A stretch of DNA of 32,000 nucleotides from an uncultured Erysipelotrichaceae bacterium (lineage in GTDB: Bacteria; Bacillota_I; Bacilli_A; Erysipelotrichales; Erysipelotrichaceae): NCBI GenBank assembly GCA_942492995.1, contig OW818653.1:270001-302000 (forward strand). Reading direction: 5' to 3'. Both the position numbers and the translations under genes were made by a program. The notes beneath the pieces are model-generated. The model had not been told where the DNA came from and did not search any database. It saw nothing but the letters and a program-made list of their open reading frames with translations. Below, piece by piece: positions 1 through 32,000 of this stretch. Numbering within the stretch: position 1 is the first letter of the stretch; each line of letters begins with the position of its first letter.

Positions 1-498
1 AATATCTATGAGGCAAGAGTTATCGCATGTAAGCTATTCGATTCTAAACAACTCAGTTTAGGTGAACTTAATCGATTATTACTATCCACTGAGTCAGGTC
101 CAGTTATTGATGAATTAAGTTTCCAAGTATTTGAATTCCTAGAAAATCAATTAGAATTATTTGATTTATGGATACACAGCGATGAACCAAGATTCAAACG
201 AGCTGGTTGGAATATGGGTATTATCTTAAATCACGATTCAAAATTTAGTGATGTTAAATTAAATGAAATTCTAGATTACATAGATAATAATCTTTCTCTC
301 GCAATGAATGTTTATCAATTTGCGATGAATCGTTGTTTAAGTGAAATCGGTATTAAATACGATCATTTAACAGAGCGATGCGTATCCATAGGTGAAAAAC
401 ATGGAGTATACAAGGAAATGAAAGTTAGTAAAGGTTGTACATCTCCGTATGCACCGACTTGGATTAGTGTAGTACGCAAGAAAAACAATAAGAGTTAA
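1..498 (+). CDS. C-terminal part of a protein truncated by the window edge; possibly an AlkD-like HEAT-repeat DNA alkylation repair family protein (tentative)
   Basis: Frame 1 is open from nt 1 to the TAA at 496-498, so the ATG at 214 is internal. The helical-repeat-like sequence (EPRFKRAGWNM...) only loosely recalls the DNA alkylation repair family. The gene is followed by a strong hairpin. Confidence 0.35.
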   Translation, partial: NIYEARVIACKLFDSKQLSLGELNRLLLSTESGPVIDELSFQVFEFLENQLELFDLWIHSDEPRFKRAGWNMGIILNHDSKFSDVKLNEILDYIDNNLSLAMNVYQFAMNRCLSEIGIKYDHLTERCVSIGEKHGVYKEMKVSKGCTSPYAPTWISVVRKKNNKS

Positions 499-501
499 AA
501 A

Positions 502-523
502 AAAGTACCAATATTGGTACTTT
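502..523. terminator. Bidirectional rho-independent terminator between convergent genes
   Basis: Perfect 22-nt palindrome AAAGTACCAAT/ATTGGTACTTT, flanked by an A-run upstream and a T-rich stretch downstream. It lies between the stop at 498 (+) and the stop at 530 (-). Confidence 0.8.
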
Positions 524-529
524 CGTTTG

Positions 530-1012
530 TTATGCTCTTTGACCTAAACGATCATCCATCATCATAATACCAATTGGTGTAGGTACTTTTTCAAGACGAG
601 TGATGATATCGACTAGAGTTGATTCTTCTTCTACTTGTTCATCAATGAACCATCTATATAGATTAGCCATTGCGTATTCCTTAGCGGAAGTTGCTTCTTC
701 GTATAATTTAACAATACGAGCCGTAACTTTCTTTTCATGTTCTAATGATAGTTTAAACAAATCTAAGAAACCTGGGAAATCAGTTGCTCCTGCTTTGATT
801 GGAGTTAATAATACTCTTTCATTAACTTCATATAAGAAGTGCATCATTTTCTTACCATGATTTACTTCTTCAGATGCTTGTTTTTCCATCCATTTAGCGG
901 TTCCTGGGTAACCATTTTCTTGTGCCCATGTTGACATTGAGAGGTAGAGATAACTTGATTCGAATTCAAAATTAATTTGGTCTAATGCTAATTCAAGTAG
1001 TTCTTTTTTCAT
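530..1012 (-). CDS. ftnA: Non-heme bacterial ferritin
   Basis: 160 aa. Ferritin-like four-helix-bundle signature: N-terminal LN.QINFEFESSYLYLSMS, EE.NH and FL..QV.EE motifs typical of the Ftn ferroxidase-centre helices. Confidence 0.85.
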   Translation of the reverse strand: MKKELLELALDQINFEFESSYLYLSMSTWAQENGYPGTAKWMEKQASEEVNHGKKMMHFLYEVNERVLLTPIKAGATDFPGFLDLFKLSLEHEKKVTARIVKLYEEATSAKEYAMANLYRWFIDEQVEEESTLVDIITRLEKVPTPIGIMMMDDRLGQRA

Positions 1013-1091
1013 AAAATTCTCCTTACTTAAAATATAACATAAAATTCAATTTAAGCATAATGACTCGCTCAATTTTATGATTTCTAGTTGT

Positions 1092-2417
1092 TTAAACAAG
1101 AGCCGCATTCTTCCATTTACCGCTCTTTAATCGACGATGTTGAACGATTGTACGATAGATCCAATCAATACCCATGGCTAAATAAACGCCATATACACCA
1201 AGATTAAATAATATCGATAATATGAATGAAGCGGTAATTCTAAACGCAAACATCGCAACAATCGAAACTGTCATCGTAAATTTCGCATCACCTGCAGCTC
1301 TTAAACCATTAGATAACGTAAATGCGGAAGGCCAGATAGCCATCGTCATTAAATTATGAATAATCATTAATGTAAACGTTATATTACGTGCTTCATCAGA
1401 TAATGTGTATAAATTAAGAATCCATGGTAAGAAGATTAATTGTGTACTTGCGATAACAACAGTCATATAACGTGCTTGTTTTAATAGCTTCTTAATGTAG
1501 AACTCAGCTTGTTCAAACTCTTTGGCTCCAATACATTGACCTACAACGGTAACAATCGCAAAATTAATCGCCATCGCAAAGCTGATCGCAAACATGCCTA
1601 GGCTATTTGTGATACCGTTAGCGGTTATTTGTGCCGTCCCGAATAAAGCGATTATACTTGTTAGTAATATACGCCCTAATTGAGTTATTCCATTTTCAAT
1701 CCCATTAGGAACCGCAACAGAAAGTATTTTCTTGATTAATGATTTATCCCAATTAAAGATCGATTTAAAATCTAAGTAAATTACATTATCGAGATTAAAA
1801 TTCAAACTAACTAACACAATGGACGCAAGTAATCGTGATAACAATGTTGCGATTGCGACACCAGTAATTCCAGACTTTAACACGAAAATAGCGACATAGA
1901 ATCCAACAATATTTAATCCATTCATAAATAATGATGCGAACATTGGGACTTTTGAATTACCCATTGATCTAAATAGAGCAGCACTCGTATTGTATAGTGC
2001 TAAGAATGGATAACTTAAACAGGATAATAAGAAATATATCTGTGCAGCTTTCATGACATCTGGATCGACATTACCGAAAAGTACACTTAGAATTAATTGA
2101 CTAAATACCAAGATTAGAAACATAAAACCAATAGAAACAATAAATGTAATTAAGACAACTTGTCCCGCAGATTTACGAGCAATATGTATGTTTTGACTAC
2201 CGATATATTGAGCTACTACAACTGCACCACCTGTTGCAATCGCAGTTAGAATGTTAATGAGTAAAACATTTACCATTTCAACAAGTGATACACCAGATAC
2301 TGCAGCTTCACCAGCATACGATAATAGGATAGTTGAAACAATGCCAACTAGTACAAGCAATAATTGATCAAGGAATAAAGGAAGGATAAGTTTTCTAAGT
2401 GTTTTCTGAGTAAACAT
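1092..2417 (-). CDS. MATE family multidrug/toxin efflux transporter
   Basis: 441 aa, about 12 hydrophobic segments. MATE-type N-terminus (LRKLILPLFLDQLL) and an internal repeat organisation typical of the NorM/DinF family. Confidence 0.85.
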   Translation of the reverse strand: MFTQKTLRKLILPLFLDQLLLVLVGIVSTILLSYAGEAAVSGVSLVEMVNVLLINILTAIATGGAVVVAQYIGSQNIHIARKSAGQVVLITFIVSIGFMFLILVFSQLILSVLFGNVDPDVMKAAQIYFLLSCLSYPFLALYNTSAALFRSMGNSKVPMFASLFMNGLNIVGFYVAIFVLKSGITGVAIATLLSRLLASIVLVSLNFNLDNVIYLDFKSIFNWDKSLIKKILSVAVPNGIENGITQLGRILLTSIIALFGTAQITANGITNSLGMFAISFAMAINFAIVTVVGQCIGAKEFEQAEFYIKKLLKQARYMTVVIASTQLIFLPWILNLYTLSDEARNITFTLMIIHNLMTMAIWPSAFTLSNGLRAAGDAKFTMTVSIVAMFAFRITASFILSILFNLGVYGVYLAMGIDWIYRTIVQHRRLKSGKWKNAALV

Positions 2418-2498
2418 AGTTAAATCTTTCTATTTTTTGATAATTCTTATAATATCCTACCACTTTATAATAAGTTTATATAGAAGTATTTAAAATAC

Positions 2499-2529
2499 TT
2501 GACTTAGAGTTTACTCTAGGGTTTAAAAT
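2499..2529 (+). promoter_or_regulatory. MerR-type promoter/operator 1: TTGACT, 19-bp spacer, TAAAAT, with the palindrome TAGAGT-TT-ACTCTA in the spacer
   Basis: -35 TTGACT at 2499-2504, perfect inverted repeat at 2505-2518, -10 TAAAAT at 2524-2529. The overlong 19-bp spacer is the hallmark of MerR-activated promoters. Confidence 0.6.
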
Positions 2530-2555
2530 AGTATTAGAATCCAAGAGTGTGAATA

Positions 2556-2584
2556 TTGACTTGGAGTTAACTCCATATTAAGAT
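2556..2584 (+). promoter_or_regulatory. MerR-type promoter/operator 2: TTGACT followed by the palindrome TGGAGT-TA-ACTCCA and TAAGAT
   Basis: -35 TTGACT at 2556-2561, perfect 14-bp palindrome at 2562-2575, candidate -10 TAAGAT at 2579-2584 (17-bp spacer). The palindrome resembles NmlR/AdhR-class operators (TTGGAGT..ACTCCAA). Confidence 0.55.
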
Positions 2585-2634
2585 AAAGATTACTATATCT
2601 AATAAGACAATTAAAAAAAATGAAGGAGAATAAT

Positions 2635-3045
2635 ATGACGATTGCTGAGGTATGCGCTAGATTTGAATTATCACATGATACATTACGTTACTATGAAAAG
2701 ATTGGATTAATTCCAACCATTCAAAGACGTACAAGTGGTATTCGTAATTATAATGAAGAAGATTGTAAGTGGATTGAATTCATTAAATGCATGCGTAGTG
2801 CAGGTTTAACAATCGAGTTTTTAAGTGAGTATGTACGATTGTTTAAAGAAGGTGAGTCTACACTTGAGAAAAGACGTCTAATATTAATCGAACAACGCGA
2901 ACAGTTACGTGATCATATGAATGAAATGCAAAATACGTTAGATCGCTTAGATCGTAAAGTAGAACGATATGATACATTAGTTAGAGAGAAAGAGTTACAT
3001 TTAAAACATTCTGAAAATGAGAATGTGACTGATTTATTAGGATAA
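2635..3045 (+). CDS. MerR family transcriptional regulator (AdhR/NmlR-like subfamily)
   Basis: N-terminal HTH MTIAEVCARFELSHDTLRYYEKIGLIP, followed by a coiled-coil dimerisation helix. The ATG at 2635 is preferred over 2620 because AAGGAG at 2623-2628 sits 6 nt upstream of it. Confidence 0.85.
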   Translation: MTIAEVCARFELSHDTLRYYEKIGLIPTIQRRTSGIRNYNEEDCKWIEFIKCMRSAGLTIEFLSEYVRLFKEGESTLEKRRLILIEQREQLRDHMNEMQNTLDRLDRKVERYDTLVREKELHLKHSENENVTDLLG

Positions 3046-3067
3046 GCAGTTAGAAATAACTGCTTTT
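3046..3067 (+). terminator. Rho-independent terminator after the MerR gene
   Basis: GCAGTTA-GAAA-TAACTGC stem-loop followed by TTTT. Confidence 0.7.
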
Positions 3068-3081
3068 ATAATGTATTGTTC

Positions 3082-3110
3082 TTGACGTAGGTTTTTGATT
3101 GTTTTATAAT
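3082..3110 (+). promoter_or_regulatory. Sigma-A-type promoter
   Basis: TTGACG at 3082-3087, 17-bp spacer, TATAAT at 3105-3110, upstream of the membrane-protein gene. Confidence 0.65.
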
Positions 3111-3167
3111 CACACTAATATTAAACATATAAAGTATACTTACAAAGTATGTTATATAGGAGATCAA

Positions 3168-3608
3168 ATGAAACAAGTAAATTCTATTTCTCGTCCATTG
3201 GTACGCTTAAACCAATTATCAATTGCGCTTAGTTCTATATTATTCATATTTACGAATATTAATATTATTCTTTTAGTACCAATTTTTATTGGTTTATCAT
3301 CATTAATATTCGATTATAATCCATTAATGAAATTAGGTAAAAAGTTTCTTAGAAAATCATTAAGTGAGTATATCCAAGAAGATAAAGCTCAACAACGCTT
3401 TAATCAAATACTTGCAGTATCCATGTTAGTGCTTGCGTATATTAGCAGTCTATTTAATATGACACTTTTAAGCGTAATATTTGCTTCAATGGTCTTTCTT
3501 GCATCATCGATTGCGATATTAGGTTTCTGTATTGGATGTTTTATACATTTCCAATATCATATGTGGAAATATCGTAGATCTACTAAAAATCAACTAGTTA
3601 AAGCATAA
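3168..3608 (+). CDS. Small integral membrane protein (DUF4395-like, tentative)
   Basis: About 146 aa with 4 hydrophobic segments. The ATG at 3168 is preceded by AGGAGA, and the ORF-track start at 3099 lies inside the promoter. The family call is from memory of the N-terminal R.L.RLNQ motif only. Confidence 0.55.
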   Translation: MKQVNSISRPLVRLNQLSIALSSILFIFTNINIILLVPIFIGLSSLIFDYNPLMKLGKKFLRKSLSEYIQEDKAQQRFNQILAVSMLVLAYISSLFNMTLLSVIFASMVFLASSIAILGFCIGCFIHFQYHMWKYRRSTKNQLVKA

Positions 3609-3634
3609 AAAGAATCGCATCAAGCGATTCTTTT
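3607..3634. terminator. Bidirectional terminator between convergent genes
   Basis: AAAAGAATCGC-ATCAA-GCGATTCTTTT; the A-run and T-run allow function on both strands. Confidence 0.8.
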
Positions 3635-4058
3635 ATTTGGTTAGATTTCTTCCCAATTCTTTTAGTTCTTCAATCACACTTTCATCAGGTGCATAATTTG
3701 CAATGATACTTGGTAGAAATGGTATTGCGCCATTTTCTTGACATATCGTTTCCCATGTACGCATCCATTCACCTGTACCCCAACCATATGATCCAAATAG
3801 AACAAATCGTCTTGATACTAGATGGGGAAGTACAGCTTGAAACATTGGTTCAAACTCATATTCATCTAATAATTCATCTCCCATTGCAGGACATCCAAAA
3901 GCAAATGAATCATATTTATCTAAATCATCAACACTAAATTTATTTGCGGGTATTTTCTCTACTATTGATCCAGCTTGCGTAGCGCCTTCACTAATCGCAT
4001 CAGCCATAGTTTCTGTATTACCTGAACTTGTCCAATATACAACTGCTAATTTATGCAT
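3633..4058 (-). CDS. Short-chain flavodoxin
   Basis: MHKLAVVYWTSSGNTE FMN phosphate-binding loop (T/S-x-T-G-x-T type), about 141 aa. The ATG at 4058 has an AAGGAGGATG RBS; the ORF-track start at 4073 is a TTG upstream of that RBS. Confidence 0.88.
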   Translation of the reverse strand: MHKLAVVYWTSSGNTETMADAISEGATQAGSIVEKIPANKFSVDDLDKYDSFAFGCPAMGDELLDEYEFEPMFQAVLPHLVSRRFVLFGSYGWGTGEWMRTWETICQENGAIPFLPSIIANYAPDESVIEELKELGRNLTK

Positions 4059-4092
4059 AACATCCTCCTTCAAGTCCGTTTATGACACATTA

Positions 4093-4121
4093 ATTGTAAA
4101 AGCAACAACCATTTGCGTCAA
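4093..4121 (-). promoter_or_regulatory. Sigma-A-type promoter for flavodoxin
   Basis: On the minus strand: TTGACG (4121-4116), 17-bp spacer, TACAAT (4098-4093). Confidence 0.6.
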
Positions 4122-4186
4122 AGGAAGTGCATTCTATAAGTACAAATTAATCACACATAAATTATAAAATATGAGAGAATTAGACA

Positions 4187-4450
4187 ATGGAAAAGATAAA
4201 CAATTTTGAGTTAGTATTATATGCATTAAGAAATTATCAAAGTGTAATGATTCAAAATCCCCAACAAACAAGCTTTGTATTAAAGGGAGATAAAATCGTT
4301 GTTAAAACAGATAATGCGCAATATACATTAAATTTAAAAGAATTCGAAGAACTATTCATTAATTCAATATTTTACTATGTAGAACACAAAGATAACACTG
4401 AAATTGAGATACACAAAGATGATGAATATTATGCTTGGAAACATAAATAA
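4187..4450 (+). CDS. Hypothetical small protein (87 aa)
   Basis: ORF with a weak GAGAGAA RBS. No family recognised. Confidence 0.45.
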   Translation: MEKINNFELVLYALRNYQSVMIQNPQQTSFVLKGDKIVVKTDNAQYTLNLKEFEELFINSIFYYVEHKDNTEIEIHKDDEYYAWKHK

Positions 4451-4709
4451 TTTACCAATAATTTTATACTTAATAAGTATAAATTTGATCGCCTTTATCT
4501 GTATGAAAATAGATAAGGGATTTGCACAGAAAAATAAACGTCGTATATCTGAAAGAAATCTATTAACCCTTGCGATAATTGGTGGAACTTTAGGTATTTG
4601 GACGGGTATGTTTTGGGTAAGACATAAGATAAAAAAATTAAAATTTACCCTTGGAATTCCCTTGATTTTATTGTTTCAAGTCACTTTATCTTGGTTGATA
4701 TTATTGTAA
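4404..4709 (+). CDS. DUF1294-family small membrane protein
   Basis: Motif KIDKGFAQKNKRRISERNLLTLAIIGGTLGIW...RHKIKK is typical of DUF1294. The true start is probably one of the internal ATGs (4419, 4422 or 4431), because the 5' end overlaps the preceding ORF. Confidence 0.65.
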   Translation: MRYTKMMNIMLGNINNLPIILYLISINLIAFICMKIDKGFAQKNKRRISERNLLTLAIIGGTLGIWTGMFWVRHKIKKLKFTLGIPLILLFQVTLSWLILL

Positions 4710-4843
4710 TTAAATGTATTATAATAATTCGAATTAAAACATTAAAGCGTACATATGAATGGTTATACCATCTTTTTTTTACAATAAATAATAATTTAAA
4801 ATAATGAATTTTAGAATTTAACATAAATATTTAATTTGGATAA

Positions 4844-4858
4844 AGATAATCATTATCA
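4844..4858. promoter_or_regulatory. Fur/PerR-family-like 7-1-7 palindrome AGATAATCATTATCA
   Basis: 14 of 15 positions match the Bacillus Fur-box consensus TGATAATnATTATCA. It is followed by TTGTGAAAAT at 4865-4874. A related GATAATGATTA occurs at 4966-4976. Confidence 0.3.
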
Positions 4859-4916
4859 ATTGGTTTGTGAAAATGAAACCAAAATATACAACTATTGTAA
4901 AATATTAATAATAATC

Positions 4917-4950
4917 GATGATTTTTTTTAAATTTCACAAAAAAATCATC
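4917..4950 (+). promoter_or_regulatory. Perfect 12-bp AT-rich inverted repeat (possible attenuator or protein-binding site) in the flgB leader
   Basis: GATGATTTTTTT, 10-nt loop, AAAAAAATCATC, followed by TATTTTAGTTT. Confidence 0.3.
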
Positions 4951-5073
4951 TATTTTAGTTTGAAAGATAATGATTAAAACACACTTAAAATGTTAAAATA
5001 AAACCCGTTAGCGCATATTAAAAGTGTAGTTTAGATTTAAAGATTTATTCATCAATTTGGGTAAATTTTTATT

Positions 5074-5096
5074 TGATAATTTATCATTGTGAAAAT
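5074..5096. promoter_or_regulatory. Second palindrome module TGATAA-T-TTATCA plus TTGTGAAAAT (candidate extended -10), 27 nt upstream of flgB
   Basis: 6-1-6 palindrome at 5074-5086. The identical 10-mer TTGTGAAAAT at 5087-5096 repeats the one at 4865-4874, and TGTGAAAAT fits a TGn-extended -10. Confidence 0.3.
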
Positions 5097-5122
5097 TAAT
5101 AATAAAAAGAAGGGGACTTTGT

Positions 5123-5488
5123 ATGATATTTCAAGACAACAACTTTAAAGTATTGCAATCGAGTTTAGATGCACTTTGGATTAAACAAAAAGTTATATCA
5201 AACAATATTGCGAATTATGAAACTCCTGGGTTTAAAGCGAGTAAAGTTTCATTCAAAGAAGTTTTAAAACAAGAGATAGAAAATGGTGTTTCATTAGAGC
5301 GAAATGTTCTTGAAGTTGAAATATCAAAAGATGAGTCTATGTCGAGCAGATTAGATGGAAATAATGTGGATATCGAAAAGGAACAGTTAGATATGTGGGA
5401 TACGTATGCTCAATATACTTATCTAAGTCAGAATATTTCGAAACAGCTTAGTAATATGAGTTATGTAATCAATAACACCGGTAAATAA
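5123..5488 (+). CDS. flgB: Flagellar basal-body rod protein FlgB
   Basis: ISNNIANYETPGFKA rod-family N-terminal motif, 121 aa, first gene of the cluster. RBS GAAGGGGA. Confidence 0.92.
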   Translation: MIFQDNNFKVLQSSLDALWIKQKVISNNIANYETPGFKASKVSFKEVLKQEIENGVSLERNVLEVEISKDESMSSRLDGNNVDIEKEQLDMWDTYAQYTYLSQNISKQLSNMSYVINNTGK

Positions 5489-5499
5489 GGGAGAGAAAT

Positions 5500-5943
5500 A
5501 TGTCATTTCTTAAAACATTAAATATTACTGGATCAGCATTAACTGCGACGCGATTAAGAGTAGATACAATAACGCAAAATCTAGCGAACATATCAACAAC
5601 ACGAACTGAAGAGGGTGGACCTTATAAAAGGAAGTTAGTTGTTTTACAGGAACAACGTTTAAGTTTCGAAAATGTATTAAATACATCAATGTCGAAATCG
5701 AAGAAAACATCAAATGGTGGTGTTATCGTTTCTAAAATTGTCGAAAGCGAAAATCCATTTATTCCTGTATATAATCCAAATCATCCGGATGCGGACGGAA
5801 ATGGCTATGTATTAATGCCGAATGTAAATAGTAGTGAAGAACAAATTGATTTGATGGCCGCCACACGTGCGTATGAAGCTAATCTGACTGCACTAAATGT
5901 AGTTAAGACAATGGCTATGCGAGCACTAGAAATAGGGAAATAA
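5500..5943 (+). CDS. flgC: Flagellar basal-body rod protein FlgC
   Basis: ITQNLANISTTRTEEGGPYKRK and C-terminal EEQIDLMAATRAYEAN motifs. Confidence 0.93.
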   Translation: MSFLKTLNITGSALTATRLRVDTITQNLANISTTRTEEGGPYKRKLVVLQEQRLSFENVLNTSMSKSKKTSNGGVIVSKIVESENPFIPVYNPNHPDADGNGYVLMPNVNSSEEQIDLMAATRAYEANLTALNVVKTMAMRALEIGK

Positions 5944-5946
5944 CAT

Positions 5947-6249
5947 ATGAGCCTGTTTATTGTACCAATTACACCACTGAATTTAACAACAGAGATTAAA
6001 CCAAATTTAAATGTTAACGAAACACAAAATTCGGGATTTCAAGATATTTTTAAAGACATGATTCAAGAGACTCAAGCAGCTCAAGATGTCGCTAAACAAG
6101 ACTCCATTGATCTTGCGATGGGGAAAACAGATGATTTACATAATGTGATGATTAATGCGGAAAAAGCAGCAATCGCACTTGAATTAACTGTACAAGTTAC
6201 CAGTAAAGCAATTAGTGCGTATAACGAAATTATGCGCATGCAATTTTAG
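5947..6249 (+). CDS. fliE: Flagellar hook-basal body complex protein FliE
   Basis: 100 aa; C-terminal AISAYNEIMRMQF is the FliE signature. Confidence 0.9.
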   Translation: MSLFIVPITPLNLTTEIKPNLNVNETQNSGFQDIFKDMIQETQAAQDVAKQDSIDLAMGKTDDLHNVMINAEKAAIALELTVQVTSKAISAYNEIMRMQF

Positions 6250-6268
6250 CTAGAAAGTTAGGTAACAC

Positions 6269-7822
6269 ATGGAACAACAGATTAAAAAGGCATTTTTCAC
6301 AGTTCAAGAGCTATGGAAAAAACAGACTAAAAAAGCTAAATCAACCATTATTACAATAGTAATTGGTGTACTTATTATTTCTATCGGTGTTCCACTATTA
6401 TTACGATGGAATTCAGAACAAAAATATAGTGTTCTATATCAAGGTCTTACTACGCAAGAACAAGGTGAAATATATCTTGTTTTAAATGAACTCGATATTT
6501 TTGCGACTACAAACACTGAAGGTGAATTAGTTGTACTAAGTAAAGATATTAATCAAATTAAACTTCAATTAAGTTCTATGGGATATCCAAAAACAGCACT
6601 AAGTTATAGTGTTTTCACGTCAAATGCTGGCTTTATGGCGACTGAACTTGAGAAGAAACAATACCTCATCATTGATCTTCAAAGTCGTTTAGAAGAAACA
6701 CTTCGTCAAATAGAAGGTGTGCGGTCAGCAATTGTCACATTAAATATTCCAACTGAATCAAATTATGTTTGGCAAACCAATCAAAACCAAGGAAGTGCAT
6801 CAGTACTTCTTGATTTATCTCAGACAAATACATTAGATTCTAAAATGATTCAAGGAATTAAGAATTTGGTAGCGTCATCCGTTCCTCAAATGGAAAGTAA
6901 CCGAGTAATTGTTGTCGATGCGTCGAGTGGTGCTGAATTAGCTGGTCAAAGTGCAGAGACTAGTATGGATGATAATTTCCTACAGATTCAATTCGAACGT
7001 GAAATTGAAACTAAAATGGAAGAAAAAGTACTTAATCTACTCACCATGCCATATGGATATGAAAACATACGTGTTAGTGCGAGTGTAATAATTGATTATG
7101 ACAAAATGTTATCTGAAGAACTGGAATATATTCCTACAGTAGATGGTAAAGGAGTAATTCAAAGCTTAGAAGTATGGTATGCGAATGGTAATGGTACAGC
7201 GAGTGGAACTCCTGCAGAAGGTATTGCGGGAGAAGATAGTAATACAGATGTTCCAACGTATCAATCATCAGACGAAACAGCGGGAACAGGTGAACAATCT
7301 TACACCGCTGAGTATTTAGTCAGTTACATCAAACGTCAAATCGAAAAGAATAACGCGACGCTTGAATCCGCAACTTTATCAGTTGTCATAAACAATCATG
7401 ATTTATCTGGTACAGAAATAAATGATTGGGTAAAAACAATTGCGAAAGCTGTAAATGTGGCTGAAACAGATGTCATCGTATATAACGTTAAGAGTACTCA
7501 AGAAGTTGATACACCTATAAATAATTCGAATACTATTGATACATACATACTTTATGGAATTATCGGTGGTACAGCATTAATCGTATTAATTATCATAATT
7601 GTCGTTATTGTTTCGATGTCTAAACGTCGTAAGAATAAAAAGGCAGAAGATGAGATTGATGAGAGATTAAAAGAAGAAATCAAACAAAGAAGTAAACCAA
7701 TTGTGCCAGGGAGTTCAACTGATCCAAGTTTAGCAACGCTTGAAAATATCCAGAACTTTACAACTGAAAATCCAGAAATAACAGCGAATTTAATTCGTGA
7801 AATGTTAAAGGAGGATGAGTAA
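6269..7822 (+). CDS. fliF: Flagellar MS-ring protein FliF
   Basis: 517 aa with an N-terminal TM segment, a YscJ/FliF ring-building domain, a second TM near the C-terminus, and a charged FliG-binding tail. Confidence 0.92.
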   Translation: MEQQIKKAFFTVQELWKKQTKKAKSTIITIVIGVLIISIGVPLLLRWNSEQKYSVLYQGLTTQEQGEIYLVLNELDIFATTNTEGELVVLSKDINQIKLQLSSMGYPKTALSYSVFTSNAGFMATELEKKQYLIIDLQSRLEETLRQIEGVRSAIVTLNIPTESNYVWQTNQNQGSASVLLDLSQTNTLDSKMIQGIKNLVASSVPQMESNRVIVVDASSGAELAGQSAETSMDDNFLQIQFEREIETKMEEKVLNLLTMPYGYENIRVSASVIIDYDKMLSEELEYIPTVDGKGVIQSLEVWYANGNGTASGTPAEGIAGEDSNTDVPTYQSSDETAGTGEQSYTAEYLVSYIKRQIEKNNATLESATLSVVINNHDLSGTEINDWVKTIAKAVNVAETDVIVYNVKSTQEVDTPINNSNTIDTYILYGIIGGTALIVLIIIIVVIVSMSKRRKNKKAEDEIDERLKEEIKQRSKPIVPGSSTDPSLATLENIQNFTTENPEITANLIREMLKEDE

Positions 7823-8829
7823 TGGCACAGAATAATCTAACCGCAACACAACGTGCATCCGCTTTACTTATAACTCTTGGACCAGACAGAGCAGCGAAAG
7901 TATTTAAACATTTATCTGATAGTGAAATTGAACGTTTATCTCTAGAAATCTCAAAACTAAGAAGAATTGATACGCGTGAGATGGATGAGATTATTGAAGA
8001 TTTTTATGGACTATGTGTTACACAAAAAGTAATAACAGAAGGTGGAATATTCCAGGCAAAAGATATCCTTGAAAAAGCCTTTGGGCCACAATTAGCTTCA
8101 TCATACTTAGATCGGGTTTCACGATCACTTAGAGTAAAGATTTTCGATTTTGTTCGAAAAGTTGATTATAAGAACTTACTAGCAATTCTACAGAACGAAC
8201 ACCCGCAAACAATTGCGGTGGTTTTGTCGTATGCGGCAGCTAATCAATCATCACAGATTTTATCTGAACTTAACAAAGATAAACGTGTAGAAGTAATTGA
8301 ACGTATCGCAAAACTTGAGAATCCACATCCTGAATTATTAAAAGTACTAGAAAAGACATTAGAAAGTAAGTTATCGACAATGGTTACACTTGAATCTCAA
8401 GAAATTGGTGGTGTAAATCATGTGGCAGATATTATGAATCGTGTCGAACGTAATGTTGAGAAACATGTATTTGATGAATTAAATCTTAAGAATCCAGATC
8501 TTGTTCAAAGAATTCGCGAACAAATGTTTGTGTTCGAAGATATTGTCACATTGGATGATGTTGCAGTTCAACAATTCATTCGTGAAGTTGATACTAAAGA
8601 CTTGGCCGTTGCGCTTAAAGTTGCGAATCCAGATGTTAGTGAAGCAGTATTTAGAAATATGTCTACACGTATGCAAGAAACGATTCAATCTGATATGGAG
8701 TACTTGAAGAACTTACGTATGTCGGATGTCGAGAAGGCTCAACAACGCATTGTTAGTGTAATTAGACGATTAGAGGAAGAAGGAACTCTCGTAATTTCAA
8801 AGGGAGGTAAAGATGATGTCATTATCTAG
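7822..8829 (+). CDS. fliG: Flagellar motor switch protein FliG
   Basis: LQNEHPQTIAVVLSY and C-terminal torque-helix region. TAATG overlap with the fliF stop. Confidence 0.94.
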   Translation: MAQNNLTATQRASALLITLGPDRAAKVFKHLSDSEIERLSLEISKLRRIDTREMDEIIEDFYGLCVTQKVITEGGIFQAKDILEKAFGPQLASSYLDRVSRSLRVKIFDFVRKVDYKNLLAILQNEHPQTIAVVLSYAAANQSSQILSELNKDKRVEVIERIAKLENPHPELLKVLEKTLESKLSTMVTLESQEIGGVNHVADIMNRVERNVEKHVFDELNLKNPDLVQRIREQMFVFEDIVTLDDVAVQQFIREVDTKDLAVALKVANPDVSEAVFRNMSTRMQETIQSDMEYLKNLRMSDVEKAQQRIVSVIRRLEEEGTLVISKGGKDDVII

Positions 8830-9532
8830 AATCGTCAAGAAACCATCCAGTGTTGTATTCAATGATGTAGTTCAAATAAAGGATCAAATCATAAACAATA
8901 GAACAATTGTTCAATCGATTGATGAAGATTCCAATCTCGCAAATCAAATCGTTAGAGATGCACAAATAGAAGCACAAAAAATGCTTGATCTAGCTCAAGA
9001 AAAGATATTAAATCTCAAACTTGAATTTGAACAATTCTGTATTGAAATTGAACAAAAAGTTAAACAAGATGCATATAAACAAGGGTATGAAGATGGTCAT
9101 ATCCAATCTCAAAAAGATGTTAAGCATCAATTTAAAACTATGATTCATTCCATCGAAAATCAAGTAAATGAAAAGAATAAATTAGAACTAAAGGTAATTG
9201 AAGAACTTCAAAACCGAACACATTTATTAGCACTTGAAATAGCGAAAAAGATCATGCGTCAGAACATTGAGTTGGATAGTTCAATCTTGAAACCAATCTT
9301 AATGGATGAACTTGAAGTACGTAAACGTCAAAATATTAAGACAATCGAAATCAGTAAAAATGCGAATGCGCTCATACTTGAATTAGAAAATGAATTACTA
9401 CTCCTTGGGATTGATTTACATACGATTGATGGAGATATAAGTCACCTGGTTATTGAAGGTGAAATGGGACGCTATGATTTGTCGATAGAGACTCAATTAA
9501 AAAATATTCGTCGTTTGTTTAATACGATTTAA
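8813..9532 (+). CDS. fliH: Flagellar export apparatus protein FliH
   Basis: 239 aa coiled-coil protein between fliG and fliI, with an AYKQGYEDG motif. The start overlaps the fliG 3' end. Confidence 0.8.
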   Translation: MMSLSRIVKKPSSVVFNDVVQIKDQIINNRTIVQSIDEDSNLANQIVRDAQIEAQKMLDLAQEKILNLKLEFEQFCIEIEQKVKQDAYKQGYEDGHIQSQKDVKHQFKTMIHSIENQVNEKNKLELKVIEELQNRTHLLALEIAKKIMRQNIELDSSILKPILMDELEVRKRQNIKTIEISKNANALILELENELLLLGIDLHTIDGDISHLVIEGEMGRYDLSIETQLKNIRRLFNTI

Positions 9533-9546
9533 CAGAAGAGGAAACA

Positions 9547-10845
9547 ATGGAGAAATATCACCAAATTTTACAAAATGAGAATCTTGGTACATACATCGGT
9601 AAAGTCACAAAAATCGTTGGTTTACGACTCGAATCGTATGGACCGATTAGTAAAATTGGTGATGTATGTGAAATCGAATCGCTGGACAAGACAAATAAAG
9701 TATTGGCAGAAGTTGTAGGAGTTGAAGAGATGAATGTCTTCTTACTTCCATATACGGATACAGATGGGATTGGTTTTGGAAGTTTAGTCACAAACCTCAA
9801 TCATATACTTGAAATACCGGTTGGACCAAATCTAATCGGACGGATTGTCGATTCCTTAGCTCAACCAATTGATGGATTAGGAATGATTGAAACAAGTGAT
9901 GTTTACTCAGTTAAAGGCTCGCGAATCAATCCATTCGAAAGACCACGAATCAAAGATGTATTAACCTTAGGCGTTAAGCCAATGGATGGCTTATTAACGT
10001 TAGGAAAAGGTCAACGTTTAGGTATATTCGCAGGAAGTGGTGTTGGTAAATCAACACTCATGGGTATGATTGCACGAAATGTTAAAGCAGATATTAATGT
10101 TATCGCACTCGTTGGTGAACGCGGACGTGAAGTAAATGAATTTATTGAAAAGGATTTAGGGGTTGATGGATTAAAACGTTCAGTACTTGTGATTGCGACA
10201 TCCGATCAATCTGCCATGATGCGAAGTAAATGTGCATTAACGGCCACAAGCATTGCGGAATATTTCAGAGATCAAGGCAACGATGTGTTACTCATGATGG
10301 ATTCATTAACGCGATTTGCGATGGCTGAAAGAGAAATTGGATTAAGTATCGGTGAATCACCCATTGCGCGAGGTTATACACCTTCCATCTATACCGCATT
10401 ACCTAAGTTATTAGAGCGTGCAGGCAATACTAGTAAAGGTTCGATTACAGGACTCTATACAGTTTTGGTTGAAGGCGATGACTCCAATGAACCAATCAGT
10501 GATACCGTTCGTGGAATAATTGATGGACATGTCATGTTGTCACGCAAAATTGGTATGAAAAACCATTATCCAGCCATAGATATTCTTGCCAGTATTTCAC
10601 GCTTGATGAACGATATTGTCTCAGATAAACAAAAGCTATTCGCTCAGAAAATTCGTCATTTGATGGCTGTTTATCAAGAAAATGAAGATTTAATCGCCAT
10701 TGGAGCATATAAATCTGGCACAAACCCAAAGCTTGATGAAGCGATAAAGAAGATAGATGCGATAAATCAATTCTTAATTCAAGATGTGAATCAAGCATAT
10801 GATTTAAATCAAACGATTGAATGGATGGAGCGAATTATTAAGTAA
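9547..10845 (+). CDS. fliI: Flagellum-specific ATPase FliI
   Basis: Walker A GSGVGKST, Walker B VLLMMDSLTR, F1/T3SS ATPase family. Confidence 0.95.
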   Translation: MEKYHQILQNENLGTYIGKVTKIVGLRLESYGPISKIGDVCEIESLDKTNKVLAEVVGVEEMNVFLLPYTDTDGIGFGSLVTNLNHILEIPVGPNLIGRIVDSLAQPIDGLGMIETSDVYSVKGSRINPFERPRIKDVLTLGVKPMDGLLTLGKGQRLGIFAGSGVGKSTLMGMIARNVKADINVIALVGERGREVNEFIEKDLGVDGLKRSVLVIATSDQSAMMRSKCALTATSIAEYFRDQGNDVLLMMDSLTRFAMAEREIGLSIGESPIARGYTPSIYTALPKLLERAGNTSKGSITGLYTVLVEGDDSNEPISDTVRGIIDGHVMLSRKIGMKNHYPAIDILASISRLMNDIVSDKQKLFAQKIRHLMAVYQENEDLIAIGAYKSGTNPKLDEAIKKIDAINQFLIQDVNQAYDLNQTIEWMERIIK

Positions 10846-11291
10846 TGAAGAAATATAAATTTCCATTCGAAAAAATACTAAAAATTAAAACAATTGAATT
10901 AGATCGACTTGTTGTTCAACTCAATGAGATTCGATATGAAATAAATCTAACAGAAGAAAAAAAACAAGCATTAATTAATTATCAAGTTCAATTAAATGAA
11001 GAATATCTAACAAAAATTACACGAAATCTTACTAGTTTCGAACTAAGACAAACGCACTACCAAAAAGAAAGTTTAAAATTTCAAATTGAACAAATTAATT
11101 TAAAATTAATCGAACTAAAACGAAATGAGAATGTGGCGCTTGATCGTGTGATTGAAAAAAAGAAGGAACAAAACACCCTTAATAAGTTAGATGAGAAACA
11201 GTTTAAAGAATATACCGATTTAGTGCACAAGAAAGAAAGTGCATTAATGGATGAGATGTTGTTGCTGAAGATAAACCAAGAAAATGGATGA
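10845..11291 (+). CDS. fliJ: Flagellar export chaperone/stalk protein FliJ
   Basis: 148-aa coiled-coil protein immediately after fliI (TAATG overlap). Confidence 0.8.
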   Translation: MKKYKFPFEKILKIKTIELDRLVVQLNEIRYEINLTEEKKQALINYQVQLNEEYLTKITRNLTSFELRQTHYQKESLKFQIEQINLKLIELKRNENVALDRVIEKKKEQNTLNKLDEKQFKEYTDLVHKKESALMDEMLLLKINQENG

Positions 11292-11332
11292 TCATTAACT
11301 ACGGTTAATTGACATATAAGAAAGGAGGAAAA

Positions 11333-12388
11333 ATGGAGAACATAAATCAGATATGTAGAAAGATTATACAAGGACCCCAGAATAGTCAAACAAATGTGAC
11401 GACGAATGTAGTGAGCGGATTTCTTGAGATATTAGCTTCAATGAGTCAATCAACTGAAGTGATAAGTGATTTACCAATAGGAACAAGCATCATCCCCGAT
11501 GAGTTGATCGAAGTACCTGAACAAGCTGAAACAGAGTTAGAGATTAGCCCTGAATTATTACAAATGTTAATGAATCAAATGGCTGTTCAAATGAATCAAA
11601 GTCAAATCGTTGAAGTAGTTGAAACTGATGAAACTAGCGTTATACCAATAACAAATGATAGTCAAACAACAGGTCCAATAAATTGTCAGATATCAGTTCC
11701 AGTAGAAACTTCACCGATTAAACTAGTTGAAACAAGTAATTTAAACAAAAGTATATTTGAAGTTGAATCCAATGTGAATGTACCAACTGAAGTTGTTGAA
11801 GTGATAAAAGAAACAAATTCGGATGAGATACAGAAACATTATAAAGTAATGAATCATTCACCAAAGTTCAAAGAAACATATAAATCGACTGAACAAAATT
11901 CATTGAACACAAACTTTATTAAACCAACCAATGTTCAAGAAAAAAAAGAAGTCGTACTCAATGATGTTGAGTTAAATCAATTCAGACAGTCGATTGAAGA
12001 AATGAGAATGAATTTAGTAAACTCATCAAACAAAGAAGATGAAACAATCGTATTCAAACTTAAACCTGAAGGATTGGCAGAAATTGTAGTGAAGTTTGAA
12101 CATAAATTTGGAAAAGTTACACTCGACATATCGACATCAAACAAGATTGTGGAACAGTTAATTCAAAAAGAACTACCACAACTAAAAGACGCATTGAAAT
12201 CGTATCAAATGGAAGTCAATCTCAACGAAATGGGATATCACGATCAAGCGAATCAATCTCAACAGTACAAATCACATAAACAAATGTTATATCAAATGGA
12301 TGATGCATTTGAACAAATAAGTGATGAAGAACTAATTCATGAATGGATCGATTGGTCAAAACCAAATGGGTTGAATACCTATGTTTAA
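11333..12388 (+). CDS. fliK: Flagellar hook-length control protein FliK
   Basis: C-terminal Flg_hook-type domain (FKLKPEGLAEIVVKFEHKFGKVTLDISTSN...LKDALKS) and a polar, disordered N-terminal half. The ATG at 11333 follows AAAGGAGG; the ORF-track start at 11309 is TTG. Confidence 0.8.
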   Translation: MENINQICRKIIQGPQNSQTNVTTNVVSGFLEILASMSQSTEVISDLPIGTSIIPDELIEVPEQAETELEISPELLQMLMNQMAVQMNQSQIVEVVETDETSVIPITNDSQTTGPINCQISVPVETSPIKLVETSNLNKSIFEVESNVNVPTEVVEVIKETNSDEIQKHYKVMNHSPKFKETYKSTEQNSLNTNFIKPTNVQEKKEVVLNDVELNQFRQSIEEMRMNLVNSSNKEDETIVFKLKPEGLAEIVVKFEHKFGKVTLDISTSNKIVEQLIQKELPQLKDALKSYQMEVNLNEMGYHDQANQSQQYKSHKQMLYQMDDAFEQISDEELIHEWIDWSKPNGLNTYV

Positions 12389-12409
12389 TCAAGTAAGAAA
12401 GGAGAAGAT

Positions 12410-12823
12410 ATGACGATAAATAATACAACAGGTGTTAATGCGAGTACATCTAATTCATGGTTTGAAGAAAACAAAGATCAGGTTTCTGTAGAAAGTTTTC
12501 TAGAACTCATGGTTGCGCAACTTCAAAACCAAGATTTTACAAATCCAGTCGATGATACACAATATGTTGCTCAATTAGCGCAATTTGCGACTATGCAAGC
12601 CATGCAAGAACTTAATTACTTCTCGAAATCAAATTATGTTATGTCGATGGTAGGTAAAGAAGTCACTGCTTCAAGAATCACAATTGGTGGAAACATGGAA
12701 ACAGTTACAGGAGTAGTCACAAAAATTAGTTTAGTTGATAACGAATTTGGCGTATTCATTGGGGATGAAATGTTTAGCTTAAGTCAAATTATGGAGATTA
12801 AACAAGTAACTTCAAATGACTAA
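12410..12823 (+). CDS. flgD: Flagellar hook capping/assembly protein FlgD
   Basis: FLELMVAQLQNQDFTNPVDDTQYVAQLAQFATMQ is the FlgD N-terminal signature. Confidence 0.9.
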   Translation: MTINNTTGVNASTSNSWFEENKDQVSVESFLELMVAQLQNQDFTNPVDDTQYVAQLAQFATMQAMQELNYFSKSNYVMSMVGKEVTASRITIGGNMETVTGVVTKISLVDNEFGVFIGDEMFSLSQIMEIKQVTSND

Positions 12824-12835
12824 GAAAGGAAACAT

Positions 12836-13222
12836 ATGAGTGATCCGATATATGATTTAAAAGTTCGATCGCTGACACAAATTAAACCACATTCAACAGA
12901 TAAAAAAGAAGTTGAAGTAAATGGGGATAGTTTCAGTTCTATTATCGAACAGAAGATTAGAGAAAATAGTCAAATAGAATTCTCGAAACATGCGATTAAA
13001 CGTGTTATCGAAAGAGATATTGAACTTAGTACAAATCAGTTGGAACGGTTGAATTATGGAGTACAACTAGCGACTCAAAAAGGGTTAAATGAACCGCTTA
13101 TATTGGTTGATCGAACCGCATTTGTCGTAAATGTATTGAATAACAAAGTAATCACTACGGTAAATGAAGATGCCCTAACAGGGAATGTATTTACCAATAT
13201 AGATGGCGCCGTCATCGTTTAG
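12836..13222 (+). CDS. Flagellar operon protein of the flg_new (TIGR02530-like) family
   Basis: 128 aa between flgD and flgE as in Clostridia. FSKHAIKRVIERDIEL motif. Confidence 0.7.
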   Translation: MSDPIYDLKVRSLTQIKPHSTDKKEVEVNGDSFSSIIEQKIRENSQIEFSKHAIKRVIERDIELSTNQLERLNYGVQLATQKGLNEPLILVDRTAFVVNVLNNKVITTVNEDALTGNVFTNIDGAVIV

Positions 13223-13301
13223 CTGGACATTTAAATGAGGCTAAATATTAAATTTTGAACGACAGAGAAATTTAAACGCAATAACGAAAGGTAAAATTTA
13301 A

Positions 13302-14915
13302 ATGTTAAGATCGATGTATTCTGGGGTTTCAGGCTTGAAAGCCCACCAAACAAAAATGGATGTTATAGGGAATAATATTGCGAATGTAAACACATATGGA
13401 TTTAAGAGTAGTCGTACTACATTCTCAGAAGTATATTATCAGACAGTTCGTTCCGCATCAGGTGCTACTAACAACCAAGGTGGTATGAATGCAAGTCAAA
13501 TTGGTTATGGTGTGAATGTTGCGACTATTGATGTTCAACACACACGTTCTGGCTTCCAAATGACTGACAACGGTATGGATGTCGCTATCGCAGGTGAAGG
13601 ATTCTTCCAAGTTCAAGATGGTGATGGTAATGTGTTTTACACACGTGCTGGAATGATCAGAATTGACGCAAGTGGTAACTTAGTTGATCAGAATGGTAAC
13701 TTCGTTCTAGGTGTAAGTGGTGATCCTCTTGGTAAAGAACCTAGCACAAATAAAATCCAAATCCAAGTGCCTTCAACTGAACCTGTACAATCTTCTATTA
13801 CAGAAATTATAAATGGTTTATCTTTCTCACTAAATGCATCAAACGCATCAAAGGATGGAAATATTTCATTTAACTTTAGTAGTACTGATGATATGCCATT
13901 AGGACAAAAAGTTTCTGCGACCATCACATCAAATGGAATAAACATTAGTCTAAATGAAAATGAAACATTTAGTGATTTAAATGAATTAAATAACAGTATT
14001 AATCTTGCAATTCAAGAAGCTAATGGTGGTAAAGACCATCCAGCTGGTAGTTTCAATTTCGAACTATCAAATGGAAGTGTTGATTGGCCATTAACGGGTA
14101 AAGATATTACGAGTTCTGATTTTAATCCAGTTCTAGGTTCAATCACATTACCTCCTGAAATGGCAAATATGGGCTTTAAGTTGAGCACTGTATCACCGAA
14201 ATTCTCAGGTTCTGGGGATTTAGAAATGAACATTAAACATAATACAACACCGAATTCATTTACTGTTTCTGTTGAAATTAACGGAAAAATGTATACCGGT
14301 AATATTCCTGAATCCGCAAGTACAAGTGGAAGAATCAGATTAATTTCTGGAGATGAATCAATCGAATTAGAACATCCTGGATTTAACGCACTTGAAAATA
14401 AAAAGAATACAGATTCAATCGCAGATAATGCAAATCTCTTTCCAAGTAACATTGTTGTTACGAATGGCGCAATCGCATCAACACCAAGTAAATCATTAGG
14501 ATTTGGATCTAAATCATTTACGTTAAATGGTGGGACTGCTGGTGGTGCGCAAAGTGTATCAGATTTGAGTAATGTTGGGATTGGGGCAGATGGCGTTATT
14601 AGCGCTATCCATTCACAATTAGGACTTATTAATATTGGTCGAATGGATTTAGCGACATTCGAAAATCCACAAGGTTTAATTCAAGAAGGTAACACTTACT
14701 TCTCAGTTTCCGCAAACTCAGGTGATGCGAAAATAACGAATGCTGGATTAAATGGTTCAGGTGGTTTACAAGCTGGAGCACTTGAAATGTCCAATGTTGA
14801 CTTATCCAAAGAATTTGCGGACATGATTACAACTCAACGTGGTTTCCAAGCAAGTTCAAGATTAATCACTGTCTCTGACGAGATTCTAAATGAACTCGTG
14901 AATCTGAAACGATAA
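13302..14915 (+). CDS. flgE: Flagellar hook protein FlgE (long form with a large central insertion)
   Basis: N-terminal MLRSMYSGVSGLKAHQTKMDVIGNNIANVNTYGFK and C-terminal LEMSNVDLSKEFADMITTQRGFQASSR. About 280 aa of Asn/Ser-rich sequence lies between them. Confidence 0.93.
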   Translation: MLRSMYSGVSGLKAHQTKMDVIGNNIANVNTYGFKSSRTTFSEVYYQTVRSASGATNNQGGMNASQIGYGVNVATIDVQHTRSGFQMTDNGMDVAIAGEGFFQVQDGDGNVFYTRAGMIRIDASGNLVDQNGNFVLGVSGDPLGKEPSTNKIQIQVPSTEPVQSSITEIINGLSFSLNASNASKDGNISFNFSSTDDMPLGQKVSATITSNGINISLNENETFSDLNELNNSINLAIQEANGGKDHPAGSFNFELSNGSVDWPLTGKDITSSDFNPVLGSITLPPEMANMGFKLSTVSPKFSGSGDLEMNIKHNTTPNSFTVSVEINGKMYTGNIPESASTSGRIRLISGDESIELEHPGFNALENKKNTDSIADNANLFPSNIVVTNGAIASTPSKSLGFGSKSFTLNGGTAGGAQSVSDLSNVGIGADGVISAIHSQLGLINIGRMDLATFENPQGLIQEGNTYFSVSANSGDAKITNAGLNGSGGLQAGALEMSNVDLSKEFADMITTQRGFQASSRLITVSDEILNELVNLKR

Positions 14916-14917
14916 TT

Positions 14918-15130
14918 ATGATTGAACTAACACGTTTAAATGGAGTACGTTTTGTGCTCAATGAAGATTTAATTGAAACTGTCCAAGAGAACCCTGATAC
15001 AACCATTGTATTAACAAATGGGAATCTGTACATCGTTCAAGAGTCGATGGATAACGTTATAGAATTATGTAAATTATATAAGAAAGATTTATATCACAAC
15101 TTATTCGATACTGAAATAAAGGAGGGTTAA
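14918..15130 (+). CDS. flbD: Flagellar protein FlbD
   Basis: 70 aa, MIELTRLNG..F.LN.DLIE...PDT.I.L.NG, located upstream of motA. Confidence 0.88.
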   Translation: MIELTRLNGVRFVLNEDLIETVQENPDTTIVLTNGNLYIVQESMDNVIELCKLYKKDLYHNLFDTEIKEG

Positions 15131-15131
15131 T

Positions 15132-15968
15132 ATGGATATTATTGGTATTTTAGGATTCGTATTTGCTCTACTACTTATGGTATTTGGGATTGTATTCAAT
15201 GGGACAGGTTTTGTGTTTTCAAACTTGATCAACTTTATTGACTATCCCAGTGTTGCGATAACGATTGGTGGGACATTTGCGGTATTGATGATTTCTTACT
15301 CATTAGAAAGTTTCATCAAGATTCCTAAACATTTAAAAATAGTATTTATGCCTGATAAATTTGATCCGATGTCATACATCACGACAATCACAGGATTTGC
15401 GAAAGAAGCTCGTATAAAAGGGTTACTCTCTATTGAAAGTAAACTTGCGGACGTAAAGGATGAGTTCTTAAAGAAAAGCTTAATGTTAGTTGTAGACTCA
15501 ATTGATGCGGAAAAAGTTAATCAAATTCTAGAAACTGAGTTAGATTATCTTGAAGGAAGACATATCTCAGATATGGAATTCTATTCTAAAGGTGCTGCGT
15601 ATGCGCCAGCATTCGGGATGATCGGAACACTGATTGGACTTGTAAACATGTTAAAACAGATGTCTGATCCAAATAGTATTGGACCAGCGATGGCAGTCGC
15701 ATTACTTACAACGTTGTATGGTTCTATGTTAGCGAATATCTTCTTCTTACCGATTGCGAACAAATTAAAGATTCGTCATGAAGAAGAGATGGTATGTAAG
15801 TTGATTGTGTCTGAAGGTGTTAAAGCAATTCAGTCTGGTGAGAATCCACGATTTATAGAAGAGAAATTATTACTTCTTGTGGAGTCTAAGAAACGTAACC
15901 AAAATCCAAGTGATGCGAAAGCTGACAAGAAAGCTAAGAATTTGCAGACAAAGAAAGCTAATGCTTAA
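15132..15968 (+). CDS. motA: Flagellar stator protein MotA
   Basis: Four TM segments, PAFGMIGTLIGL and LTTLYGSMLANIFFLPIANKL motifs. Confidence 0.93.
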   Translation: MDIIGILGFVFALLLMVFGIVFNGTGFVFSNLINFIDYPSVAITIGGTFAVLMISYSLESFIKIPKHLKIVFMPDKFDPMSYITTITGFAKEARIKGLLSIESKLADVKDEFLKKSLMLVVDSIDAEKVNQILETELDYLEGRHISDMEFYSKGAAYAPAFGMIGTLIGLVNMLKQMSDPNSIGPAMAVALLTTLYGSMLANIFFLPIANKLKIRHEEEMVCKLIVSEGVKAIQSGENPRFIEEKLLLLVESKKRNQNPSDAKADKKAKNLQTKKANA

Positions 15969-15976
15969 GATTATTT

Positions 15977-16750
15977 ATGGGTAAACAAAGAAGAAAACCG
16001 GCTGAAGGTGGAAGTAACGAATGGTTGAACACCTATGCAGATATGGTCACATTATTACTATGTTTCTTCATCCTGTTATTCACAATGTCTTCAATTGATG
16101 CGGAGAAATGGAAAACACTTATTCGTGCTTTCCAGGACCCATCTGAATTAGAAGAAATTGTTGATCAAAATGAAAATCCATCTGTAGAGAGCAGTGGGGA
16201 AGAAGTTGACATCGAGGATTTAAGCTTTCTTAAGGATCATATTGAACAATTAATCGATCAAAGTGTATTCTCAGCTGATGTCCAACTCTTAGGTAATGAG
16301 TCGATTGTATTTCTTCGTCTAAGCAACAATCTTCTGTTCTCAGGAGATAGCGCAGTACTTAGACAAAATACAATTGAATTTCTCGATTTAGTTGGAGATG
16401 CGCTAAAAGAATATGAAGAAGATATTATGTTTGTTCGTATTAATGGGCATACCGCAACCGTTGATGAACCAAGAAATGTTTCAGATCGAATTCTATCGAC
16501 AGAAAGAGCGAATGCCGTGCTTATGTATTTAGAAGATGTTAAAGGAATTGCGCCAAATAAACTTATCGCGATGGGGTATGGAAAGAACTATCCGATTGAT
16601 ACAAATGATACAGAAGAAGGTCGTTCTAAGAATCGAAGAGTAGAAATTCTAGTCATGGGTAAAAGTTTAGATGAAAATGCGAATTCAGAAGTATACCAAA
16701 TCTTAAGTGGAGAATTTGACGTAGATTTATACAATCAGTTTAATGATTAA
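15977..16750 (+). CDS. motB: Flagellar stator protein MotB (OmpA-like C-terminal domain)
   Basis: WLNTYADMVTLLLCFFILLF plug/TM with the conserved Asp. C-terminal peptidoglycan-binding motif NRRVEI. Confidence 0.92.
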   Translation: MGKQRRKPAEGGSNEWLNTYADMVTLLLCFFILLFTMSSIDAEKWKTLIRAFQDPSELEEIVDQNENPSVESSGEEVDIEDLSFLKDHIEQLIDQSVFSADVQLLGNESIVFLRLSNNLLFSGDSAVLRQNTIEFLDLVGDALKEYEEDIMFVRINGHTATVDEPRNVSDRILSTERANAVLMYLEDVKGIAPNKLIAMGYGKNYPIDTNDTEEGRSKNRRVEILVMGKSLDENANSEVYQILSGEFDVDLYNQFND

Positions 16751-16760
16751 AGGACGGGCT

Positions 16761-17522
16761 ATGGACATAATAAATAATATCTCAAATATGATTTCCTTAA
16801 GTATTGCGAAATCTCAATCAATTCAACATTGGGCAAATCGTATTATGGAAGTCATGTATTTAAAACATAAATCAATGATAATCATCGATAAAATCGAGAT
16901 TTTTGATTCGAAAGATTCAAATGAGGCAGATAAAGTTTATTATGCCATAGCTCAAATAGATTTAAACCAAAACCTTATGTTAGGTCTAAATAAGGATTTC
17001 GTACAACACTTTATACTTGATGATATAGAAAAGAATTGGGATGAATTTGATTACTCAATTGCGAATTCACACTTGAATGAACTGATTTCACATCTACAAA
17101 TGCGACCACATTATCAATTTAAACAAGTAGATGATATTGTAACAATCAATCAAGAAAAGTTAGTCATCTTAAAATTCAGTTATAACGTTAATCAAAAACC
17201 AATGTTTATTAGTTTAACCATGACACTAGATTTATTGGAATCCTATCTACATCGATATCCAGATCCACGTTCTAAGAATCTCGATGTGATGATGGATGTA
17301 CCTATCACTGTTCGTGTTGAGTTAGGTAGTATACAACGTAAAGTTAAGGAGATTATGGAATTTAGCCAAGGTACTCTATTAGAACTTGATCAAACCATAA
17401 ATTCCTCATGCAAAATAATTGTAAATAACCACACGATTGCACATGGAGATGTTGTGGAAGTAAATGGTAATTTCGGTGTTATGATGACAAAAATTGACGA
17501 TAAAGTCGATTTTATGAAGTGA
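16761..17522 (+). CDS. FliN/SpoA-domain switch-complex protein with an unassigned N-terminal domain
   Basis: The C-terminal ~75 aa (VPITVRVELGSIQRKVKEIMEFSQGTLLELDQ...HGDVVEVNGNFGVMMTKI) is a clear FliN/SpoA domain. I cannot assign the ~175 N-terminal residues to a family. The ATG at 16761 follows AAAGGA. Confidence 0.7.
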   Translation: MDIINNISNMISLSIAKSQSIQHWANRIMEVMYLKHKSMIIIDKIEIFDSKDSNEADKVYYAIAQIDLNQNLMLGLNKDFVQHFILDDIEKNWDEFDYSIANSHLNELISHLQMRPHYQFKQVDDIVTINQEKLVILKFSYNVNQKPMFISLTMTLDLLESYLHRYPDPRSKNLDVMMDVPITVRVELGSIQRKVKEIMEFSQGTLLELDQTINSSCKIIVNNHTIAHGDVVEVNGNFGVMMTKIDDKVDFMK

Positions 17523-17526
17523 TACT

Positions 17527-17865
17527 ATGATCGAAACGATAATTTCATTTATTTCGCTAATTCTAATCTTAGTCTTAGCGTATTTCAGTACGCGCTATTT
17601 CGCGAAAAGTGTTAAAGGAATGCAGAGAACACAGTCGATGCATATTGTAGAATCCATGATGTTAGAGAGAGATAAACGTATTCTAATCGTAAAGATTCAG
17701 AATCGTTATTTAGCACTTGTAACGCATCAGAATGGGGTTGAGAATCTGGGTGAATGTGCAGGATATGTTGAAAATACATCCGCAGAATTACCAGTCAATC
17801 CATTTGAATCAATTATGAATCAATGGCTACAACGCAAAGGAGATAAACATGACTCGCAAGAATAA
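17527..17865 (+). CDS. fliO: Flagellar biosynthesis protein FliO/FliZ
   Basis: 112 aa, a single N-terminal TM, located immediately upstream of fliP. Confidence 0.75.
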   Translation: MIETIISFISLILILVLAYFSTRYFAKSVKGMQRTQSMHIVESMMLERDKRILIVKIQNRYLALVTHQNGVENLGECAGYVENTSAELPVNPFESIMNQWLQRKGDKHDSQE

Positions 17866-18619
17866 AACATGGATTATCCTGGGTATTGTAAGTATTGGTT
17901 TAATCCTAAGTTTCATAAAAGTATCCGCTTCATCATCCATTAATCTTGATTTTGACAATACTAGTAGTGCATCACTTGATTCATTGGATGTCGTATTCTT
18001 ACTTCTATTCTTATCAATTATTCCATCGCTTGTCTTAATGATGACAAGTTTCACTCGAATTATAATCGTGTTTTCTTTCTTAAGAAATGCACTTGGACTC
18101 CAACAATCTCCACCAAATCAAGTTTTAGTGGGATTAAGTCTATTTCTAACCTTGTTTATAATGGGACCTGTGATAAATGAAATAAATGAAAAAGCATACA
18201 TTCCGTATAAGGAACAAGCCATTACACAAGAAGTCGCATTAGATACTGCACAAGTCCCAATAAAAGAATTTATGTTACGACAAGTTGATAATGAGAGTTT
18301 AGAATTATTTATCTCAATCTCCAAACAAGAAGTTGTTATAGATCAAACTCGTGATGTAAACGAACAATTAAAAGAACTTGATTTGAGTATATTAGTCCCT
18401 GCCTTTGTGACAAGTGAATTGAAACGTGCATTCTTGATTGGATTCTTATTGTACATTCCATTTCTCGCAATCGATTTGATTGTTGCGTCAACACTTATGT
18501 CAATGGGGATGGTTATGTTACCACCTGGGATGATATCACTGCCATTCAAGATTATGATCTTCATACTTGCGGATGGATGGGGTCTCTTAATGAGTTCACT
18601 CGTACAAGGATTCCATTAA
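17849..18619 (+). CDS. fliP: Flagellar export gate protein FliP
   Basis: Signal-like N-terminus, MTSFTRIIIVFSFLRNALG and KRAF.IGF motifs. Confidence 0.95.
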   Translation: MTRKNKTWIILGIVSIGLILSFIKVSASSSINLDFDNTSSASLDSLDVVFLLLFLSIIPSLVLMMTSFTRIIIVFSFLRNALGLQQSPPNQVLVGLSLFLTLFIMGPVINEINEKAYIPYKEQAITQEVALDTAQVPIKEFMLRQVDNESLELFISISKQEVVIDQTRDVNEQLKELDLSILVPAFVTSELKRAFLIGFLLYIPFLAIDLIVASTLMSMGMVMLPPGMISLPFKIMIFILADGWGLLMSSLVQGFH

Positions 18620-18620
18620 T

Positions 18621-18884
18621 ATGAGTCAAGCAGAAATCATGAATATCTTTAATGAAGGGTTATGGTTAATCGCTAAGATTGCAGGACCAATATTACTTGC
18701 GAGTGTAGTGATTGGATTGATTGTCGCAATCTTCCAAGCCGCAACGCAAATTCATGAACAAACCTTAACCTTTGTTCCTAAACTGATTGTCATTGCGCTT
18801 ATCTTCTTGATATCAGGCTCATGGATGTTGCGTACTATGATTGAATTTATCGAACATCTATTTGATCTAATGATTGGATTGTAA
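18621..18884 (+). CDS. fliQ: Flagellar export gate protein FliQ
   Basis: 87 aa, two TM segments, FQAATQIHEQTLTFVPK motif. Confidence 0.93.
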   Translation: MSQAEIMNIFNEGLWLIAKIAGPILLASVVIGLIVAIFQAATQIHEQTLTFVPKLIVIALIFLISGSWMLRTMIEFIEHLFDLMIGL

Positions 18885-18885
18885 T

Positions 18886-19653
18886 ATGTCAATTCGGTTT
18901 GATAATCTTCCTGTTTACTTACTTGTCTTTGTTCGATTAAGCGCATGTTTTATGTTCAATCCTGTATTTTCACGAAGAAATATTCCGCAAATGACACGCT
19001 TAGCATTCATTGCATGGCTAAGTTTGATTATTGCGCCAAATGTGAATGGATCAAACCTAAACACAATAGACGATTTGACATTCATACTACTCATCTTTAA
19101 AGAAGTATTACTCGGATATTTTCTAGGTTATGTGGTTCAACTCTATCAATTCATGTTGTTCTTCGTTGGTGATCTATTGGATTATCAATTCGGACTATCG
19201 ATGGCTAAAGTATTTGATCCGCAAACACATGTACAAGTTTCCGCAATTGGTAATTTATTCCAAATTCTATTCGTTGTTTTATTCTTTATGAGTAATTCGC
19301 ACTTACTCTTTATCCAAATGATTTCAACATCATTTGACTATTTAGGAATTGACCAATGGTTCAATTTATCAAAAGTCGTTCCATTAATATTAGATCTATT
19401 TATAAAAGTATTTATGTTAGTCATAAAGCTCGCATTACCGATGGTTGTGGCCGCATTTATTCTTGAAATATCAATGGGAATTCTAATGAAGTTGATACCA
19501 CAAATACATGTATTTGTAATTAATATACAAATTAAAATCATGTTAGGCATATTCTTACTGATGATAATGATTAATCCAATATCCTCAATCTTAGATAAAA
19601 GTTTAGGACAAATGTCTCAAGATATCCAGAATCTATTAATGAGTATGAACTAG
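18886..19653 (+). CDS. fliR: Flagellar export gate protein FliR
   Basis: About 255 aa polytopic membrane protein following fliQ. The ATG at 18886 is preferred over the TTG at 18874. Confidence 0.9.
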   Translation: MSIRFDNLPVYLLVFVRLSACFMFNPVFSRRNIPQMTRLAFIAWLSLIIAPNVNGSNLNTIDDLTFILLIFKEVLLGYFLGYVVQLYQFMLFFVGDLLDYQFGLSMAKVFDPQTHVQVSAIGNLFQILFVVLFFMSNSHLLFIQMISTSFDYLGIDQWFNLSKVVPLILDLFIKVFMLVIKLALPMVVAAFILEISMGILMKLIPQIHVFVINIQIKIMLGIFLLMIMINPISSILDKSLGQMSQDIQNLLMSMN

Positions 19654-19669
19654 AAAGAGGTGATGAACC

Positions 19670-20728
19670 TTGGCAACTGAGAAGAGTGAAAAAGCCACCC
19701 CCAAACGACGTAGTGATGAGCGTAAAAAAGGGAACATATTTCAAAGTAAGGATGCGGTATCGGTTGCGGTTCTTCTCGCTAGTTTCTATTCACTACAGTT
19801 TTATTTCCCAAGCATTATTTCTAATCTAATTAATTTAATTAATTCAATGTTTGATCAAATTGTTCAGATAAAATCATTAAGTATAGAATCCATCCAGTTA
19901 ATTTATATCCAAGTCACCATTGTATTTCTAGTTATCGCATTACCATTACTGTTCGTCTCAATGGGTACAAATATTATTGCGGTAGGTGCACAGACACGAT
20001 TTCTCTATACGATGTCTTCAATTAAGTTTAAGTTTGATCGACTTGATTTACTTAAAGGCATACAGAAATTATTTAGTTTAAGATCACTCGTCGATTTGTT
20101 TAAATCAATCTTAAAAATCTTAATTCTTGCGGCAATCGTTTATTCAACGTTAGAACCAAGAATGAACTCACTAATTGGACTATTCGATATGGAGTTCATG
20201 CAAGTACTTGTATTCTTGGGACAAACAATCATGAGTGTAGTGACAAGTGTTGGAATGTTCTTTATCTTCTTAGCATTAGCTGATTATGCCTATCAATGGT
20301 ATGAGTACGAAAAGAATATTCGTATGAGTAAACAAGATATTAAAGAGGAATATCGCCAAATGGAAGGTGATCCTCAGATTAAGAACAAGATTAAAGAACG
20401 TCAACGTTTAATGTCACAGAGACGTATGATGCAAAATGTTCCTAAAGCAGATGTTATTATACGAAATCCAACGCATTATGCGATTGCGGTTCAATATGAA
20501 ATGGGTAAACAGAGAGCGCCTATTATACTTGCGAAAGGGATGGATAGCTTAGCATTAAAAATCATTGAAGTTGCGGAAAAACACAATATTCCGAGTATCG
20601 AGAATAAACCACTCGCAAGAGGCTTATATGAAGCAGTTGAGATTGATCAAGAGATTCCAGAAAAATATTATCATGCGGTCGCTGAAGTCTTAGCGTTTGT
20701 CTATCAATTGAAGAAAGGAAAGAAGTAA
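19670..20728 (+). CDS. flhB: Flagellar export switch protein FlhB
   Basis: N-terminal EKSEKATPKRRSDERKKGNIFQSKD, four TM segments, NPTH autocleavage site (IIRNPTHYAIAV). TTG start 7 nt after AGAGGTG. Confidence 0.95.
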   Translation: MATEKSEKATPKRRSDERKKGNIFQSKDAVSVAVLLASFYSLQFYFPSIISNLINLINSMFDQIVQIKSLSIESIQLIYIQVTIVFLVIALPLLFVSMGTNIIAVGAQTRFLYTMSSIKFKFDRLDLLKGIQKLFSLRSLVDLFKSILKILILAAIVYSTLEPRMNSLIGLFDMEFMQVLVFLGQTIMSVVTSVGMFFIFLALADYAYQWYEYEKNIRMSKQDIKEEYRQMEGDPQIKNKIKERQRLMSQRRMMQNVPKADVIIRNPTHYAIAVQYEMGKQRAPIILAKGMDSLALKIIEVAEKHNIPSIENKPLARGLYEAVEIDQEIPEKYYHAVAEVLAFVYQLKKGKK

Positions 20729-20729
20729 T

Positions 20730-22781
20730 ATGCAAAAATATCTTAAAGGTACAAGTTCACTATTAATCGTATTAATCGTATTACTTATCATTATTCCTTT
20801 ACCTTCTTGGTTATTAGATATGATGTTTATCCTAAACTTAGCAATTTCATTTATTATTTTACTTACTTCTATGAATATTACAGAATCGCTACAATTTAGT
20901 TTATTTCCTGCAATACTTCTTATTACCACATTATTTAGACTCGCATTAAATATCTCATCAACGCGTCTTATTCTTCTTGAGAATGGATATGCAGGGGAGG
21001 TTGTTAAAACATTTGGCGACTTCGTTATTCGTGGGAATCCATTTGTAGGTTTGGTTATATTTCTAATTATTGTTGTGGTTCAATTTATCGTTATTTCAAA
21101 GGGGAGTGAGCGTGTTTCTGAAGTTAGTGCACGTTTTACTCTAGACGCAATGCCAGGTAAACAAATGGCAATTGATGCGGATTTATCATCCGGTTTAATT
21201 GATGAGGAAACTGCACGTGAACGACGTAAAAAAATACAACGTGAAGCAGATTTCTTTGGCGCAATGGATGGGGCAAGTAAGTTTGTCAAAGGGGATGCGA
21301 TTGTATCGATTATCGTAACCTTCATCAATCTTATCGGTGGATTAATCATCGGATTTACGACCAATGTAGGTGGATTTCAAGAAATCATAAACATTTATTC
21401 AACCGCAACGGTTGGGGATGGTCTTATCTCACAGTTCCCAGCTTTATTAATATCTGTCGCAACCGGTATGATTGTGACGCGAAGTGCATCTGAAGCGAAT
21501 ATTAGTACAGAATTAGTAAAACAATTTACGAGTCAACCGCGTGTACTCATTATGTCTGGTGGAATCATACTAGGACTTATCTTTATTCCTGGATTTCCTA
21601 AACTACAAATAATAGTGATGGGATTAATGTTAATCGGACTAGGTGTTACACTAGAGCGAAATGAAAATCGACTAGCGACTGCACTCGATAATAATCTAAA
21701 CATTAGTGAAGAAATTACGTCTGAAACGAGCTACTATCGCAATATTGATCATATCTATGGATTACTAAATGTAGAGACAATAGAAATGGAATTTGGTTAT
21801 AGCTTGATTCCATTGATTGATGAAAATAGTGGTGGAGTATTTATTGATCGAATTATCATGTTCAGAAAAAAATATGCGTTAGAAATGGGACTTGTTGTAC
21901 CAAGTGTAAAGCTAAAAGATAGTTCAAGTCTTAATCCCAATGAATATACGATAAAACTTAAAGGCGAAGAAATCGCACGTGGTGATGTCCTTGTCGATCA
22001 TTTACTAGCCATCGCGGCAAATGAAGTTAAAACAGAGATTGATGGAATCGAAACGATTGAACCCGCATTTGGATTAAGCGCAAAATGGATAACTGAAAAG
22101 AATCGCATTAAAGCAGAGATTGCTGGTTACACATTAATTGATCCAACCAGTGTTATCGTGACACATTTAAGTGAAGTGATTAAGAAACATGTAGATGAAT
22201 TATTAACACGTCAAGAACTACATCATATTCTTGATAATCTCAAGAAATCGAATGAAACACTTGTAAATGATTTAGTCCCAAATGTTGTATCAATTCAAAC
22301 ACTTCAAAAAGTATTGTGTAATCTCTTGAAGGAACAAGTCTCAATCCGTGATTTAGAAAGTATTTTAGAAACACTCGGTGATTATGCACCATCCATACGT
22401 GATATTGATGTATTAAGTGAATATGTAAGACAATCCTTAAAACGAACAATTACATCTAAGTACATCGAAAATCGACAACTTAAAGTTATAACGCTGGACG
22501 TAAAAATAGAAAATATGATCATGGAAAGTGTTAAGAAAGTAGATAATGGTTCTTACTTAGCCTTAGATCCTAACTCTATACAAAATATTATTCAGAGTAC
22601 GACCAAAGAAATTGACCGTGTAAAGGATTTAGTTCCATATTCTATCGTATTAACATCTCCAATCGTTCGAGTTTACTATAAAAAATTAATCGATCAGTTT
22701 GTCCCAAATATCGTCGTTTTATCCTTCAATGAGATTGATACGAATGTGCAAATTCAAGCACTCGCAAATATTGCCTTATGA
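20730..22781 (+). CDS. flhA: Flagellar export gate protein FlhA
   Basis: 683 aa, with FHIPEP-type motifs (ARFTLDAMPGKQMAIDADL, GAMDGASKFVKGDAI). Confidence 0.96.
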   Translation: MQKYLKGTSSLLIVLIVLLIIIPLPSWLLDMMFILNLAISFIILLTSMNITESLQFSLFPAILLITTLFRLALNISSTRLILLENGYAGEVVKTFGDFVIRGNPFVGLVIFLIIVVVQFIVISKGSERVSEVSARFTLDAMPGKQMAIDADLSSGLIDEETARERRKKIQREADFFGAMDGASKFVKGDAIVSIIVTFINLIGGLIIGFTTNVGGFQEIINIYSTATVGDGLISQFPALLISVATGMIVTRSASEANISTELVKQFTSQPRVLIMSGGIILGLIFIPGFPKLQIIVMGLMLIGLGVTLERNENRLATALDNNLNISEEITSETSYYRNIDHIYGLLNVETIEMEFGYSLIPLIDENSGGVFIDRIIMFRKKYALEMGLVVPSVKLKDSSSLNPNEYTIKLKGEEIARGDVLVDHLLAIAANEVKTEIDGIETIEPAFGLSAKWITEKNRIKAEIAGYTLIDPTSVIVTHLSEVIKKHVDELLTRQELHHILDNLKKSNETLVNDLVPNVVSIQTLQKVLCNLLKEQVSIRDLESILETLGDYAPSIRDIDVLSEYVRQSLKRTITSKYIENRQLKVITLDVKIENMIMESVKKVDNGSYLALDPNSIQNIIQSTTKEIDRVKDLVPYSIVLTSPIVRVYYKKLIDQFVPNIVVLSFNEIDTNVQIQALANIAL

Positions 22782-23509
22782 TCGAACTAGAAATAAAGAA
22801 TTATCAGATTACCAGAGATATTAATCATCGTAATGATTTATTAGAACAGACTTTACCTATCATAAAAAAAGTAGCCAAACAAACACGTAATTTGTATATG
22901 AATCACATGGAGTTTGATGATGTTGTATCAATTGGAATTCTCGCAATGATTGAATGTATTGAACAATACGATGAATCTAAAGGCTTGAGTTTTGAAGCCT
23001 ATGCATACACAAAAGTGAAATATCGATTAATCGATGAGCTGGGTATGAATGGGTTTATCCCAAGACGTATACGTCAAGAAGCTAAACACATAAACAATGC
23101 GTATGATGAATTGGCGAATCAACTTATGCGCGAACCAAGTGATTTAGAATTAGCTGAGTTTATGCAAATTGATTTAAGTGAAATTAGTAAGAATCATCAG
23201 GAAATGGCTTGGTCACAATTATTAAGTTTTGAAGAGATTAATGAAAATTATGGAGATAGAGATCTAATTGATCATAAGAATCTTAATCCAGAACAGTTAT
23301 TCTTCAAAAAAGAAATGGTTAATGAAATCACTGAAGCGTTAAAGTTGTTAAGTGAAAGAGAACAAATACTAATCAGTTTATATTATTACGAAAATTGTCG
23401 ATTAAAAGAAATTGGTGAAATCTTTGAAGTTACTGAAGCTAGAGCAAGTCAAATGCATGCTCAAGCGATAAAGAAACTAAAAGATATTCTAAAGGAGAAA
23501 ACCATATGA
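22778..23509 (+). CDS. fliA: Flagellar sigma factor FliA/SigD (sigma-28)
   Basis: 243 aa, with sigma-70 regions 2, 3 and 4 (region 4 HTH LKEIGEIFEVTEARASQMHAQAIKKL). ATGA overlap with the flhA stop. Confidence 0.9.
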   Translation: MIELEIKNYQITRDINHRNDLLEQTLPIIKKVAKQTRNLYMNHMEFDDVVSIGILAMIECIEQYDESKGLSFEAYAYTKVKYRLIDELGMNGFIPRRIRQEAKHINNAYDELANQLMREPSDLELAEFMQIDLSEISKNHQEMAWSQLLSFEEINENYGDRDLIDHKNLNPEQLFFKKEMVNEITEALKLLSEREQILISLYYYENCRLKEIGEIFEVTEARASQMHAQAIKKLKDILKEKTI

Positions 23510-24246
23510 GTAATGGGTTCTATACAGCTGCACAAGCAATGATGATGCAACAAAGACGGTTAAATACGATCTCGAACAATATCGCTAATGTTAAAACCAA
23601 TGGCTATAAAAAAGAAGAAACAGTATTCTCGAGTTTTCAAGAAAGTCTTAATTATCGAATTGATGAACAAGGTAAAACATTGATTGGTTCAACATCAAAA
23701 CTTAGTGCTATAGATGAGATAAACTTTAGGTTTGATTTAGCAAATCTAGAAGATACAAATCGATCACTTGATATTGCGCTTGTATCAGAAGGCTTCTATA
23801 CCGTTAAACAAAACAATCAAATATTTTATACGCGTGATGGTTCATTTAACATCGATCCTGAAGGTTTCCTTATCACAAGTAATGGAGCTCGTGTTCAAGG
23901 CACTAAAGGTGATATACGTGTTATGAATGACAAATTTGTCGTAAATGAAACAGGTGTAGTTAAAAGCTCAACTGGTCAAGTGATTGATACTCTCTTAATC
24001 CAAACACCGAATGAATCCACAAACCTTATTAAAATGGGAAATGGTTATTTCTCACTTGATGGAGGAACGCTTGATAAAACGACACCATGGGTAATTCAAT
24101 CAATGCTTGAACACTCAAATGTCGATGTGACTGAAGAAATGTCTCAGTTAATTCAAGTTCAACGCAACTTTCAAAGTGTTGCGAATGCTTTAAAAACAAT
24201 TGATGGATTAAATGCTCGTGCGGTGAGCGAAATCGGAAAGGTATAA
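23506..24246 (+). CDS. flgF: Flagellar basal-body rod protein (FlgF / FlhO-like)
   Basis: ISNNIANVKTNGYKK N-terminal motif and LEHSNVDVTEEMSQLIQVQRNFQ C-terminal motif. Confidence 0.85.
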   Translation: MSNGFYTAAQAMMMQQRRLNTISNNIANVKTNGYKKEETVFSSFQESLNYRIDEQGKTLIGSTSKLSAIDEINFRFDLANLEDTNRSLDIALVSEGFYTVKQNNQIFYTRDGSFNIDPEGFLITSNGARVQGTKGDIRVMNDKFVVNETGVVKSSTGQVIDTLLIQTPNESTNLIKMGNGYFSLDGGTLDKTTPWVIQSMLEHSNVDVTEEMSQLIQVQRNFQSVANALKTIDGLNARAVSEIGKV

Positions 24247-24247
24247 C

Positions 24248-24973
24248 ATGAACATAGCATTCTATAACGCTTATACAGCACTTCAAGCCTACCAACAAAA
24301 TATTAATAGTATCTCAAATAACTTAGCGAATGTATCTACGAATGGTTATAAATCTACAAATGTAAATTTCGATGATTTGATCTATACTCAAATGGATATA
24401 AACGATAAATCAACCAATCTTATGCAAGGACATGGTGTCAAAGCAAGTTCGATTCAAACAAACTTTACCCAAGGATTGTTTGTTAATACATCAAGTCAAA
24501 CTGACTTTGCGATAATTGGTGATGGATTCTTTGCGACGATGAATAAAGGTCAAATTGAATACACACGGGATGGTTCATTTGGTTTATCAATCCAAGGCGA
24601 AAAAGCATTTCTCGTTAGAAATGATGGATCTTATGTATTAGATACGAACAATAAACCAATCGAGATATCAAAGAAAGATAATGTCTGGGATATTGAATCA
24701 GCTAAATCTAAAATAGGTGTATTCACATTTAATAATCCAGATGGCTTGATTAAATCAAATAATACAAGTTACTTAATAAGTGATAACTCAGGTAAAGCAA
24801 TATTAGCTCCAGAGAAATCATTCTTACTGGTTCAATCCTGCTTGGAACAATCCAATGTCGAAATGGGACCCCAAATGGTAGCGTTGATTGAAGGTCAAAA
24901 AGCCTTCCAATTAAATTCAAGAGTGATACAAACAGCAGATCAAATCGAAGAAATCATTAATAATCTACGTTAG
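24248..24973 (+). CDS. flgG: Flagellar distal rod protein (FlgG / FlhP-like)
   Basis: ISNNLANVSTNGYKS N-terminal motif and LEQSNVEMGPQMVALIEGQKAFQLNSR C-terminal motif. Confidence 0.85.
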   Translation: MNIAFYNAYTALQAYQQNINSISNNLANVSTNGYKSTNVNFDDLIYTQMDINDKSTNLMQGHGVKASSIQTNFTQGLFVNTSSQTDFAIIGDGFFATMNKGQIEYTRDGSFGLSIQGEKAFLVRNDGSYVLDTNNKPIEISKKDNVWDIESAKSKIGVFTFNNPDGLIKSNNTSYLISDNSGKAILAPEKSFLLVQSCLEQSNVEMGPQMVALIEGQKAFQLNSRVIQTADQIEEIINNLR

Positions 24974-24987
24974 AAAGGAGAATTGTC

Positions 24988-25920
24988 ATGAATCATACCT
25001 ATCATGAAACGGGTGAGACTATACGCAAATATGATTTTAGATCGCCTAAGAAGTTCGGTAAGGAACAATTACGTACAATCGAAGATTTACATGAAACATT
25101 TGTACGCAATTTATCGTCTTATCTAAGTGCTTTAACACGACTGTATTGCGAAGTTCAAATTACCCATATCGAGAAACAACGTTACTACGAATACATTAAT
25201 ACAGCTCAAGAACTAGCGGTTTGTGCGAATTTTGATATTACACCATTGGATGAAACGATTGATGAGATAAGTATGCTAGTGACGATTAATCCGGATATCG
25301 GATACTTTCTAATCGATAAATTACTGGGTGGAACTGGTAATGAAACACAAATTGAACGTGATTTTACTGAAATTGAATGTGCTTTATTAGAAAATATATT
25401 TGGGAAACTAACACGTCAAATTGAGATGAGTTGGATGAAACAACTAGAAATAGAAGCTCGTATGAAGAGTTTAGAAACGAATCCAAGAGTCATACAATTA
25501 ATGATGCCAGAAGAGATTGTATTGGTTGTGGAATGTAAAGTAGTACTTGGAGAATTAAATAGTAGTTTAAAACTATTGTTACCTTCTGTATTATTCGAAA
25601 CACTCATGGAAAAATTCACTCCGAAATTTATACGTAATACAAAACGACATGATGAAAGTAAAGAAGAAATCCAAAAGAATGCGATCTTAAATTCATTAAA
25701 AGGTGCAGAAGTTGAACTGAAAGTTGTATTAGATGAAATCGAAATTGATTTACACGATATCTTACAACTTGAAGTAAACGATATTATTCCACTATCAAAA
25801 CGATTTGATTCAAATGTGACAGTGAATGTGGATGATAATCCATGGTTTGAGGCTAAATTAGGTGAGACTAAACAACGTAAAGCAGTTAAAATTGAACGAT
25901 TAATTGAGAAGGAGAAATAA
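24988..25920 (+). CDS. fliM: Flagellar motor switch protein FliM (lacks the usual N-terminal CheY-P docking peptide)
   Basis: 310 aa. It starts about 10 aa before the conserved KYDFRSPKKFGKEQLR motif, has the GGTG motif in the middle domain, and ends in a SpoA-like domain. Confidence 0.88.
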   Translation: MNHTYHETGETIRKYDFRSPKKFGKEQLRTIEDLHETFVRNLSSYLSALTRLYCEVQITHIEKQRYYEYINTAQELAVCANFDITPLDETIDEISMLVTINPDIGYFLIDKLLGGTGNETQIERDFTEIECALLENIFGKLTRQIEMSWMKQLEIEARMKSLETNPRVIQLMMPEEIVLVVECKVVLGELNSSLKLLLPSVLFETLMEKFTPKFIRNTKRHDESKEEIQKNAILNSLKGAEVELKVVLDEIEIDLHDILQLEVNDIIPLSKRFDSNVTVNVDDNPWFEAKLGETKQRKAVKIERLIEKEK

Positions 25921-25921
25921 T

Positions 25922-26854
25922 ATGTCAATGAACTCAGAACAAGAGAAAATCAATAATATTAAAGACAGTGTCCAACACGCATTAATAGAAGGTATTCGTA
26001 ATATTCATAGTCTTTTTGATTCATCCTTCGAATGTACAGATGTACAAATCGATAGTAAATTTCCTGCAGAATTAGCCCTTCAAATTCAAAAAGATGCGAT
26101 TATGATTCAAACAACATTTAGCTCAGATTATTCTGAATCAAGTTTAATGTTAGTTGATTTAGATAGTACAAAATACCTTATAAAACAATTAATGAATCAT
26201 GATGATGAAGAAATCGTATTGGATGAATTTGGATTAAGCGCATTTAGTGAAATTACAACATTGTTTTATCAAGGATTCACCCAACATATCAGTCAATTCT
26301 TAGGGAAAACGATTAAAAATGATCGATCAAAAGTAATCCAAATTGATCATAAAACGCAAGGCATTTCACCATTTAATGCTAAAGTTCTTGCGGTACGTTT
26401 CAACTTAAAACAAAATGATCAATATATTCCAATGCAGTTATATTTCGATTTCGCAAGTTTTACAGGACTCGTTGAAAATTTAAGCGATAAGAAATCAAAC
26501 TTTGAGACGAAATCTAATAAACAAGATGAAATTCAAGTAAAAGAAGTTCGTGTCCCAAAATATACAAATATGAATGAAAATGTGAGTGCTAATCCATCTA
26601 AGAATTTAGATCTAATCATGAATGTTCCGCTTAATGTGTCAATTGAGATAGGAAAGACGAAACGCAAAATTAAAGATATTATGAGTTTTGCGTCAGGTTA
26701 TGTCCTTGAACTTGAGAAACAATTAGGTGCACCAGTTGATATTGTTGTGAATGGACAATTGATCGCACGAGGTGATGTCGTTGTGATTGATGAGAATTTT
26801 GCGATTAGAATTACTGAAATAATTAGTACTACAAGCTTATTACCAAATGACTAA
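25922..26854 (+). CDS. fliY: Flagellar motor switch protein FliY (CheC-like region plus FliN/SpoA C-terminal domain)
   Basis: C-terminal MNVPLNVSIEIGKTKRKIKDIMSFASGYVLELEK...ARGDVVVIDENFAIRITEI. The middle region has CheC-like repeats (LSAFSEITTLF). The ATG at 25922 follows GGAGAA. Confidence 0.85.
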   Translation: MSMNSEQEKINNIKDSVQHALIEGIRNIHSLFDSSFECTDVQIDSKFPAELALQIQKDAIMIQTTFSSDYSESSLMLVDLDSTKYLIKQLMNHDDEEIVLDEFGLSAFSEITTLFYQGFTQHISQFLGKTIKNDRSKVIQIDHKTQGISPFNAKVLAVRFNLKQNDQYIPMQLYFDFASFTGLVENLSDKKSNFETKSNKQDEIQVKEVRVPKYTNMNENVSANPSKNLDLIMNVPLNVSIEIGKTKRKIKDIMSFASGYVLELEKQLGAPVDIVVNGQLIARGDVVVIDENFAIRITEIISTTSLLPND

Positions 26855-26876
26855 CTCCTTTATAGGAGTTTTTTTT
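26853..26876 (+). terminator. Rho-independent terminator ending the large flagellar operon
   Basis: AACTCCT-TTAT-AGGAGTT followed by TTTTTT. Confidence 0.8.
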
Positions 26877-26896
26877 AAAATAATTAACTTTTTACT

Positions 26897-26924
26897 TAAG
26901 TTTTTAATCCCTTGTACAGATGTA
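26897..26924 (+). promoter_or_regulatory. Candidate sigma-28 promoter for flagellin (imperfect)
   Basis: TAAG, 16-nt spacer, CAGATGTA. This is weaker than the two near-consensus sigma-28 promoters at 27800 and 31321. Confidence 0.35.
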
Positions 26925-26957
26925 TATTGTGAGAGTTAGAAATAACTCCATTCTCAA

Positions 26958-26990
26958 GCGAAAAGGATTTCGCAGAACATTCAAGGAGGA
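26958..26990 (+). promoter_or_regulatory. Flagellin mRNA leader with two CsrA-type GGA sites (hairpin-loop AGGA plus the SD)
   Basis: GCGAAA-AGGA-TTTCGC hairpin (26958-26973) presents AGGA in a 4-nt loop. A second GGA lies in the SD AAGGAGGA (26983-26990), about 20 nt downstream. Confidence 0.55.
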
Positions 26991-26995
26991 ATACA

Positions 26996-27766
26996 ATGAG
27001 AATACAACACAATATTATGGCGCTTAATGCGCACAGAAACTCAACGGTTAACCAAACCTCAGTTTCTAAAAACATGGAGAAACTATCTTCAGGTTACAGA
27101 ATTAATCGTGCAGGTGATGACGCAGCAGGTCTTTCAATTTCTGAAAAAATGCGTTCACAAATTCGTGGCCTTGATCAAGCTTCACGTAATGCGCAAGATG
27201 GCATTTCATTCATCCAAACAGCAGAAGGTGCATTAACTGAAGTATCAAGTATGTTAACTCGTGCAAAAGAACTACATGTTCAAAAAGCATCAGAAACGTA
27301 TAGTACAGAAGATATCGCAAACATTGATGCTGAATTAACTTCATTAGACGAAGAAATTACAAACATTTTAACTAATACTGAGTTTAATGGTGCAAATGTC
27401 TTCACATCTGCTGTATCTGTAGCTATCTCACATGATGCAACAGTAACATTGGATATTGCAGCAAGTACAGTTTCATCTTTATCGCTTGCAGGTGCAACTA
27501 CTGCAGGTGCTGTTGATGATCTAATTGATGATGTTAATACTCAACGAGCAGTTTATGGTTCTCAACAAAACCGTTTAGAACATACAATCAACAACTTAGG
27601 TACAACTTCTGAAAACCTAGTTGGCGCAGAATCCCGTATTCGTGATGTTGATATGGCTAAAGAAATGATGGAAATGACTAAGAATAACATCCTTGCACAA
27701 GCAGCTCAAGCAATGATCGCTCAAGCTAACCAACAACCACAAAACGTTTTACAACTATTACGTTAA
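26996..27766 (+). CDS. fliC: Flagellin (short, D0/D1-only type)
   Basis: MRIQHNIMALNAHRN...INRAGDDAAGLSISEKMRSQIRGL N-terminus and C-terminal AQAAQAMIAQANQQPQNVLQLLR. 256 aa. Confidence 0.95.
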   Translation: MRIQHNIMALNAHRNSTVNQTSVSKNMEKLSSGYRINRAGDDAAGLSISEKMRSQIRGLDQASRNAQDGISFIQTAEGALTEVSSMLTRAKELHVQKASETYSTEDIANIDAELTSLDEEITNILTNTEFNGANVFTSAVSVAISHDATVTLDIAASTVSSLSLAGATTAGAVDDLIDDVNTQRAVYGSQQNRLEHTINNLGTTSENLVGAESRIRDVDMAKEMMEMTKNNILAQAAQAMIAQANQQPQNVLQLLR

Positions 27767-27772
27767 TTGATT

Positions 27773-27799
27773 AGAACCACTGAAAAGTGGTTCTTTTCT
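27773..27799 (+). terminator. Rho-independent terminator of the flagellin gene
   Basis: AGAACCACT-GAAA-AGTGGTTCT followed by TTTCTT. Confidence 0.85.
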
Positions 27800-27826
27800 T
27801 AAGTTTTATTGAGAATAAACGATATA
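27800..27826 (+). promoter_or_regulatory. Near-consensus sigma-28 (FliA/SigD) promoter
   Basis: TAAG (27800-27803), exactly 15 nt, ACGATATA (27819-27826). Compare with the TAAA-N15-(G)CCGATAT consensus. Confidence 0.7.
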
Positions 27827-27855
27827 CTAGTAGAAGTCATTCGAAAAGAGAAATT

Positions 27856-29196
27856 ATGGCAGATTCATTAAAAATTAGTCCAACAATGATTAAACAACCT
27901 GCAGTATCAAGAAATCAACCTGATCCACAGGTTCCTTTTCAGATTAAAGATGTCACTAAAGTAAATAATCTAAATACTTCTAAACAAACTTCATCTCAGA
28001 ACCAAACATTATTAAACAGTGATGGACCTAAATTACTTCTTGATATCTTACGTGATCCAGAATCCACAACTCAATTTCTCCATAGTTTATATCTCTTACA
28101 AGAAGTTAATCAATTAATTCCGTTGGATAATTTGAGTTTAAATAGTGAGTTAGAATTGTTATTCCAATCGATATTTCTTAAATCAGATTCTCTTTTAACT
28201 GAATTATTAAATCAATCTAAACAAACAAGTGTATTTAAAGGTGAATTGTTTGATTGGATTAGAAACTTATTGGTTCAATATCCAATGAGTGAAAATAGTT
28301 TGATTCAATTATTGAAATCGATGAATCAAATAAAATCAAAACCACAGTATCGTGAAAGTTTATTAAACCAAGCTGAACATTTAGAACAAGAATTCATTAA
28401 TCCTAAACAGAATGAGAGTATTAAACAGTTTATTGATTCTCTACAAAATAATAGTGATCAATTGTCTAAACAATTAAAAGATATGATTCAAGTATTAGAG
28501 AAGAGTATTCTATATAATCCACAAACCCAAAAAAATCTTGGTATTATGCAGTACAATCTATCGAGATATATGATGGAAATAGATATAAATGATATTCTAG
28601 AATTATTTAAAGACGTATTAGCAGATGATTTCATACAATTTGAGATATTGGTTAAAGAATATATTAAACAACCGTATCAGAGTTTAAATACATCGAATAT
28701 GTTGGATAAGATAACGGAATTATTAGATAAACAGATAAAACATTCAAGTCAAATAGACATACCCTATAGAAAGTTAGAGAAGATAGTAATATCACTATTA
28801 TCTTCCCCATCAAATTTTGTGCCATTATTACACTTTATACTTCCTATGCAAGGCAATATACTACAAGCATATTCAGAAGTATGGGTAGATATAGAAGAAC
28901 CAAAGGTTAAATCTGATTCATCAATTCATGTATTATGTGCGATTGAAATAGAACAATTAGGGCACTTTGAAATCGAACTCTGGAATCGAAATAATTCCAT
29001 TAAAATAGATGTCTATTGTCCTGAATCACTCTTAGAACGATTCAAACCAATCATTTCGAAATTCTCAAAACATATATTAGATAGTACATACAATTTAGAT
29101 AATGTACATTTATTACCATTAACCCAAAAACGTTCATTAATGGATGTCTTTGAGCATTTAAGTCTAAAACAAAGTGGGTTAGATCAATATGCGTAA
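27856..29196 (+). CDS. Uncharacterised ~446-aa protein with a disordered polar N-terminus and a FliK-C-terminal-like (YlqG-like?) C-terminal region
   Basis: The ATG at 27856 lies downstream of the sigma-28 promoter, whereas the ORF-track start at 27787 lies in the terminator. The N-terminal ~70 aa are Q/N/S/T/P-rich. The C-terminal LLHFILPMQGNILQAYSEVWVD...IHVLCAIEIEQLGHFEIELWNRNNSIKIDVYCP loosely resembles the Flg_hook fold pattern. 8-nt overlap with the next gene. Confidence 0.5.
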   Translation: MADSLKISPTMIKQPAVSRNQPDPQVPFQIKDVTKVNNLNTSKQTSSQNQTLLNSDGPKLLLDILRDPESTTQFLHSLYLLQEVNQLIPLDNLSLNSELELLFQSIFLKSDSLLTELLNQSKQTSVFKGELFDWIRNLLVQYPMSENSLIQLLKSMNQIKSKPQYRESLLNQAEHLEQEFINPKQNESIKQFIDSLQNNSDQLSKQLKDMIQVLEKSILYNPQTQKNLGIMQYNLSRYMMEIDINDILELFKDVLADDFIQFEILVKEYIKQPYQSLNTSNMLDKITELLDKQIKHSSQIDIPYRKLEKIVISLLSSPSNFVPLLHFILPMQGNILQAYSEVWVDIEEPKVKSDSSIHVLCAIEIEQLGHFEIELWNRNNSIKIDVYCPESLLERFKPIISKFSKHILDSTYNLDNVHLLPLTQKRSLMDVFEHLSLKQSGLDQYA

Positions 29197-29458
29197 GAAA
29201 AATAAAGCTGTTGCCTTAAGCTATAACCTCACTAAAAATAGAGCTCCAATTGTTGTCGCAAGTGGCTATGGAGAGATCGCAAATCGGATAATTCATATCG
29301 GAGAAAAACAAGGAATACCAATCTATCAAGATGAACAAAGTGCTAGTATTTTATGCATGTTGAAGTTGGGACAAGAGATTCCAATCGAACTTTATGAATT
29401 AATCGCAAACTTATATGTAGAATTACTGAATCATGCCGAAATTGTGGTGGAAAAGTAA
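29189..29458 (+). CDS. FlhB C-terminal-domain paralog (YlqH / FlhX-like, EscU/YscU/FlhB family fragment)
   Basis: 89 aa. It aligns by eye with FlhB residues just after the NPTH site (KAVALSY..APIVVASGYGEIANRII.IGEKQGIPIYQDEQSASIL...EIPIELYELIANLY versus HYAIAVQY..APIILAKGMDSLALKIIEVAEKHNIPSIENKPLARGLY..EIPEKYYHAVAEVL). Confidence 0.8.
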   Translation: MRKKNKAVALSYNLTKNRAPIVVASGYGEIANRIIHIGEKQGIPIYQDEQSASILCMLKLGQEIPIELYELIANLYVELLNHAEIVVEK

Positions 29459-29534
29459 TAAAAAGCATCTTATAAGGTATAAAAAAATGCTCAAAAAGTG
29501 TAAAATTCTCTTATTGAATTCAGTGAGGTTACAC

Positions 29535-30305
29535 ATGAGTAGAGTGTTTACGATTACAAATCAAAAAGGTGGAGTTGGTAAAACAACAACGACAATAAAT
29601 CTTGCGTCATCTTTGAAATATAGAGGGTTTAAAGTATTAGTTATCGATATGGATCCACAAGGTAATTTATCCTTTTGTGTAAATGCAGATACTGTTTTAA
29701 GCGCAACAATCTATGAAGTCTTAAAAGGTGAAGTTAAGATGCAATACGCTATACAAAGAACAGGTATTGTGGATATCGTGGCAGCGAATATCTTACTTAG
29801 TGGAATAGAACTTGAATATACAACTGCGGGTCGTGAATTCTTACTTAAACAAGCAATTGCAGTTGTGAAGGATCATTATGATGTTGTATTAATTGATACG
29901 CCTCCTGGATTAGGAATCCTTACGATAAATGCGATGACCGCAAGTGATGGTATTGTCATACCGATGGTTGCGGATATCTTTAGCTTACAAGGTATCACTC
30001 AACTTTATGAGACAGTATTACAAGTTCGTAAATTCTCAAATCCTGATTTAGTAATTGAAGGTGTGTTGTTAAACAAATACAATTCAAGAATTCATTTAAA
30101 TAAAGAAGTAAAAGGCGCTGCGGAACTTGTCTTGAATGATTTGAAAGTTAAATTATTTAAAACGACCATTCGTTCTAGTATCACTGTCGCAGAAGCACAA
30201 TCGACACAAAAAGATCTTGTGACAGGATATAAACAAAATGGTGCTGCACTTGATTACATTAAATTCTCTAAAGAATTGATAAAAGGGGAAAAAGATGTCA
30301 AATAA
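29535..30305 (+). CDS. Orphan ParA/Soj-family P-loop ATPase
   Basis: Deviant Walker A ITNQKGGVGKTTTTINL, VLVIDMDPQGN, Walker B VVLIDTPPG. The ATG at 29535 follows GTGAGG. No parB-like gene is adjacent. Confidence 0.85.
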   Translation: MSRVFTITNQKGGVGKTTTTINLASSLKYRGFKVLVIDMDPQGNLSFCVNADTVLSATIYEVLKGEVKMQYAIQRTGIVDIVAANILLSGIELEYTTAGREFLLKQAIAVVKDHYDVVLIDTPPGLGILTINAMTASDGIVIPMVADIFSLQGITQLYETVLQVRKFSNPDLVIEGVLLNKYNSRIHLNKEVKGAAELVLNDLKVKLFKTTIRSSITVAEAQSTQKDLVTGYKQNGAALDYIKFSKELIKGEKDVK

Positions 30306-30684
30306 TCGCGCAATTGATAAAGAAGCAATGTATAAAAAAATCATGCCAAGTGCTGCTCAAAAAGAACGAGTTAGTGAAATGAGTGAAGAAACTCCAAATG
30401 TCACTAATACACCTAAAGTATCTTATTTTCAACCTAAGATACTCGTTAATTTGGCAGAACTAGCCGTAAAAGAACGTTTGAATGAAGCGCTGGATCGGTT
30501 TAAGTGTTGTGAATGTGATCGATGTATAAAGGATATACTCGCAATTGCGGTGAATACGTTACCACCAAAATATATTGTAAGAAGCGAACAAGATATCGCT
30601 ATTGAACTAAGAAAATATGAAGGTGATGTCGTTGGGGCACTCGTAAATGCAGTAATAACAGTAAAGAATAATCCAAGACACTAG
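30295..30684 (+). CDS. ComFB-family protein (late competence development protein ComFB domain)
   Basis: LVNLAELAVKERLNEALDRFKCCECDRCIKDILAIAVNTLPPKYI matches the ComFB Cys-cluster core. 11-nt overlap with the parA-like gene; RBS GGGGA. Confidence 0.75.
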   Translation: MSNNRAIDKEAMYKKIMPSAAQKERVSEMSEETPNVTNTPKVSYFQPKILVNLAELAVKERLNEALDRFKCCECDRCIKDILAIAVNTLPPKYIVRSEQDIAIELRKYEGDVVGALVNAVITVKNNPRH

Positions 30685-30695
30685 GGGGAAATGTT

Positions 30696-31310
30696 GTGTT
30701 GATTGATGAAGAATATCGATTTGCGAATTGTGAGCTTAGAACAATTAATAACGATTTATTAACAAAAGGTAAAATTATAAAAATTGGGAGTGATTTTCTA
30801 GAGATAAGTAATGAACTTGGTTCTACAAGTTTAAATCGATATGAAAAACGCATTAAAGTTATTATCAATCATGCATACTTGGAATCTAAAGTAATTGAAG
30901 GCGATTTATATATTCCGACGATGGAGTTCTTTCGTGTAATTGATACGAAAACAGTCATGGAAAAGGAACAACGTAATTTCTTTAGAGTCAATGTGAATAT
31001 AGATGCAGTAGCCGGAGTTGGACCTCGAGGGGGAGGACCGATTAAAAAGTATCCAGTTATAATCAATGATCTTAGTTTAAATGGTGCATTAATGATTACG
31101 AATACAATCATTGCACAACGCGCAAAAATAGAATTAACATTCGAAATCGATAATAATGAACTCATTCTTGATGGACAAGTCGTACGTTGTCGATTGAATT
31201 CCGATAATATGTATTGTTATGGAGTACGCTTTATTGATATCGATAATGCGAATTCTAATCTAATATGCCAATATTTGTTTAAAAAACAAAAAGAAGTAAT
31301 AGAAATTTAA
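30696..31310 (+). CDS. PilZ-domain c-di-GMP receptor, MotI(DgrA/YpfA)/YcgR-like
   Basis: RxxxR (QRNFFRVNV) and DxSxxG (INDLSLNGAL) c-di-GMP-binding motifs in the C-terminal half, and a YcgR-N-like beta-rich N-terminal half. 204 aa. GTG start 6 nt after GGGGGA. Confidence 0.8.
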   Translation: MLIDEEYRFANCELRTINNDLLTKGKIIKIGSDFLEISNELGSTSLNRYEKRIKVIINHAYLESKVIEGDLYIPTMEFFRVIDTKTVMEKEQRNFFRVNVNIDAVAGVGPRGGGPIKKYPVIINDLSLNGALMITNTIIAQRAKIELTFEIDNNELILDGQVVRCRLNSDNMYCYGVRFIDIDNANSNLICQYLFKKQKEVIEI

Positions 31311-31320
31311 TAAAAGTACT

Positions 31321-31347
31321 TAAGTTCTTCAAAAATAGTTCGATATA
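31321..31347 (+). promoter_or_regulatory. Near-consensus sigma-28 promoter for flgM
   Basis: TAAG (31321-31324), exactly 15 nt, TCGATATA (31340-31347). Confidence 0.75.
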
Positions 31348-31370
31348 ACTATAGAAGAACTTTATTTTTT
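31322..31370 (+). terminator. Terminator-like hairpin (9-bp stem, 23-nt loop, T-tract) overlapping the flgM promoter
   Basis: AAGTTCTTC (31322-31330) pairs with GAAGAACTT (31354-31362), followed by TATTTTTT. The loop is unusually large, so efficiency is uncertain. Confidence 0.5.
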
Positions 31371-31385
31371 AAGAAAGGGGTACAT

Positions 31386-31697
31386 ATGATGAAAATTAAT
31401 CCAAATAAAATTAGTCAAATATACCAAACAAAACCAAACACAACACACACTTCAAAAGAATCAAATACTATTAGTAATGTTGATAAAATTGAAGTACGTA
31501 ATCACTCTAAACAGAGTATTAAAATAAAAGATATCAAAAATGATTTAACACAAGCAATTAATTCAACTCATTCACAGGAAAAAATCAACTTGTTAAAAGA
31601 ACAAATCAAAAATGGACAATATGAAGTTAAACATAAACACGTAGCAGAAGCTATTATTGCGTTTAGTGAAACTATGTTGGGAGATAAACATGATTGA
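31386..31697 (+). CDS. flgM: Anti-sigma-28 factor FlgM
   Basis: 103 aa with a polar N-terminus and the C-terminal KINLLKEQIKNGQYEVKHKHVAEAII motif typical of FlgM. Sigma-28 promoter upstream. Confidence 0.85.
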   Translation: MMKINPNKISQIYQTKPNTTHTSKESNTISNVDKIEVRNHSKQSIKIKDIKNDLTQAINSTHSQEKINLLKEQIKNGQYEVKHKHVAEAIIAFSETMLGDKHD

Positions 31698-32000
31698 TCA
31701 TCAGAAATTAGTTCATTTTTTTGATGAATATACCTCTTTTTATGAATCAATGGTAAATGAAGAAAATAATAAACTAAAAATACTTTTATCGAATGATTTA
31801 AAATCGATTGAAGAAAATATTCTTGTTCAACAAGTAAACGCAAAACGTATGGAAAATATAGAGAATCGTAGAATCGCATTATTTGAAAGTATGAAACTTG
31901 GTCAATATAGTTTCAGACAAATTATTGATCTAGTGGAAGATAAAACAATTCTACAAGCGTATTATTCACGTATTGATTACGCAATTCAACAAATCAAGTA
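31690..32000 (+). CDS. flgN: FlgN-family flagellar chaperone (3'-truncated by the window edge)
   Basis: ATG at 31690 overlaps the flgM stop. The frame stays open to the window end (MIDHQKLVHFFDEYTSFYESMVNEENNKLKILL...), a helical protein in the flgM-flgN position as in B. subtilis yvyG. This ORF is not in the supplied track because it has no stop codon in the window. Confidence 0.65.
   Translation, partial: MIDHQKLVHFFDEYTSFYESMVNEENNKLKILLSNDLKSIEENILVQQVNAKRMENIENRRIALFESMKLGQYSFRQIIDLVEDKTILQAYYSRIDYAIQQIK

What the first reader, a model, noticed from the sequence alone, without database searches (positions are those of the whole stretch)
27800..31370. Five-gene sigma-28-headed late operon joining a ruler/switch paralog pair to ParA, ComFB and PilZ
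A near-consensus sigma-28 promoter (TAAG-N15-ACGATATA) starts directly after the flagellin terminator. I find no hairpin plus T-tract until 31322-31370. The five genes are tightly packed, with an 8-nt overlap, a 76-nt gap lacking a convincing promoter or terminator, an 11-nt overlap and an 11-nt gap. If this is one transcript, it co-expresses several proteins at the late stage of flagellar assembly: a FliK-C-like protein, a free FlhB-C-terminal domain, an orphan ParA ATPase, and two putative cyclic-dinucleotide receptors. I do not know of a described flagellar module with this composition. It is the best candidate in the window for an uncharacterised regulatory system acting on export-gate specificity and/or stator engagement.
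Basis: partly seen in the sequence, partly recalled or inferred. Interest (0 to 1): 0.7.

Follow-up and report, generated by a model that had tools for sequence, protein, structure and literature searches.

The report
Composite late flagellar control gene cluster
Five tightly packed genes between the flagellin gene and flgM are a conserved array of three separable flagellar control modules, and the pairing of a ParA ATPase with a ComFB c-di-GMP receptor among them does not appear in the searched literature.

Summary
All gene boundaries, overlaps and gaps are as stated. A sigma-28-type promoter (TTAAG-N16-CGATAT, 27799-27825) follows the flagellin terminator. The only terminator-like site downstream is the hairpin plus U-tract at 31322-31371.

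The five families are linked in many Clostridia and Erysipelotrichales, but as three modules:
1. A Pfam-less protein with a T3S4-like C-terminal fold, followed by a free FlhB C-terminal fragment lacking NPTH (adjacent in 73/75 genomes). This parallels the FliA-dependent, uncharacterised fliK2-flhX operon of Pseudomonas putida.
2. ParA followed by ComFB, an obligate pair next to flgM (50/50 and 28/28 loci). Elsewhere it has its own sigma-A-type promoters. These ComFBs carry a conserved basic N-terminal peptide that ComFBs without ParA lack.
3. A YcgR/MotI-type PilZ protein with intact c-di-GMP motifs.

The exact five-gene order occurs only in Erysipelotrichales and two other MAGs. A conserved -10-like box in the 76-nt gap suggests an internal promoter. 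The closing hairpin also encloses the conserved sigma-28 promoter of flgM.

The components are known kinds. The ParA-ComFB pairing and the new FliK2-like family are new variants. Interest is moderate.

The parts
27773..27799 (+). Intrinsic terminator of the flagellin gene: a 9-bp stem, a 4-nt loop and a T-tract. The T-tract runs into the -35 element of the next promoter.
   Evidence: scan; -16 kcal/mol, z = -5.4, 0/200 shuffles fold as well.
27799..27827 (+). Sigma-28 (SigD/FliA)-type promoter: -35 TTAAG at 27799-27803, a 16-nt spacer, and -10 CGATAT at 27820-27825.
   Evidence: TTAAG and CGATA are invariant in four lineages with 58-100% g1 identity. The same motif precedes flgM and, in relatives, flagellin. 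A relaxed form is found upstream of g1 in 15/82 loci, against 0-4% for control gene families.
27856..29196 (+). g1: a 446-aa protein of a Pfam-less family. It has a conserved N-terminal peptide, a helical region, a length-variable linker, a T3S4-like beta-rich C-terminal domain (about residues 325-421) and a conserved C-terminal tail. It is FliK2-like in architecture.
   Evidence: no family hit. (47 homologues). (506 clusters at 50% identity; members of 424-985 aa with an insertion between the N and C parts). (AF2 models; pLDDT 75 for the C-terminal domain). (top PDB fold hit is 5cuk, the PscP substrate-switching domain: probability 1.0, TM 0.52-0.57). (no sequence similarity to FliK).
29189..29458 (+). 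g2: an 89-aa free FlhB C-terminal fragment (FlhX-like). It starts just after the position of the NPTH autocleavage site and lacks that site.
   Evidence: PF01312 positions 262-331/335. (best NCBIfam model is TIGR00789 flhB_rel, 84.6 bits, below its cutoff of 117). (aligns to chain B of the FlhB-C crystal structures). (37% identity to the window's FlhB residues 271-338; that FlhB has NPTH at 266-269; 0/87 small paralogues have NPTH). (adjacent to g1 in 73/75 genomes).
29498..29506 (+). Conserved -10-like box (GTG-TAAAAT) in the 76-nt g2-g3 spacer. It is a candidate internal promoter for g3-g5.
   Evidence: Equivalent boxes (TAAAAT, TAAAGT, TATTAT) occur at the same place in L003, L008 and L009. 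Separately transcribed ParA genes carry TGnTATAAT boxes 30-60 nt upstream. The -35 is weak and the box was not listed by the consensus scan.
29535..30305 (+). g3: a ParA/Soj-type deviant Walker A ATPase (KGGVGKT), 256 aa.
   Evidence: AAA_31, 175.7 bits. (best PDB relatives are ParA/Soj proteins, E 1e-43 to 1e-33; MinD is much weaker). (always directly upstream of this type of ComFB).
30295..30684 (+). g4: a ComFB-family protein, 129 aa. It has an N-terminal basic peptide (MSNNRAIDKEAMYKKIMPS), a short linker, and a ComFB domain with three Cys.
   Evidence: PF10719, 55 bits. (B. subtilis ComFB 4wai, E 1e-5). Residues equivalent to D33, A36, L37, N40, Y46 and V47 of BsComFB are kept, and K41 is Thr. 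The N-terminal peptide is present in 29/29 ParA-linked ComFBs and 0/12 unlinked ones.
30696..31310 (+). g5: a PilZ-domain protein of 204 aa with an extra N-terminal domain of about 90 aa. The RxxxR motif (RNFFR) and the DxSxxG motif (DLSLNG) are intact. It is of the YcgR/MotI type.
   Evidence: PF07238, 52 bits. (motifs). (the family profile's best PDB hit is the YcgR flagellar brake 5y6g, E 4e-5).
31322..31371 (+). Terminator-like hairpin: the 9-bp outer stem AAGTTCTTC/GAAGAACTT plus an inner stem, followed by TTTATTTTTT. It closes the array.
   Evidence: -13.4 kcal/mol, z = -2.35.. (100% of 72 cells paired in 8 lineages, one compensatory change and five wobble-preserving changes; slid controls pair 39-69%).
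31320..31348 (+). Sigma-28-type promoter of flgM (TTAAG-N16-CGATATAA), embedded in that hairpin. Only transcripts arriving from upstream can form the stem.
   Evidence: conserved in at least 8 lineages.
31386..31697 (+). flgM (anti-sigma-28 factor). It is the first gene of the next unit, flgM-flgN-flgK-flgL.

Best explanation
The region is a composite late-flagellar transcription unit. Three evolutionarily separable modules have been joined head to tail between the flagellin gene and flgM in Erysipelotrichales.

Transcription. It starts at a conserved sigma-28-type promoter and meets no terminator until the hairpin plus U-tract at 31322-31371. A conserved -10-like box in the g2-g3 spacer probably adds sigma-A-type transcription of g3-g5. 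The closing hairpin encloses the sigma-28 promoter of flgM. Read-through RNA can therefore fold and terminate, while RNA started at the flgM promoter cannot.

Module 1 (g1, g2). This is a counterpart of the fliK2-flhX pair: a protein with a T3S4-like switch domain plus a free, already 'cleaved' FlhB C-terminal fragment. I infer that g2 can dock on export gates that have ejected their own FlhB C-terminal fragment at the early-to-late switch. I infer that g1 binds g2 and controls that docking.

Module 2 (g3, g4). This is a ParA-type ATPase with a ComFB c-di-GMP receptor. I infer that the conserved basic N-terminal peptide of ComFB is the ParA-contacting, ATPase-stimulating element, as in ParB-type partners. 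On this reading ParA governs where or when ComFB acts on motility.

Module 3 (g5). This is a YcgR/MotI-type PilZ protein that slows or disengages the motor when it binds c-di-GMP.

Shown: anatomy, conservation, linkage and domain identities. Inferred: all protein-protein interactions, ligand binding, and sigma-factor dependence.
For: Anatomy and signals:
- establish the gene layout, the promoter and the terminators.
- The promoter is conserved.
- The terminator hairpin is conserved, with compensatory change.

Modularity:
- g1 is followed by the FlhB-C paralogue in 73/75 genomes.
- PilZ lies within 10 kb in 39/43 genomes and an EAL-HDOD gene in 30/43.
- ParA is followed by ComFB in 50/50 evaluable loci, and flgM lies within 2.5 kb in 28/28.
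- ParA-ComFB is often divergent from flgM and on the opposite strand to g1-g2.
- Separately transcribed ParA genes have TGnTATAAT boxes and no sigma-28 motif.

Module 1:
- The T3S4 fold is the top hit for two independent models.
- g2 corresponds to the post-NPTH FlhB fragment.
- P. putida fliK2-flhX is FliA-dependent, and H. pylori FlhX partly replaces the FlhB C-terminal fragment.
- The FlhB C-terminal fragment keeps the gate in early mode and is ejected at the switch (PMC13344023).

Module 2:
- The N-terminal peptide is present in 29/29 plus 62/62 ParA-linked ComFBs and in 0/12 unlinked ones.
- B. subtilis ComFB binds c-di-GMP and inhibits flagellar function independently of MotI (PMC12265714).

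Module 3:
- The PilZ motifs are intact and the family profile's best hit is YcgR.
Against: - No transcript data exist. Sigma-28 dependence and the internal promoter are sequence predictions.
- The internal box has a weak -35 and a non-canonical TG position.
- g1 shows no sequence or profile similarity to FliK, and the fold match has a weak E-value (about 0.015).
- g2 scores below the curated cutoff of TIGR00789.
- One c-di-GMP-contacting position of ComFB (K/R41) is Thr here and varies across the family.
- The closing hairpin is AU-rich, has a large interior, and was missed by the standard terminator scan.
- No interaction was tested.
Confidence: 0.55

Rival explanations
1. One reading: one indivisible five-gene sigma-28 operon encoding a single new regulatory system, in which all five proteins work together on the export gate and stator.
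For: - The genes are tightly packed, with no internal terminator.
- The identical order and spacing are kept across Erysipelotrichales whose g1 identity falls to about 30%.
- All five families lie within 10 kb in 16/43 Clostridia genomes.
Against: - In most Clostridia the families are split over different strands and promoters.
- Many loci lack ParA or ComFB next to g1-g2.
- ParA-ComFB tracks flgM, not g1-g2.
- A conserved -10-like box lies in the g2-g3 gap.
Confidence: 0.15
2. The neighbours only share a flagellar gene supercluster. The sigma-28 promoter serves essentially g1-g2, as in fliK2-flhX. ParA-ComFB-PilZ are expressed mainly from their own sigma-A promoter, independently of flagellar assembly stage.
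For: - ParA upstream regions elsewhere carry sigma-A-type extended -10 boxes and never the sigma-28 motif (0/26).
- The internal box is conserved.
- There are two tightly coupled sub-blocks, g1-g2 and g3-g4-g5, separated by a spacer of 59-76 nt.
Against: - Nothing in the spacer resembles a terminator, so read-through from the sigma-28 promoter is expected.
- The internal box is weak.
Confidence: 0.2
3. g1 is not a ruler or switch relative. It is an unrelated helical scaffold or chaperone that happens to partner the FlhB-C paralogue, and the T3S4 fold match is fortuitous.
For: - No Pfam, NCBIfam, PDB-sequence or profile-profile similarity to FliK.
- The Foldseek E-value is only about 0.015, over 67-71 columns.
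Against: - The same T3S4 domain (PscP) is the single high-probability hit for two separate models, and FliK-C also appears with probability 0.6-0.8.
- The architecture mirrors FliK: a conserved N-terminus, a length-variable linker, a C-terminal domain and a tail.
- The obligate partner is the protein that T3S4 domains act on.
Confidence: 0.2
4. The ParA is an ordinary chromosome or plasmid partition ATPase that lies here by chance.
For: Its closest solved relatives are ParA/Soj proteins.
Against: - No ParB-like gene is adjacent.
- It is followed by ComFB in 50/50 loci and lies beside flgM in 28/28 loci, across Erysipelotrichales, Lachnospiraceae and Oscillospiraceae.
Confidence: 0.03

Closest known systems
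The fliK2-flhX operon of Pseudomonas putida, and FlhX (HP1575) of Helicobacter pylori
   Same: - A gene for a FliK-C-like protein is followed directly by a gene for a small free FlhB C-terminal homologue.
- Transcription comes from a FliA (sigma-28)-type promoter.
- The function is uncharacterised (bioRxiv 10.1101/2021.08.29.457346).
   Different: - g1 does not match the Flg_hook/IPR021136 domain that defines FliK2.
- g1 belongs to a separate, Pfam-less family restricted to Clostridia and Erysipelotrichales in the hits seen here.
- Here the pair is fused to three further genes.
The FliK-FlhB (and PscP/YscP-SctU) ruler and substrate-specificity switch
   Same: - The C-terminal domain of g1 has a T3S4-like fold.
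- g2 is homologous to the cleaved C-terminal fragment of FlhB.
- The g1 family varies in length at a linker, as rulers do.
   Different: - The bona fide fliK (11309-12388) and flhB (19670-20728, with NPTH) are present elsewhere in the window.
- g2 has no membrane domain and no NPTH.
- g1 has no sequence similarity to FliK.
Bacillus subtilis ComFB and the ComFB/CdgR family of c-di-NMP receptors
   Same: - The PF10719 domain, the three Zn-binding Cys and most c-di-GMP-contacting residues are present.
- It lies next to flgM and late flagellar genes, as in B. subtilis.
- BsComFB inhibits flagellar function when bound to c-di-GMP (PMC12265714, PMC12448109).
   Different: - It is not in a comFA-comFC operon.
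- It carries a conserved N-terminal basic peptide plus a linker.
- It is always preceded by a ParA gene. The main text of those papers does not mention such a pairing.
- The K/R41 equivalent is Thr.
YcgR (E. coli), MotI/DgrA (B. subtilis) and FlgZ (Pseudomonas) PilZ flagellar brake or clutch proteins
   Same: - It is a two-domain protein of about 200 aa with a C-terminal PilZ domain.
- The RxxxR and DxSxxG motifs are intact.
- The best solved relative by profile is YcgR.
- It is encoded beside flgM/flgN, as FlgZ is in the flgAMNZ operon.
   Different: - There is no single-sequence PDB hit.
- The N-terminal domain matched no Pfam family, so it has not been shown to be a YcgR-N/PilZN domain.
- The target (MotA or the switch complex) is unknown.
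ParA/MinD-type ATPases with partner proteins: Soj-Spo0J(ParB), FlhG/FleN with FleQ, and ParC-ParP
   Same: - It has the deviant Walker A ATPase motif.
- The constant downstream partner has a short basic N-terminal peptide. From my own knowledge, ParB-type partners use such a peptide to stimulate ParA.
- Also from my own knowledge, FleN-FleQ is a precedent for an ATPase of this superfamily working with a c-di-GMP receptor on flagellar genes.
   Different: - The partner is a ComFB domain, not ParB, FleQ or ParP.
- By inspection of the sequence, g3 has no FlhG-type N-terminal activator motif and no C-terminal amphipathic helix.
- No interaction has been shown.

Membership tests
Sigma-28 (SigD/FliA)-dependent promoter | -35 TAAA and -10 (C)CGATAT, separated so that 16 nt lie between TAAA and CGATAT | tested here: met
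   TTAAG-N16-CGATAT lies at 27799-27825. The -35 matches 3/4 and the -10 core 6/6. The spacing is the same as at the flgM promoter and the relatives' flagellin promoters.
Sigma-28 (SigD/FliA)-dependent promoter | Conservation at orthologous positions | tested here: met
   TTAAG and CGATA are invariant in the window, L003, L008 and L009. A relaxed motif is found in 15/82 g1 upstream regions, against 0-4% for control families.
Sigma-28 (SigD/FliA)-dependent promoter | Transcription requires FliA | not testable with these tools
   This needs RNA-seq or 5'-RACE in wild type versus a fliA mutant.
Single operon | Same strand, short gaps, no internal terminator | tested here: met
Single operon | No internal promoter | tested here: inconclusive
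   A conserved GTG-TAAAAT box lies at 29498-29506. Its -35 is weak, and it was not reported by the consensus scan.
Intrinsic terminator (31322-31371) | Stable hairpin directly followed by a U-tract | tested here: met
   -13.4 kcal/mol with TTTATTTTTT. The stem is 100% paired in 8 lineages, with one compensatory change. Caveat: it is AU-rich with a large interior, and the strict scan missed it.
FliK / T3S4 domain (Pfam PF02120 Flg_hook) | Sequence match to the Flg_hook model or to FliK profiles | tested here: not met
   No hit for any of the 23 family members even at E = 10. hhalign against the local FliK family gives probability 0.06. BLASTP finds nothing.
FliK / T3S4 domain (Pfam PF02120 Flg_hook) | T3S4 fold of the C-terminal domain | tested here: inconclusive
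FlhX / FlhB-related small protein (TIGR00789; PF01312 C-terminus) | Homology to the FlhB C-terminal fragment only, about 80-95 aa, no membrane part | tested here: met
   PF01312 scores 57.4 bits (cutoff 24.4) over profile positions 262-331/335. It has 37% identity to the window's own FlhB residues 271-338. It aligns to chain B of 3b1s and 3b0z.
FlhX / FlhB-related small protein (TIGR00789; PF01312 C-terminus) | Score above the curated TIGR00789 cutoff | tested here: not met
   84.6 bits against a cutoff of 117.35. It is still the best-scoring NCBIfam model.
ParA/Soj ATPase | Deviant Walker A KGGxGK[ST] and the AAA_31/CbiA fold | tested here: met
   KGGVGKT is present. AAA_31 scores 175.7 bits. 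The best PDB relatives are ParA/Soj.
ParA/Soj ATPase | Adjacent ParB-type partner gene | tested here: not met
   The downstream gene is ComFB in 50/50 loci. No ParB gene is in the window.
FlhG/FleN (MinD-type flagellar number regulator) | Encoded after flhF between flhA and fliA; N-terminal activator motif; C-terminal membrane-targeting helix | tested here: not met
   fliA directly follows flhA in the window and in 19 related loci. g3 starts 10 residues before the Walker A motif and ends without an amphipathic helix, by inspection of the sequence. MinD hits are far weaker than ParA hits.
ComFB c-di-NMP receptor family (PF10719) | Domain match and the dimerisation and ligand-contact residues listed in PMC12448109 | tested here: met
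   PF10719 scores 55 bits. Equivalents of C25, C27, C30, D33, A36, L37, N40, Y46 and V47 are kept. K/R41 is Thr.
ComFB c-di-NMP receptor family (PF10719) | Binds c-di-GMP or c-di-AMP | not testable with these tools
   This needs ITC, DRaCALA or a similar binding assay.
YcgR/MotI-type PilZ brake | PilZ domain with RxxxR and (D/N)xSxxG | tested here: met
   PF07238 scores 52 bits. RNFFR and DLSLNG are present. 70/71 and 63/71 family members keep the two motifs respectively.
YcgR/MotI-type PilZ brake | N-terminal YcgR-N/PilZN domain and binding to MotA or the switch complex | not tested
   Only the PilZ half aligns to YcgR. There is no Pfam hit for residues 1-90.

The most novel reading that the evidence does not exclude
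ParA and the N-peptide-bearing ComFB form a c-di-GMP-gated system built like a ParA/ParB pair. In these Firmicutes, whose flagellar loci have no flhF/flhG between flhA and fliA, this system positions, sequesters or counts a flagellar component or late-gene regulator. Alongside it, the FliK2-like/FlhX pair re-arms or locks export gates after the early-to-late switch. Together with the PilZ brake, this would be a dedicated post-assembly control layer for flagella that has not been described.
Probability: 0.2. Interest if true: 0.8.

Novelty: new variant of a known kind. Interest (0 to 1): 0.55.

Why it matters
- **The role of the free FlhB fragment.** The function of free FlhB C-terminal paralogues (FlhX) and their FliK2 partners is unknown. 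Recent work shows that ejection of the FlhB C-terminal fragment is the switch event itself (PMC13344023). A sigma-28-timed free copy with a T3S4-like partner is a direct handle on that question in Gram-positives.
- **The partner of ComFB.** ComFB was shown only in 2025 to be a c-di-GMP receptor that inhibits flagellar function by an unknown route. An obligate ParA partner and a conserved N-terminal peptide give a concrete, testable interaction.
- **Coverage of flagellar control.** The array places three candidate control points for the flagellum in one locus: the export gate, an ATPase-coupled receptor, and a motor brake. It occurs in gut-associated Clostridia and Erysipelotrichales, whose flagellar regulation has been little studied.

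Tried and rejected
- **g1 annotation.** Pfam and NCBIfam scans of g1, and of all 23 aligned family members at E up to 10, gave nothing meaningful.
- **g1 against PDB sequences.** A profile of the g1 family gave only a chance hit to a designed repeat protein.
- **g1 against FliK.** hhalign of the g1 family against the organism's FliK family, and BLASTP of g1-C against FliK, showed no similarity.
- **Promoter motif counts.** Counting TAAG-N16-CGATA in the window is not informative on its own: 17 matches against 9.1 expected with one mismatch, and exact matches also occur inside fliK/flgD and antisense in PilZ. I relied on orthologous conservation instead.
- **RNA families.** An Rfam scan of the whole window found no family, so there is no c-di-GMP riboswitch here.
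- **PilZ against PDB.** The single sequence gave no hit. The family profile was needed.
- **Literature.** Searches for YlqH and YlqG gave nothing relevant. A search for ComFB with ParA found no paper on the pairing. No supplementary files of the ComFB paper are held.
- **Naming the organism.** The closest named records are Erysipelotrichaceae MAGs.
- **Rejected readings.**
  - I rejected the NCBI label 'antitoxin' on some g1 homologues as unsupported.
  - I rejected the longer g3 ORF from 29433 and the in-frame ATG at about 29488, because relatives lack them and share a ribosome-binding site before 29535.

Full report
**Context.** The window carries one large flagellar locus of a low-G+C Firmicute. 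The closest named relatives are Erysipelotrichaceae MAGs.
- The genes run from flgB (5123) through fliE-K, flgD/E, motAB, fliOPQR, flhB, flhA, fliA, flgF/G, fliM and fliY to a terminator at 26853.
- Next come the flagellin gene (26996-27766) and its terminator, the five genes of the finding, and then flgM and flgN.
- The bona fide fliK (11309-12388, Flg_hook) and flhB (19670-20728, NPTH at 266-269) lie upstream. The two genes at the head of the finding are therefore extra copies, not the primary ruler and switch.

**Observation check.**
- The genes are g1 27856-29196, g2 29189-29458, g3 29535-30305, g4 30295-30684 and g5 30696-31310.
- The spacings are an 8-nt overlap, a 76-nt gap, an 11-nt overlap and an 11-nt gap.
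- Independent gene calls on near-identical contigs give the same products.
- The flagellin terminator is strong (-16 kcal/mol, z = -5.4).
- TTAAG-N16-CGATATAC follows at 27799-27827.
- A relaxed terminator scan of my own over 26800-31420 finds only three sites on the + strand: after fliY, after flagellin, and at 31322-31371.
- The promoter motif is short and the window is AT-rich, so motif counts alone are not significant. However, TTAAG and CGATA are invariant at the orthologous position in four lineages of diverged sequence. The same motif and spacing precede flgM and, in relatives, flagellin.

**Identity of the five proteins.**
- g2 is a free FlhB C-terminal fragment. It matches PF01312 positions 262-331 of 335, has 37% identity to residues 271-338 of the window's own FlhB, and aligns to chain B of the FlhB-C crystal structures, which is the piece released by autocleavage. 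It lacks NPTH, as do 87 of 87 small paralogues in related loci. TIGR00789 (flhB_rel) is its best NCBIfam model but scores below the curated cutoff.
- g3 is a ParA/Soj-type ATPase with KGGVGKT.
- g4 is a ComFB-family protein. Aligned to B. subtilis ComFB, it keeps the three Zn-binding Cys and six of the seven mapped c-di-GMP-contact positions. The K/R41 position is Thr.
- g5 is a PilZ protein with RNFFR and DLSLNG motifs and an extra N-terminal domain of about 90 residues. A family profile finds YcgR as the best solved relative (E 4e-5).
- g1 has no Pfam or NCBIfam hit, and neither does any of 22 aligned homologues.
  - Its family has about 500 clusters at 50% identity. Lengths range from 424 to 985 aa because of an insertion between the conserved N-terminal and C-terminal parts.
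  - Two AlphaFold models were made, one full length and one of residues 300-446 (pLDDT 75). Both give the PscP substrate-switching (T3S4) domain as the only high-probability PDB fold match: probability 1.0, E about 0.015, TM 0.52-0.57, rmsd 2.3 A. FliK-C appears further down the list.
  - Profile-profile and pairwise comparisons with the organism's own FliK are negative.
  - 'FliK-C-like' is therefore supported at the level of fold and architecture only.

**Comparative genomics.**
- Anchoring on g1 in one genome per species gave 239 matching genomes, of which the best 80 loci were kept and analysed. They are Oscillospiraceae (Anaerotruncus, Angelakisella, Marasmitruncus), Lachnospiraceae (Faecalicatena, Enterocloster) and Erysipelotrichales.
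- I annotated the loci with profiles built from the window and first hits.
  - The FlhB-C paralogue directly follows g1 in 73 of 75 evaluable loci.
  - Among 43 loci with at least 9 kb downstream, PilZ is present in 39, an EAL-HDOD phosphodiesterase in 30, ComFB in 23, ParA plus ComFB in 17, and all five families in 16.
- The exact order g1-g2-ParA-ComFB-PilZ-flgM is found in Erysipelotrichales of several divergence levels and in two other MAGs.
- Elsewhere the arrangement is modular.
  - PilZ usually follows g2 directly.
  - ParA-ComFB sits beside flgM-flgN-flgK-flgL, often divergently and on the opposite strand to g1-g2.
  - Some Oscillospiraceae have a different, ParA-less ComFB between g2 and PilZ.
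- A second scan of metagenomes, anchored on this ComFB type, found ParA directly upstream on the same strand in 50 of 50 evaluable loci. It found flgM within 2.5 kb in 28 of 28.

**The ParA-ComFB pair.**
- All 29 distinct ParA-linked ComFBs from genomes, and all 62 from metagenomes, begin with a conserved basic peptide. The consensus is M-A-K-x-K-K-E-[IL]-D-K-[DE]-x-M-[YF]-x-K-I-M-P. A linker of very variable length follows, and then the ComFB domain.
- None of the 12 ComFBs not next to ParA has this peptide.
- From established knowledge of ParA systems, partner proteins such as ParB/Spo0J stimulate the ATPase through short basic N-terminal peptides. I therefore infer that this peptide is the ParA-contacting element.
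- The full-text library has no paper that links ComFB with ParA. The main text of the ComFB family paper notes proximity to flagellar genes but no ParA.

**Transcription unit.**
- The array splits into two tightly coupled sub-blocks, g1-g2 and g3-g4-g5. A spacer of 59-76 nt separates them in all co-linear relatives.
- The spacer has no terminator-like fold.
- It does hold a conserved box (GTG-TAAAAT at 29498-29506; TAAAGT or TATTAT in relatives) about 30 nt before the ParA start.
- Where ParA is transcribed on its own, its upstream region shows clear TGnTATAAT-type boxes and never the sigma-28 motif (0 of 26).
- The most economical reading is a complex operon. Sigma-28-driven transcription covers all five genes, and a weaker sigma-A-type start inherited from the ParA-ComFB module adds to g3-g5.

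**The 3' end.**
- The hairpin at 31322-31362 plus its U-tract is conserved. In 8 lineages 100% of the stem cells are paired, with one compensatory and five wobble-preserving changes. Slid controls pair 39-69%.
- The 5' arm of the hairpin overlaps the -35 element of a conserved sigma-28-type promoter for flgM (TTAAG-N16-CGATAT at 31320-31346). The 3' arm lies downstream of the -10 element.
- RNA arriving from upstream can therefore form the terminator. RNA initiated at the flgM promoter contains only the 3' arm and cannot. This is an inference from the sequence.

**Comparison with what is known.**
- The g1-g2 pair parallels the fliK2-flhX operon of P. putida, which is FliA-dependent and uncharacterised. 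FlhX of H. pylori can partly replace the FlhB C-terminal fragment.
- A 2026 study shows that the cleaved FlhB C-terminal fragment holds the gate in early mode and is ejected by FliK at the switch, coincident with sigma-28 activation (PMC13344023). A sigma-28-timed, pre-'cleaved' paralogue with a T3S4-like partner is therefore well placed to act on switched gates. This step is my inference.
- ComFB of B. subtilis binds c-di-GMP and inhibits flagellar function independently of MotI (PMC12265714; PMC12448109).
- PilZ proteins of the YcgR/MotI/FlgZ type are classic motor brakes. FlgZ is likewise encoded with flgM and flgN in Pseudomonas.

**Verdict.**
- The cluster is a fusion of three modules rather than one new indivisible system. 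One module has a described, though unexplained, counterpart.
- The new elements are:
  1. the obligate ParA-ComFB pairing with its N-terminal peptide beside flgM;
  2. the Pfam-less FliK2-like family;
  3. the overlapping terminator and promoter before flgM.
- I rate it a new variant of known kinds, of moderate interest. All mechanisms remain to be tested.

Noticed in passing
window 20730-23509; also L003, L008-L010, L013, L014, L027, L030, L035, L042, L049, L053, L065-L067, L070, L075, L082: fliA follows flhA directly, with a gap of -12 to +84 nt, in the window and in all 19 related loci that show both genes. No flhF or flhG (MinD-type) gene lies at the usual position. Whether these genes are absent from the genomes could not be checked.
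   Followed up: partly
window 26895-26926: The flagellin promoter has the shared CTTAAGTT -35 element, but its -10 reads CAGATGT. Relatives have CGATAT or CGATGT at the same place. This may be a weakened or altered sigma-28 -10 element in this strain.
   Followed up: no
window 26958-26989: The flagellin 5' UTR has a conserved hairpin, GCGAAAAGGATTTCGC, that presents GGA in its loop. TTCAAGGAGG follows at the ribosome-binding site. This is the pattern of the two CsrA-binding sites known for B. subtilis hag. Relatives carry fliW-csrA a few genes downstream.
   Followed up: partly
L001, L005, L016, L018-L021, L023, L024, L032, L036 and others (Oscillospiraceae): A recurrent array of g1, the FlhB-C paralogue, PilZ, a roughly 700-aa FtsA/PilM-like protein and an EAL-HDOD phosphodiesterase lies divergent from cheA-cheW-cheR-cheB. 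The large FtsA-like protein is uncharacterised here.
   Followed up: no
g1 family: Family members range from 424 to 985 aa. The extra length is inserted between the conserved N-terminal part (profile positions 1 to about 290) and the C-terminal domain (about 255-467). Such length variation is expected of a molecular ruler.
   Followed up: partly
L006, L013, L014, L025, L029, L030, L035, L041, L043, L051, L058, L069, L073, L076, L081: A VanY-type D,D-carboxypeptidase gene often sits directly after the FlhB-C paralogue or after PilZ in Clostridia loci. This may be a peptidoglycan-remodelling link.
   Followed up: no
P0039, P0041: NCBI and UniRef label some g1 homologues (Marasmitruncus, Oscillospiraceae) as 'antitoxin'. 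Nothing in sequence, fold or context supports that name.
   Followed up: partly
window 16743-17522 and 25904-26854: There are two FliN-domain proteins besides FliM. One is a 259-aa protein directly after motB, and the other is the 316-aa FliY-like protein at the end of the main operon.
   Followed up: no
L015, L028, L031, L034, L039, L044, L055, L061, L071, L072, L078: A second, shorter ComFB type (90-132 aa) lies between the FlhB-C paralogue and PilZ in some Oscillospiraceae. It has no N-terminal peptide and a different Cys pattern, and no ParA is adjacent.
   Followed up: partly
window 30714-30738 (- strand) and 12394-12418 (+ strand): Two further exact TAAG-N16-CGATA matches exist. One is antisense inside the PilZ gene and the other lies across the fliK/flgD junction. 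Both are probably chance matches.
   Followed up: no

Follow-up and report, generated by a model that had tools for sequence, protein, structure and literature searches.

A conserved ParA-ComFB gene pair adjoins a PilZ gene in the probable tail of a late flagellar operon of an uncultured Erysipelotrichaceae bacterium

A ParA-family ATPase gene and the gene for a ComFB-family protein are strictly co-inherited across Clostridia and Erysipelotrichia, and the ComFB proteins of this pair carry an N-terminal peptide that is restricted to them. In an uncultured, gut-type Erysipelotrichaceae bacterium, the pair is followed by a PilZ gene, and the three genes occupy positions 29535–31310, all on the plus strand, of a 32 kb stretch of DNA (the window) from a contig of ~2.0 Mb. 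The conserved unit is the pair and not the trio, which an initial annotation of this DNA had proposed as a unit; its co-occurrence in relatives was checked, and PilZ joins the pair only in Erysipelotrichales. The best explanation for the locus is that two independently conserved modules have been joined in the tail of a late flagellar operon. On balance, we favour the reading that a dedicated motility ParA has ComFB as its cognate partner, responsive to c-di-NMP, and that the PilZ protein is an independent MotI-type brake.

The operon that carries the trio is headed by a sigma-28 (FliA/SigD)-like promoter, TTAAG-N16-CGATAT (27799–27825, plus strand), downstream of the flagellin terminator (27773–27794). 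Its first gene (27856–29196, plus strand, from the ATG at 27856) encodes a conserved protein of 446 aa with no assigned function and no Pfam or NCBIfam match, and its second (29189–29458, plus strand) an 89-aa protein that resembles the C-terminal domain of FlhB. The genes for ParA (29535–30305, 256 aa), ComFB (30295–30684, 129 aa) and a two-domain PilZ protein with a GTG start (30696–31310, 204 aa) follow. A second sigma-28-like promoter, recognised by pattern match (31320–31346, plus strand), precedes flgM (31386–31697, plus strand), which encodes the anti-sigma-28 factor (PF04316, E = 1.9e-7; TIGR03824) and is the first gene of a downstream late operon, flgM-flgN-flgK-flgL. The gene order downstream of flgM also occurs in loci L001, L004, L006 and L014. 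The three domain assignments of the initial annotation are borne out by Pfam, its 11-nt overlap of ParA and ComFB and 11-nt gap to PilZ are exact, and the flagellar context that it described is correct.

The TTAAG-N16-CGATAT pattern, which was derived post hoc from the two sites themselves, has two matches in 32 kb, both intergenic and on the plus strand, compared with 0.15 expected. The SigD consensus of B. subtilis is TAAA-N15-GCCGATAT, which the TTAAG-N16-CGATAT site resembles. We infer from these matches that the 27799 and 31320 sites are sigma-28-like promoters, and the trio region would close a late flagellar operon whose transcription is probably sigma-28-dependent. The B. subtilis SigD pattern TAAA-N13-17-CGATA was rejected as a search pattern; it has three window matches versus 3.45 expected, and all are intragenic. 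Sites similar to the window promoters precede ParA in four of 76 other loci versus approximately one expected, which is too weak for the claim of a general sigma-28 regulon for ParA.

Linkage of ParA to ComFB is the most consistent feature of these loci. This ParA clade is encoded directly upstream of ComFB in 79 of 80 species-level genomes that were found through ComFB, and in the remaining genome the locus is cut off by a contig end. ParA is intact in 78 of the 80 and frameshifted in one. Word-indexed searches of proteins, with ComFB or PilZ as the query, reached close relatives only (at least 43–51% identity) and thus had no power to supply ParA-less ComFBs for a comparison of gene context. 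Starting from ParA, ComFB lies directly downstream in all seven homologues that were looked up (72–57% identity). The two genes overlap or stand a few nucleotides apart, and in the window the end of ParA and the start of ComFB share exactly 11 nt. Flagellar genes occur beside 45 of the 78 intact pairs in at least four different arrangements. The pair lies inside a late operon (five genome loci and Logan loci L001–L007), is divergent from flgM/flgN-flgK-flgL-fliW-csrA-fliD-fliS (30 loci), closes a flhA-fliA-flgFG-fapA(-cheCD) operon (L042, L085, L090), or is co-directional with and upstream of flgN-flgK (L048, L049, L086, L092). No flagellar gene lies within 10 kb of the other 33 pairs, which belong mostly to the Caproiciproducens/Caproicibacter group, with mreCD nearby; the output of the pair may, therefore, not be strictly flagellar.

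ParA begins at an ATG preceded by a GAGG Shine-Dalgarno sequence. A longer reading frame from 29433 overlaps the upstream gene and finds no support in the start position of 86 homologues. The protein matches AAA_31 (E = 1.6e-51) and CbiA (7e-25) and has the deviant Walker A motif KGGVGKTT of the ParA/MinD superfamily. [quoted passage not shown] The initial annotation called this ParA “Soj-type”, a label that goes too far. Identity of clade members to chromosomal ParAs does not exceed 40%, and the clade lacks the Soj-type DNA-binding arginines (PRNVRLSE; M. xanthus R235/R238, equivalent to B. subtilis Soj R189). The window protein has S214 and T217 at these positions, and the clade has S/N/E and A/V/S/T. 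A clade-specific R213 sits one residue before S214, in a column where the reference proteins have Pro. The catalytic residues are kept, as is the Walker-B-proximal L-G-I loop (L126/G127/I128), which in M. xanthus ParA lies at the heart of the pocket for the partner peptide, and changes specific to the clade surround this loop (D110 to L, L118 to F, E176 to Q and L192 to C/S).

The best PDB matches of ParA are a mycobacterial orphan ParA (4PFS, 3e-43) and M. xanthus ParA (8RAY, 1.6e-42). Mycobacterial and corynebacterial orphan ParAs (4PFS/5IHP; PldP-type) share with the window protein the lack of an adjacent ParB, but identity is only ~35% and they keep the PRxVR DNA-binding arginines that are absent from the ComFB-linked clade. 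The window ParA sequence is nearer to ParA/Soj than to MinD, and MinD models score far under their cutoffs. Judged from chain length in an alignment with reference proteins, there is no C-terminal membrane-targeting helix: the clade consensus ends ~2 residues, and the window ParA ~5 residues, past the last reference-aligned residue. There is also no FlhG N-terminal activator motif, with the ParAs beginning 10 residues before K11, the first residue of Walker A. Pfam and NCBIfam detect a DNA-binding domain in neither ParA nor ComFB.

The initial annotation also described ParA as having no ParB partner and the window as lacking flhF and flhG. Both statements hold for the window, in which Pfam scans of 37 open reading frames of at least 89 aa found no ParB, FlhF or FlhG. 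The scans covered every plus-strand frame from 100 aa upwards, the 89-aa FlhB-C-like gene and three genuine genes on the minus strand; they did not extend to four further minus-strand frames of this size, of which three are antisense to flagellar genes and one lies at the window end. A search with a ParB-box regular expression had zero matches in the window and in 93 loci. The cognate ParB of a ParABS system is, thus, missing at this locus; the window is 32 kb of a much longer contig, and “orphan” therefore applies to the locus and not to the genome. The flhA gene (20730–22781) overlaps the sigma-28-type fliA gene (22778–23509) by 4 nt, so no gene lies between them. Likewise, neither flhF nor flhG follows flhA in L001, L042, L085 and L090, which are related loci of other lineages.

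The ComFB protein belongs to its family by a clear Pfam match (PF10719, E = 8.7e-15; 55 bits versus a cutoff of 25). The initial annotation described ComFB as a family of c-di-NMP receptors, and the literature agrees: ComFB is an established c-di-GMP/c-di-AMP receptor family, its c-di-GMP-binding members inhibit motility in both B. subtilis and S. oneidensis, and inhibition by B. subtilis ComFB is c-di-GMP-dependent and independent of MotI (PMC12448109, PMC12265714). The domain (residues 49–125) carries a CCxCDRC zinc motif, and NPRH (126–129) forms the very end of the protein. In Foldseek, the AF2 model aligns to B. subtilis ComFB (4WAI) with a TM score of 0.71–0.75 and an rmsd of 2.1 Å, and 8HJA was also matched. 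Among the dimerisation and ligand residues of B. subtilis ComFB that could be mapped (Y55 had no mapped equivalent), N4, E7, D33, A36, L37, N40, Y46 and V47 correspond to N52, E55, D80, A83, I84, N87, Y93 and I94. K41, which contacts c-di-GMP, corresponds to T88. This position is K/R in 66 of 86 clade ComFBs and T, A or N in the window ComFB and its closest relatives, so ligand affinity in this organism is uncertain.

Pfam family, fold, zinc cysteine cluster, the eight dimerisation and ligand residues mapped above other than K41, and a link to motility are shared with B. subtilis ComFB of the ComFB/CdgR family, as is proximity of the gene to flgM-flgK (the comF operon of B. subtilis abuts yvyF-flgM). 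Unlike B. subtilis ComFB, the window subfamily adds a conserved N-peptide and a disordered linker, has T in place of K41 in the window protein, and is encoded straight after ParA, never with comFA/comFC.

The N-peptide (residues 5–19, RAIDKEAMYKKIMPS; 30307–30351, plus strand) is a proposed ParA-interaction motif. Its consensus in ParA-linked ComFBs is [IF]DKExMYKK[IL]MPS, or more fully (A/S)(K/R)(T/S)K(K/R)(E/D)IDKELMYKK(I/L)MPS, with a net charge of ~+3. Across 86 ParA-linked ComFBs, P18 is invariant, M17 occurs in 84, D8 and M12 each occur in 81, and residue 9 is K in 78 and R in the other eight. AF2 predicts a helix at residues 9–16. Residues 20–48 form a disordered linker (AF2 pLDDT <50 at 24–40), and in the 86 sequences the linker behind the N-peptide is rich in A/P/E/S and 31–65 aa long. 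The motif occurs in no other reading frame of the 93 loci and is missing from B. subtilis ComFB and from the ParA-less second ComFB of L021 (97 aa), which is the sole complete one. The C-terminal NPRH was rejected as a mark specific to ParA-linked ComFBs because that ParA-less copy has it too.

ParA/MinD partner proteins bind their ATPases via positively charged, disordered N-termini, and their genes adjoin those of the ATPase and its cargo (PMC10241942, PMC12462528). The features by which such partners are recognised (PMC10241942), a basic N-peptide, a disordered tether and a gene beside that of the ATPase, are all found in ComFB. An ATPase gene beside a partner gene is also the arrangement of ParA-ParB, McdA-McdB, MinD-MinE, PomZ-PomXY, PpfA-TlpT and ParC-ParP. 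The ParA-ComFB pair resembles ParA/MinD pairs in having a proposed partner with a basic N-peptide, a disordered linker and a self-associating domain, and an ATPase that keeps the Walker-B-proximal pocket loop. It differs from them in that the proposed partner is a putative second-messenger receptor domain rather than a DNA-, cargo- or membrane-binding protein, in that its peptide is distinct from the LG(R/K)GL motif of ParB, and in that the ATPase has neither the nucleoid-binding arginines nor the membrane-targeting helix.

The PilZ protein matches PF07238 (E = 8.6e-14; 52 bits versus a cutoff of 22.5), and its gene begins 11 nt past the ComFB stop. The RxxxR and DxSxxG motifs that the initial annotation reported as intact are R93-N-F-F-R97 and D125-L-S-L-N-G130; they show no variation across 19 homologues and agree with the general form RxxxR, (D/N)xSxxG. 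A phmmer search against PDB sequences found nothing, so a fold comparison was needed. The AF2 model (pLDDT 79) has two beta-barrels, an N-terminal PilZN-like barrel followed by PilZ, and its top Foldseek match is MotI (5VX6, 7.9e-8), followed by PlzA (7MIE), MrkH and YcgR (5Y6F); full-length matches (MotI, PlzA, MrkH, YcgR, VCA0042) have E = 8e-8 to 3e-6. The earlier assignment to the YcgR/MotI class is, thus, upheld by fold. The window protein shares the PilZN-PilZ architecture, intact c-di-GMP motifs and flagellar neighbourhood with MotI/DgrA and YcgR. It differs from MotI and YcgR in being only 11–16% identical to them, in having no Pfam PilZN/YcgR match over its N-domain, and in the position of its gene after an FlhB-C-like gene.

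That position reflects the second conserved module. PF01312 covers only the C-terminal part of the FlhB-C-like protein (1.9e-15), which also matches TIGR00789, “FlhB-like flagellar biosynthesis protein” (4e-24). Homologues of the 446-aa protein precede FlhB-C-like genes in 18 related loci, and the FlhB-C-like gene is always next. The usual PilZ module, in which a ~460-aa protein is followed by the FlhB-C-like protein and then PilZ, accounts for 13 of 20 PilZ matches, outside Erysipelotrichales. Only in Erysipelotrichales, and not in other Clostridia, is ParA-ComFB inserted between the FlhB-C-like module and PilZ. The trio is followed by flgM in all nine distinct Erysipelotrichales versions (ParA identity 62–100%).

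Two modules with separate tasks are suggested. The first would be a two-protein system in which an ATPase of a distinct ParA clade has a ComFB cyclic-dinucleotide receptor as its cognate partner. ComFB appears to be built like a ParA/MinD partner, with a short, basic, helix-prone N-peptide tethered by a disordered linker to a dimeric ligand-binding domain. Binding of c-di-GMP (or c-di-AMP) to the ComFB dimer may alter ComFB's engagement of ParA or its stimulation of the ParA ATPase, and the second-messenger level would then set the ParA cycle. The output of the pair is most likely flagellar function, assembly or placement because the pair adjoins flagellar genes in most lineages. The second module, a PilZ protein of the MotI/YcgR class, would act as an independent c-di-GMP-dependent brake or clutch on the motor. 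A wider proposal, which we make tentatively, is that this ComFB subfamily is the missing partner of an “orphan” ParA clade, that c-di-NMP gates its N-peptides onto ParA, and that, in those Clostridia and Erysipelotrichia that have no FlhF/FlhG in their flagellar operons, the resulting machine governs how flagella function, how many there are or where they are placed.

The initial annotation had suggested that ParA, ComFB and PilZ act as one trio, with the orphan ParA taking the place of FlhF/FlhG as a spatial regulator tuned by two dinucleotide receptors. The lack of flhF/flhG in the window with its flhA-fliA overlap, flhA-to-fliA junctions without a MinD/FlhG-like gene in the same four related loci, and retention of trio plus flgM in nine of nine Erysipelotrichales versions are consistent with this suggestion. 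It is nevertheless unlikely: PilZ is not beside the pair outside Erysipelotrichales and mostly follows the FlhB-C-like module, 33 of the 78 pairs are not near any flagellar gene, and the ParA sequence appears to have neither a C-terminal amphipathic helix nor an N-terminal extension for an FlhF-activating motif. A comparison can be made with FlhG/FleN, a MinD-type regulator of flagellar number, which works with FlhF and in which FleN-FleQ is c-di-GMP-responsive. In both cases a ParA/MinD ATPase is encoded in flagellar loci, and the link between c-di-GMP and a Walker ATPase is conceptual. The ParA-ComFB pair sits in flagellar operons without flhF/flhG, and its partner is ComFB, not FlhF, FliA or FleQ. 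The comparison with BcsQ is similar: with BcsR/BcsE, BcsQ combines a ParA/MinD ATPase and a dedicated c-di-GMP binder in a c-di-GMP-controlled machine, cellulose secretion, but the window ParA matches BcsQ models weakly (PF06564, 8.6e-8; TIGR03371, 67 bits versus a cutoff of 158), and the receptor fold and cellular machine differ.

A c-di-GMP-responsive regulatory switch of late flagellar expression, rather than positioning, is also improbable as the role of ParA-ComFB, acting for example via sigma-28/FlgM or another transcription factor. FleN-FleQ and Soj acting on DnaA are possible precedents. The most frequent position of the pair, beside or divergent from the flgM operon, and the lack of canonical DNA-matrix residues in ParA would suit such a switch, but no DNA-binding domain is detectable in either protein. 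Reports on cyanobacterial ComFB/CdgR proteins, which describe an interaction with transcription factors (bioRxiv 10.64898/2026.03.27.713163) and control of cell size (PMC10068817), are in its favour. More doubtful is that the pair handles non-flagellar cargo (chemoreceptor arrays, division or elongation machinery, or type IV pili), with the flagellar neighbourhood being co-regulation only. Consistent with it are the 33 pairs without flagellar neighbours, the fact that mreCD/PBP2 and a MinD-like gene follow a few kb after the pair in the Caproiciproducens group, chemotaxis genes near the pair in L004, L008 and L042, and ComFB genes in type IV pilus operons of Thermoanaerobacterales (PMC12448109). 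However, mreCD synteny is limited to one genus-level group and, therefore, counts as one evolutionary event, whereas flagellar linkage recurs in several families and arrangements. That ParA is a plain chromosome or plasmid partition ATPase with meaningless adjacency to ComFB and PilZ, as source annotations of homologues (“Soj”, “chromosome partitioning protein”) would imply, is very improbable, given that the linkage statistics (79 of 80 genomes) already contradict it, that ParB-box motifs are absent from the window and 93 loci, that the clade is divergent from chromosomal ParAs and lacks their DNA-binding arginines, and that pair position varies in complete genomes, mostly far from coordinate 0.

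The reading of ComFB as the ParA partner bears on two problems. ComFB was recognised in 2023–2025 as the third widespread c-di-GMP receptor family, and its downstream motility target is explicitly unknown (PMC12265714); many ParA/MinD ATPases are still “orphans” whose partner is unfound (PMC10241942). A literature search found no paper linking ComFB to ParA, Soj, MinD or FlhG, and a published analysis of ComFB neighbourhoods does not mention ParA. ParA-ComFB linkage and the N-peptide connect these problems and point to a link between second-messenger sensing and ParA machines that is undescribed so far, with the testable idea of a messenger acting through a ParA partner. The findings also correct the annotation of hundreds of clostridial proteins labelled “Soj” or “chromosome partitioning protein”, which belong to this non-ParB clade. 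Carriers of the pair include the cultured flagellated gut anaerobes Eisenbergiella tayi, Diplocloster, Anaerotruncus colihominis and Caproiciproducens, which puts experiments within reach. If the proposed partnership is true, ComFB proteins would exert their inhibition of motility through an effector of this kind, a ParA-family ATPase.

Domain scans of the ORFs show that nearly all of the window is a single flagellar gene cluster on the plus strand, derived from a Bacillota genome of low GC content; the nearest public genome is an Erysipelotrichaceae MAG (locus L014; ComFB identity 98%). The cluster runs from flgB, flgC, fliE, fliF, fliG, (fliH), fliI, fliJ, fliK, flgD and flgE through motA, motB, a FliN-like gene, fliO, fliP, fliR, flhB and flhA to a sigma-28-type fliA, two rod genes, fliM, fliY/N and flagellin, which is followed by a terminator. 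An operon for a 446-aa protein, an FlhB-C-terminal-like (FlhB-C-like) protein, ParA, ComFB and PilZ comes next, and then flgM and the genes after it. ParA (29535–30305; KGGVGKTT) is overlapped by 11 nt by ComFB (30295–30684), and PilZ (30696–31310; RNFFR and DLSLNG) begins after an 11-nt gap. All three are plus-strand genes and score above their Pfam gathering scores by a wide margin. The coordinates, overlaps and motifs in the initial annotation are confirmed throughout. Neither ParA nor ComFB scores above the cutoff of any curated NCBIfam model. The window also contains three C-ring genes with FliMN_C domains, which exceeds the usual fliM/fliY pair: a FliN-like gene after motB (16743–17522), fliM (24988–25920) and a FliY-like gene weakly similar to CheC (25904–26854).

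ComFB and ParA form a conserved pair. ComFB is directly downstream in 7/7 ParA homologues with 72–57% identity (genomic context look-up). A ComFB profile scan with one genome per GTDB species returned 136 relatives; among the best 80 of these 136 loci, with neighbours assigned by ORF-level BLAST, an intact ParA of the ComFB-linked clade lies directly upstream of ComFB in 78. ParA is frameshifted in locus L057, and ComFB lies at a cut contig end in L051. Split genes occur in MAG contigs for ParA (L057, 40–568), PilZ (L016, 2443–3046) and FlhA (L042, 352–2192); the splits may be pseudogenes or may stem from assembly or frameshift errors. Pair-bearing taxa include Erysipelotrichales, many Oscillospiraceae (Caproiciproducens, Caproicibacter, Anaerotruncus, Provencibacterium, Hydrogenoanaerobacterium), Lachnospiraceae (Eisenbergiella tayi, Diplocloster, Hungatella) and MAGs labelled Peptococcaceae and Tissierellia. 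PilZ directly follows ComFB only in Erysipelotrichales versions (the window, L001–L007 and L014–L018), which represent nine distinct lineages with 62–100% ParA identity. Outside this order, a homologous PilZ gene follows genes for counterparts of the 446-aa and FlhB-C-like proteins as a separate operon, and this arrangement is found in 13/20 PilZ matches (e.g., Eisenbergiella tayi, L034). Because PilZ normally follows the FlhB-C-like gene, the window trio stems from placement of ParA–ComFB between the two. The initial annotation treated ParA, ComFB and PilZ as one unit; its domain calls, literature and MotI comparison stand, but the conserved unit is ParA–ComFB and PilZ is elsewhere separate. 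Counterparts of the 446-aa protein (~450–540 aa) are always followed by the small FlhB-C-like protein (TIGR00789), with a PilZ gene next in many Clostridia (window 27856–29458; L034 15428–17291; L085 11732–13529; others). This larger protein has no Pfam or NCBIfam match, and the two proteins constitute a conserved flagellar module with an uncharacterised first member.

The pair is commonly associated with flagellar genes. Among the 78 intact pairs, 5 lie inside a late flagellar operon, 30 diverge from flgM/flgN-flgK-flgL-fliW-csrA-fliD-fliS, 10 have other flagellar genes in the locus and 33 have no flagellar gene within 10 kb. When the neighbouring ORFs are all clustered without bias, the commonest families are FlgL and FlgK (37 loci each), FlgN (35), FliD (33), FlgM (28) and FliW (28). 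MreC and PBP2 are neighbours in 12–13 loci within the Caproiciproducens group only and thus reflect one lineage-specific synteny. In the Caproiciproducens/Caproicibacter group (L010, L012, L022–L024 and similar loci), the pair stands alone with a DUF436 gene after it; mreC-mreD-PBP2 and a MinD-like gene lie a few kb downstream, and flagellar genes are absent within 10 kb. In B. subtilis, too, flgM-flgK come shortly after comFB (PMC12265714), so a location beside flgM may be ancestral for ComFB. In the window, TTAAG-N16-CGATAT, a pattern defined post hoc, occurs exactly twice, both times on the plus strand, against a chance expectation of 0.15: after the flagellin terminator, 30 nt ahead of the 446-aa protein's ATG (27799–27825), and before flgM (31320–31346). 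These near-identical elements (TTAAGTT...CGATAT) lie in the only two intergenic gaps of this region. They are probable sigma-28-type late promoters in which TTAAG forms the -35 box, which would place ParA–ComFB–PilZ in the late flagellar class. Equivalent sites upstream of ParA are rare in other lineages (4/76).

It had also been proposed that ParA substitutes for FlhF/FlhG. Pfam scans of window ORFs, with a ParB-box motif search, found no ParB, FlhF or FlhG, and flhA overlaps fliA by 4 nt (20730–23509). Unlike in the B. subtilis fla/che operon, flhF and flhG are missing between flhA and fliA. This direct junction with a sigma-28-type fliA recurs in Erysipelotrichaceae and Oscillospiraceae/Clostridiales MAGs (L001 1062–3850; L085 3078–5984; L042; L090), and substitution is compatible with flhF/flhG absence after flhA in these five loci, including the window. 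Three of the loci with other flagellar genes have the order flhB-flhA-fliA-flgF-flgG-FapA(-CheC-CheD)-ParA-ComFB. FapA (flagellar assembly protein A) here lies upstream of the pair at the end of the main flagellar operon (L042 4617–6182; L085 7581–8894; L090 7084–8679), directly before ParA in L085 and L090 and with cheC and cheD intervening in L042.

The 86 ComFB-linked ParAs have a median mutual identity of 57% and ≤40% identity to M. xanthus ParA, H. pylori Soj and a mycobacterial orphan ParA. A neighbour-joining tree that includes these proteins places them in a single group, which is a weak test with only three references. The clade retains the catalytic residues. When mapped onto M. xanthus ParA (numbering verified through D60A and Q62), it conserves the Walker-B-proximal loop in contact with the ParB peptide (L150, G151, L152 = L126, G127, I128); neighbouring pocket residues show clade-specific changes (D110 to L, L118 to F/Y, E176 to Q, L192 to C/S). 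Authors of the M. xanthus work propose that such pocket divergence lets paralogous systems avoid crosstalk. In place of the DNA-binding arginines R235 and R238 (R238 corresponds to B. subtilis Soj R189), the clade has S/N/E and A/V/S/T, and no ParB-box motif was found in any of 93 loci. Unlike canonical Soj, these proteins lack both a ParB in these loci and the DNA-binding arginines, and public names such as ‘Sporulation initiation inhibitor protein Soj’ or ‘chromosome partitioning protein’ (e.g., P0043, P0045, P0067) are probably a systematic mis-annotation. Unlike FlhG/MinD, the clade alignment has no C-terminal extension able to form a membrane helix.

The residues and zinc motif of window ComFB match those of the B. 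subtilis ComFB (BsComFB) structure. Dimerisation and ligand residues listed for BsComFB (PMC12448109) correspond as N52=N4, E55=E7, D80=D33, A83=A36, I84=L37, N87=N40, Y93=Y46 and I94=V47; the zinc cluster aligns with C72, C74 and C77; and an AF2 model (pLDDT 77) can be overlaid on 4WAI at TM 0.71–0.75. BsComFB K41, a c-di-GMP contact (PMC12448109), is replaced by T88 (30556–30558) in the window and by T, A or N in relatives with at least 66% identity; K or R occurs in 66/86 clade members and is kept in more distant ones. This substitution may alter ligand affinity or specificity in the window subclade.

All 86 ParA-linked ComFBs share an N-terminal peptide of consensus (A/S)(K/R)(T/S)K(K/R)(E/D)-I-D-K-E-L-M-Y-K-K-(I/L)-M-P-S, with conservation of P18 (86/86), M17 (84/86), D8 and M12 (81/86 each), followed by a variable A/P/E/S-rich linker of 31–65 residues. 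AF2 predicts a short helix at residues 9–16 and disorder at residues 24–40. Neither the motif nor a close variant occurs in any other ORF of the 93 loci, and the peptide is missing from BsComFB. It is also missing from a second, stand-alone ComFB in an Oscillospiraceae genome (L021, 14283–14576; 97 aa; PF10719, 1.7e-25), which lies ~4 kb from that genome's ParA-linked copy and is the single complete ComFB obtained without a ParA. That protein retains an NPRH motif near its C-terminus. ParA/MinD partner proteins use a positively charged, disordered N-terminus for binding while the remainder provides cargo or regulatory function, and genes for ATPase, partner and cargo cluster (PMC10241942). A short ParB N-terminal peptide made up of aliphatic and basic residues is enough to activate ParA, with higher activity when two are juxtaposed in a dimer (PMC12462528). 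Such established findings favour reading the ComFB peptide as a partner signature. ComFB dimerises and binds c-di-GMP (PMC12448109), so gating through ligand-dependent display of two peptides would be plausible.

The initial description of PilZ as MotI-like is supported at the architecture level by its AF2 model of two beta-barrels (pLDDT 79), by best structural matches that are all two-domain PilZN-PilZ proteins (MotI/DgrA, 5VX6, 7.9e-8; PlzA; MrkH; YcgR; VCA0042) and by c-di-GMP motifs that are invariant among homologues. MotA or FliG would be its candidate target.

The 2025 ComFB papers describe flagellar, pilus and hfq neighbourhoods and never mention ParA, Soj or MinD; a full-text search found nothing relevant joining ComFB with ParA-family ATPases. 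The ComFB target for motility inhibition in B. subtilis is still to be identified according to its authors (PMC12265714). The most likely mechanism, which we favor at slightly better than even odds, is that a c-di-NMP-responsive ComFB would use its N-terminal peptide to act on a dedicated ParA and thereby modulate motility, while PilZ would be a separate brake. By analogy, ParA–ComFB would work like known ParA/partner pairs, from which it would differ in having a new kind of partner, a cyclic-dinucleotide receptor.
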